Source: Geosiphon pyriformis uo1 (Eukaryota; Fungi; Glomeromycota). Taken from it: a stretch of DNA of 64,000 bases. The notes beneath the pieces were generated by a model, which saw only the letters and a program-made list of their open reading frames with translations, ran no database searches and was not told the DNA's origin. The position numbers were made by a program, and so were the translations under genes. Location of the stretch: NCBI GenBank assembly GCA_016748015.1, contig JAAOMT010000070.1, positions 1 to 64,000 of the forward strand. Reading direction: 5' to 3'. Below, in pieces: positions 1 through 64,000 of this stretch. Within the stretch, counting starts at the first letter, position 1, and every line of letters begins with the position of its first letter.

Positions 1-79
1 AGTACTCTAAGGTTGTAATGTCTGAGGTGGTCGCCACTTTGAATTTGTTGCTGTGTTATTTCCGTGGGAGAGCACCAAA
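1..79 (-). mobile_element. 5' internal end (PBS + start of gag extension) of a Gypsy family A element that continues left of the window
   Basis: Reverse complement TTTGGTGCTCTCCC directly follows the LTR; translation KVATTSDITTLEY matches KVAITPDVITLEY of the complete family A copy at 54096. Confidence 0.85.
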
Positions 80-1058
80 TGTTACCAGAGGTTTTTGGTC
101 TCTTTTCTTAAATGTTGGTAATATTGATTTGCTGTGAATTCACGTTTTCAGGAAGTAGTTGAACCTCCAATAACTGAATTTATCTTCAAATTATCTCCTA
201 TAATTTGAACTGCTGGGCTTATAAGTGGAATGGCCAATTCCTTGCCAGTTACTTTATGTAGTTACATTGTAGTAAATGTCAACTTTTTCCCAGGAATTGC
301 TTGTTTGAAAGCTCACTAAAATGTATAGTTACTTTGCTGTGAAAGTCAACTCTTCTACAGGAATCTTGTCTGTAGGCTACCCTAATGATTGTAATAAGAA
401 AAGAAAAGAAAAATAAAAGAAATGTAAAAAAAATAGAATTTTGTCAAGAGAAACATTTTCTATCCAGGCCTGGAGTCACTAACAGTTTACTGAAATTGGT
501 AGTTAATCAATTTTGAAATGTTAGTTGGGTTTTGGGGATTTTCCAAGTACAATAATTAAAAAATTTGGTTTTTCGACTTATTTGATATTTATTTCTTTTT
601 GTGTGTATAGGAACAGTTTTTAAGAGATAAATCTAAAGTAAGATATATTTTCTCAAAGAGAGAAGCTCTTCTTTTATACAACTTGTCATAATACTATTCT
701 ATGAACTTGAACTTTGCTATTTTCTACAATTTCGCTGAACTAAAGATACATTTCGGCAAACTACAAGTTATTTTGGCGAACTATTAGATATTTCGGTGAA
801 CTATCAATTATTTCGGCAAATTTCTACAAATTTCGGCAAACTTCTGAATGTTATATAGTTCGGGGTATTGCATGATTGATCATCACAATTAGGTTACATT
901 TGTGTTGTGTACAATTTGGGTTATTAATTAAATGATAATTTCGGACATTTTTGCTAATGTAATAAGTGATCATTTGAAATGATAATATATGCTAATTAAT
1001 GATAGGAATTATAAGATAATTTCATGCTAAATAATATTTCTAATTTCGTCTGATAACA
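80..1058 (-). repeat. Family A 5' LTR (~980 bp)
   Basis: TGTTACCAGA...TCTGATAACA inverted termini; colinear with the LTRs at 17175, 45230, 54142 and 55376; PBS adjacent. Confidence 0.93.
730..845. repeat. U3 tandem array of LTR-A, about six ~20-22 bp units (core TTTCGGCGAACTA)
   Basis: Visible repeats tttcgctgaac / tttcggcaaac / ttttggcgaac / tttcggtgaac; present in every LTR-A copy. Confidence 0.8.
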
Positions 1059-1233
1059 ACGTTATCTGGTGTTATTACATGTTATTTTGTGTTATCCTAC
1101 ATTATAATGTGTTATCCTGCATTATTTTAAGTTATAATGTGTTATTCAATATTATTGTACACTATTTTGTGTTATGTCACATTTTGGTCACATTTTTTTA
1201 TAACTTTGGATTGATTTTTCTACTCAGATAACA
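1059..1233 (-). repeat. Probable terminal fragment of a fourth LTR family (D) with a 10-bp tandem array
   Basis: Ends ...GATAACA (TGTTATC on minus), like the other LTRs; cuts the LINE APE frame exactly after LISVC; more than 10 units of GTTAT(T/C)NNNT; itself interrupted by LTR-A at ACGT. Confidence 0.6.
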
Positions 1234-1536
1234 GCATACAGAAATCAAATAACCAGAAATCTTATTCACTTTTGACACATGCCAAGCCAAAGAATTGTTC
1301 ATAATTATAACAACTCCAGCATCACAAAAACCAGCATCCAAACCAGTAGTAAAGACTTAGATATCATCAAACTTACTTATAATTCAAGGCCTAATATCAG
1401 ACCTCAATTTTGTTTCAATAACAATAGAAATCATATTATTTAAGTCTTTATGCCAACAAACAATGTCTTCTTGTTTAGCTAGATTTGTTATACCTCTAAT
1501 ATTACATATAGCCATCCTCCAAATAAGCTTACTTAT
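1234..1536 (-). pseudogene. LINE ORF2 N-terminus, apurinic endonuclease (APE) domain fragment
   Basis: Translation ..WRMAICNIRGITNLAKQEDI..SIVIETKL..AGVVIIM shows the APE N-x-R-G, ET and GV motifs. Confidence 0.85.
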
Positions 1537-2722
1537 TAAAGTAAATAATGTACTAAGAAATCTGAATTCATGTACAACAGATCCAACTTCCCTAAAATTG
1601 AGCCAATAAAAATCTCAAGAGCCATCATCTTAGATTCCAAACTGCCAACTTTAGAAGTAAGAACTTTTGAACTACTCAGACCTAAATTCACAACCTTGTC
1701 TCCCAATACTGAAAAAAAAAGAAAAAAAAACAGCTGTGAAACATTCAGAACTGTATTAATACCCAATGTTAACAACATAAAAACAGGACTAATTAGAGAT
1801 ATGACATAAAAAACAGGCACCAGGGATACTAACTCCACACTATTTAATCTGCATACAATGTCTGATATTTAATCAGCCAGTAATTCCAAGAAACATTTTA
1901 AAAAAGCCAATCATGTGCTTAGAAAAAAATCATTATTAGAAAAAAAAAGGCCTACCATTAGAACTTGAGACACCAGAAGAGACCAAAATCAGAACCATTA
2001 AGAAAAACATAAGAGGCAGATGCTGCTGAGACCATCTGGATCCAAAATTTGCCACCAAAAGTAGCAGAATAAGAGATGATAACACTTTTCTTAGCATATA
2101 ATTTGACTAGCTAAAGGCAATTCATTTCAGAAACAGACTTCTTAAATAATTTTGGGAGCTTAGAAGCAAACACATCTGTTGTATTACACTTCAAAGCAAA
2201 ATGACCAAACTTTCCATATTTTTTATATCAAACCAGATCCAATCTCACCCAAAAGAGTTTAATACTACTTAAGATTAATTTAATGCAATATGCAGACTTC
2301 ATATTATTTTCTAATTCAAAGCCAATTACAGTGTAGTGAATTCTATTGTCAGTATCTAATAATTGATTGATGATGCAAGTTTTTCCATCAATTTTTTCCA
2401 AAAGAGTGCCCAAATCATAAGCAATTGTTTCTATAGGCAAAGTAAATAACAGAGCTCTAAACTAATCCTTTAATGCCCAAGTATTACAATCTTTTACAGC
2501 TAAAGCCACATGCACTGAATTTTTTCCAATCAAAAATGATCATTTAACAGCTAAATGTTTAGCCTAATTCGATTTAGCAAATTTTACTATAGTTTTCTGT
2601 CACATTCCAATCAACTGAATTTTGATTAACTTAATTTTACCAAATTTGAACACTGCAGTGACAATTATTTCTTTTGGCATGTCCATGGGAATTTTTTTAA
2701 TGACCACAGCCCAATTTGAATA
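1536..2722 (-). pseudogene. LINE copy 1 ORF1, C-terminal part
   Basis: ORFs 1536-1838 and 2228-2440 align with ORFs 27846 and 27153 of LINE copy 3; degenerate zinc knuckle (..GKFGHFALKC). Confidence 0.8.
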
Positions 2723-3049
2723 CAGTGAACTCTCTCTATAGTCTTTCTGGTTATAGTCATTATCTTCTTATAATCACATTTTTTTAAAAACCAAAACCAT
2801 TTATATATAATATTATCTCTTTATAGTCATTTTTACTATATATATCTCCTTATAGTCCTTATCTTCACAAATATAATAGCAAAATATAAGTAATTTCCAT
2901 TTTCTATAGTTACACTATAATCATATAATATTAGATATAAACATTAGATGTCATCTCATATTTAATCAGACATATACAGTCAGGGAGATTTTCTGATTTG
3001 TTAATGGAAATCATTCTTTTTATAATAGTAAAAAAAATTAGAGAAGTTT

Positions 3050-3490
3050 TTGGAAACAATTAAAGAAGTTTTTGGAAACAATTATAGAACACTAAACAAA
3101 ATTTCTGAAATATTACAACATTCAATTACTTTTCTTCTTTATAAGCTGCCACTGTTATCAGAAGACAATGATAGAACTATTATATTTGGCTTGTTATTTG
3201 TGAGTATTATGAGAGTTTTAATAATAGTTAATATATGGTACAGTACTACTGCTCTTGGTGCTTTGAAGACTAGTGGTGTTTTAAAGGCTGGTAGTGCTTT
3301 GGAAGCTGTTGCTGCAGGTATTAATAAAGTTACTCTGGATCAAACTTTGGCTAATGAGATTACTTTTTTTCTGTATTGGAAGAAAAAATTAACAGACTTA
3401 CAAGCAAAAATAATGGCCCAATGGGATCCTCTGGAAACAAGTTTGTTAATAAAACATTGCTCGAGCAAATCAACTGGGAATAGAGTTTGA
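3050..3490 (+). other. Unidentified ORF within the pogo cargo
   Basis: 146-codon open frame in otherwise stop-rich DNA; no recognised motif; possible short GTGAGT..CAG intron at 3200-3243. Confidence 0.25.
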
Positions 3491-3879
3491 ATTTACCTTT
3501 CTTTAAAAAGAAAAATGTGATCAATAATAAAACTCAGAATATGAGAATTTCGATATATACCTAATAAATACATTTTCACACCAACTTTGGCATCCACAAT
3601 TAAAAAAAGGTTCTATACTAGCAATTATATTCATCATTTGACCAATATTTAGTATTAGCAAGCAAAAGTTTGACTGATAGTTTTAAAAATGTATTAAAAA
3701 TCAACTTTTTTTGGGCAAATAAATCTGTGTTGAATGTTTTTTATAATTCAAACATAATCATACAGAATAGAGATTTGGATTTAGACTCAACATATCATGT
3801 TTTAAAAATGCCAATTATAAATGGTAATGCATCCAATCCAATGTAAACAAAACTGTACACAATACAATATATTTCTAAC

Positions 3880-4935
3880 TTCTTAAAGAATATTTATTAG
3901 GCTGTTACATAATTAACTTGATAAGCTTCAAAAACATAATCACTTAAAAAAGATATTAGAGAGTTAATAATAGATAATAATTGTGATTTTATTAACAGAT
4001 TTACATTTTTTAATGATTTGCTTCTTTACTTGTTACTGGAATTGGTTTTCAAATACCTAACAATGTTTTCTTAATTTGCCTTGTTTTAAAAAAGTCTATT
4101 CTTTTCATCTATGTAATTTCACTGAATTTTTTTATTTCTTTGCTTAATATTTATTTATGGCCAATATCACAAAAAACACAATTAGAAACATTTGGATTTA
4201 CAAATTGTGTCTTTTTTATCTGAACTTGAAATCAATTTGATTCAGCAATAAAGTTAAGACATGTATGAGACCTGTATATTTCACTTTTAGAATATCTGAT
4301 GACATTAAAAAGGTTAGTACACAATCTCTCAAATTTGATACAGTTACATGCTGCAATTTCCCAATGCTATTGTAAAAGTATAGAAGGAATTAATAATTTA
4401 AGAATTTTGTTAATTTCTTCAAGTATTGCATTATGGCCTTAATGTTGATTTGAAAGTTTAGATTGAAAAATTACAATTTTTTCTTGAATCAGCTTGTAAA
4501 CTTCAGGCTTCAATTATAGCCATTGTTCTTCATTAGCAATTTCAATTAATTGGTAAATAAGATGGCGCTGAACAAACCAAATTGGTGCAAACATTCATCT
4601 AGCTACGAGTTTTAATAAAGATCTATTGAAACAAACTCCAGTGCAAAATTTAATAATTGCTTGTAAATAAAAAAAGACTTGTTCATACTTTAACCTAAAT
4701 GTAGAATCTATTTCATTTTGGGCCCATTCTAAGTAATCTTCAACAGATGAATTTTTCTTAGAAACAACATATAACCACATTAATTTGGAAGCTATTGCAT
4801 GCCTATATATATTACATATTGAATTCCATGACTTATGATGATCAGGACATTTTTTAAAAAACTGCAGTTGACTTTTACTTTGATATTTTTAATATTGTGC
4901 AAAGTATTTTATATCAATATTTCAATTGATATAGG
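3880..4935 (-). pseudogene. Captured coding fragment, resembling the C-terminal half of an Academ/DUF6589-like RNase H-fold transposase
   Basis: Translation QLQFFKKCPDHHKSWNSI..LMWLY..ARxMFAPIWFVQRHLIYQLIE..NQHxGHNAILEEINK; the H-x-x-Y and (D)-x3-E-x2-N pattern recalls those families; assignment from memory only. Confidence 0.4.
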
Positions 4936-5311
4936 TGTTGTTGTGTTTGGAGGGCTTGACAACATAATATTGTGCTATCTTCTATGTGATTATACAAGTA
5001 TGCAGAGGATCAAATTAACAGCCTTTATTATTGATTATCAGTTGGGGGTAAGAGGCAAAAAGTATCACAGATGCATTATTGAAATTAGGTTTCTTTTTAC
5101 TAAGAATCTGTTATTTGTACTTAGAATCCTACAGTTGAATTAAAACTTTCATTTTTATAATTTGGCTGCTTTTTATAATCTGAGGCATCTTATATGACAT
5201 AAAACACCTCACATGTCTGATTAGATATAAGACAAAATGACATTTGAGACATAACAGATACATCAATACATTATAAAAGCAAAATACAATAAAAAGTGTG
5301 TTCTTATTAAC

Positions 5312-6866
5312 ATGCCAAAAAACGCAAACCAAAAGCAAGCAGCAATCTTTTTGGAAACTAAAAAGACTCTCTACCAGTACAAACTAGAGCATCCTGACTA
5401 CTTAGCAAATAGACTTATTGAAATATTTAATCTAAAGGTTGACCACTCTATTGTAACAAAAATACTTGCGAAATTAGACTAATAGATTGAAAAGAATGTA
5501 TTTGGCAACTCTGGTCAATTGACAAAGGACAAGAAAGAGATGTTTCCAAAGATAAATGATGTACTGGGAGAATGAATGCTTGGAGCACTAGCTACCAATT
5601 GCATTCTTACTGGAAAAATTTTACAAACAAAAGCCCTCAAATTTGCTGAAAAGTTTTTGGAAGAAAATAACTTTAAAGCATCAGATGGTTGGTTAGAAAA
5701 GTTCAAAAAATGTTATAATTTGCACCACATTAAGATGTATGGTGAAGCAAACAGTACCTCCTTGGAAATTTTACCAGAGGAATGAGAAAACTACATGAAA
5801 TTATTAGTGAATATGATCTAAATGATGTTTATAATACCAATGAGACAGCATTATTCTTTAGAATACCACCAAATACAACTTTGACAACAAGATTTACCTC
5901 TGGTACCAAGTGTAATAAAAGTCAAATTACCATACTTTTTGCTTATAATGCAACAGGCAGCATTAAGTTGCAGCTTTTAATTATTGGCAAAGCCACAAAG
6001 TCACAATGTTTTTGTAATATTAATATGAATTCACTTTCAATTACTTATTGTTACAATACAAAAGCATAGATGTGAACCAATATTTTTAGTAAATGACTTA
6101 ATTTATTAAATGAAGAAATGTGTCACAAAAAAAAAGATTTTGCTATTGCTTAATAATACTGATTCCTATGGTAGAAAATTTTCTATATTATCTAATATTA
6201 TTATTAGATATCTACCATCTAATACAACATTCCATTTGCAACCATTAGATGCAAGAATTATTGCATCTTTTAAGGCACAATACTGAAAGTTGTTATTTTT
6301 TATCTTATTAATCAGTATAATGACAAGATTCCAATATCAACAGTAATATTAAAAAATGCAGTTGACTTTCTAATTGATGTGTAGTTAGTAATAACAACAA
6401 CTACAATCCAAAACTGTTGGCGTTATATGGGAATTCTGAATAATAGTCAAATGTCAGCCCATCTATTAGATATTGAACAAAAACTCCCACAAAAAGTACA
6501 AGTTTTTATTGAGTATGTTAATATTAACAAGTTATTGGCAATAGACTTCATTAATATTGACAAGTTTGAACCATTATTCACTTATGCTTCAAAGAATAAA
6601 ATTGTGAATCTTATTAACAACAAATATAGTAGAAATTCTAATATAAATAAAGATTTAGAAAGTGAAGATAAAGATGAATCTTTGCCTTTGCTATCTACAC
6701 ATCAAGATAAAACTGCACTTAAAAATACATTGTGCTATTGTGAAGAGCAGTATAGTGAAAAAGTTGATTCAGACTTTTTTAAAACTTTGAGAACATTAAT
6801 TTGTAATACTGTTCTCAAAGTTTAAGAAGAAAAAAAACAGTTGTAAATAAATAGCTTTTTTAAATA
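5312..6866 (+). pseudogene. pogo/Tigger transposase (CENP-B-type HTH + DDE_1), disrupted
   Basis: FKASDGWLEKFKK, GEANS, VYN-x-(D>N)ETALF, ITILFAxNATG, LPxNTTxHLQPLDA-x-II motifs across ORFs 5576, 5782 and 6427. Confidence 0.9.
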
Positions 6867-7008
6867 AAATATATATAATTAGTTATTATATTATGCATGT
6901 GATATATAGATCATGTGATAAGATATTAATTATTTTTTATAGTTCTATCTCTCTATAGTCACCACAAATGTGCTGACCAAAAGGTGTGATTATAAAGAAA
7001 GTTCACTG

Positions 7009-7700
7009 TACATTTCTTGTTTTTTAACATTAACATTTATGAAAATTCTATTTTTTTTGACCAATAAAGTGGTTTTCTTCATGCTAATATCTGAAGTGAA
7101 GGTAGATTTAATGATCTTTTCAAATTTTGAGGAAGTAGTGGCCCCTCCAAAACTATTGATTAATGAAAATAATTTTCTGATTAATTGAGTTTTAAATGTG
7201 GCAGATTTGCCTTCTACTGCTAAAAGATTAATATTTAAGACAAACAACTTCTTAACTAATACTTCTACCAGAGTTTTGATGATCTTTGGGTCAATCAACT
7301 TCTTGTCCAGAAAAATGGACAAGTAAGAGAGAAAAACAACTTCATTATCATCCATATAAAAATTGGGAGAACTAAGTAGAAAACCAAAACCAGTACTAGT
7401 ATTAATACATTTTGCCTTGGAAATGATAGCAGCTAAGCCCAAAAGAAATTCACTATTCATATTAGTTATGCTAACATCCTCATCATTACCAAACAAACTA
7501 TTCATATTAGAATACACATTATTACCAGACCCATATTTACTCAAGAAAATATCTTTTTTATTACCAGAATGTTTGACATTTCCAAAGACAATTTTCTTCT
7601 TTTGAGAAAAAGAACCACCAATAAAATCATGAAAAACACCTTTGAGTGCCTTCTTTTTAGGCATAACATTATTTGTAGTAGTCTTTAATTCCACGAAAAA
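7009..7700 (-). pseudogene. LINE copy 1 ORF1, N-terminal part
   Basis: ORF 6990-7739 (IDPKIIKT..INSFGGATTSSKF..) matches 26260-26900 of LINE copy 3. Confidence 0.8.
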
Positions 7701-10700
7701 TAGGTTATTAGATGAAAAAATATTAATATAAACTAACAAAAAAAAATAAAAAACTTCTTTTTCAGAAAATGCACTTTTTGAGAATTTTAAAAGATAAGAA
7801 AGAAAGAAGTTTTTTAAAAATTATGATTTTTTTCAAAATTATATAAGTAAAAAAATATTTTTTTTAATAAGTAAGACTCAAACACTATCTAATATAATAC
7901 ATCAAATTAAGTAATCTAAATTAAATGCAAATTATGTATTTTTTACATGTAATCAGCTATTTAAACTGATTAAAACAATATTATAAATCTATCTTAACAA
8001 CAATATTACAATTAATATTAAAAAAAAACATGCACAACTTATGTAAACCAAAACTTATATCAAATATTTCTGCAATTTTAAGCAATTTTATAACATTATC
8101 AAAAAGCAAAAATAACAAATTATAAATCACAAAAAACATAAAACTATTACAAAATATCAAATTACTTTTTTTATAATTACTTTATATTTAAACTTAATTA
8201 ATTATATATTCTTATAGTAAACTATTCTCAAGTTATATATAAAATTTACAATTTTTTTAACAGCAACTTTAGCACAACCAAAAACAGACAAGACTTTCAA
8301 ATATTATTTTTTAAAAATTACATCTTTGTATAAAACAATATAAATTATATTATTGAATATATATATATAAAATAACTATAAAACACAAAATAATAACAAG
8401 TTTAGATTTAACAAAAATTTTTACAAAGTTATGCACAATTTAAACAACTTTTTACAAAGAGTAAAATCCATTTTATATGTAAAAAAATGATCAGAAAACT
8501 CAATTTTTCTACAATAAAAACACAAAACACTAAAATATTTTTTATTATACAAGTATTTTTAAATAGTAATAAGCAAACAGCAATACAAAACTTTTATAAA
8601 ATAAAACTACAAATTAATAGTAAATTTATTTATAAATTCAGAAATTATATATAAGTTAAAATACCAAACTAAAAAAGTTTTAATCTAATCAATGTTTTTA
8701 ATTAAATTTTTATTAATAATATTAAAATCAAATCTAAATTTCTAACAAATACAACAAACAGTCTTAAAATTATTATAAACAAAGTATTAAGCATTCTCAA
8801 AAACTGTTATATTATCAATTTTTATATATCTTTTATAAATTTTAACAAAAAGCACCAAATCTAAGTAAAAATTAGTACTAATCAGCTTATTAGTCTTTTT
8901 ATTATCTAAAATATTCAAATAGCTTTTAACTTTAAACCAAATAACATTAAGATTTTTATATCTAATAAAATTTGTAATTTTTTATTTTTAAGCCAATAAT
9001 AATTGCAAAAATTCAGTAATACTAAATGAAAATATATTTTAAAACCAATATAATTGTTTACAGTTTTGTTAATATAAACAAAACTAATTTATTAATTTTA
9101 ACATTAACAGCTAAATTTAAATTAGCAAAAAATACAATCATATTATTTTTTACTTTAAGCATATCCAAATTTTTTAAAGAATTATTTATGTAAACATTAA
9201 TAGTATCTAAATTAACATTATTAAAACTTTCTTTTATCACAAAAAATTACTAAAATTAAGTATATCAAAAGATCAAAAATTATTAATCAAAAATAATTTA
9301 ACATAATAAGAGATCTTACTATACAAATAATTAATCACTAATCTAAACCAATTAGAATCAAAATCTTAGAATTAAGTTTCTTTTAGTAATAAAATTTTTA
9401 TAATCAAAAATTAATCTTTTTTTAGTATAAAACTGTTTGACAAAAGCAATACCAAATTTTCTAAATAAGCAAAAAACTTTATAAAAAACAAAATATTTTA
9501 AAACAAAAAATATTAAATATCAACAAAGAAATAAAACACAAAAAACAAATTATTTACAAGAAAAATATTATAATTCAGAAAAATTTTTACAATTTCAGCC
9601 AAAAAATTATTTATCAGATTAATTCTTAATTTTACAAAAAATTACAACAAAAAATTGAAAAATTAACTCAATATTTGTAAATTTAAAAACCTATAATTAA
9701 ATAAATAACCAAAAACATTATTAGTATTTAAAAAAATTATTATTAAAGCTATTTTATTCTCTGTTTATATTTGTTTGAAAGTTTTTAAATTATATAAAAA
9801 TAAATAATAAAAAGTCTTACTTAAAAAATCTTTTAGTAAATTAGCTTTTATATTTAAATTTTTCTTAATTAACATATTTTATTTATTATACATACTTTTA
9901 AAGACAAAATTAAACTGGATTTTGTAATTTACAATAGATTATAGTATAGCTAAAACCAAGTAAAAAAATTGTTTATTTAAAATAGTTTTTCTTAAAACCA
10001 TATAAGAAAAAAATTTAATATCTAAATAAATTTTAACCAAATTAGATTTGAACAAGTCTTTTGATAACAGAAAAATGTTCAAATATTTATGAGATTTTTT
10101 TTTTTGCAATAAAAATTGGCAATTTATTTATTAATAATAAAGTATTTTTAACTTTTTAATTGATAAAAATAGCTACTGTTTTTTATTGTTAATTGAAATA
10201 TTATTAATTACAAAAAACTTATTAGCAATATTTAAAATATATTGAATAGTAGCTTGACTATTTTTTATTCAAATTGTATTATTAACAAAAGCACTAGCTG
10301 TTAAATAAAAAGTTAATTCAGTTTAACTTTTAACTTTGCCAGTTTTGATTACAAATTTAGTGTTAATTTAGTAGTTATACAAATTTTTATGTTTTTTTAT
10401 CTTATATAAAAGATAATTATAAAAGATTTTTTAAAGCAATAAAAAGAAAACTTTATTCTAATTCAAACTATTATGTATTTAGTACTTATTAGTTAATTTA
10501 TAATTTATTATAATCTAATTGATTTTGTTATTATAAAAAACATCAAATTTGCTACAAGTTAAAAAAATACTATTTGAAAAAATCTTAAAAAAAATCTTCT
10601 AAGCAGTTTTAATTAAAGCAATAAGTTTAGTATTAGTTAAAATTTTTATTTATTTATATGACTTAAAAATTATAAAAACTCAAATTTTTTTTTAAGATTA

Positions 10701-11481
10701 AAAAATTAACTTATATATTAAATAAGAGTTCAATAAATTCAAAAGCATTTTTAAAGCAGAATTATTATAATGTTTTTAAAGTTTATTAAAAATATCAAAC
10801 AAACAAATAATTTTTTTGTTAAACAAGTTTTTAATCACATTAAATAATTTATTAAGGCCAATAATATTTATAACTTTAGAAAAAGTCTTATTATCAACAT
10901 AAGTTAAAGACAAATATTAATAATATTATAAGTTAAAAATATTGTCTAAAACTTTTTTTTTATACAACTTTTTATAATTACATTTACTTTTGATTTAATA
11001 TTACTAAAATTCAAAACCAGCTTTTTTTTAATAAACAAGTAGTTTAAAATTACTTTGTAAAAAAAATACTTCAATATATTTTTAATAGTGTGGTTTTTAT
11101 TTATGACAAAATTCTTTATTTATTTGGTAATAACAGTCTTAATTTTTAATTTCTTAGTTTTTAGAGACTTAATAAGCTTAAATATATAATAAAAATTTTT
11201 TATAATAAACAAAACAGACTTAACAATATTATAATTAGTATTTGAATTCAATAAAACTTGAACATATAAAGTATTATTATTGTTTAAAAACATCTAATGA
11301 TCTATTAAAAAAATAAACTTGCTATAAGATCTTATATGTAACAATTTGACAATTCTGAAAACCAAAATTTTTAGTTTATAAAATTTGAAAAAACTTTTGA
11401 TAAAAACTTTATTAAATTTTTTGAACTAAGTTTTAACAAAAAGCTTATTAGTTAAAAAACATACAGCTTTTTAAATAATAT

Positions 11482-12265
11482 TGTTACAGATTGGAGTAAC
11501 AAATTAATAAATAGCAAAAAAAAACAGAATTATAAGGTAATAAAATTAATTAAAAAAAAATTACAATAAAAAAACAAATTAAATAAGTAAGAATTTAATG
11601 TATATGATTAGTCTTATAAAAATTATAATTATAAATTTTTTTTAAAAATTTAAAAGTAGAGAAATAGTCCATAATTGTCAACAAGATAACACTACTACTA
11701 TTATTTTATGTTTCAACTTAGTGATTTTTAAAATTAATAACAGGTATTATTGTGCTTTTTAATTGTTTTTTTATTTAATAAATTACAAGAGCAAGCAATT
11801 ATTTCTTAGACTAATTCTAATAAATACAAATCAAAAAGAAAAAAAAATAAAGTATGTAAATATTAACAAGTAATTTTTTATTTTAAGATGTTAAGATATT
11901 TGAAAGTAAAAAAAAAAAAATAAACAATATGAAAAAAGTAATTAATAGTGAGTTTTATTTTGTTACTTTAATTATATTTTTCTATAGTTAAGAAACTTAT
12001 CACTTATATAGCTATTAAAAGTGGTCAATGACCAAATCATTGATCAAGTTAATGATTAGATTATTAATTAAGTCAATAAATAGGTTAATAGTTAAATCAA
12101 TAAATAGGTTATTAATTAAGTCAATAATCAAATTAATAATTAGATTAATAATCAAATTAATAATTAGATTATTAATTATTATCTAAAAATAAGGTGGCTA
12201 ATTATATAATATTAGTAGCTAATATATGTGATAATTAATAAAAACTATAATTTTTAACCATAATA
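11482..12265 (-). repeat. Family C 3' LTR (12-bp GTCAATGATCAG array at ~12024-12177)
   Basis: Direct repeat of 20312-21060; purine tract GAAGAGAATAA adjacent on the minus strand. Confidence 0.9.
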
Positions 12266-12299
12266 TTATTCTCTTCAAAGAGATTAAGTTTCAACAAAA

Positions 12300-12930
12300 T
12301 CAAACTATTTATAAGATAATTTAATTAAAAAGTTTTATCTAATTTAAAACTAATTAGTTTAATGAAATTTTTTGTAGATAAAGTATATAATACCTAAGGT
12401 AAAATAAACTTTGTATCTAAGAGCCCAAATCTTTATATAAGAGTTTTGGCTCTTTTTGTAATAATCAAAACTTTTAGAACATTTAATCATATAATGTCTA
12501 AAATTTCCACTTGTATCTTTAAAGTTGTTTTCTTCATAAGCTTTATGTCTTTTATGATTTTTTCAAGTCAACCATAGAGCTTTAGTTGTTTTTTATATGA
12601 CAAGTTTTTGTCTATGAACAAAATTTTTTTAATTGTTTTTTCAAGTATATTAAAAAGTGCTAATATGCTTGCTATTATGCTTTTAAGCATATATTTATCT
12701 ATTTTGTTACCAATTTTTTCTCTTTTAATAGTGGGTTTTTTTGGTCTAATAACAGTATATGTTCTATTGTTATCAGTTATAGTAGTCTGTTTTTCAATAA
12801 TTAGAGTAGTATTTGAATAATTTTTGATTCAATACTCATAAAAAATATAAAAAGTGTTTTAAATGTTTTAATCCAGCAAATAATTGTTTATGTTAATTGA
12901 AAATATCTCTGTTTTGGAAATAATACATTT
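12300..12930 (-). pseudogene. Family C probable ORF3 (between integrase and PPT)
   Basis: Same position and size as ORF3 of A and B; eroded C-terminal RA..L..RFG segment; borders uncertain. Confidence 0.4.
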
Positions 12931-12992
12931 ATTTATATCTGATTTTTGCTAATCATTTGAGTTAGTATTACTATAACAAGTAACTAATCAGA

Positions 12993-14363
12993 TTATTTGT
13001 AATATTTTTTGAGTTATGTACTATAAACAAAGTAATTATTAAAAATTATTCTATATTGATCTTGTAAGATATAAAAACCATTGTTCAAAACTTTGTTGAT
13101 TATAAAAAGTCTTTTTTACTGGTTAGAAAATTTATTATCATATATATTGTTTCTGTTTGAGTGGTATTCTAAAACTAAGTTATTAATACTTAAGAAAAGT
13201 GTTTTATAAGTTTTTTTTTTCTTAAGCTTTTTTTGAAACTGTTTTATTTTTTTAAAAACAATTATCTATGTTTTTACCAAAAAGTCAAAAATAATACCAA
13301 GTCTTTTTTGCAAAATGTTTTTGTAATTCTTTATTGTGATTTTTTTAAAGGATATTGTTTTAATATTAATTTCTATTAGTAGTATTATTATTTATCTATA
13401 GAACAGATAAAAAAGTTTATAACTTGTTATGTCATAATTTACAGTTTTATAAGTAAACAAAGTTAAAAACAGTACTTTGTTCTATAAGTTTGTTTCTTTA
13501 CTGTTTTTAGCTAATGTTTTATTAAATTATTTGTTTGAAAGTAATAAGAAAAAAAAAGTTTACAATATATTTCTATTTTTATAAAGTTCTTTAACTAATA
13601 TACTAAAAAAAGTTTTTTTTTGTTAGATAAAAGTTTTTTGGAACAGTCATGACAATAAATAATATCTTCATAAATAAAATTGACAATAAAAACTGCTGTT
13701 TAATTTAAGATGGCTTTTGCTTTTATCTACTTTGTAAGATAGTCAGTAGTTGTAATAATATATCTATTATCATCAAGAGTTATTGTTAAAGATTCAACAA
13801 CATCTATACTAATTTTGTTAAATAGTTGACTAACAAAGATTGAATAAATGTCTTCTTTGTAATTGGGGTTTTTTTTTTGGCAAATATTACAGATTTTAAT
13901 GTATTCAATAATATCTTTTTCTAAGATAGACTAATAATAACAAATAAAAGTTTTCTGAATTGTTTTTGTTTTTTCAAAGTATCTAGCTAATAAATCAGTG
14001 TACATATTATAGATTATAATTTTTTTTTTTCAAATTTAATAATTTTTTAGAAACAATTAGAATCTTTTCTATTTCTTTTGTAAAGTTGGTTTTGGTAAAT
14101 TAAATAGAAATTTGATTGTTTACATAAATGTTTTCTTTGCTGTCAAGTATAATTTAGTAAGTATTGTTTTTTATTCAAAAATTTTATAAAAACAGAGTAG
14201 TTGTCTATGTTTATTATCATATTTGTTTAAAAAGAAGTTATTAATAATTAGGTTGGTTTGGTTTAAAAAAGTTGTATTTATTATTAAATAGTAAGTCTAA
14301 AGAAAGTATTAGTGTTTTAAGAATGAACTTTTTTGTAATATTGTATATCTTAATTAAATTCAT
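12993..14363 (-). pseudogene. Family C integrase, separate ORF
   Basis: ATG overlaps the RNase H stop (ATGA, 14360-14363); eroded core and GPF-like C-terminus ending ..LKKYYK*. Confidence 0.7.
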
Positions 14364-15701
14364 TTAGATAGAGTATTTAGTAAGTTATTTATTTATGTTT
14401 TAGTTTTTTTTTGTTGTATAATCAAACCAAAACTTGGTAATCTGTTACCACCAAAAACTTTACACCAAAAAAATACTTACTTCAATAGCTAGTAGATCAT
14501 ATTACTGTTAAGTATTCCTGTTTAATTATTGAGTAATTTTGTTCTGTTAAAGAGAAAAATCTGGTTAGTATAAGCTATAACATGTTTTTTATTATCTTTA
14601 TTTTTCTAAAATAGAACAGTATCAAGTTCAAAGCCAAATGTATTAGTGTAAAAAATGAAAAATTGATTTATATTAAGTTGTTTAAGAATTAGCTTAATAA
14701 TTAGTTTTTCCTTTAGAATTTCAAAAGCTTTTTGTTGATGTGTGCTCCAATAATAATTGACAGTTTTCTTGAATAGCTGATTAAAAAAAAACAATTTTGA
14801 AGAAGTTTTTAACAAATTTGTAATAATAAAAGACCAAACCAAGAAAAAAGTGTAATTTATAAATGTTTATTGGTTGTTTAATGTTTTGAACTTTTTTAAT
14901 TTTAGCAAAATCAAAAAAGATTTCATTTTTTATAATAAAATAACCAAAAAACTGGGTAAATTGATGTCCAAAAAAAATTTAATTAGATTAATCTTGAAGC
15001 CAGCATTTCTAAAGAGATTAAAAATCTTTTGTAAATATTTAAAGTATTTATTTTAAGTTTTTGAGTATATTATTATGTTATCTAAATAAACCAGAACAAA
15101 TTTTTTTTTTACTAATTCAAATACTTTGTTTATTAGGTGTTGAAAAGTAAAAAAAATATTGATAAGACCAAAATACATAGCAATAAATTTATAAGTATTA
15201 TATTTGATAATAAAGACAGTTTTCTTTCTGCTTTTTGAATTCATTTTTACTTGCCAAAATCCAGCAGTTAAATCAATAGTTAAGAAAAAAACAGCATTAT
15301 TAAATTGATTTAACATTGCATTAATTTTAGAAAGTAGATATATATTTCTTTTAGTAATGGTATTTAATTAAAAATAGTTGACACAAAAGCATAAAGTTCC
15401 ACTTTTTTTGAATATTACTACAACTAAAAAGACCTATTTACTCTTGATTTTTTGTACAAATTCAAGGTTTTTTATCTAGTTTATATTTTTTTTAATAAAT
15501 TTATTATTGTGGTAATTGAACTAATAAAGTTTTAAGTAAATAGGGTAAGTTTTTCTAATGATAATAGTGTATTATATCACATAAATCTATTTAGAAATAT
15601 CGTTTTCTTTTGAAATAACTGGGTTATTTCTAGTTAGCAGGTTTTTAATGTCAATTTTTTTTTCTGGGAAGAGTTTTTTTTGTTTTATTATTAATAATTG
15701 T

Positions 15702-16518
15702 TGTTACTTATAGAATATAGGAATTAAATATTAGTACATAAATTAGCCAATCAAAATAAATGTAGTAAAAGTGGAATTCCAAGATTTTTGTATAAAAAAT
15801 TACAGTATTCCAGGAATTCCAAGATTTTTGGCTAGAGAATTGAGGAATTCAAGGAATCTTGTACAATAAAATTTATGTATATATAGCAGTAGTATTAAAA
15901 GTTAGAAAATTAGTCAAGAAGACTTAGAGTCAATTAGACTCTCAGAGTTAATTAAACTTGCAAGTCATAATTATTAAATACTCTTCCTTCAAAAAATAGA
16001 ATATTATAATTTGAAATAAAATCACTTCTATATTAATGACATTATCTATTATCCTTAAATCCATGTTATTATTTACTACTTAACCTGCTGGCACAATAGC
16101 TTTTGATTATGGCTATTGACAGAACACTTATTTTTTATTTTATTTTCTTTATTTTTTTATTTTTTTTTATTTTTTTTTATTTTATTTTCTTTTGTTGTTT
16201 ACTAATTGATTAAAAATTAAGCACTAAATTATTAACATTACAGATAGCCTGATAAAAGACCTGAAAAAAGAGTAATATTAGATATATATTAATGGATAGC
16301 TTACCAAAAAGGCATGAATGCCAGAATAAACTGGCCACCAAGCTGAAAAAAAAAATTAGAAAAACAATTTATCAACAATGACAACATTATTATCAAATTT
16401 TTGTCTATTATACAAAAAACTTACCAAAACCTTCAGACTATAACAACCATTTTATCAATTGAGCACCAAGTTACAGGTTTTTTATTTGCTTTAAGACCCC
16501 AAATAATTATCTGTAATA
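15702..16518 (+). repeat. Solo LTR, family B
   Basis: TGTTAC...TGTAA(C>T)A termini; similar to 33314-34137; TSD TTGT/CTGT; no internal sequence. Confidence 0.9.
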
Positions 16519-17174
16519 CTGTATTTCTGGTGGTTTATTTTTAAAGAACTTTTGTACTTTTTTTGTTTTTTCTTGAGGTATTAAGCTGATTGGTTTTCAA
16601 TTTTTGTAATAGATTAGGCAGAATTTGTATTTATTATTAAGAAATACAATGGTTTTATTACACCAATATTAGACACAAAAGTCATGTTACTAATAATTGT
16701 ATTTGGCTTTTTTGCTAGGCTTTCTATCAAAAATTTTTCTAAAAATATTATAATAGAGCCAACAGATTAACTTGTCATTTACAATAATTCTTTTTTTGTT
16801 TGTTTTAATATAATCTAATGGCTTGTTATTACTAATAAAGATAATATAAACAAGTTTAACAGTTTTTTTTCATTTTTTTTTTCATTTTTTTTTTATCATT
16901 TAATTTATTTGATTGTTCTTTTGGGCTTTGCTTAAGTGCTAAAGGAGTTGTTTAATAATAACACTTAATCACAATAGACTTTTTATTATATCTAATAATT
17001 AATTTATATAAATTATAGTCAAATAAAGCTTTGGCTTTCTTAAGCCATTTATTGCCAACAATAATAGTGTATTTTTTGGCTTTAAAAACTTTTATGTCAG
17101 TTTCAATGCTAATGTCATTAATATAAACAGAAACAGCTTTAGCAATATCCAAACTTTTTTTCTTATCTCTATAT

Positions 17175-18117
17175 TGTTACCAGTAGAATTTTAGCTATTA
17201 ATTAGCATAAAATTACTTTTATAATTCTTATTATTAACTAGTATATATTAATATTATTTCAAATTATCACTTATTATTTAATTAAATTATCAAATATCAT
17301 CATTTAATTAATAATTCAATTTGTAATATAGAAATTAAGATAATCAAATTACACAATACTCTGAATTATTTAACATTTAAAAATTCGCCAAAATTTGTAG
17401 AAATAATGAATAATTTACCAAAATAGTTAATAGTTTATTAAAATAACTTGTAATTTGTTGAAATATATTTTTGGTTCATTAAAATCATAGCAAAGAAGAA
17501 AGTTTAAGTTCAAAAATTAGTACTATAATAAGTTATATAATAAAAAAGCTTCTCTTTTCGAAAAAATATATCTTACTTCAGATTTATATATATTAGAATT
17601 ATCTTTAAAAAAAATAAAAATAAAAATATTCGAAAAACCAAACTCTTAATTATTTCTCTTGAAATTCTCCAAACCTAATTAAAATTTTGAAATTGATTAA
17701 CTATCAATTTCAGTAATTTGTTAGTAACTTCAGACCTAAATAGAAAACGTTTCCCTTGTTAAAATTCTATTTTTTTTACATTTCTTTATTTTTTTTCTTT
17801 TTTTATTATAATCATTAAGGTAGCCTATAGACAAGATTTTTGTAGAAAAGTTGACTTTTACAGCAAAGTAACTACACATTTGTAATAAGCTTCCAGATGA
17901 GCAATTTTTGGAAAAGAGTTGACTTTTATTACAAAGTAACTACATATAGTAACTGGCATGGAATTGGTCATTCTATTTATAAGCTCAGCAGTTCAAATTA
18001 TAAGAAATAATTTAAAAATAAATTCAGTTATCAGAGATTCAACTACTTTAATCATGAATTAACAGTAAAACAACATTAATAACATTTAAAAAAAAAGACC
18101 AAAAACCTTTAATAACA
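17175..18117 (+). repeat. Solo LTR, family A
   Basis: Reverse complement of 80-1058; TSD ATAT/ATAC; interrupts the family C protease. Confidence 0.9.
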
Positions 18118-20311
18118 ATACATATTAATTATAAAACAAGTTGAAAGTTCATTAATTTTTCTACTAATAGCTTTAAAAAAATATTTGGCAATAATACTAA
18201 CAGATAAGCTACTATTTAGAATCAGATCAATAAAGTAACCAGCCACTTGGGCTTTACAAATCAAAAAAATAACATTGCTGTTGTTAATAAGTTCAGTTTG
18301 TTAAGAATGCTTATTAGTTTTTAGTGTCTTTTTTTTTGGAATTAAAGATTTGTGGAGAATTTTTTTAAACTGTAAATGGGTTATTAGTTGGCCAAAAATA
18401 ATATGTCTTGGAATTTTTATGAAGTTTTTAACAACAGAATATGTTCCAGATTTTTGTACAATTTTTGAAGATTTTAACTTTGGAGAATTTTTAAAAACTT
18501 TAATTTTTAGTAACTTATTGTTATTAACAGTTAATATAAAAGCTTTATTAGGGTCTAAGACAAAATTAACTTAAGTTTTTTTTTCTTTTTTGTTAAGTTA
18601 GAGAAGTTAATAGTTAGTTTATTCATATTATAATCATTATTAGTTAGATTAAAAGCATAAAAAGTGTTTTTTTCTAATTGGCTTGCATTTTCATTTTTTG
18701 GAATATGTCTATTATTTAAAGACTAATAAATAATGGCTTTAATTAAAAAATTTTTTCCAAAAAAATTAATGTTAACATAATTAGATCTTTAATTAAGAAC
18801 ATTATTGTTAATAAATTTATTATTCTAGTTGTTATTGTGTTTAAAAACTGAAAAAGACAAAAGAAAATTGTTGTAATTTCTGAAAAAATATTCAGTTAAT
18901 TCACAATAATAGCATATAAATAGGCCACAATTTTGCTGTCTTTGATAAAATAGTTGTTAAAGCAAATTAAAATATAGTTTAAATTTGGGTTTTTGTAATT
19001 GTTGGTTATTTTTTACTGCTTATGTCAAAAATTTTAATAGCTAGGCAAAATTGGCTGTGAATCTATTTATTAATTGTTTATTGAAATCTGAAGTTTAAGC
19101 AGCAAAAAAAATAGCAGCTATTTAAGAAGCAAAAGCCATAATAAAAGCAAAGACAAAAACTAGAACAGTAGATCCTATGTGTATTCTTTGGTTGTTTTCT
19201 ATTTTTTAAACAAGTTTAATGACCATATTTATGGTAGAATTATCTTTTAAAGCCAAGAAGAGCCAAAAAACATACAAAAGATTAGTTTTCAATCTTTTTG
19301 TAAAAAGAATAAATCTTTTGCTTTTTTGTTCAGTTTTTTTCAGAGTCTATTTATTTAATTAACTTTTTGATTGCTTTGGCATATTCAGTTACAACTTTGC
19401 CAGGACTTTAAGTTTTTTTTTCTAATTTTATGTGCTATTTGGATATTAATATTGGGGTTTTAAATTTGTTTTCAAACTGAGTAGTAAAAAAGATGTTGTT
19501 TTCTTTAGTATTTGCTAGTATCTATCTGATAATTTTTTGCTAAACATTGGCATCAGTTTTTTGTGAAAACCATGTAGCAAAAAAGTCTTGAAGGTATTTA
19601 CCAATGATTTAGAACTTGTATTTATTATTATATTAGTTGGCTGTTGTAGCTTTTTCAAAGTTATTTAACTATTTAATTAGATTTTGTATATTATCTCTGA
19701 ATAATGGTAATGGAGTGCTGTTTCTTTATTCTAAAGCAGTTTGTATACCTTAAAGGACAGCTAAGATATTTGTTGTATGAGATTAACAACCATTGGTTCT
19801 GAAATTGTTGTTTGAGTAGAAGAGTTTAATTTACTTGATAAAAAATCAAAAACAAAAGCAATTTAATAACTTTCTTCTTCTATTTTAAAAGAGTTTTAGC
19901 TAACTAATAAAAAACAATTCAGTTGTGAATTTGGTAGTTCAAGTATTCGAAATTAGGAGGCTGTTGTTTAAAAGTGGTTTAGTATAAAAGCTGGTTGATA
20001 CTGTTGTTTCTTTTTTTAAAATTGTTTTTAAAATAAGCTTGATTAAAGAAATAGGTTGTATATGCTGTATAGGTTTTAGTTAAATACTTGTTCAGAAACC
20101 AGTTTTAAAAGTCTTGAAATTGTTTAATAGATTGGTTTTCAATAAGAAAGCAAATTAGACAAAAAAGCAAAAAATTATCTGCAATAAAATTTAAATCATT
20201 TTTGTTGTATACTTCAAAGTGTTTCTCTGATTGTTGGGGCAAATATAAATAATCACCCATACAATAAAAAACAAGCAGATTTTGACAACTTTACAAAAAG
20301 CATCACTTTTA

Positions 20312-21060
20312 TGTTATGGATTGAAGTAATAAGCTAATAAATAGCAAAAAAAACAGAATTGTAGGATAATAGAATTAATCAAAGTAAATTTAACTTTAAG
20401 GAACAAATTAAATGAGTATAGATTCAATATGTGAAATCAGTTTCATAAAATATTTCAGTTGTTATTCTTTTCAAAAGATAATCAAAGAATTTGAAAGTAG
20501 AAAAATAGTTCATACTGTTAACAAATAATAACATATTGGTATAATTCTATGCTTTATATTAATGCTCTTAGAATTTGATATCAGATATTAGATATACTTT
20601 TCAGTCATGTTTTATTTAATAATCTTCAAAATACTACAATTATACAAATTAAAAAAAGAGTAGATAAATACCAACAAGTAATCTTTTATTTCAAGATATT
20701 TAGATACTTAAAAATAAAGAAAAGAAAATAAGCAATAGAAGAAGAATTGAGATGATAGTTGTGATTTTATTTATTTTTTATTAATTGTTACATGATATTT
20801 TTACATCTGAAAAATTCATTACTTATATAGCTATAAAAAATAATCAATGATCAGATCAATAATTAAGTTAATAATTAAATCAATAATCAGGTTAACAATT
20901 AAGTCATTAATTAAGTCACTAATCAGATTAATAATTAAGTTAATGGTCAGGTCATTAATTAGATTAATGATTACTATCTAAAAATAGAGTAGCTAATTAT
21001 ATAATATCAATAGCTAATATATATAATAATTAATAAAAAGTATGAATTTTAACTATAATA
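20312..21060 (-). repeat. Family C 5' LTR
   Basis: Direct repeat of 11482-12265; eroded PBS TG(G>A)TGCT a few nt inside (~20296-20305). Confidence 0.9.
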
Positions 21061-23195
21061 ATACTTAAAATTTTAATTAAAAACAAGTTATTAAATTTTT
21101 TATATTCTTATTTTAACATTTTTAATTTTGTATTTTTACTTGTTTTTATAAGTTTGCTTTTATACAAAATTAAGTTGTAAACTTAAAAAATTTTTCATGT
21201 TAATATTTATTAAAACCGTCAAATAATAATGTTAAAAAAATTATTTATTTTGTAAATATATTGTTTAAACATTAAATTTTAAAAGTTTTTATTAATTAAA
21301 ACAAAATTTATATATTTTTTGATATTTTTAAAGTTTGATTATATAAACATCTTTGTCAAAAAAAAACCAATAAGAAAATTACTTAAATTTAAATCCAAAA
21401 TTTTTTTAAAATTTATACTATAACCAGAATTATTTTTGTTAAAGTTTTTTTTAAAACTATGTATGTATTATTATTTAATATTTGAATTAACTTTCAAAGT
21501 AAAAATCCGAACTTTATTTTTTAACTTTATTTCTGTAATAATTAATACTAAATTATTTAAAATTTTATATTATTTAACAATATTATTTTGTTTTATAAAA
21601 TAATTTATTTTTTTTATGTTATATATAAAATTTTTTTAAATAAAACTAGTTATTAAAAAATAGACAAAAAAAAACTCAAAATTAATATACAACTAATTTA
21701 ATCTTATTAAAACTAAATTAGCAAAAACTTTAAAGACAATTATTTTAAATTTTAAGTTATTAACTTTAATAGTTAAAACTTTAAAATTACTAAAACCCAA
21801 AAGTAAAAAACTATTAATAACACTTTTAAAAAAATAATAATATGTTTATGTTATTTATAATTATATTTAATATTAAGCTTAATTTTAAGTTAATTAATAT
21901 AACTAAAGATAATAGAAATATTAAAAACATTGGTAAAAAAAATCTAGTTTACAAGAAATTTTAGATATTTAATTAGACAAAAGCTTTAGAAATTGTTTTA
22001 AAATAAACAAATAAGTATTTATAAAAGAAACAAAATAAAAAAAAATACACTTGTATTAAAAAAATTTAAGCTTAATAAAAGAAAACTAGAGTTAAGTCCA
22101 AATAAATTGGTTTTTAATTTAAAAATCTATAATATTACTTGAACTTAAGTCTTTAAAAACAACTAATTACAAAATAAAAGCATTTTTTTAGCATATAAGT
22201 TGGCCAATTAAAGCCAATTAACATTTAAAAAAAACTTTTTATAAAATTTTTTAAAAAAGCTTAAAGTAAATTTAAAAAAATTATATTTAAAAACAAAATA
22301 TTCAAAATATTTATATTTTTTACAATAAACCAAATCTATTTTAATTTTATAAAAATTTATACTATTAAATATTAAGATTGTATAATAAGCTAATTTTAAA
22401 TTTTTCTTAGATTTAAAGCATATAATAATATAATAAATTTTAATATTAATATTAATTGAATAATTAATAATATATATTTTTTTACCAAAATTATAAGCAT
22501 CTGTATCTATAAATAAAGTAAACAAAAATGCTTTAAAATAATTTTTAAACAGTTAAGTAGCTTAATTTTCAATAATCTCAGTTATATATACAAAAATTTT
22601 TTAATCAAAAATAATCATTTTAATGTCAAAAAATTAGTTCGATTTAATATAGTAAATTTTATTATAGTTTTTTGTTACAGTTTAATAAGTTGTAATTAAA
22701 TTAACATTAATTTATCAAATATAAATAAAACTACAATAATTGTTTTTTTATTGTATCTATAAAAATTTTCTTAATTATTATAGTTTAATTTAATTAAGCT
22801 CTTTGTTTTTTAAAATTGTTGTTTATGCAAATTTTTTTTCACTAACTAGAATTGTAATCTGTATTAAATTTTTTTTGAAGTAAATATAATATAAATAATT
22901 TTTTAATAATCTGTATTTTTGTTGTAATTAATTTGTTTTAATAGCTAAAAAATTAATGTTTAAAACATAAAATTATTTGATAAATATTTTTATAAGAGTT
23001 TTTATAATTTTAGAATTAATTTATTTTTTATTTAAGAAAATACTAATAAAAAAAAAATCTTTTTATTAATATTAAATTTAAAAAACTAATAAGAAATCCA
23101 ATTAACATATTAATATTAATCTATTTTATTTTAGAAATATTAAATATAAAGTTCAAGAATATTTTGTTTTTATTATTAGTATTATAACTAATATT

Positions 23196-23241
23196 TTTTT
23201 TTTATTAGTTTTACAAGTGAAGCCCAATCACTATCTAATAC
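23196..23241 (-). mobile_element. Extremely 5'-truncated LINE insertion (3'UTR + poly(A))
   Basis: Resembles the LINE 3' end at 7860-7900; flanked by an ACTAATATT direct repeat (23187-23195, 23242-23250). Confidence 0.6.
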
Positions 23242-23599
23242 ACTAATATTAAAAACAAAAAAAAATTTATCATATTATCTGTATTTGTCTTCGTATTTTA
23301 GAATTGTTTTATAATATTTAAAAATAATTTAAATTCCAAATCTGTTTTATCTCTTAAATATTTAATATTTTTAACTAATATCTTGTGCTTTTATATAAAA
23401 CTATTATTAATTAAACTAGAAACAATACTTCTATTTGATTTTTTTTTAGTTATAATATTATTTATAATTGCTAATTCTATAACAAAAGAGTTTATTTTTT
23501 GAAAAATAAAAAAAATAGCAGAATAAAAATCAATAAATTTTTTTTATAAAATGTAAGCTTTTTAAGAAATTTGAAATAAATAAAAAAAAATTATAATAA

Positions 23600-26115
23600 T
23601 TTAAATATAATTTTTTATTAAAATAAAAAATAAAAAATAAAAATTTTTTTAATTAATATTAGTAAAAAATTTTTAAATTGTTTAATCTGAATAAATAATT
23701 TTTATTTTTTCTTATAAAATAAATTAATTTAATAAAATTTGTATTTGTAATATTGTTTAATTAATAATATGCTTAATGTTTTTTGTTTTTATAATAATAT
23801 TTTAATAAATATTTTAAAATAATAAAAATTTTTATGTATTTTAAAATAGTTTTTACAAATCAATTTTTAAAAAATTACAAAATTTTAGTTTTAAATAAGA
23901 TAATTATTAATTTAAATAATAAAGCTATTTTAAATACTTGTTAAGTTAAAATATGTTTAACTATATCCAATTTTGTAATTATTATTAAATAAAATATTAA
24001 TATTATTTATAATAAAAAAATTTTAATTAAATAGTTTAAAGTTAAATAATATTTTAATGTTTTATATAATAAATATATTAATATATTAACAAATATAATA
24101 ATATTTTTTGAATTTTTGTTTTTAGTTAATATAAAAAAATTATTTTTTATAACAAATAATAAAATAAAATTTAATAATATATAAAGTTTTATTAAGTTTA
24201 TTAATAATACAATTTAAAATATTTATTAAAAAACTGGTTTTAATATTAAATTAATAAAATTTTTTAATATATAATATTAAATAATACTATATTACTTTAG
24301 TGTAATATTTTAATTTATACATGGTTTTTGAATTTATTAATAAGTTTATAACAAATTTACATATATATATAATAATAATTTTATATAAAAAATTGTTTAT
24401 AGCTATTAAAAAGCATTTTTATAATACAAACTACTTAAATATTTTATGTTTTAAATACAGTAAGATAAAATTTTCTAATTATAGTTTTATTTGTTATTTA
24501 AATTTAAATATTTATTAAAAACATATTTTAATTTAGCAATTAATAATTAATACTAGTATAAATTTATTTACAATATTATAATTTTTTAATAATATGTAAT
24601 TATAATATTAATTTATGTATAATATTGTATAAAATTTTATGTTTAAAGATTAATTTACAAAAGCAGTATTAATTTTTAATAATATAAAAAATAGAATATT
24701 AAAGTTAATTGATTTTGTTCAAATTTTATAAATAATTATAAAAAAAATATTTGGCTATTAAACTTTAAACTTAAAACTAAATTAAAAAATGACCTTTTAT
24801 TTATTAATATAGTTATATAATATAATTTTATTATACTAAATAGCATTTAAATCTTGTTTATTAAAAAAAATATATAATTTAATTAGTTAAGTAATTAGTT
24901 ATATATAAGTTATATCTAATTTAAAATACTTAATTATTGTATTAAATTAAATAATAATTAGATTATACTTATTAAATATTTAAAAATAATTTTTTTTAAA
25001 TATTATTATTAAAATTAAGTTATTAAATTATTATTATTATTTACTATTTTTAAAATTGTAAAATTTTCAATAAAATTATTGTAATTTTATATTATATTTT
25101 CTTAAATAAAATTATTTTTTTTGATATTAAGTTAAAGTTTATTAATTTATAATAATATATTATTGTATAATTTAAGTTTTTATTTATTAATTGATTTTTT
25201 GTTTATATAATTTTTTAAAATTAAGAAATTAAATTTTTAGATTAATAATTAAAACTTGTTTTATTTTTTGGTTTTTTAATAATTAATATTAAAATTTTGT
25301 TATTATTATTATTATTATTTAAAAAAAATATATTTAATAATAATTCTTAAATATTAATAATATTATAACTATTAAAGCTTAAATTATTTGGTTTTTAATT
25401 GTAAAAAAATTATTTTTGAATTTTTAAGCTTATTATAATTTTAAAATATTATTTTATTAACTTAATGGTTTTTTGTTTTATGTTAAAGCTATTATTTTTT
25501 TGGTAATATTTTTAATTAATGTAACCAAAACTAAAAATTTTAAATGCTTAAATTATTTTTGTTAATAATATTTTAATAATTTGGTTTTTTTGTTAATTAT
25601 AAAAAAAGTGATTAATTTAATAATTAGTATTTAAATGTTTTATTTTAAAAAAATAACTTGTTAATATTACTAATATAATTATTAATATGTTTTAAAATTT
25701 TATTAACTTTAAAAATAAATTAATTGTTTTTAAAAAATTAAAAATTAAAAATTGTTTTTTGTTTATTATTAAAACTTTTTAAACTGTTATAATAGTAATA
25801 AAAATATTAAAACTGGTTTTAAAATATTGTTTAAAAAAATTTTGATTAAAAAAAAGTGTTTTTAAATTAATTAAAAACTGTATTATATTTTAATTATTAA
25901 AGTTTAAACTTAAATTAAGATATAAAAAAAATTAATAATAAGTAATAACTTTGTTTTTCTTAATATTTGTGGTTAAATAATTGTTAAATTTAAAAATTCT
26001 GTTTACAAAAAAAGTTTTGTTCATAAAATTTTAGTTTTATAATAAGTTTATTTATTTTAAATAAATTTTATAAAGTATTTAAAAGTAATAATATGTTCTT
26101 TTTGTTTAATATATA
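23600..26115 (+). pseudogene. Hyper-eroded LINE debris (RNase H/C-terminal zinc region, ORF1 C-terminus, second ORF2 C-terminus)
   Basis: ORF 24321 aligns with ORF 32911 (LHxRLxxAxxKxLY..LC..C) once G/C loss is allowed for; sequence is almost pure A/T. Confidence 0.6.
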
Positions 26116-26259
26116 ATAAAATAAAAACTTTTTTCTCTTTTTTGTCTTAATTCCCAAAAAAAAGTTCAGAATTTTAAAAGAAGTTTTTTCTGTTTTTTTG
26201 TTTTATATTTCATTTTTTTTCAAATATTAAACTTTTTTATTGTCAAACTAATTGCCATT

Positions 26260-28091
26260 ATGAGTAGTTCTAATATTAAAAAAAGTTGCTCAGAGTTTTA
26301 GCTTTAGGTTTTGTTAGTGAAAACTTGACTTAAAAGCAAAAGTTATTACTTAGTAATATTAAGCATTTTAAAGATAAAGTAAATTTAAGTTTTGAAAGTT
26401 TAAAGAAAGTTGTTAGCCAATTTGCTAAAATAAATATAAATAATAATGCTAATAGTAAGAGTGAAGTTTAGTTAGATTCTAAAATAAATATATCTAAAAC
26501 CAAAAGAGTCAATATTAGTGCTGTAATTGGTTTTTCAATCAGCTTTTTGGTCTATGATATGAATAATAAAAATAAGATCTTCTTCTTTTCTTATCTATTT
26601 ATCTCTTTGGACAAGAAGTGAATTGATCTAAAAATTATTAAAACTTAAGCAGAAGTTGCTGTTAAGAAATTGTTTGCTTTTAATATTAATTTTTCTGTGA
26701 TAAAATGCAAATTAGTAACAGCAAAAACTTAAGTTATTAGAAAGATTTTTTTATCAATTAATAGTTTTAGAAGGGTTACTACTTTTTCAAAATTTGAGAA
26801 AATTATTAAATCAACATTTACATTAGTGGAAAACATAGAAAAAACCACATTATTGGCCAGAAAAAAAGACATCAAAGTAAATGACAATCTTAAGAAACAA
26901 AAAATTAAGTCTAATTAAACTGTGATAATTAAAGAAATTTCTATAAACATACTAAAGAAAATGATTGTTGCCACAGTAGTTGAGTATGATCAAATAATGT
27001 CAATCTGATTGTAACTAATTAGACTGTAACAAAAAGCTGTAGTAAAGTTTGCCAAATTAGCTTAGACAGATTTTTTAGCAGCTAGATAATTATTTTTAAT
27101 TGGGAAAAATTCAGTGTGTATTGTTAAAGCTGTAAGAGATTGTGATATTTAAATGTCAAAAAATTGTTTTAGAGTGCTTTTATTTACTTTGCTGATAAGA
27201 ACAACAGTTTATAATTTGAACACTCTGTTAAAAGAGACTGGTAAAAAAACTTGTATTATTAATTATTTACTCAAAACTAACAATAGAGTTTGCTGTACTA
27301 TAATTGGCTTTAATTCAAAAAAGAAACTTGAATCTGTCTTTTATATAAAGCCAATTTTTGGTAATATAAAGTTCTCTTGGACTAGAATAAATTTGGTTTA
27401 TTGTGAAAAGTATAGGCATTTTAAACATTCTGTTTTAAAGTGTAATACACCAATTATATTTATTCCCAAGTCTTTAAAAACATTTAAAAAAACTATTTCA
27501 AATGAAAATTGACTTTTATTGATTAAGTTGTATATGAAAAAAAATGTTCTTATCTCCTGTTTTGCTGTTTTTGATGACAAATCATGGGCTTAGATTGTGT
27601 TATTGGCTTCTATTTATGATAATGCTCTCTTTGGTTTTAGTTTTGGCTTTTTTTTTGATATATCAAATACTATAAAGGTTTTTTTTTCTCTATAACATGT
27701 TTTATTTATTAAAACTTGCTTGGTTTTCTTGGAATGCTCTTTGAAATTATTGTCTGACCAGATTTCTAGTGTTCTGTGCAAGATAAATAATGTGGAACTG
27801 GTTTTTTTGGTATTTACCTTTTAGTTTTCTACTCCAACTTCCTCTTTGGTTTTAAATCTCAGTTTGGATTTAGATATAATTATAAATGTTTTGCAGATTT
27901 TGTCTTTACTTTTTTTGTTGATGATAATTAATATTTCAGATTTAAATCAGAACAGTTTCAAAATTTTGACAGCAAAAGTAAGTGGTCTAAAATCAAAACT
28001 GGTTGCACTTAAAAGTGTAATTAGATTAGTTTTATTTAAGTTAGATCAGATGTACATCAGTTTGAACTTTTTAGTAAGTATATTTTCTTAA
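26260..28091 (+). pseudogene. LINE copy 3 ORF1
   Basis: ORFs 27153 and 27846; degenerate knuckle CEKYRHFKHSVLKC. Confidence 0.8.
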
Positions 28092-31000
28092 TAACCAATT
28101 TTATTTGAAAAATTGCTATATGTAATATTAGAGAAATAAACAATTTAACAAAGCAGAAAAACATTGTTAAGTAATATAGAAAATTGGACAATATGGTTTC
28201 TGTAATTACTAAAACAGAGTTAAAAAACAGTCTAAGTCTTGAATTAAAAACAAGTTTCTGAGTTTAAAAGTTTTTATTTTTGGTTTAAATTCTGGCTATC
28301 TGGGCTTTAAGATAGCTATAATAATAAACAATAAGTTTGTTTAGCATGTATATAAGATCTCTGAAGTCTTAAGTTGTTTTTTTTTAGTTTGTTTGCTGTT
28401 TAGCAACAAAGTTTTAGTGATAATTATAAGTCTTTATGCTGGTGCTTTAACTGGTGTAAGATTTAACCAGGCTTTTGAAATAAACTTTTACATTACTAGA
28501 GCAGTTAATTCAAGTTTTCATTTAATACTAAAAAGTAATTTCAATAAGAATAATATAAGGCAAAATATGAGTTTTAAAAAATGTTTTAAGTTGAGTTTGC
28601 ACAATTTTTTGTTAAGTTTTTTAGCAGCTAAGCTCTCAACATAGAGCAATTCAAAAAATGTAGAAATAACTATTAATTATATTTTTGTCAATAAATATCT
28701 TTTAATAACTGTGATTAGACAGAAAATTAAAGGAATTTCAGATTTCTTTAATACTAACTATTCAACTATTGTTGTTTTTTTTGGTTTAGGTAGACTTCTA
28801 GATAAGCATCTAAATGTTATCTGAAAACAAACTAATAAAGACTGATAAAAGTTTGAATTTAAGGATACAAATAGTTTGAAATGAACTCAATTTAAAGAAT
28901 ACTTAACAAAAAGAATGTTTTGTATGCAGAATAGGTTTCAAAATATGAATAATTTGGGTGATTTGAATGCAATATAAAATCTTTTGAAAAAGATAATGGT
29001 CAAGTCTGTGAACAAAATTTTCTTTAAAAAATAGTTTAAGGACTTTGATATTGTTAAAAACAAACAATTTTCTAAGTTCTACAGATTAGAAATTTTGGTT
29101 TTAAAGATTGTTAGGGCATTTTCTTCAAAAAACATTTTTGAGTTTGATTGTCTTGATCAGATTTGGTCAAAATTGAATGTTAGTAAATTCATCTTGTTGT
29201 CTTTTTTGATTAAAAATAAAATGAAAAGCAAAAAATTCTCTTCTATTTGTTAATAATTAAGAAAAAGTATTGAGCATCCAAATATCAGAAATCTAAAGCT
29301 TCAAAAACAACTGTAATCAAGAATACCATTGATAAGAGAATAGAGAATTTTTGTATTGATAAGAATCAAATAATTGGGAGTGTTTTAGAAAAACCTTTCT
29401 ATAAGGTAGTATTAGATTATTTAATAGTAGATAATAAGTTGATTTTGGAATCTGAGTTGATAAAAAACAAAGTAAATGTAATAATAAAAAACTGGACAAA
29501 AAAAAGATTGGTGTCTAAAATAGTGCTAATTTTTTGGTCTCATTAGTATAAGTCTTTAAATTATATCAAAGATAATACATTTTTTGGAATTATAAAACAT
29601 ATTAGCATAAAAGAATTAGTTTGGGTTATAAAAAGATTGTTAAATAGCAAAGCCATTGGCTTGTCTGATATTTTAAATAAACTGTAAAAACACTGTGGTT
29701 TTGAAGTCATGATTTGTTTTTTGGTTTTGCTAAATGCTTGTCTGGTTGCTAAAACAATTCTCACTTTATGGAAGAGAACATAAGTTTCTATGATTCCAAA
29801 GCCATATAATTAGAATGGTGTGTTAATTAATACAAGGTTTATAACATTAATAGAAACAGCTTAGAAGATTTTGTCAAAAATTTTCTTAGATCAGATCTCT
29901 TTTGTATATAGCAATTTTGGTGTTTTTTGTGAAGATAACTTTTCAATATTGAAAATATTTCAATTTGGTTTTTTGTGTTTATGGTTAGCTTGATAGTTGA
30001 AGATATATTGGAAAAGAATAGGGAGTTGTAGTTAATTTTGCAGAATATATAAAAAGCTTATGACTCAGTTGGCTAATATTATTTGAAAAACAGCTTAAGG
30101 CATATTAAGATGTGTAAATAGTTTATTAATTTTTTTGTCATCATATATTAGGACAAAATAAACAGAGTTATAACTAATTTTGGCTTTTTAAAAAGCTAGT
30201 ATGTACATAATAAGTTGAATTAAAGTGAAGTTTTCTCCTTTTTTTTTGAAAAATATTTTATGATTTCTTTTTTTGTAAAGTAAAAAGACATAAACATTTA
30301 TGTGATTACCAAAATTGATATGAAGTTTGTGGCCAAGACTGGCAAAATAAAAAATACAGAAAAATAAACATTGTTTTTTGCAGCAAACACTTTTGTTGAT
30401 AATACTATTTGGGTAGAAAATAGTTAGGCTTTGACTCAGTACATTTTGAATATTGTCAGCAAATTTTTTAGACTCAATAATATTTCAATTAATAATAATA
30501 AGATAATGGCCATTTTTATTAACAGAAAAATAAAAGATATATTATTAAGTATTTGTGAATGTCCTATTTTTATTGTTAAAAAGAATAAGTCACACCAATA
30601 CTTGGGAATTTTTCTCTTTACTAAGAGTTTTTCTAGTCTTAGTTTGGTCAAAGCTTATTTGGATATCAGATTTTTTATTAATGTGGTTTTAAGAAAAGCT
30701 ATTTCAGATAATTAATTTTGTTATTTAGTTTCTGCTATCTTACAGTCTATAGTTAATTACTATATGCAGTTTAGTTATGTTTTGATTAGTATTTGCTGTT
30801 GTTATAAATAATTATTTGAGATGTTAGAACAAATAACAAACCTGTAACTTAGTGCTTAATAGCTGGAAATGTTGGTAATTTCTGAAAGTTTTGAAGTTTA
30901 AAGATTTTAATTAAGTCATTTGTATAATAAACAAAAATTCAATTGATAGTTTCTTTTGTAAATTTCTTTTTTTAGCATTATGGCCAGTTTATTCTGGCAG

Positions 31001-33313
31001 TTGTGCCCTTCTGGTAAGCTATTCTTAAATTTCTACTTTTTTTTTTAGGTTTTTTATCAGGCTATCTTTGACATTAATTACTTAGTGCTTAAATTTTTTA
31101 ATCGATTAGTAAACAACAAAGAAACAAAATAAAAAAAAATAAAAAAAAAGAAAAAAAAGAAAAAAAGAAAATAAAAATTAATATTTCATTAATAATTGGG
31201 ATTAAAAACTATTAATCTAATATAGTTAAGTATTAGATTCTATTAATATTCTATGTTAATAGAGTAAAATAAATTAATATTTCTTTAATCAAATAATAAT
31301 AATATGAATTAGATAATAATAAATAATTTTATTGATATAGAAATAATGCTATTTTAAGTTATAGAAAACTATCTTTTAAAAAAAGAAGTATTGTTGTTCT
31401 AAACTTTATTGAATTTTCTTGGAATTACTTTTTTTGCTTTTAATACTCTTGCTATATATACATAATTTATGTTATACAAAATTTTTTGAAATCTTTCAAT
31501 TCCTTAAAAAAAATTCTGAAATTCTGAAATCTTGCAATTTTTTGAGAAAAATCCTGAAATTTTTTTTTTACTATGCTTATTTCTAATTGGCTATTTTATT
31601 TATTATTATAATTCCTATTTTCTATAAGTAATACTGTAAGTGGGATATTTTAATTAAAAAAAGCTTAAGACAAAAGACTAAATTGCTTAGAAACTTTCCT
31701 AATAAAACTTTGTATCATTTACTATTATACAATTTGAAATTCTTTGAACAATTATAGGCTAAAGATAAAATGGTTTCAGTTGTTTTTTTTGTAAATTTAA
31801 AGAGTGTTTTAGGCCAATTGTTTGATTATTGTTTCTTAAACTTACAAGTTTTGGGCTGGGCTCTAGTTAATCTTTTACAGTATTTTGTTAAGTTGAGAAT
31901 TAATCTTGTAAACAATTTTTTTGCTAAAGTAATAAGTGTGTTTCTAGATAATAAGCTTTCTTTAACAAACAATTTACTTTAGACTTTTCATAGTCTTAAC
32001 AGGTTTTTAACATTTAATATTTTGGAAAAAACAGTGTACTATAAAACAGTGGCTTTTCTAAAGCATTTTGGTGTTGCTTTTGGGAACAAATTCATGGACA
32101 AGCATAAGAAGCTGATGACCAAAAAACATTTTGTCATTGGAAAAAATTAGATTTTAGGAGTTCTGTTTCAGCTTGGTTTGTTGTAGTATTTTGTTTTATG
32201 AGTAGATTAAAGTCTGTTGCTAGAAGTAAAATGGTCTTTAATCTGGTATTTTTTAGTGTTTTGGATTTGGATGACTTTGAATTTGTAAAGGATTTTTTGT
32301 ATAAGTTTAAGCAAATGTGTTTAAGATATATATTAATAATTCACTAAAAAATTTGGGCTTAGTGAAAGTAGTAGAAAAGATGGCTATGTATTTTTCAAAT
32401 GTAAATAAAAACATTAATATTGGTATTTTTGATATAGTTTCTTCTATAATGGCTGAATTGCAAACTGTTGCTTTGGTTTTAAAATATGTGCTATTATTCA
32501 ATATTGTAATTTTGTATCTTAATAGTTAGATGACTATTGATGCTTATATGCTAAAATTTGGCTTAGTAAAGCCAAACTTTTACAATTGGTGCTAGATAGA
32601 AAAACATTATGTTGCTAATTTAATAGTAAATAAAAATCTAAAAATAATCTGGTCAAAGATTAAAAGACACTTGGGTATTTTTGGTAATAAGTATATTAAT
32701 AAGTTGGTTGAGACTGTTACTTGCTTCTTTTAGTTACTTTTTGTTGAAATAATAGAGAGATATTTAATTGTTAATGGCTTGGTTATTTTTGGTAATACTT
32801 ATTACTTTACTCAAAACATTTATAAAGCAATTGCTAGTACATATTAGAAAGCAGGTCTTGGAACTAATATTGTTGTTAGTTTTTTTGTTTGTAAAATTGA
32901 TTGAATTTAGATGACTCTAGTTTGGTATCTTAATTCTTATATGTTTACAGATATTATTAGTAAAACTACAGCTGGTTTCAGAACTTACATGATAAAGACT
33001 GCTCATAAGAGACTTCTAATTACAGTCTACAAAAGACTATATAGCAAGTTATATTCAGATGTTTTTTGTTTACTTTGTGAAAACATGAAGTTTTTGGATT
33101 ATTTATTTATATGTTTTAGTAATGCAAATTAATGAAAAGAGTTAATTATAGGTCATATTAAGTTTTGGTCATCTATAGCTAATAATATGACTTCTAAGTC
33201 ATTTTTTGTGATATGATTCTTTCTTTTTTGCTTTTTTAATATTGAAATATACATGATACTTAACAAAAGTTTTATTATGAAAGATTGAATCAAAAATGCT
33301 ATATAAAATATAA
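28091..33313 (+). pseudogene. LINE copy 3 ORF2 (endonuclease, reverse transcriptase, RNase H)
   Basis: ORF fragments 28393, 30431, 31770, 32317 and 32911 in canonical order. Confidence 0.88.
30800..31633 (-). repeat. Solo LTR, family B
   Basis: Perfect TSD CTGT/CTGT; LINE frame IC(C/R)KWD is restored on removal. Confidence 0.92.
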
Positions 33314-34137
33314 TGTTACTTATAAAATATAGAAATTATATTAACATATAAATTAGCCAATCAAAAGTAGATATAGTAAATAGAGAATTCCAGAATTTCT
33401 CTCAAAGAAATTGCAGGATTTCAGAATTTCAGAATTCTTGTATAAAGAATTGCAGAATTCCAGGATTCCAGAAATTCCAGAATTCTTGATGCAAAAAATT
33501 AAGAAATTGAGAAATCTCAATTATATATATATAGTAATAGCATTAAAAGCAGAAAAAACAGACATCTGAGTTCTACTTCTTAGTTAGCATTTATACACTT
33601 TATTAATAAATATACTTATTAATTTTATTAATTCAATTGTCTATTATTAACACTTTATGTTAATAGTAAATCATACTTAACTACACTAGAACAATAGCTT
33701 TTGATCATGGCTATTGACAGGATACTAACTTGCCTTGGCTTAATTTCTTTATTTTTTTTTATTTTTTTATTTTGTAATTTTTGTTTATTGTTTACTAAAT
33801 TAAGTAAGAATTAAGTGCTGAATTATTGATGTTAAAGAACTGGTAAAAAATCTGAGAACAAGAGTAAAAACTCATGAAATTAAGGATAACTTATTAGGAA
33901 ATTACCAGCCACCATGTTAAAAAAAAAATTTGATAAAATTGTGATTCTGAAAGACTATGAATAAAACAACTATTGAATCTTTGTCCATTATACAAAAAAC
34001 TTAAATCCAAAATCTTCAGATTAACAAAACTTTCAGATCATAAAAAACTTCAGAGATTATTATTATTATATCAACTATTAAGCACCAAATTACAGATTTG
34101 TTATTTGCTTTGAGACTTCAAATAATTACTTGTAATA
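33314..34137 (+). repeat. B1 5' LTR
   Basis: TGTTAC..TGTAATA; matches 63370 onward. Confidence 0.92.
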
Positions 34138-34152
34138 TTTGGTGCTTCCTAT
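34138..34152 (+). promoter_or_regulatory. B1 primer binding site
   Basis: TTTGGTGCTTCCTAT directly after the LTR; TGG is complementary to the tRNA CCA end. Confidence 0.85.
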
Positions 34153-34199
34153 AAGGTATAATCCTACAAAAAACCAGCACTAACTACAATTATTCAAAA

Positions 34200-37100
34200 G
34201 TAGCAGAATTGGAAAAAATAAGAACAAACTATTTAGGATTTACCAAATTTTTATTTTAATATTACTGTCAATACTTGGGATTAACCAGTAACCACTTATC
34301 AGCAGAATCAGTCTTTAATTTCTATGTCAACAAAAAAATTTTCTATTTTCTAAAAACAACAGTAAATATCAAATTAGCAAGAAGAAATTTTTACGACAAA
34401 TTAATTCAAAACACCAGCTTATCAGTAACTCATAATTTCGCATCAATTATCACTAAAATTAACCAAAAAATTAAAAATTATATTTAACAAAGATATCCAA
34501 TTATCTATGTAAACAAGAATAAGGAAAAACTACAAACATTAGCAATAACACCTCAAAGAATACAACCACCTACTTGGAAGAAAACAAGAGTTAAATCACC
34601 AACTAATCTATTATATTACTACACATTTAGAAATGCCATCAACATTTTATCAACTGGTGCATTCACATCAAATACAAAAACAGCATTAGCCTGACTTTTA
34701 TTTCAAAGTAAACAAAAGAAAGCAAAGTTATTAAAAACCTATAATGATTATTTTGAAGGATTTAATTTACAATTACCAATGCCATTAGAATTTTGATCAC
34801 CGCCTCCTTAATCAGATTTCAAAACTGCCAGTTTTTGGAAAATTATGAAATCAGAAAAAAAAGATAAAAATTAGGAATTTAATTATCAAAACCCAATCTT
34901 AGAAAACACAGAAATACAAACTCCGAATATTCAAGCTCAATAAAATCAGAACAATCTTAATTCTAACATTATTAATTAGCAAAACTTACCTTCAGTAATT
35001 ATGATTGGTCAACCACCAATTAAACCAATTGCCAAATTATCTCAACAGTCACAATCATAACCACAACCACAACAACAACTTCAATAGCTCCAACAACTAA
35101 TTGTACCAATAACATATGTCCCAATTACCAAAATTAAAAAATTTACTGACAAGGAAGATAATGCACAAGTGTGACTAAACAATATAAAAAAAATCATTGC
35201 AGCCAATGGATAGAACAATGCCAAAGCAATACAAACCATTTCTTATTTTTTTCAGGACATTGCTGATTTATAGTATCAAAACTTAACAAACAAATCCCAA
35301 AATTTCAACATATTCAAACTTGAGTTTCTTAAATATTTTAGTAATAACAACAGTATCAACTATCTGGCAAATACTCTTACTACAATTAAACAAGAAGATA
35401 CTAAAGCAGTTACCACTTACTTAGGACACTTTCATCAAAATTTGCGCCAAATCCAAACAATTGATGCCAACTATTTTACAGAGCCACAAATCTTAAACCA
35501 GTTTATTTGTGGCTTATGCAGTAGTATCCTTCAACATGTATGCTCATTATATTCAGCCAACTTTCAAGCAGCAGTTACTTATACCAGAAATTTTGAATTA
35601 GTAAAACTCGAAACCAATCATGCCCAAGCTGTAAATTTAGTAATAAACAGATTATTTGACTTAGACTCAAAATTAAAACAGTTCAGTAACTCAATTAATC
35701 AGAAAATTGAGGGATATTTAATTAATAATCAAGCAATTTATTAACCTTCACAATAACACAATAATCAAAAAACTCAAATTGTTTTCAAAATCAGTCACAT
35801 TTATCATCATTCACAGATTAATTATGGCAGCAAATGTATATCTATTACTACTGTAGTAAACAAAAACACTTAAAAATAGACTGCTGATTGAGATTAAATA
35901 ATCAATAATTAGAAGACTAATATCAAAACTCTGATCACCAATTTCAAACTCCAAGTTATCAGCCAAACTCAAAATCTTATTAACCTCATTACTTACCAAT
36001 AATGTAACAACTAATATACACACCTCCAATTTATCAACCATTACCATCAGTAATCTATCAATCACTATTGTCTCAAGTAATCTATCAATCCCAACTAATT
36101 CAAACACCACTTCAAATCTCAGCTCAAAAAACAACAGAAAATCCAAGATCAAGAGTCATCCAAAACTGGAAATCAGTGATAACCATATACCAACTAATCT
36201 CCAGTTCTTCCAATCAATAATTAGGATCACACCAGTGGAGTTTAGAAATTGTGAATGCTCAAAACCTGAATTCTCAACACTATTTGAGTTTTTGGTAACC
36301 CCAGAAAATGCCTCATGTAATAATCTAAAATTCAACTAAAAACAGCTACTTACCAGCAACATTCTACCAGCAGTCATCATTAAAAACAAATCTATAGCAG
36401 CCATATTCTCTTTTGAATTAGAAGAACCAGTTTTAACTCTTTTGTTTAGTGGAGCCATTCTCAACACCAAATTTTTTACAGCAATGTACACCAATACCAA
36501 AGTTAATAGTTATCCCAATAAATTAATATTAAACAGTAGTTTAGCAGGCAGCATTATTACATGACAATTCATAAACCAATTAGGTTGCTAAGTTGATCAT
36601 GCTGCCAGCACCAGAATTATCACTGTTAATGGAACTACCAAAACTCTAATTGGCAAAATTGATAACTTTTCATTTGAAGTCAATAGCATTACTATATTCA
36701 TTAAAGTATTAGTGATAGAAACTACTCAATACTAAGCTCTTGTTGGTAATAACTGGCTAACAAAGACCAATGCTGTATTTGATTGGACCACCCAAGAATT
36801 GCAATTCAGCCAAAATGGCCAGCACACACAAGTACCAGCAACTTGTGATCACTTTAAACTTACAACCATGCCAGCACCACTAATTAACATTGAAGAAAAA
36901 ATAAACAAACTTATCTAAGAAGCCTATCAAGTCTTATGGACTAACACCAACCACAACAAACTGCCATCAATACTCTCTTGAGATGACAAGAGAAAAAGAA
37001 AAAAAGAAGATAAACTCAAAAAAATCACAACCATAAAAGAAATAACTAGTGGTTGAAAAAAATTATACTTACACAAACTCATCAAAAAACCACCACACAT

Positions 37101-40100
37101 CCTACTCAAATGTAAAGACTATAAGAAAAAGCTGTCTTCTCTGGGAGCATGGATCACACCAAACAAAGACTATTGGATGTGCACACACTACTACTATAAG
37201 CCATGTCACAAAAAACACTACAAATACCCAAAATAACAGGAAAAGTGAGACAATAAATCATGTCTTGCTTGTAAAAAAACCTTATTTAATGAAAAAATAT
37301 GGAACAACATTTCTGGTTAAAGAGAAATATGCAATGCATCATGCTAGTATACAATTCTTATAAGTAACTGAGTGAGTTGTAGAACATCTATTGATGCAGT
37401 ATGATGCTGAGCAATCTTTCACTTAGATGAATATTCACATAACAAGGATGAAATTTGGCAAATGGCAAACACTAAAATAGAAGACATTTTACCCAGTGAG
37501 ATCTTGAAAATAAAAAACAACTCACCAAAACTAGTTAAAGTTATTTTCATTTCCAATCTAGATGTATTTTTGAATATTAAAACAGGTCCAGAAGAGTTCT
37601 ATGAACACTACCAAAATTTAGCACCCACAAGAAAAAAGCAAAAACAGCATTTAGAACAACTAAACACTTGACTATGTGACTACTGTTTGATCCCATATGA
37701 CTTCCAATATTGTAATAAGTGTGATCTCATTTACAATCTACCAACATGCATGATCTACACAATCCCTGAAGAAGAAAAACCAATCAGCAGCTGTGCATCA
37801 GAATCAGAATTAACATTTAATCTCAATTTAAACTCCAATAATGATGACCACAATGATTTCAGTTCCATTCAGAATAACAATAACAACAACAATAATTCAA
37901 ACTCTAATTTAAACCCAGAATACTATATCGTGCTTCTTGATTTATCAAAAGATTAAGAACTCAAATAGTTCAGCAATAATAATGAAGATATTATGTCAAA
38001 ACATGTACATGATACCAATACAAGATTGGATCTAAAATATCCAAGAAAAAATGCCATCAAATTGGAATCACATTTACATATCTGTATTAATCTAAAAATA
38101 GTACTGGAAATTCCAGCAACAACAATGATTCAATTAGTATCTAGGAGTAGTTTAGTGAAAAAAGGTATTAATATTAAAGAAGAAATAATTGATGCAGAAT
38201 ATGTAGAAAATATTATTGTAATGCTACAAAATGATTCAAAAAAGGCTTATATTATAGAGCCAAATGAAAAGATAGCACAAGCAATATTTCTGCCTTTGGT
38301 TAAAGTAGTACAGTTAGTATTAGTAAGAAATAAGAAAAAATTAGAGATTACAGCTAGGAAAATTAGTAAATTCAGATCTATGAGTAGAATAGACATACTG
38401 GTTAATATGGTAGAGAAAAAAATTATTGACAAGGAAGAAATTATCTTTATCCATCAATCAGTTTCTATTCTACTATATAACAGATATATGTTAATAGTAA
38501 AAAGAAAAGTGAGGGATCAATCACAAATTTTTGAAGCCAAGCCAATTATTTGCAAATCAGAAAAAATTGGGCTTATCAATCTTTACATACTAGCCAAGAA
38601 CAACAACCACATTAAAATTCCCATCTACAATACAATGAAAGACTTTATAAAAATAACAAAAAAGACTATCATTAGATACTTGACCATTGAAGTTAAGAAA
38701 CAACCACCAAACCCCATTCCAAATTTTCTACAACTATGTAGATATGTGAATATTACATTACAAACAATTTATGGACAAGAAGAATATTATCTGTTCTAAT
38801 CAGAATAATTAGAACAAATGAACTTAGAAAACTTGAACTTACTTTAATAAATGCAACTCAAAATGTTACTTAATAATTTTACTGACATATTTGCCAGTGA
38901 GAACAAATTTGGTAGAATTAATATTATTCAACACTAAGTTAAAACAGAAGATACAATGCCAATTAAACAAAAAACATATTGAATATCATTAGCAAAGCCA
39001 TAAAATTATATAACAAAAAATAAACTGAATATTAGACAATGGGTTAATTCAACCATCAATGAGTTCATGGTCTTTACCAATTATATTGGTTTGGAAAAAA
39101 AATGGAAAAATTCAATTTTGCATGGATTACCAAAAATTGAATAGAATAATAAAAGAAGATAGCTACTCAACTCCAAAGATTCAAAAACTTTTTGATGTAT
39201 TTGAAGAAAAAAAATGGTTCTTAACATTAGACTTGAATAGTGGTTACTAACAAGTAACCATGAAACCAGAAGATAAGAAGAAAACAGCATTTACAACCTA
39301 AGAAGAATATTTCAAATTCGACATTATGTCTTTTGGCTTAATAAATGCTTCAGCCATTTTCCAATGGCTAATAGAAATTGTTTATAGAGAACTATTGTGG
39401 AAATCAGTAATTGTGTATTTAGATAACACCAACATATTTTCAAAAACATTTGATAACCATCTTCATTATCTACAATAGGTGTTCAAAAGATTAAGACAAG
39501 CAAGACTAAAGTTAAATGCCACCAAATGCTTCTTTGGAAAAACAGAATTGAAATTTTTGGGACATATAATAAGCAAAGATGGAATTAAAACAGATCCAGA
39601 TAAAATAGAAATAGTAAAAAACTTTTTAGTACCAACAAACTTAACAGAACTAAGAGTATTTTTAGAATTTGCTAAATACTACTGGCACTTTATCAAAGAT
39701 TTTTCCAAACTAGCTCAACCATTGTACCAACTCCAAACAAAAAATACCAAATACAAATGAACTGAAACCCAACAAAAAGCTTTTAACACACTGAAAAGAA
39801 AGCTTATTTAAACTCTAGTATTAATTTATCCAAATCACATCAAACTGTTTATTATTACCACTAATATATCTGATCAAGCATTAAAAGCTGTACAATCTCA
39901 AAAAAAACCAGATGGATGAAAACATCCAGTAGCTTACACCAGCTGAAACTTAAGCCCAGCTGAGAAAAACTATAGAACACTAGCATTAGTGCACTTAGCT
40001 ATCTACTGGGCTGTTATTAAATAGAAAGAATATTTAAGTTAAAAGTTTAATGTATATACTGATTACAAAATATTAACATCAATTCAAAAACAAGAATTTA

Positions 40101-40219
40101 AAAACAACTGTTATACAAGATGAAAAATAGAACTATCTATATTTAATTATACAATACATTATAAAAAAAGAAAAAAAAATGGAAATACTGACAGTTTATC
40201 ATAAATAAGACAAATCTAA
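34200..40219 (+). pseudogene. B1 gag-protease-Cys-rich-dUTPase-RT-RNase H polyprotein
   Basis: ORFs 34275, 35442, 37462, 37687, 37993 (dUTPase), 39059 and 39479 (RT); stop TAA at 40217-40219. Confidence 0.9.
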
Positions 40220-40249
40220 GAACATTTCAATCCAAAAATATAACAAAAA

Positions 40250-40372
40250 ATGAATACACAAAAATATCAACAACTCCAATATTATATTAATACTCAACAG
40301 TTTCAGGAGAAATTATCTCAAAAAGAGTAAAACAACATAAAACAACAATTCAAATATTTTATCACTCACCAG
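40250..40372 (+). pseudogene. B1 integrase ORF, N-terminus
   Basis: ATG at 40250, MNTQKYQQLQYYINTQ, homologous to B2 43244. Confidence 0.8.
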
Positions 40373-41165
40373 TGTTATAGGTGATTATTTGGGGTCTCAG
40401 ATCAAATATCAAATCCGTAACTTGGTGCTTAAAACTACTTGTGTTGTTGATAATATCTTTAAGTGGTTGGTATCTGAAGGTTTTCCAAATGAGTCCTTTG
40501 TATAATAGACAGAAATTCAATAGTTGTTTTATCTATAGCTTCTCAGATTCACAAGTCTGTCAATTTTTTTCTCAGCTTGGTGGCCAGCAATCCTCTGGTA
40601 AGTAATCCATATTTTCTGTACGTGTTCTACCCACTTGCAGAGGTTTTTTACCAGGCAATCCTTGATGTCAGTAATCAGTGCTTTTAATCAATTGGTTAGT
40701 GCACAATAACAAAATCACAGAAAATAAAGAAGTAAAAAAATATAAAGAAAAATAAAAAAGAAAATAAAAAATAAGCCAAGGCAATTTGCAAGTTAGTATC
40801 CTGTCAATAGCCGTGATCAAGAGCTATTGTTCCAGTGTGATTAAGTATCAATTACTATCAACATTTCATGTTGATAGTAAAGAGTGAATTTGATATGGTG
40901 AATAATTATTTATTTGAAGATTGTGGTAACTAAGCTAAGAATTTTTGGTGTCAATTCTGTCTTTTCTGCTTTTAATGCTACTGTTATATATACATATTTG
41001 AAATTCCTCAATTCCTCAATTCTTTGTGACAGGAATCCTGGAATTTCTGGAATTCTGCAATTTCTCTAAGAGAAATCTTGGAATTCCACATTTACTACAT
41101 CTATATCTGATTGGCTAATATCTACTGACTAATAATATTATATTTCCTATATTCTATGAGTAACA
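40373..41165 (-). repeat. B2 3' LTR
   Basis: Direct repeat of 60536-61408, 80 bp shorter in the U3 array. Confidence 0.95.
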
Positions 41166-41178
41166 TTATTCTCTCCTT

Positions 41179-41808
41179 TTAATATTGAGCTCTGTCAAAA
41201 TCTAATTCCTTTAATTCTCCCCTTTGAAGTATTTCCTGAATTTTGTTTTCAAGAATTACTTGTGTTATTTGAGTCTGTAATTCTTCAAATTGAGCATTGA
41301 TGATTTTTCCCAATTAATTACTGGTAACCATATTCATTGCTTTGTTAAGTAGAATTTCTGGTTGATTCTGAAATGCTGTGTGTATTTGGTATATAGCTCG
41401 AACTTGTATGGATAAGTTGTTTTTCCCCATAAAATGTTCTAGTTGTTGTAGTATTGTTGTGTCAAATAATCACTTTGTTTTATCCGTATATAAGTTCTGG
41501 ATATTTACATGTTGTCCCAAGTAAAAATAACAATAATTTTTTGGAAATTGTTGTGTCTATCAGGTCCAAGTTTCCCTGGTAAGTTTTTGGTGTAATTCAA
41601 CTATTTGTTGTTCTTTTATGACCAATTTTATCTTGGTCATGATCTTGTTAACAACATTTTCAAGTCTTTTCTGTGCTTTGTTTTGTGGTATCTTTGCCAT
41701 ATTTTTGTAACGAATGGTTTGTTGATTGATTGTAATTTCCATCTCCTGGTGTTGAATTAATTGAAAAATTTGTTGGGCTAGTGAATGGATATTGTTTGTA
41801 ATTTCCAT
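41179..41808 (-). pseudogene. B2 ORF3, unknown ~209 aa protein
   Basis: MEITNNIHSLAQQIFQ..YFYLGQ..VRAIYQI..; homologous to 62723-63355 and 46176-46895; stop abuts the PPT. Confidence 0.8.
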
Positions 41809-41861
41809 TTTTCTGATCTTTTCTGTCGCGTCGACCATGTTCTTATATATTCTTTTGTCAA

Positions 41862-43244
41862 TCAATTGGACATGTTGTTGTTAATGATAATGATTGGTTC
41901 CAAATCTTGTGGAATCTCATCTGGTTGGACTAGTATTCTCTGTACTCCTAATTGTGGAATATTACTGGTGAATGATGATGCTATATGGTGGTATGGTTTT
42001 AGTCGATCTCCATGTGCTGCTTTGGTCAAGATTTTGTAATTCAATCTTAATTTGTAAGCTCCATTTCTTAGAATTTCTTCTATGTGAAATGGTCTATCCC
42101 ATTTGGAGTCAAATTTTCCACTCCATTGTTTTTCCGTTTTGGTATAATATAGTGGTACTTTGTCTCCAATTCTGAATTCAACTGGTTTATCTGGTAGTTG
42201 GTTATCATGTCTTTCTTTTTGTTTCTCTTGTAACCTTTGTATGTTATCAGCTGCTCTTCATTGTTTGTTTTTTAATGTTTCCATTAAGTCATATGTTCTT
42301 CTCAACAATGTGTTTTTGAAATTCTCTTCTGTTATTGGTTTAGTTGGGTATGTGCTGACTTCTATTTCCACTGGTAGTGTTGCTGTTTTACCATATACTA
42401 ATTCAAATAGTGTTGCTTGTGTAGTATCTTGCTTCATTGTCTGATAAGCAAATAGTACTGATGGTATCAACAAATCCCAATCGTTCTGGTTTTCTTGGCT
42501 GAGTTTAGCTATTGCTTCACACAATGTTCTGTTGAATCTTTCGATTAATCCATTGGTTTGTGGATAATATGGTGATGATAGTGGTCTCTTAATTCTGAAT
42601 TTTTGGCTCAATTCTGTTAATGTTTTGTTCACAAAATAAGTTCCTTGGTCTGATAATAATTCTTTTGGACATCTGTGTCAACAAATTAAATCTTGATGAA
42701 TGAATTCGGCAATGGATTCTGCATCTGCTCTTTGAATTGCTTTTGCCTCTGGCCATTTAATGAGATAGTTCATGGCTACTGCTATGTACCTGTTTCCTCC
42801 ACTGGTGATTGTTAATGGTCTGACTAAATCAATTCCAATACAGTCAAATGGTTGTCCCACTTTGATTGGTCTTAATGGTTCACTGGGTCTTGTTCCTCTT
42901 CTTCGCTGACAAGCATCACAATTTTGAACATATTGGATGATGTCTGGATACATTGATGGCCAATAGTACCTTTTTCTGGTTTTTTCCATGGTTGCTTCTT
43001 TGTGAAAATGTCCTGCTGTTGGATTTGAGTACATATTAAATAATATTGTCTCTTTTTCTGGCTTTGTAATTATTCTGGTTGGTTGATCTGGATCTTTTCT
43101 ATTTTTCCGATAAAGTATATTTTGGTAAGTGATAAAATATTTTGATTGTTGTTTGATACTCTTTTGTTCCATTTGAGATAAATTCTCTTTAAACTATTGA
43201 GTGTTTATATAATGTTGAAGTTGTTGATTTTTTTGTATGTCCAT
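41862..43244 (-). pseudogene. B2 integrase, separate ORF
   Basis: Own ATG; (H)..GH..YYWP..CDAC zinc domain, IGIDLV, SDQG, NGLIERFN, GPF module; no chromodomain. Confidence 0.92.
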
Positions 43245-43306
43245 CTTTTGTTATATTTTTCGTTGGTATTGTTCTGGTTTTGTTATATTTTTGGGTTAAA
43301 ATGTTC

Positions 43307-45229
43307 TTAGATTTGTCTTATTCACAACAAACCATCAGCATTTCCATTGTTTTTTCCTTTTTTATAATGTATAGTATAATTATATGGGGTAAGTGCCATT
43401 TTTCATCTTGACTGTCTTCCATCTTCAAATTCTTGTTTTTGAAGTGATGTTAATCCTTTGTGATCTGTGTATACTTCAAACTTCTGGCTCAAGTATTTTT
43501 TCCATTTCATGACTGCCCAGTATATTGTTAAGTGTTCTTGTTCCGGTGTTTCATAGTTCTTTTTGGCTGGCATTAAACCTTTGCTGGCATATGCTACTGG
43601 ATGTTTTCTGCTGTCTGGTCTTTTCTGAGATAATACTGCTCCCAATGCTTAACTGAATGCATTGGTGGTAATGATGAATGGTTTGCTGTGATTTGAATAG
43701 ATCAGTACTGGAGCTTGAATGAGCTTTCTTTTCAGAATATCAAAAGCTTCTTGTTGACTTTTTGTTCATTCATATTTTGTATTCTTGGTTTGCAGTTGGT
43801 TGAGTGGCTGTGCTATCTTGGAAAAGTTCTTAATAAAACGTCGATAATAGCTGGTGAATCCCAAGAATAATTTCAGTTCTGTCATATTGGTTAGCACTGG
43901 AAAGTTTTTTACTATCTCTATTTTCTCTGGATCCATTTTGATGCCATCTTTGCTGACTATGTGTCCCAAGAATTTTAGTTCTGTCTTGCCAAAGAAGCAC
44001 TTTGTTGTATTTAACTTTAGTCTTGCTCTTCTTAGTCTTTCGAACACTTGTTGAAGATGATAAAGATGATCATCAAACATTTTTAAGAATACATTGGTGT
44101 TGTCCAAGTATACAACTACTGATTTTTACAATAAGCCAGTATAAACAATTTCCATTAACCATTGGAAAGTGGCTGGTGTGTTGATTAAGCCAAATGGCAT
44201 TACTTCAAATTCAAAATTTCTTTCTCTGGTGGTAAATGCCATCTTTTCTTTGTTAGCTGAATTTATGGCTACTTGTCAGTAACCACTGTTCAGGTCTAAT
44301 GTTGAAAACCATTTGTTTCCACCGAAAGTGTTGAATAATTTTTGAATCCATAAAGTGGGGTAGCTATCTCCACAAGTTATTTCATTGAGTTTTCTATAAT
44401 CTACACAAAAGCGAATTTTCCCATTCTTTTTCCAGACGAGTACCACAGGTGATAACCATGGGCTCATTGATGGCTGAATTAGCTTATTGTCAAGCATTCG
44501 GTTTATCTCTTGATGAATAATCTCGTGGCTAACTGGTGGTACTCTGTATGCTCTTTGTTTAATTGGCATTGCATCTCCAGTCTTGATTTGATGCTGGATG
44601 ATGTCAGTTCAGCCAAACTCATTTTCGCTGGCAAAGATGTCATTGAAATTGTTGAGCAACATCTTAAGTTACATATGTTGGAGTGGATCTAAGTTTCCCA
44701 GGTTCATTTGTTCTAACTGTTCTGGTTGGAGCAAGTAACATTTGTTTTGTCTGTATATTGTTTGTAATGTGATATCAACATATCTACAAAGTTGTGAAAA
44801 GTCTGGAATGATGCTTGGTGGTTGATTCTCTATTTCTGTGGTCAAATATCCAATTGTGGTTCCTTCCAGTATATTGACAACATTTTTGGTGTTGTTGTAG
44901 ATGGAAATTTTAATGCAGCTATAGTTTTTGGCTGATATGTGGAAATTGATGAGTCCAATTTCTCCTGATTCACAAAGACTTGCTTCTGCTTCAAAAATTT
45001 GTGCTTGGTCTTTTACTTTCTTTTTTATTGTTACCAGGTACTGGTCGTATGATAAAATAGAAATTGCTTGACTGGTTGAGATAATTTCTTGGCCAACAAT
45101 TTCTTCCTCCACTATATTAACTGGTACATCTATTTTACCTGTTGACTCAAATCCATGTATCCCTCTTGCTGTTATTCCTAACTCTTCCCTATTTCTCATT
45201 GGTACTAACTAAGCTATCTTAATCAATGG
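43307..45229 (-). pseudogene. B2 polyprotein 3' part: dUTPase motif 5, linker domain, RT, RNase H
   Basis: RGIHGFESTG; RFCVDYRKLN, TLDLNSGY, MPFGL, YLDNT; GAVLSQ, FEVYTDH, NADGL; stop at 43307-43309. Confidence 0.93.
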
Positions 45230-46207
45230 TGTTATTAGAGGTTTTTGGTCTCTTCTTAGCTTTTGTATGTTTGTTGTAATACTGTTAATTCATAACTTAT
45301 GGGAAGTATTTAAACCTCCGATAACTGAATTTTATCTTCAAATTATCTCCTATAATTTGAACTGCTGGGCTTATAAGTGGAATGGTCAATTCTATGCCAG
45401 TTGCTTTGTGTAATTATGTTGTAGTAAACATCAACTCTTTCCCAGAAATTGCTTGTTTGGAAGCTCACTAAATGTGTGTAGTTATTTTGCTGTGAAAGTC
45501 AACTTTTCTACAAGAATTCTTGTCTGTAGGCTACCCAAATAATTTATAATAAGAAAAGAAAAAAAATGAAAGAAATGTAAAAGAAAAGTAAAACTGGTGA
45601 TTTATGGAAGTTGTTTTGGATCCAGACCTGGAAGTGCTTTAACAGTCTACTGATATTGGTAGCTAATCAATTTCAAACTGTTAGTAGGAATTGGTTAATT
45701 TCAAGAGAAATAATTAAGAATTTGGCTTTTCAAATTTATTTGATATTTTATTTTGTTTTTGTGTGTGAAGGGTGATTCTAATTGTTAAATCTGAAATAAG
45801 ATACATTTTCTCGAAGAGAGAAGCTCTTCTTTTATACAACTTGTCATAACACTATTTTATGAACTTAAACTTTGCTATTTTCTTTAATTTCACTGAACTA
45901 GAGATACATTTCGGCAAACTACAAGTTATTTCTGCAAACTATTAGATATTTCAGTAAACTATCAATTATTTTGGTGAATTTCTACAAATTTCAGCAAACT
46001 TTTTAAATGTTACATAGTTCGGGGTATTGCATGATTGATCATCGCAATTAGGTTACATTTGTGTTATGTACAAATTGAGTTATTAATTAAATAATAATTT
46101 CGGATATTTTGCTAATGTAATAAGTGATAATTTGAAATGCTAATTAATGATAAGAATTATAAGGATAATTTCATGCTAAGCAATATCTCTAATTTCGTTT
46201 GGTAACA
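45230..46207 (-). repeat. Family A 3' LTR
   Basis: Direct repeat of 54142-55119, differing almost only by transitions. Confidence 0.95.
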
Positions 46208-46895
46208 TAATCTCCTCCTCAAGACTAAGCTCTGTTGAAGTCCAAGTACCATCTGTAATTTCCAGATAGTAATCCAAAATTATTGAAGAAATTTGGTCTG
46301 AAAATTGTTGAAATTTCAGTTCTGTGAGCTTTTCAATATATTGAATCTTCAAAGGTTGTAAAATTGGGTTTTGTAGAACGTTTTCACAGGTGTGGAATAG
46401 GTCATAAAGTCTAAGAGCAGCTCTTAGTTTATAGCAACTGTTTGTAAGTTCAGCTGTTGTTTTGAATTTGTTGTGGAGTTGTTTTTGAATAGCATTTTTT
46501 GTGAAGTTTGCTGCTGTAAGCTCCCATTTTCATTTGTGAAGTGTTTTTCTAATGTAAAAATATCTATATATTGGAGTATAGTTGTGGTTTTCTTCATTAA
46601 GACACAATTGAAGTTTTTGTTGAATAGTAGCATTTGGTGGAATACTAATAGGAGTGAGCATTAAATTTTCTCTTAAAGCAAGCTTCAAAAGTTCTGGTAG
46701 ATGAATTCCAGAATAACTTCTTGTGTTCTTTTTGTAGGAGTGATAATTTTGTGAATTTGGGGCTAAATTGGCAACTATTTCTGTTTGAGTATAATTAATA
46801 TGTTTTCCTGTAATAGTAATAGATAATTCGGGTATTGTCTTTAAAGCTGACATTAGTTTCTGGGATAATTGTTGAATGTTTTGAGGAATAGTCAT
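46176..46895 (-). pseudogene. Family A ORF3, unknown ~239 aa protein
   Basis: MTIPQNIQQLSQKL..YRYFYI..RAALRLYDLF..IEKLTELKF; one internal TGA (46530); frame runs through the PPT into the LTR. Confidence 0.8.
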
Positions 46896-47046
46896 TATAA
46901 AAATTTTGAGTGAGAGAAAAAAATAGATTGAAATTATTTTTGGTATGTGGGTTTTTATGTTATTTTTGTTTTTCAGTGTGTTTTGTTTGTTTTGTTTTTG
47001 TGAAATTATTTTTAATTTATAAGGGAATAACTATAGTAAATTTAAA

Positions 47047-48429
47047 TTAAGTGTTCAAGTTAGGAGGTTGTTCAATAACAACTATTGGTTCTAAATTTCA
47101 GAAAATATTTTCAGGCTTAATTAAAAGGGAATGTGTACCAATTTGTGAAATTAATGGTTCAGGATTGTTTCTGGAATGATAGTGTTTTAGACAATTTCTA
47201 TGTGCAACTTTTGCTAGGATTTTGTCATCAAGTCTTAACTTGTATGATCTGTTGCCTAGAATTTCATAGATAAAGAATGATCTGTCCCATTTATTTTCAA
47301 ATTTTCCACTCCATTGTTTTTTAGCTTAGTTCTGTATAAGAGAACTTTGTTTCCAACCTTAAATTTATTGGTGACTAGTGGCAATTTGTTGTTATGCCAT
47401 TCTTTTTGTTGAGCTTGGGAGTGTTTGATATGAGTGGCTGCTATTTATTGTTTTCCTTCCAATGTGCTGAGAAGAGTGTAGGCTCTTTGTTAGAGCATTT
47501 CTTGAAAGTTTTCTTTGTTAATTGGTTGCACTGAATATGGTTTCACAGTGAAATTAATTGGTAACGTTGCTGTCCTTCCATAGGTTAAGTCAAATAGTGT
47601 GTGTTTTGTGGTATTTTGTTTTAGTGTTCTATATGCTAGTAACACTAATAGAATAAAGATATCCCATTTCTGTTCAAAATCAGTTAAGACTTTGGTTAAT
47701 AATTCACAGTGTTCTATTGAAACATTCTACAAGTCCATTTGTTTGTGGATGATAAGATAAAGACAACAGTCTTTTAACATTGAATTGTTCACAAATTTCT
47801 TGGATTAGATTGTTCATGAAATGTGTTCTTTGGTCAGACAAAAGTTTGATTGGACAATTATGTTTACAGATGATGTCTTTGTAAATGAAATTTGCTACTG
47901 ATTTCACATCTGCTCATTGAATGGCTCTGGCTTTGGGCCATTTAGTAAGATAGTTTACAGCTACTGTAATATAATGGTTTCTTTGATTTGTGATAGGTAA
48001 TGGTCCAACTAAATTGATACCAACTCAGTCAAAGAGTTGTCCAACTTTGATTGGATTTAAAAGTTCTGTAGGGTGAGTTCCTCCTCTTTTTTGACAATTA
48101 TCACAAGATTTGACATATTCATGAATGTCTTTTCTCATTCGAGGCCAAAAGTAGTGTTCTAATGTTCTTTGGATGGTGCTATTTTTTTCTAAATGGGCTG
48201 ATGAAGAGTCCGAGTGCATGTTATATAAGATAGTTTCCTTTTTATGTTCTTGTATTAATCTGAGTGGTTTGTCTGGATTTCGGAAGTTTCGATAATAAAT
48301 GATGTTGTTGTGTAAAAAATATTGTTTGGCTTGTTGTTGTAACTGATGTTTTTTGTCTGGGGACCAATCTGTTGGGATTGTTAATGTCTCTAAATATTGT
48401 TTGAGATTGTTGTAGTTTTCGGCGTTCAT
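47047..48429 (-). pseudogene. Family A integrase, separate ORF
   Basis: ATG 50 nt after the RNase H stop, in a different frame; MHSD..AH..YFWP..CDNC, GI(D>N)LVGPL, SDQ, NGLVE. Confidence 0.92.
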
Positions 48430-50319
48430 TGTTTGTTGTTTTGATGCTGTTAATTCAAATGGGTGTTGGTTTTTGTTTTCTAATCTTGCCTCATTCTTGA
48501 GAGACAGTCAACATTGGTGTGAAGTTTTCCTGATTTGTGGTGTACTATATATTGATAGTTTGCTAGAAATCCTATCCATCGGATTTGTTTTGCATTGAGT
48601 TGGGTGTTTTTGTTTTGTAACCATTTGAGTCCAATATTATCAGTAATAATATCAAATTCTTTAGGTCTGAGATAAAGGTTGAAGTGGTGTAAGTCCCAAA
48701 TTATGGCTGCTGTTTTTAGTTCTGTGGCAGGGTAATTTTTCTCAGCTGGTTTCAATGTTCTGCTAATATAAGCGATTACTTGCTCATTTCCATTGTCATC
48801 TAATTGTGATAGGATAGTACCAAAGACAGTATAAAAGGCATCTGTTACTAATCAGAATTGGTTGCTGAAATCTGGGTAGACAAGAATTGGAGCTGTTGTT
48901 AGTTTTTCTTTAAAGATTTCAAATGCATTTTGGTGTTCAGCAGTCTATTTGTATTTGACGTTTTTGGTGGTAAGCTGGTTGAGAAGTTTTGCAATTTTTG
49001 AGAATTCTTTGATAAACTTTCGATAGTAGAAGACTAACCCTATGAATCCTCTTAGTTCTGTAGTGTTTTGAAGAGTTTTGAAGTTTTTGACAGCACTGAT
49101 TTTTCCAGAGTCCAGTTTGATTCCATCTTTACTAACGATATAACCAAAGAAGGCCAAGCTTGTTTTTCCAAAGTAGCATTTTTTGATGTTGAGTTTCAGT
49201 CCTGTTTTTTGTAATCATTGAAAAACTTCTTGCAGATGTTTTAAGTGTAATTCGAATGATGGAAAATAAACATCAGTATTGTCAAGATAAATGACTACTG
49301 ACTTTCAAAGAAGCCCTTTATACACAACATCTATTAATCTCTAAAATGTTGCTAGTGCACTGCATAATCCGAAAGACATTATATTGAATTCATAATTTCC
49401 TTCTTGAATTGTGAAGGCTGTTTTGGAACAATCTTTGGGATTCATGGCAACTTGCCAGTATCTGCTTTCTAGATCTAGTGTTGAAAAGTATTGGATTTTC
49501 CAAGGGCATCTAACATGTTATCGATTCGGAGAAGAGGGTAGGCATTTTCAATGATGACACTATTGAGTTGTTGATAATCAACACAAAATCATATCTTTCT
49601 ATTTTTCTTCTTATTTAGGACCACAGATGAAGCCCATGGACTCATTGATGGTTAAATAAGCCCATTGTTAAGCATTTGTTGTACTTCTTCTTGGATAAAT
49701 TGGTGACTTTTTGGAGCAACTCGGTAGGCTTGTTGTTGTCTTGGTTTGACATCTCCTGTATAGATTTGGTGTTGAACCAAATCAGTTCTTCCTAAGTTAT
49801 TGTTGTTTTTGGCAAAAATATTGGCAAATTCTGTAATTAGCTCTTTGAGCTGGCTCTGTTGTTGTGGTTCAAGTTGTCCCATGTTGATTCGAGATAGTTT
49901 TTCCATGACAACATGGTAGTTTTTAGAGCTGGGGTTTGGGTTGATTTTTGGTAGTGAATGTCCAATAATTTTGGAGAAATCGGGGACTGTTTGGGGTAAT
50001 TCTTATTGAAAGATATTACTGTGAATAACTCCAATTTCTAAGTTATTTAATAAAACTATGAGATAATTGTTGGGATTGTAAAAAGTAACTTGAACTTTTT
50101 TTGTTCCTTTTGGAATATAAATGTTTGGGATCAAAATATTATGTTCCAAGTAGACTTGTTTGTTGGACTCAAAAATTTGTCATGTGGTTGTTGGCTTTTC
50201 ACAAGTGTAAATTTCAGAGTGTTCTTCAAAGGGTGAAATAGTAATTGGTTATGAAGGTTGTAGAATCTGGTGAGATTCACTTTGTTCATTAAGAGCTATG
50301 TTTACTGGAACTGTGAATC

Positions 50320-50740
50320 GTCCAGTTGAACCAAAACCATTGGTTTCTTTTTCACTTTTTCCCAATTGTTCTCTTTGACTGACTAATTGTAAACCTGAAA
50401 TGTTGATTAAGGGTAAATAAATAGCTTAAGCAATTTTTTTGGTATGTTCAATCTGAAAAGGTTTATTAGTTTCATTTTGTAACATGATTGTAATGTCTCC
50501 TGTATATCCAGCATCTATGATTCCTCTTCTAACATTGATTCTTTTTCTTGCCAATGATGATTGTAAAGCAATTTGGACCATTGCTCCTGGTGAGATTTCA
50601 AGGGCAATTTTGAAGTTGATCTTGGTAAAGAAATTTGGTTGAAGAACCAAAGTGTCTTTTCCTGGATATTATAGATTGTATCCAGCATCAATTTTATGTG
50701 CTTTTTTGGACTTTATTTCTTGTTTGTTGTTGTTGAAGTA
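50320..50740 (-). pseudogene. dut: dUTPase domain of family A
   Basis: Trimeric dUTPase motifs: DAGY(D>N)L, (R>Q)SS, GIIDAGYTG, KIA(Q), GFGSTG. Confidence 0.92.
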
Positions 50741-50859
50741 TTTGAGCTGTAAAGCAGGCTGACTTTTAATAAGATAAATGGGTGTCATTTCAATTTCTTC
50801 CGTTGCTTTAGGTTCACCAAATTCAATTTCATATTTGTCACTTTCACTGGGTAATGGAA

Positions 50860-51490
50860 TGCTAAGGGCATAGCATTCAGGACACCATTGTTCATCACAA
50901 GGCATTATGCATTCCTCACATAATTTAATGTTTATTTGCTCTAGCCATTAGGCTTGAACTTCTTTGGTCAGGTAGATGTGACTTGCAATTTGATGATACA
51001 CTTCTACTTCATTTTCATAATTGAATCCAGCTAATTTCAAGGTATATTCAATATATTCAGCTTCTTTCATTTGAAGGACATCTTCTTTGGTTCCTTCATT
51101 AATTAAAACCATAGCAAGTTCATAGATTATTTCGGCATCATGGGAGTAATAATGGAGTTTGTTGAGGATGATATTGTATGCAGCATTGAAAGGTGTTCTA
51201 TGTTTTACTTTTTTTGCAATAGAAAGAGCATATTGGCAAGTTTGATCGCAGACTCTTCCTCTAAATGCAACATCAATCCAGTCACATTCATTGAGAAGCT
51301 GCTTTCCACAAGTAAGACAGGGTGTTCTATCCTATTTTCTGCTTCTTTTGATCAAGTGGCTCCATCGTTCTCAATGGCAGGCCTTGCAGTAGTAGCAGAT
51401 ATGACTTTCATATTCTTCCTCAGGTGAAATACAAGCTCCCATTGATAATAGTTTTTTGTGGCAGTCTTTACATTTAAGGGGAATATAGGA
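50860..51490 (-). other. Cys-rich putative multi-zinc-finger domain between protease and dUTPase (family A)
   Basis: CKDC..CKAC..CLTC..CDQTC..CEEC..CPEC; same pattern at 56690-57320 and 37090-37740. Confidence 0.75.
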
Positions 51491-54141
51491 GCATTGTTTT
51501 CTTGGTTCAGGCTTTGAGTAAGAGATATTCCATCCAGGGGTTTTAGGTTCAGAGTGTGGAGTAAAATGTTCTTATTTAGTTTCCTCGGCCCAATTGGACG
51601 TTGATCCAAAAGCCATAAATGTTTTGATTATTGGTTTTTTTTCTTCTGGTTTGAATTCAAAAGCTGGGGCTTTTTCAGAGCATTTGTTGAATGTACCACA
51701 AGTGGCAGGTACTCGAGCATATTGTCTTTGGTAAGAGATTTGTAGTTCTTGGGTTTTCCAGTCTAATTTCACATTGGCTTTTTGAAGCCAGTCATTTCTG
51801 ACAAGGGCTTGATACTGAGGAGCATCCATTATAAGAACTTTGACTGAAATGATGATTCCATCAAGAGTGAACGGAAAATTGTCAATTTCTCCTACTGGAG
51901 TCTTTTTCATGCTATCGGCAGTAACAATTACTGTTTGAGCTGGTTGGTCAACATTTCTCTTTAACTGTTGCATTAACTGATAGGTAATAATGCTTCCAGC
52001 AGATCCACTATCTAGGATCAAGTGAATTGTCTTTTCTTTGACTTCTGCTTTAGTGTACATAGCAGTGATTGCTTTTTGTTTGTTGGCAGCTGCATTGTTA
52101 AGCAGGAATGGTAACTCATTTGCTTTGAACTTAAAAGGAAATATATCTAAAAAGTTGGCATTTTCAGCAATTCTGGCTGGTGGGATTGTGGTAGAAGTAT
52201 AGGAAGGGTTTTGTTGTTGTGCTGTAGCTCTGCCTTCCAAGAGTGCAGTATGGTAAAAATCTTGTTCTTCAGATATTGTAAGATAGCTAAGTTGAGTATG
52301 ATAATGGGTGGGTCTTGGCTAAGCTGGATTTTGGGAAACTAATTGGTTATTTGGGTTAATTCTGTTGTTGTTTGTTGTGAATCGGTTTTGTGGTGCAAAT
52401 TGGTTTTGTTGAACCAATCTTCGAGCAGGTACTTGGTAATGTTGAATGGGTTGTCGATACTGTTGTTGCATTGGCTGTGAAGCAAGTTGATAGTAGTCAG
52501 TTTGATATTGTGGTCTTGGTGGATAGTAAGCTGGTGGTAGTGGTAATTGGTAATAAGATTGTTGTGGTGAAGGATAACATTGATTACTCCTGTTTTGTTG
52601 GTCTCATTGTAGCTTTCTGCAATCTCTTTTCCAGTGGCTAGGGTTTCTACAGTAATGGCAATTCTAAGACTGGTTATTAAAGAATGATACGAAGTTGTTT
52701 TGATTTCGTCTTTGGGGTGGTTGATATCTTTGGGGTTGCTGTTGTTGTTGATTGGTGAAATAGTTTTTGACTTTCTTTGTGAGTTGGTCAATTTTTTTTT
52801 CAGCTGCTAAGCTGGTCTCTCCAATGGCTAAGTTCACAAGTTTTGTATGATTGGCTTCTTCCATAGCCATTTCATATCTCTTTGCATACTAAATGGCAGA
52901 GTTTAAATCTTCCAGAGCATGTGAGTGAACCTTTTTAATCAGTTTATCCTTTAAACTAGCAATAAATTGATCCAAAATTTGAGCATCAAAATAATAATCA
53001 TTAGTTTCAAGTTGGTGAATTCGTCTGAGAAGTTTGTTGAATTTCCCAATATAAGTCATGACAGATTCAGAGGATTTTTGTTTGATATTGTAAAATGATT
53101 TCAAAGTGTGATTAAAGTGTTGTTATTGGTGAATTGTTCTAGGAAGGCAGTTTTGAAAGCTGTCCAGTCATTAAAAGAGGTGGTCAAGCTTTCGAACTAT
53201 TTGCCTGCTGTTTTTTTAAGAAAGTAAGGAATTGTTCTTAACATTCTGGCAGCATTCCATCCATTTGCATCTCCAGTTTTAGTAACTTGGTCAAGCCATT
53301 TTTGGGGACTGGTTTCAATATCTTCTCCATTAAATTCAGGGATTTTTGCGATATATGCTGTCATTTTGTCTTCTTTGTTTTCACTGTCTATTGATTCTTC
53401 TTCAGATATTTCAAAGTCATTTTCTTCATTCGCTGCTGTCTTAGAGTGTTCACTTCTATTTTCAGCTAGAAAATCAAGGAGATTGGAACTAGTTTGAAGA
53501 GGTTCTTGTTGTCTGGTGGGACTTCTGGATGATGTAAAATTTTCTAGTCTTGCAAATCAATTTAAGGGTGAATTAGGTGTTTGTGCTTGTGCAAGTGAAG
53601 CTGGAAAAGGTGTGATAATAAGTGGAAGTTTTGAACTGGTTCCTTGCTCAGGTGTTTTTAAGTGTTTGGCTGTTGTTTTTGGTAGTATTGGAGTATTTAA
53701 GGTGGTTTTTGAGTATTGCTTCAATTTTTGTTTGCCTTTGTTGCTTGTTTCTGTCTCTGATTCAAAATCAATAGAGTATTGAGACTGCACTGGATAGGTT
53801 TCTTCACAGTACTTGATAATGTTAAAATTAAGTTCTTAAAAGTAAGTGGCAAGTGTTTCACTGTTAAGGTCTTTAGTTTCCAACTGTGAATAGTGTACTA
53901 AATTATTGTAAAGATTGCTTCTAACTTCTGAGATATTGTAATTTCCAAAAAGATAATTGTTGATGCGGTTTTCAATGTATTGGTATACTGATTTCTTGAC
54001 AACTTCAATTCCGTCTGGAATGTTGAATCTTTGCTTGCAGTGAGTGTAAATTGACTGGTAATACTCTAGAGTTATTACATCTGGTGTGATTGCCACTTTG
54101 AAGTTGTTTTTGCTGTGTTATTTCTATGAGAGAGCACCAAA

Positions 54142-55119
54142 TGTTACCAGAGGTTTTTGGTCTCTTCTTAGCTCTTGTATGTTTGTTGTAATGTTGTTAA
54201 TTCATGACTTATGGGAAGTGTTTGAACCTCTGATAACTGAATTTTATCTTCAAATTATCTCCTATAATTTGAACTGCTGGGCTTATAAGTGGAATGGCCA
54301 ATTCTGTGCCAGTTGCTTTGTGTAGTTACATTGTAGTAAACGTCAACTCTTTCTCAGAAATTGCTTGTCTAAAAGCTTACTAAATGTGTGTAGTTACTTT
54401 GCTGTGAAAGTCAACTCTTCTTCAGGAATTCTTGTCTGTAAACTACCCAAATAATTTATAATAAGAAAAGAAAGAGAATGAAAGAAATGTAAAAGAAAAG
54501 TAAAACTGGTGATTTATGGAAGTCGTTTCGGATCCAGGTCTGGAAGTGCTTTAACAGTCTACTGAAATTGGTAGCTAATCAATTTCAAACTGTTAGTAGG
54601 AATTGGTTAATTTCAAGGGAAATAATTAAGAATTTGGCTTTTCAAATTTATTTGATATTTTATTTTGTTTTTGTGTGTGAAGGGTGATTCTAATTGTTAA
54701 ATCTGAAATAAGATATATTTTCTCAAAGAGAGAAGCTTTTTTTTTATACAACTTGTTGTAACACTATTCTATAAACTTGAACTTTGCTATTTTCTTTAAT
54801 TTTGCTGAACTAGAGATATATTTTGGCAAACTACAAGTTATTTCTGCAAACTATTAGATATTTTGGTGAACTATCAATTATTTTGGCAAATTTCTACAAA
54901 TTTCAGTGAATTTTTTGAATGTTACATAGTTCGGGGTATTGCATGATTGATTATCACAATTAGGTTACATTTGTGTTATGTACAAATTGGGTTATTAATT
55001 AAATGATAATTTCGAATATTTTGCTAATGTAATAAGTGATAATTTGAAATGCTAATTAATGATAAGAATTATAAGGATAATTTCATGCTAAGCAATATCT
55101 CTAATTTTGTCTGGTAACA
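54142..55119 (-). repeat. Family A 5' LTR
   Basis: TGTTACCAGA..TCTGGTAACA; PBS adjacent. Confidence 0.95.
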
Positions 55120-55375
55120 ACAATAAGAATATTGCCTGTGCTATTTTTTTATTTGGTTCTATAATATAGGCCTTTTCTGAGTCATTTTGTAACATGGCAA
55201 TGATATTTCCTACGTATTCCGTGTCAATTATTCCTCCTCTTATATTAATCTCTCTGTTTGCTAAACTACTCTGGGATGCTAGTTGAACCATTGTTGTTGC
55301 TGGGATTTCCAGCACTATTTTCAAATCAATACAGGTGCGTGAATGTGGTTCTAATTTGATGGCATTTTTTTCTGG
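55120..55375 (-). pseudogene. dut: Core of the B2 dUTPase, isolated between two family A insertions
   Basis: LAS(R>Q)SSLA, GGIIDTEYVG, KIAQAIF (ORF 55088-55324). Confidence 0.9.
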
Positions 55376-56365
55376 TGTTACTGGAAGTTTTTGGTCTCTT
55401 TTCTGTAATGTTGTTGATGCCTGTTTGCTGTGAATTTACGTTTTCTGAATGTAGTTAAACCTCCAATAACTGAATTTATCTTCAAATTATCTCCTATAAT
55501 TTGAACTGCTGGGCTTATAAGTGGAATGGCCAATTCCATGCCAGTTGCTTTGTGTAGTTATGTTGTAGTAAACGTCAACTCTTTTCCAGGAATTGCTTGT
55601 CTGGAAGCTCACCAAAATGTGTAGTTATTTTGCTGTGAAAATCAACTCTTCTACAGGAATCTTATCTGTAGGCTACCTTAATGATTATGATAAGAAAATA
55701 AAAGAAAGAAAATAAAAATAAAAAATGTAAAAGAAATAGAATTCTGTCAAGGGAAACGTTTTCTATCCAGGTTTGGAGTCACTAACAGTTTACTGAAATT
55801 GGTAGCTAATCAATTTCAAGACATTAATTGGGCTTTGGGGATTTTCCAAGTGCAATAATTAAAGAATTTGGTTTTTTTTTGAATTATTTGATATTTATTT
55901 TTTTTTGTGTATGTAGGAATGATTCTAAGTAATAAATCTAGAGTAAGATACATTTTCTCAAAGAGAGAAGCTCTTCTTTTATACAACTTGTCATAACACT
56001 ATTCTATGAATTTGAACTTTGCTATTTTCTATAATTTTGCTGAAGTAAAGATACATTTCGGTGAACTACAAGTTATTTCTGTGAACTATTAGATATTTCG
56101 GTGAACTATCAATTATTTTGGTGAATTTCTTACAAATTTCGGCAAACTTTTTAAATGTTACATAGTTTGGGGTATTGCATGATTGATCATTACAATTAGG
56201 TTACATTTGTGTTATGTACAAATTGGGTTATTAATTAAATGATAATTTCAGATATTTTGCTAATATAATAAGTAATAATTTGAAATGATAATATATGCTA
56301 ATTAATGATAAAATTTATAAGGGTAATTTTATGCTAAACAATATCTCTAATTTCGTCTGGTAATA
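55376..56365 (-). repeat. Solo LTR, family A
   Basis: TSD CTGG/CTGA; frame DAGFDLKYP(G)K restored on removal. Confidence 0.93.
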
Positions 56366-59300
56366 CTGAATACTTCAAGTCAAATCCAGCATCAGTATTA
56401 TGCACGCATTCTGGCATAATACTTTTATTATTATCGCTGAACCATTTTAGTTCTTGTTCCTTGGTAAAGTCAGAAAGCATGATATATTGTTTATAGTTTG
56501 AGTCAGAGTTTGAATTTGAGTTGATATTGTTGTCATTGTCATTGCTATTTTAAACAAAGCTGGAACTATTATTCTCATCGTCATCATTGTTGGAGTTTGA
56601 ATCAGGATTGAATGGTGATTCTGACTTCGATGTACAGCTATTAATTGGTCCTTCCTTTTCAGGGATTGTGTAGATCATGCATGGTGGTGGATTGTAAATG
56701 AGGTCACAATTGTCACAATATTTAAAGTTACTGGGAATTAAACAATGGCGACACAGTCTTGTATTCAACTGTGCTAGCCATTGTTTTTGCTCTTCTTTAG
56801 TGGGTGCCAAGTTTTGGTAGTGTTCATAGAACTTTTCTGGTTCCAGGAAATTTATAACTGGCTCTGTGTCCCAATTAAGCTTGATGGGTTCTAGTGGGTT
56901 GTTTTTAATTGTCCTGATTTCTTCTGGTGATGCGCCTTCAATTTTGGCAATTGCCATTCACCATAATTCATTGTCATCGTGTGGGCAACTGTTCAATCAC
57001 TGTACAGCTTTTCTCCAGGCGGCTTCTATTGGTGTCCCTTTCTCAACCCAGTTACTGATGAGGATTGTGTATTGGCAGGAAACATTGCACGTTCCTTCTC
57101 TCCCAGGAATGTTGTTCCACATTCCTTCGTCAAGGAGAGTTTTTCTACAGGCTAAACATGGTGTATTATCTCATTTTCCTACTTGCTTTGGTCTTCCAAA
57201 ATGTTTGACAAGGCATGCGCAGCAGTAGAACTTGGTTGCCATCTAATATTCTTTGTTGTTGCCACAGCATGCACCCATTGATGACAATTTCTTGCCACAA
57301 TTGACGCACACTAGTTTGGGTCAGTGATAGGTGAATTGTTGTGGTGTTGTGTTTTGATAGGAGGTATACAAGTTTGTTGGCAGTGGCTCTTTTTCTTTCA
57401 CTTTTTCTTTCTCTTGGTTGCTTTCTTTCCATTCCTGGCTTGGTGTCAGTTTTCTTTTATCATTGTCAGTCCAGGTTAGGTCATCTGTTTCCCAGGTAAG
57501 TTCTTCTCTTTGCTTTCCCTTTAGGTTGTTATCCTACAATAGTATTGGTGGTAGTTCGTAGTGGTCTTTGTCATCAGTTCAAGTGTCAATAGTAGTTCTA
57601 CAGATAGGTTCTTTTCTTTGTTCTTCCTTTCCATTGTTATCATCGTCCCAAGTGAGTATTGGTGGCAGTTCATTGTGGTCGACGTCAGCCCATGATGCTT
57701 GGTATACCTCCCAAGTAGGCTTTAGTTTTTCCTCCTCGAGGTCAATAAGCAGTACTGATGTTGTAACGTAGTTAGGTTTGAAATGGCCACATGTTGCTGG
57801 TACTCATGTGTGTTGGCCATTTTGGTTGAGCTGGAGCTCCTGTGTGGTCCAGTCAAGGATGGCATTGTTTTTAAACAACCAATTATTGTCTACTAATGCT
57901 TGGTATTAAGTTGCTTCCATTACCAAAACTTTAATAGGAGTAATGATGTCATTAACTTCAATCAAGAAGTTGTTAATTTTACCAATAGGCATTTTTGTGG
58001 CACCATTGGCAGTAATAATTCTAGCGCTGGCAGCTCAATCAACTCAGTAATTTAATTGATCCATGAGTTGTTGTGTGATGATGCTGCCTGCTGAACCACT
58101 GTCAAGGATTAACTTGATGGAGTGGTCATTGACTTTTGCATCAATGTACATGGCAGTGATAGGTTTTTCTTCCAGAGCTGCTCTACTGAATAAGAAAACT
58201 GACATAACTTCCTTGAGTTCAAATGGAAAGATGGCTGCTAAAGACTCGTCGTTAGTGATAATTACTGGTGGAATGTTATTGGTACGTATTGTTGGTTGTT
58301 AATCGAGTTCTGGATTGTTGGAGGTGACATCTTCTGGAGTAACCAGGAGACTTAAATAGTTCTGAGAATTCGGGTTTTGGGTGGAACTGATACTTAAATT
58401 CCATTGACAAGATCCTAATTGCTGGCCTGATGAACTGGGGATCAGTTGATGAACAATCATTGCTGATCTCCAGTTTTGGGTGATTCTGGATCTTGGGTTT
58501 CTTGACGTTATTGTAGCTAAGTTTTGGTGCAGTGTTTAAACTTGTTGGGATTGATAGATTACTGGAGGCTGCGGCTGATAAATAACTTGTGGCTGCAGTT
58601 GATAAATTGTTGGTGGCTGTGGCTGATAAATTGGCAGTTGATATATTGTTGGCTGATAAATTGGTTGCTGCGTCATAGACAGGTAAGCATTTTAATATTG
58701 CTCTTGATTGGATTGGTGATTCAGAGTCTGAAACTGGCAATCAGAGTTTCGATAATAATTTCCCAATCATGAGTTGCTATAAATATGACAGTTTGTCCTA
58801 ATATGCCCTTGTTTACCACAGTTGTAGTAGACACGTGTTTCTGGCTGTCGTGATTAATTAATAGACAATCCTAGATATGATTGATTCTAAAAACAATTCG
58901 CATTTCCTAAATCATTACGTTGTTGGAGTGGCTGATAAATTACACGATTGTCAGCTAAATAGTTTTCTAATTTCTGATTGATGTTGTCACTGAATTGTTT
59001 TAGCTTGGAATCCAGGTTAGATGATCTGTTTATTACTAAATTCACAGCTTGGGCATGGTTAGCTTCTAACTTGGTGGCTTTAAAATCTCTGGCATGAGTT
59101 ACAGCGGTTGAGAGATTAACTGGATGCATTGGACATACTCACTGGAAGATGCTACTGCACAATCCTCAGATGAATTGGTTCAAGATCTGTGGTACTGTAA
59201 AGTAGTCAGCTTAGATTGCCTGAATTTGGTGCAGATTTCTATGGAAGCATCCCAAGTAAGTGGTGACTGCTTCTGTGACTCTTTGTTTGATGGTAGTGAA

Positions 59301-60473
59301 AGTACTTGCCAAGCAGTTGATGCTGTTATTATTACTAAAATACCTCAAAAATTCTAATTTGAAGGCATTAAAGTTTTGAGGTTTCTGGGCTAAACTGTGA
59401 TATCAAGAGTCTGCTGTGTCTTTGAGAAAATAGAGGATGACTTGCATGGTTCTGGCATCATTCCAATTATTGGCAGTAATTGCTTTGGCAACGTCATTGA
59501 TCCAGGCTTGAGCATCATTTTCTTTGTCAGTGAATTTCTCAAGTTTGGCTATTGGTGCATATGCTATTGGATCTAAGTTGGATTGTGGTGGTTGTTGAAA
59601 TGATATTAGTGATTGTTGAATCTGTTGGTGTGGTTGTTGTGGTGGCTGGCCAATCGGTTCAACTGGTGGTGGGTTAATGATAATAACGGGAGGTAAGTCT
59701 GGTTGATTAATTAGATTGGAGTTCTGATTGTTCTGATTTGGTAGTGGTTGAATATTCGGAGTTTCAATTTCTGGGTTTTCTAAATTTAAATTTTGCTGGA
59801 TTTGAAGATTCGGTGTTTCCACTTCCAGGCTTTCTGTGATCGAATTCTGATAAGTAAATTCTTGATCTTTCGATTCTTTTTCCTCTTCTTCTTCAGATAG
59901 TTCCTACGGGGTAGCAGTTCCAAAGTCTAGTTGAGGCAGCAATGATCAAATTCCTAAGGGCATTGGTGATTGCAATTTAAATCCTTCGAAATATTTACCA
60001 TATGGTCCTAATAATTCTGTTGATAAAATGTTGATGACGCTTCCAGGTATATAGTGATAAGATAGATTGGTTGGGGATTCAACCCTTGTTTTCTTCCAAG
60101 TGGATAATTGTATCCTTTTAGGTATTATTGCTGGGGTTTGTAGTTTTCCTTTGCCTTTATTAGCATATGTAATTGGATATCTTTGTTGGGTGTGATGTTC
60201 AATTTTTTTGTTAATCTTAGTAATAATAGATGCGAAGTTATGATTTGTTGATAGGTTGGTGTTTTGAATTAATTCTCTATAGAAAGTTTCTCTTGCTGAT
60301 TCAGTATTCACTGGTGTTCCTAACAAAGAAGAAATTTTTTCATTAATGTAGAAATTAAAGACTGATTCGGTGAATATATGATTGGGGTTTAATCCCAAGT
60401 GTTGACAATAGTGTTGAAATAAGAATTTCACAAATCCTAAATGGTTTGCTTCTATATTTTCTAATTCTGCCAC
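56366..60473 (-). pseudogene. B2 polyprotein 5' part: Gag extension, capsid, knuckle, protease, Cys-rich domain, dUTPase motif 1
   Basis: ORFs 59946, 59403, 58887 and 56550 in one frame; (C>Y)YNCGKQGHIRTNC; LILDSGSAGS; DAGFDL. Confidence 0.92.
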
Positions 60474-60535
60474 TTTTGGATGGTGTTTGTTGGTGCTGGT
60501 TCTCTGTAGGATTATACCTTATAGGGAGCACCAAA

Positions 60536-61408
60536 TGTTACAGGTGATTATTTGGGGTCTTAGGTCAAATATCAAATCTGTAACTTGGTGCTCAAAACTA
60601 CTCATGTTGTTGATAATATTTTTAAGTGGTTGGTATCTGAAGGTTTTTTAAATGAGTCCTTTGTATAATAAACAGAGATTCAATAATTGTTTTATCCGTA
60701 GCTTTCCAGACTTGCAAGTCTGTCAATTCTTTTTTCAGCTTGGTGGCCAGCAATCCTTTGGTAAGTAATCCATATTTTCTGTATGTGTTCTACCCACTCG
60801 TAGAGGTCTTTTACCAGACAATTCTTGATGTCAGTAATCAGCACTTTTAATCAATCGGTTAGTGTACAGTAACAAAATCACAGAAAATAAAGAAGTAAAA
60901 AAATATAAAGAAAGATAAAAGAGAAAATAAGAAATAAGTCAAGACAATTTGCAAGTTAGTATCTCATCAATAGCCATGATCAAGAGCTATTGTTCCAGTG
61001 TGGTTAAGTATCAATTACTATCAACATAAAGTGTTGATAGTAAAGAGTGAATTTGATATGGTAAATAATTATTTATTTGAGGATTGTAGTAACTAAGCTA
61101 AGAATTCTTGGTGTCGATTCTGTCTTTTCTGCTTTTAATGCTACTGCTATATATACATATTTGAAATTTCTCAATTCTTCAATTCCTTGTGACAGAAATC
61201 CTGGAATTCCTAAAATCCTGCAATTCTTGATGAGAGAAATCCTGGAATTCTGGAATCTTGCAATTCCTTGTTGGAGAATTCTGAAATTTCTGGAATCCTG
61301 CAATTTCTCTGAGAGAAATCTTGGAATTCCACATTTACTATGTCTATATCTGATTGGCTAATATCTACTGACTAATAATACTATATTTCCTATATTCTAT
61401 GAGTAACA
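60536..61408 (-). repeat. B2 5' LTR
   Basis: TGTTAC..GTAACA termini; followed on the minus strand by PBS TTTGGTGCTCCCTAT; TATA-like TATATA and three ~40-bp U3 units. Confidence 0.95.
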
Positions 61409-62735
61409 TCAGAATATATTATATTGAAAAACAGAAAGAATTCAGATCAACCACTTAAAGTAATTACAGAAGCAGAAAAAAAACAATACTATACAATATG
61501 TATTCAAATCTGACAGCAGGACATTTTCATAAAGAAGCAACTATGGAAAGAACCAAAAAGAAATATTATTGACCATTAATGTATTCAGACATTATCTAAT
61601 ATGTTCAAAGTTGTAATGCTTGTCAAAAAAAAAGAGGAACAAGATTCAGTAAACTATTAAAACCAATCAAAATGAAACAACTATTTGATTAAATTGGAAT
61701 TGACTTAGCCAGATCATTAACAATAACCAACAAAAAAAATAGATATATTACAATAGTTATAGATTATCTTACTAAATGGCCAAAAGCAAAAGCAATCTAA
61801 AGAGCAGATGTAAAATTTGTTGTCAAATTTGTTCATTAAGATTTAATCTGTTAATACAGATGTCTAAAAGAATTGTTATTTGACCAAGGAACTCACTTTG
61901 TAAACAGAATATTAGCAGAATTAAGTCAAAGATTTGGAATCAAAAAACCATTGTTATCATTATATCATTCACAAATTAATGGCTTAATTAAAAGCTTCAA
62001 TGGAACATTGTGTAAAACAATAGCCAAAATCAGCCAAAAAAACCAGAATAAATGAAATTTGTTTATACTATTAGTATTATTTGCTTATTGGACAATAAAG
62101 CAAGACACTACACAAATTACATCATTTGAATTAGTATATGATAGAACAGCAACAATACTAGTTAAAATAGAAATCAAAACATATTTAACAGAACCAATAA
62201 CAGAAGAGAATTTCCAAGAAAGATTGATGAAAAAAACATATAACTTGATAGAAACACTAGAAAACAAATGGCAAAAAGCAGCTAATAATATTTAGAAGTT
62301 ACAAAAAAAACAAAAAAAAAGACACAATAACCAATTACCAAATAAACCAGTTGAATTCAGGATTGAAGATAAAGTACTTTTACATTGTACCAAAATAGAA
62401 AAACAATGAAGTGGAAAATTTGACCCCAAATGAGACAGACCATTTTACATAGAAGAAATTCTAAGAAATAGAGCTTATAAATTAAAATAGAACAACAAAA
62501 TCTTAGCCAAAGTAGCACATAATAATCGATTAAAACCATATCATACTATAGCATTATTACTAACCAATAATATTTTACAATTGGAAGTAGAGAGAATAAT
62601 AATTCAATCAGAAGAAATTCTATGAGATTTAGAACTAATAATAATTATCAACACAAACACATCAAATTATGACATCAAAACTCTATATAAAGAATTAGCA
62701 CACAACAAAAGATACCAGAAAAATAGAAATTACTA
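61409..62735 (+). pseudogene. B1 integrase, remainder
   Basis: ORFs 61873 and 62059; colinear with the B2 integrase. Confidence 0.9.
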
Positions 62736-63355
62736 ACAATATCTATATACTGACACAACAACTTTTTCAACTAATTTAACAACAAAATATGAAAATTACA
62801 ATTAACCAACAAATCATTCAATATAAAAATACAAAGAAGAAGTCTTAATATGAAGTACAAAGAAAACCAGAAAACATTGTCAACAGGATAATTTTAAAAG
62901 TAAGAATAACAATAGAAGTACAAACAAAAGTTATACCATACCAAAAATTGACCAAAAAAACTTAGAACTAGTGGATACAACAATTTCTAAAAAACTTTTG
63001 TTATTTTTACTTGAGACAATATTTGAATATTTAAAACTTATATACAGATAAAACAAAGTGAATATTTGATACAAAAATACTACAACAACTTGAACAATTT
63101 GTGGGAAAAAACAATCTAACTATACAAACACAAGCAATATATTGATTACAAGCTGGATTTCAAGACCAACCAGAAATACTACTCAATCTAAAAATGAATA
63201 CAGTTACCACTAATCAAATAAGTAAGATAATCAATGTCCAATTTAAGAAATTACAGGTTAAAATAACACAAGTAATTTTTGAAAAAGAAGTTCAAGATAT
63301 AATTCAATTGGGAGAATTAGAAAAATTAGGAGATTTTGATGAAGCTCAATATTAA
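62723..63355 (+). pseudogene. B1 ORF3
   Basis: (M>I)EITNNIYILTQQLFQ..CYFYL(G>R)QYL..DFDEAQY*; colinear with B2 ORF3. Confidence 0.78.
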
Positions 63356-63369
63356 AAAGAAGAGAATAA

Positions 63370-64000
63370 TATTACTTATAAAATATAGAAATTATATTAA
63401 TATATAAATTAGCCAATCAGAAGTAGACATAATAAATAGAGAATTCTAAGATTCCTCTCAAAAAAATTGCAAAATTCCAAGAATTTCAGGATTCTTGATG
63501 CAAAAAATTAAGAAATTGAAAAATCTCAATTATGTATATATAGTAGTAGTATTAGAAACAGAAAAGACAAACATCTGAGTTTCATTTCCTAGTTAACATC
63601 TATATACTTTATCAATAAATATATTTATTAATTTTATCAATTTAATTATTTACTATTAATACTTTATGTTGATAGTAAATTATACTTAACCATACTGAAA
63701 CAATAGCTCTTGATCATGACTATTGATGGAATACTAATTTGCCTTGGTTTAATTTCTTTATTTTTTTTTATTTTTTTTATTTTTTTATTTTTTTATTTTT
63801 GTTTGTTGTTTACTAAATTAAGTAAAAATTAAATGCTGAATTGTTAATGTCAAAGAACTGGTAAAAAACCCAGAAACAAGGATAGAAACTCATAGAATTG
63901 AGAATAGCTTACCAGAAGATTACTGGCCACCATATTAAGAAAAAAATTCAAGGAATTGCAATTCCAAGAGACTACAGATAAAACAACTATTAAATCTCTG
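63370..64000 (+). repeat. B1 3' LTR (truncated by window end)
   Basis: Preceded by PPT AAAGAAGAGAATAA; matches 33314 onward. Confidence 0.92.

What the first reader, a model, noticed from the sequence alone, without database searches (positions are those of the whole stretch)
50860..51490. Unrecognised ~210-aa Cys-rich domain inside the polyprotein
Seen: six Cys pairs conserved in A (CKDC, CKAC, CLTC, CDQTC, CEEC, CPEC), B2 (CVNC, CCAC, CLAC, CNVSC, CRHC, CDNC; 56690-57320) and B1, plus conserved KKLxSMGA, (W)DxTPCL, GTP and HD motifs. Established: canonical Gypsy Pol has no such domain between PR and RT. Inference: about three C4 zinc sites, possibly a chromatin/nucleic-acid reader or counter-defence module travelling with the dUTPase.
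Basis: partly seen in the sequence, partly recalled or inferred. Interest (0 to 1): 0.72.

Follow-up and report, generated by a model that had tools for sequence, protein, structure and literature searches.

The report
Three-zinc-finger domain in fungal retrotransposons
Decayed jumping genes of a mycorrhizal-type fungus carry a conserved, unnamed 200-residue domain with twelve cysteines between their protease and dUTPase; it is predicted to hold three zinc ions and likely works as a binding adaptor that keeps the dUTPase near the element's own nucleic acid, though no function has been tested.

Summary
Observation confirmed. Three nested Ty3/Gypsy elements in the window (A inside B2 inside B1) carry the domain in frame between protease and dUTPase. 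Twelve Cys are the majority residue in subfamilies A, B1, B2 and in one stop-free polyprotein from an unnamed ENA record; first-to-last Cys spans 199-203 aa while the linkers vary; codon-position divergence indicates protein-level selection. All 240 listed word-search hits are Geosiphon pyriformis; the ENA protein is the only other source seen. No Pfam, PHROG, NCBIfam or PDB match; AlphaFold predicts two treble-clef-like fingers, a confident helical bundle and a poorly modelled third C4 site. The 'HD' motif is not invariant and no nuclease site is present. 'Travels with the dUTPase' holds (62 of 71); 'chromatin reader' and 'counter-defence' have no support either way. Best guess (0.35): a non-catalytic tether for dUTPase, by analogy with betaretroviral NC-dUTPase; a candidate protease site between the two domains argues against permanent fusion. 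The scan has noted other, apparently different Cys/His modules in the same slot in other genomes (unchecked). Verdict: a real, unnamed, lineage-restricted accessory domain; new variant of a known kind; interest 0.42.

The parts
50873..51472 (-). Cys-rich accessory domain of element A, first to twelfth conserved Cys (200 codons, 3 stops)
51377..51472 (-). Zn site 1 (CxxC-x24-CxxC), basic, predicted treble-clef-like
51236..51319 (-). Zn site 2 (CxxC-x19-CxxxC-[QK]Y), predicted treble-clef-like, runs into helix 1
50921..51235 (-). helical part: confident three-helix bundle with the GTP turn, then long helices; neutral to acidic
50873..50920 (-). Zn site 3 (CxxC-x8-CxxC), conserved but modelled at pLDDT <50
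51602..51628 (-). candidate protease cleavage motif between protease and the Cys domain (inferred by eye)
50762..50788 (-). candidate protease cleavage motif between the Cys domain and dUTPase (inferred by eye)
51701..52084 (-). aspartic protease of A, same frame, upstream
50318..50746 (-). dUTPase of A, same frame, downstream (PF00692 E 7.9e-14)
48500..49939 (-). RT and RNase H of A (one frameshift near 49490)
47150..48498 (-). integrase of A behind a stop after RNase H; H2C2, rve, SH3-like end; no chromodomain hit
54142..55119 (-). 5' LTR of A (TG..CA), 93.6% identical to the 3' LTR
45230..46207 (-). 3' LTR of A, preceded by a purine-rich tract
56706..57308 (-). Cys domain of element B2 (12 of 12 Cys), in the same frame as Gag, protease and the start of dUTPase
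37084..37752 (+). Cys domain of element B1 (10 of 12 Cys), between protease 36478-36843 and dUTPase 37960-38388
55112..56450 (-). dUTPase of B2, split by a solo LTR (55376-56363) and by element A; last piece at 45134-45229

Best explanation
This is a conserved accessory domain in the Gag-Pol frame of a fungal Ty3/Gypsy lineage, placed between protease and dUTPase, that is predicted to bind three zinc ions and likely acts as a non-catalytic tether holding the dUTPase at the element's RNA/cDNA inside the particle. Shown: position, single reading frame, twelve conserved Cys, fixed core length, codon-level signature of selection, co-inheritance with protease, dUTPase and RT. Predicted: two treble-clef-like fingers, a helical bundle and a third C4 site. 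Inferred: the element's protease cuts at the motif upstream, the product stays joined to or associated with the dUTPase trimer, the basic first finger binds nucleic acid, and dUTP is removed where reverse transcription takes place, as the NC part is reported to do in betaretroviral NC-dUTPase.
For: Domain order and frame; dUTPase next in 62 of 71 and protease before in 64 of 75 extended relatives, the rest being other pieces of the same elements by eye; Cys in 74-96% of rows at the 12 positions, Tyr the main replacement; codon-position identity 0.48/0.60/0.39, 0.50/0.62/0.42, 0.65/0.73/0.50, like protease and dUTPase; B1/B2 the closest window pair in all four domains; model residues 1-45 superpose on LIM fingers (rmsd 1.9-2.4 over 37-38 residues, Z 2.7-2.8) and 52-101 on the T4 endonuclease VII zinc region (rmsd 2.5 over 50, Z 2.6); first finger net +3 to +7 in 5 of 5 sequences; all five dUTPase motifs readable in the stop-free P0271 (motifs recalled). 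Precedents read as passages: NC-dUTPase keeps nucleic-acid binding and dUTPase activity (PMC4531489); Juno has a Zn knuckle after its dUTPase (PMC5408684); domains captured by plant Gypsy elements mostly interact with RNA or DNA (PMC9289625).
Against: The whole domain is neutral to acidic (net -13 to +2), unlike basic NC. A cleavage-like motif also lies between the domain and dUTPase in 4 of 4 sequences, and the linker is 33-74 aa and variable, which fits two separate mature proteins. Treble clefs also bind proteins (LIM, ClpX). The fold matches are all at Z below 3 and Foldseek E above 1, and the window copy's own model did not resolve finger 1. Adjacency in a polyprotein does not show functional coupling; whether dUTPase-bearing relatives without the domain exist was not tested.
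Confidence: 0.35

Rival explanations
1. A released zinc-finger adaptor that guides the integration complex to chromatin or to a host protein, standing in for the chromodomain these integrases lack.
For: No chromodomain hit on A's integrase; integrase lies behind a stop, so a partner in trans is conceivable; nearest finger folds (LIM, ClpX ZBD) are protein-binding; one sub-threshold zf-HC5HC2H hit in P0299 (E 0.0019, 18.8 bits against a cut-off of 29.1); conserved aromatic residues W54, W72, Y88.
Against: No C4HC3 pattern and no conserved His in the fingers; the PHD-like hit is in 1 of 4 proteins scanned and not among the 25 families shown for the 70 members; known Gypsy targeting domains sit on integrase (own knowledge).
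Confidence: 0.2
2. A counter-defence protein: a zinc-binding adaptor that blocks or redirects a host restriction factor (RNAi, DNA methylation, deaminase or uracil repair), analogous in role to lentiviral accessory proteins.
For: Faster divergence than the enzymes (40% against 56-62% between A and P0271); acidic helical half; the host genome shows strong CpG loss (o/e 0.0-0.34) and 61 of 63 LTR differences are transitions; UNG2 recruitment as an alternative to dUTPase is described for primate lentiviruses (PMC4531489 passage).
Against: No sequence resemblance to any suppressor or E3 adaptor was found; zinc-scaffold domains generally diverge faster than enzymes, so the rate is not specific; every window copy is decayed.
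Confidence: 0.15
3. A structural or processing module of the particle (RNA chaperone, folding spacer that times protease cleavage, or RT cofactor) with no special link to dUTPase.
For: In B2 Gag, protease, the domain and dUTPase share one frame, so it would be made with Gag; cleavage-like motifs on both sides.
Against: Canonical Gypsy elements assemble without it (own knowledge); a separate Gag zinc knuckle is present.
Confidence: 0.18
4. A captured His-Me (endonuclease VII/HNH-like) nuclease finger, active or dead.
For: Model residues 52-101 align to T4 endonuclease VII 14-76 (Z 2.6); HNH and NinG proteins are frequent among the weak viral Foldseek rows (E 0.2-2); an Asp (D74) in the hairpin is conserved.
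Against: No His follows that Asp (W-x-D-[IV]) and the residue after the last Cys is Gln/Lys, not Asn (catalytic pattern recalled); all these matches are explained by a shared treble clef.
Confidence: 0.05
5. A passenger with no function.
For: All window copies are broken; range is very narrow.
Against: Kept in frame with 12 Cys and a fixed core length across lineages about 40-45% identical, while flanking linkers are unalignable.
Confidence: 0.04

Closest known systems
dUTPase-bearing Ty3/Gypsy elements (PosPlaTy3-5 of Postia placenta; PMC2864245, passages)
   Same: dUTPase between protease and RT in a fungal Gypsy Pol
   Different: No Cys-rich domain before the dUTPase is mentioned in the passages read; those elements are chromoviruses, these have no chromodomain hit
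Juno LTR retrotransposons of bdelloid rotifers (PMC5408684, passages)
   Same: dUTPase between protease and RT with an extra zinc-binding motif beside it
   Different: One Zn knuckle after the dUTPase, not a 200-aa three-site C4 domain before it
Betaretroviral NC-dUTPase (MMTV p30, M-PMV; PMC4531489, passages)
   Same: Zinc-binding module N-terminal to a retroelement dUTPase; the model for how this could work
   Different: There the module is Gag's own basic NC joined by a frameshift and never cleaved off; here it is an extra, mostly acidic C4 domain after the protease, with a candidate cleavage motif before the dUTPase
C4 treble-clef zinc fingers (LIM half-domain, ClpX ZBD, GATA, endonuclease VII, MYM/FCS)
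   Same: Cys-pair spacing and predicted knuckle-hairpin-helix arrangement of sites 1 and 2
   Different: No significant sequence or structure match to any one family; joined to a helical bundle and a third C4 site

Membership tests
Ty3/Gypsy LTR retrotransposon (host element) | direct LTRs with TG..CA ends | tested here: met
   A: 45230-46207 and 54142-55119, 93.6%
Ty3/Gypsy LTR retrotransposon (host element) | order protease - RT - RNase H - integrase | tested here: met
   Pfam hits in that order
Ty3/Gypsy LTR retrotransposon (host element) | primer-binding site and polypurine tract | tested here: inconclusive
   TGG-starting tract after the 5' LTR and purine-rich tract before the 3' LTR by eye; no tRNA assigned
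C4 treble-clef zinc finger | four conserved Cys ligands in two pairs | tested here: met
   sites 1 and 2: Cys is the majority in 5 of 5 groups
C4 treble-clef zinc finger | knuckle, hairpin and helix fold | tested here: inconclusive
   seen in the P0271-based model, Z 2.6-2.8, rmsd 1.9-2.5; finger 1 unresolved in the window-based model
C4 treble-clef zinc finger | zinc binding | not testable with these tools
   needs metal analysis
LIM domain | two fingers two residues apart, His as third ligand (pattern recalled) | tested here: not met
   20 residues between C38 and C59, no His ligand; Pfam LIM only E 0.24 on B2's first finger
MYM/FCS zinc finger | CxxC-x19-22-[FY]CSxxC (pattern recalled) | tested here: not met
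   spacing of 19 fits, but the motif reads [VTM]C[DN]xxC; no zf-FCS hit listed
PHD finger | C4HC3 ligand set (recalled) | tested here: not met
   no His shared across subfamilies in the finger region; one sub-threshold PHD-like hit
His-Me nuclease (endonuclease VII/HNH) | catalytic His in the first strand and Asn after the last Cys (recalled) | tested here: not met
   W-x-D-[IV] and C-[QK]-Y
Betaretroviral NC-dUTPase | Gag NC with CCHC knuckles fused by frameshift to dUTPase | tested here: not met
   domain is C4, after the protease, in frame with dUTPase
Betaretroviral NC-dUTPase | mature fusion protein that binds nucleic acid and hydrolyses dUTP | not testable with these tools
   needs processing and binding assays

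The most novel reading that the evidence does not exclude
A new zinc-finger protein family made from retrotransposon Gag-Pol that serves as a dedicated partner of the dUTPase, and one instance of a repeated, convergent recruitment of unrelated zinc modules next to retroelement dUTPases (betaretroviral NC, Juno knuckle, other Cys/His modules noted by this scan); this would mean that particle dUTPases generally need a tether to the template, or that this slot holds Vif/Vpr-like accessory proteins in fungal retrotransposons.
Probability: 0.25. Interest if true: 0.68.

Novelty: new variant of a known kind. Interest (0 to 1): 0.42.

Why it matters
Stable capture of a new domain by an LTR retrotransposon is described as rare and usually informative about host-element interplay (PMC9289625, abstract and passages). 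This one is carried by a very abundant family in Geosiphon pyriformis (hundreds of 'hypothetical proteins' are pieces of it), so naming it also cleans up that annotation. The role of dUTPase in retrotransposons is stated as unclear (PMC2864245, passage); a stop-free natural polyprotein (P0271) makes the link between the two domains testable in vitro. The range is narrow and the function unknown, which limits the interest.

Tried and rejected
No whole genome is held for this window, so elements with dUTPase but without the domain could not be counted. Sequence libraries: Pfam, PHROGs, NCBIfam, PDB sequences, phage genomes (96, with P0341 only): no match for the domain at curated thresholds; weak hits (Imm15 7 of 70, Cytochrome_C7 5 of 70, NMD3 4 of 70, RNases, antibody chains) treated as chance. 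ESM Atlas: best 0.79 and 0.82, under the 0.9 level, generic zinc-ribbon/LIM clusters. Fold searches: no Foldseek match at E<=0.001 in PDB or BFVD (29, 59, 60); best VIA Z 6.5 and 5.3, helical bundle resembling pilotins, BsaWI N-terminus and winged-helix cores at Z 2.4-6.2, all within the range of common arrangements; this shows neither a new fold nor the lack of a relative, and the fingers were not folded alone. DNA collections: viral contigs 0 of 34 and 0 of 49 candidates; JGI metagenomes 0 of 158 and 1 of 80, the one (L001) being a chance match in a bacterial-type repeat protein without the Cys (71). Region search with P0271: only itself among 96 candidates of 585-1862 aa. No RNA holder listed; laying run X1 showed 2190 short contigs, no information on expression. 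The complex prediction of the domain with a dUTPase trimer gave no verdict (not folded), so binding is open. Four protease/RT comparisons were out of frame and were dropped. The HD motif as a catalytic or metal site was rejected (Glu in P0271). Literature: searches found no description of this domain; the Geosiphon genome paper, Repbase, GyDB and supplements were not seen; the cleavage-site pattern is recalled, as one search gave no usable source.

Full report
Setting. The window is AT-rich and strongly CpG-depleted and holds a stack of decayed LTR elements. Self-comparison and end inspection give three nested Ty3/Gypsy elements: A (45230-55119, minus strand, LTRs 93.6% identical, 61 of 63 differences transitions) lies in the dUTPase gene of B2 (40373-61408, minus, LTRs about 92% identical), which lies in B1 (plus strand, from about 33310 to the window's end); a solo LTR of A's family (55376-56363) also splits B2's dUTPase. 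All named relatives are Geosiphon pyriformis proteins, so the window likely comes from that fungus or a close relative (inference).

Observation. The copies are 31-50% identical with E 2e-24 to 9e-57. In A one frame carries the end of Gag, protease, the domain, dUTPase, a spacer and the start of RT; in B2 one frame carries Gag, protease, the domain and the start of dUTPase. The exact slot is therefore protease - domain - dUTPase.

Relatives. Word searches gave 166 hits of 219 candidates with A and 121 of 142 with B2; the 120 listed in each were all G. pyriformis hypothetical proteins. A profile search of 1.84 billion representatives gave 474 hits at E<=0.001; of the 150 listed, 29 were proteins already seen and 121 new; I looked up 20 of the new ones: 19 G. 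pyriformis and one unnamed ENA protein, P0271. The other 324 hits were not shown, and the profile included an acidic linker, so remote relatives are not excluded. P0271 is a stop-free 1064-aa protease - domain - dUTPase - spacer - RT protein about 39% identical to both A and B2 in the domain, with 17 Cys in 216 residues there and 3 in 848 elsewhere. A further Geosiphon subfamily (C) appeared; its proteins do not cover the last two Cys. Searches of viral contigs, JGI metagenomes, phage genomes and long proteins with P0271 found nothing more.

Conservation and selection. Over 364 aligned proteins, the twelve Cys occur in 74-96% of rows and Tyr is the main replacement, as expected from G-to-A decay; all twelve are the majority in A, B1, B2 and P0271, the first eight also in C; 45 of 216 positions share one majority residue across groups whose majorities are 36-65% alike. 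The His of 'HD' is Glu in P0271, and no His is shared by all groups. First-to-last Cys spans 199-203 residues in 4 of 4 sequences, while the distances to the flanking motifs vary from 22 to 132 and 33 to 74. Codon-position identity between window copies falls as second > first > third in all three pairs, as in the in-frame protease, dUTPase and RT comparisons (four out-of-frame comparisons dropped). The domain is less conserved than the enzymes (A against P0271: 40% versus 62% protease, 56% dUTPase, 57% RT start) but far more than linkers and spacer, which give no tblastn hit. B1/B2 is the closest window pair in all four domains, which fits inheritance as one block. Of 348 retrieved proteins with the domain (of 361), 62 of 71 with a long C-terminal extension have dUTPase next and 64 of 75 with a long N-terminal extension have protease before; the exceptions read by eye as other parts of the same elements in skipped gene models. 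The retrieved set is selected on the domain, so the reverse question, dUTPase without the domain, is open.

What it looks like. No library names it. AlphaFold2 gave mean pLDDT 64.5 (window copy first) and 70.9 (P0271 first), pTM 0.39-0.44, so the parts are not placed reliably against each other. Both models agree on a confident helical bundle right after the fourth Cys pair. In the better model residues 1-45 superpose on LIM fingers and the ClpX zinc-binding domain and 52-101 on the zinc region of T4 endonuclease VII, at Z 2.6-2.8; LIM, GATA, HNH and MYM-type proteins recur among the non-significant Foldseek rows. I read sites 1 and 2 as treble-clef-like C4 fingers; this is a prediction, and the window-based model did not resolve finger 1. 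Site 3 is conserved but modelled under pLDDT 50. No whole-domain fold match was found (best Z 6.5 and 5.3), which is inconclusive. There is no His-Me catalytic set (pattern recalled). Only the first finger is basic; the whole domain is neutral to acidic. Short hydrophobic motifs of one type recur at all five junctions of the polyprotein, including both sides of the domain; I take them by eye as protease sites (pattern recalled, not tested).

How it most likely works. Shown: a selected, sharply bounded, twelve-Cys domain translated with protease and dUTPase. Predicted: three zinc sites around a helical core, no catalytic centre. Inferred: it is packaged in the particle and acts as a binding adaptor. 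I favour (0.35) a tether that keeps the dUTPase at the RNA/cDNA, by analogy with betaretroviral NC-dUTPase, which keeps both nucleic-acid binding and dUTPase activity (PMC4531489, passages), and with the Zn knuckle beside the Juno dUTPase (PMC5408684, passages). Against it stand the acidic net charge and the candidate cut between the two domains. Rivals: integration or chromatin adaptor (0.2; the integrase has no chromodomain hit and lies behind a stop), particle or processing module unrelated to dUTPase (0.18), counter-defence adaptor (0.15), nuclease relic (0.05), passenger (0.04). Whether the domain binds dUTPase is open.

Comparison and novelty. The host element meets the Gypsy tests; dUTPase between protease and RT is known (PMC2864245, passages). 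The domain fails the defining patterns of LIM, PHD, MYM/FCS, His-Me nuclease and NC, while resembling treble-clef fingers in general. Nine literature searches and passages of PMC11952901, PMC3248453 and PMC9289625 gave no description of it; the Geosiphon genome paper, Repbase, GyDB and supplements were not seen. Earlier notes of this scan report Cys/His modules in the same slot in other genomes; the one motif quoted there differs from ours and sequence look-ups found no look-alike; I did not check them and do not count them as support. Verdict: real, unnamed, lineage-restricted accessory domain; new variant of a known kind; interest 0.42.

Noticed in passing
window 33310-64000: Three-level nesting: element A and a solo LTR of its family both sit in the dUTPase gene of B2, about 250 bp apart; B2 sits in B1 in opposite orientation near B1's RNase H/integrase junction.
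   Followed up: yes
window 48480-48500 (-), 43300-43320 (-), 40150-40170 (+): In A, B2 and B1 a stop follows RNase H at the same place and the integrase continues in another frame, as other notes on this genome report.
   Followed up: partly
window 45226-45229 / 55120-55123 and 40369-40372 / 61409-61412: Four-base flanks ATGG/ACAA (A) and CCAG/TCAG (B2) could be decayed CpG-centred target duplications.
   Followed up: partly
window 46300-47000 (-) and 41500-41850 (-): Extra reading frames between integrase and the 3' LTR in A (about 166 aa open, 46530-47030) and B2; not identified.
   Followed up: no
window 56450-56650 (-): B-type elements have a long Asn/Asp/Ser-rich linker between the Cys domain and dUTPase and a long acidic linker before it; A has short ones.
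   Followed up: partly
window 14800-17170 (-): A more decayed Gypsy fragment with protease and RT, interrupted by a copy of the A-type LTR (17174-18117); no hit to the Cys domain or dUTPase.
   Followed up: partly
window 3-1060: Another LTR of A's family (83% identical) at the window start.
   Followed up: no
window 6990-7820 (-): A 276-codon stop-free frame, related DNA at 26557-26905; not examined.
   Followed up: no
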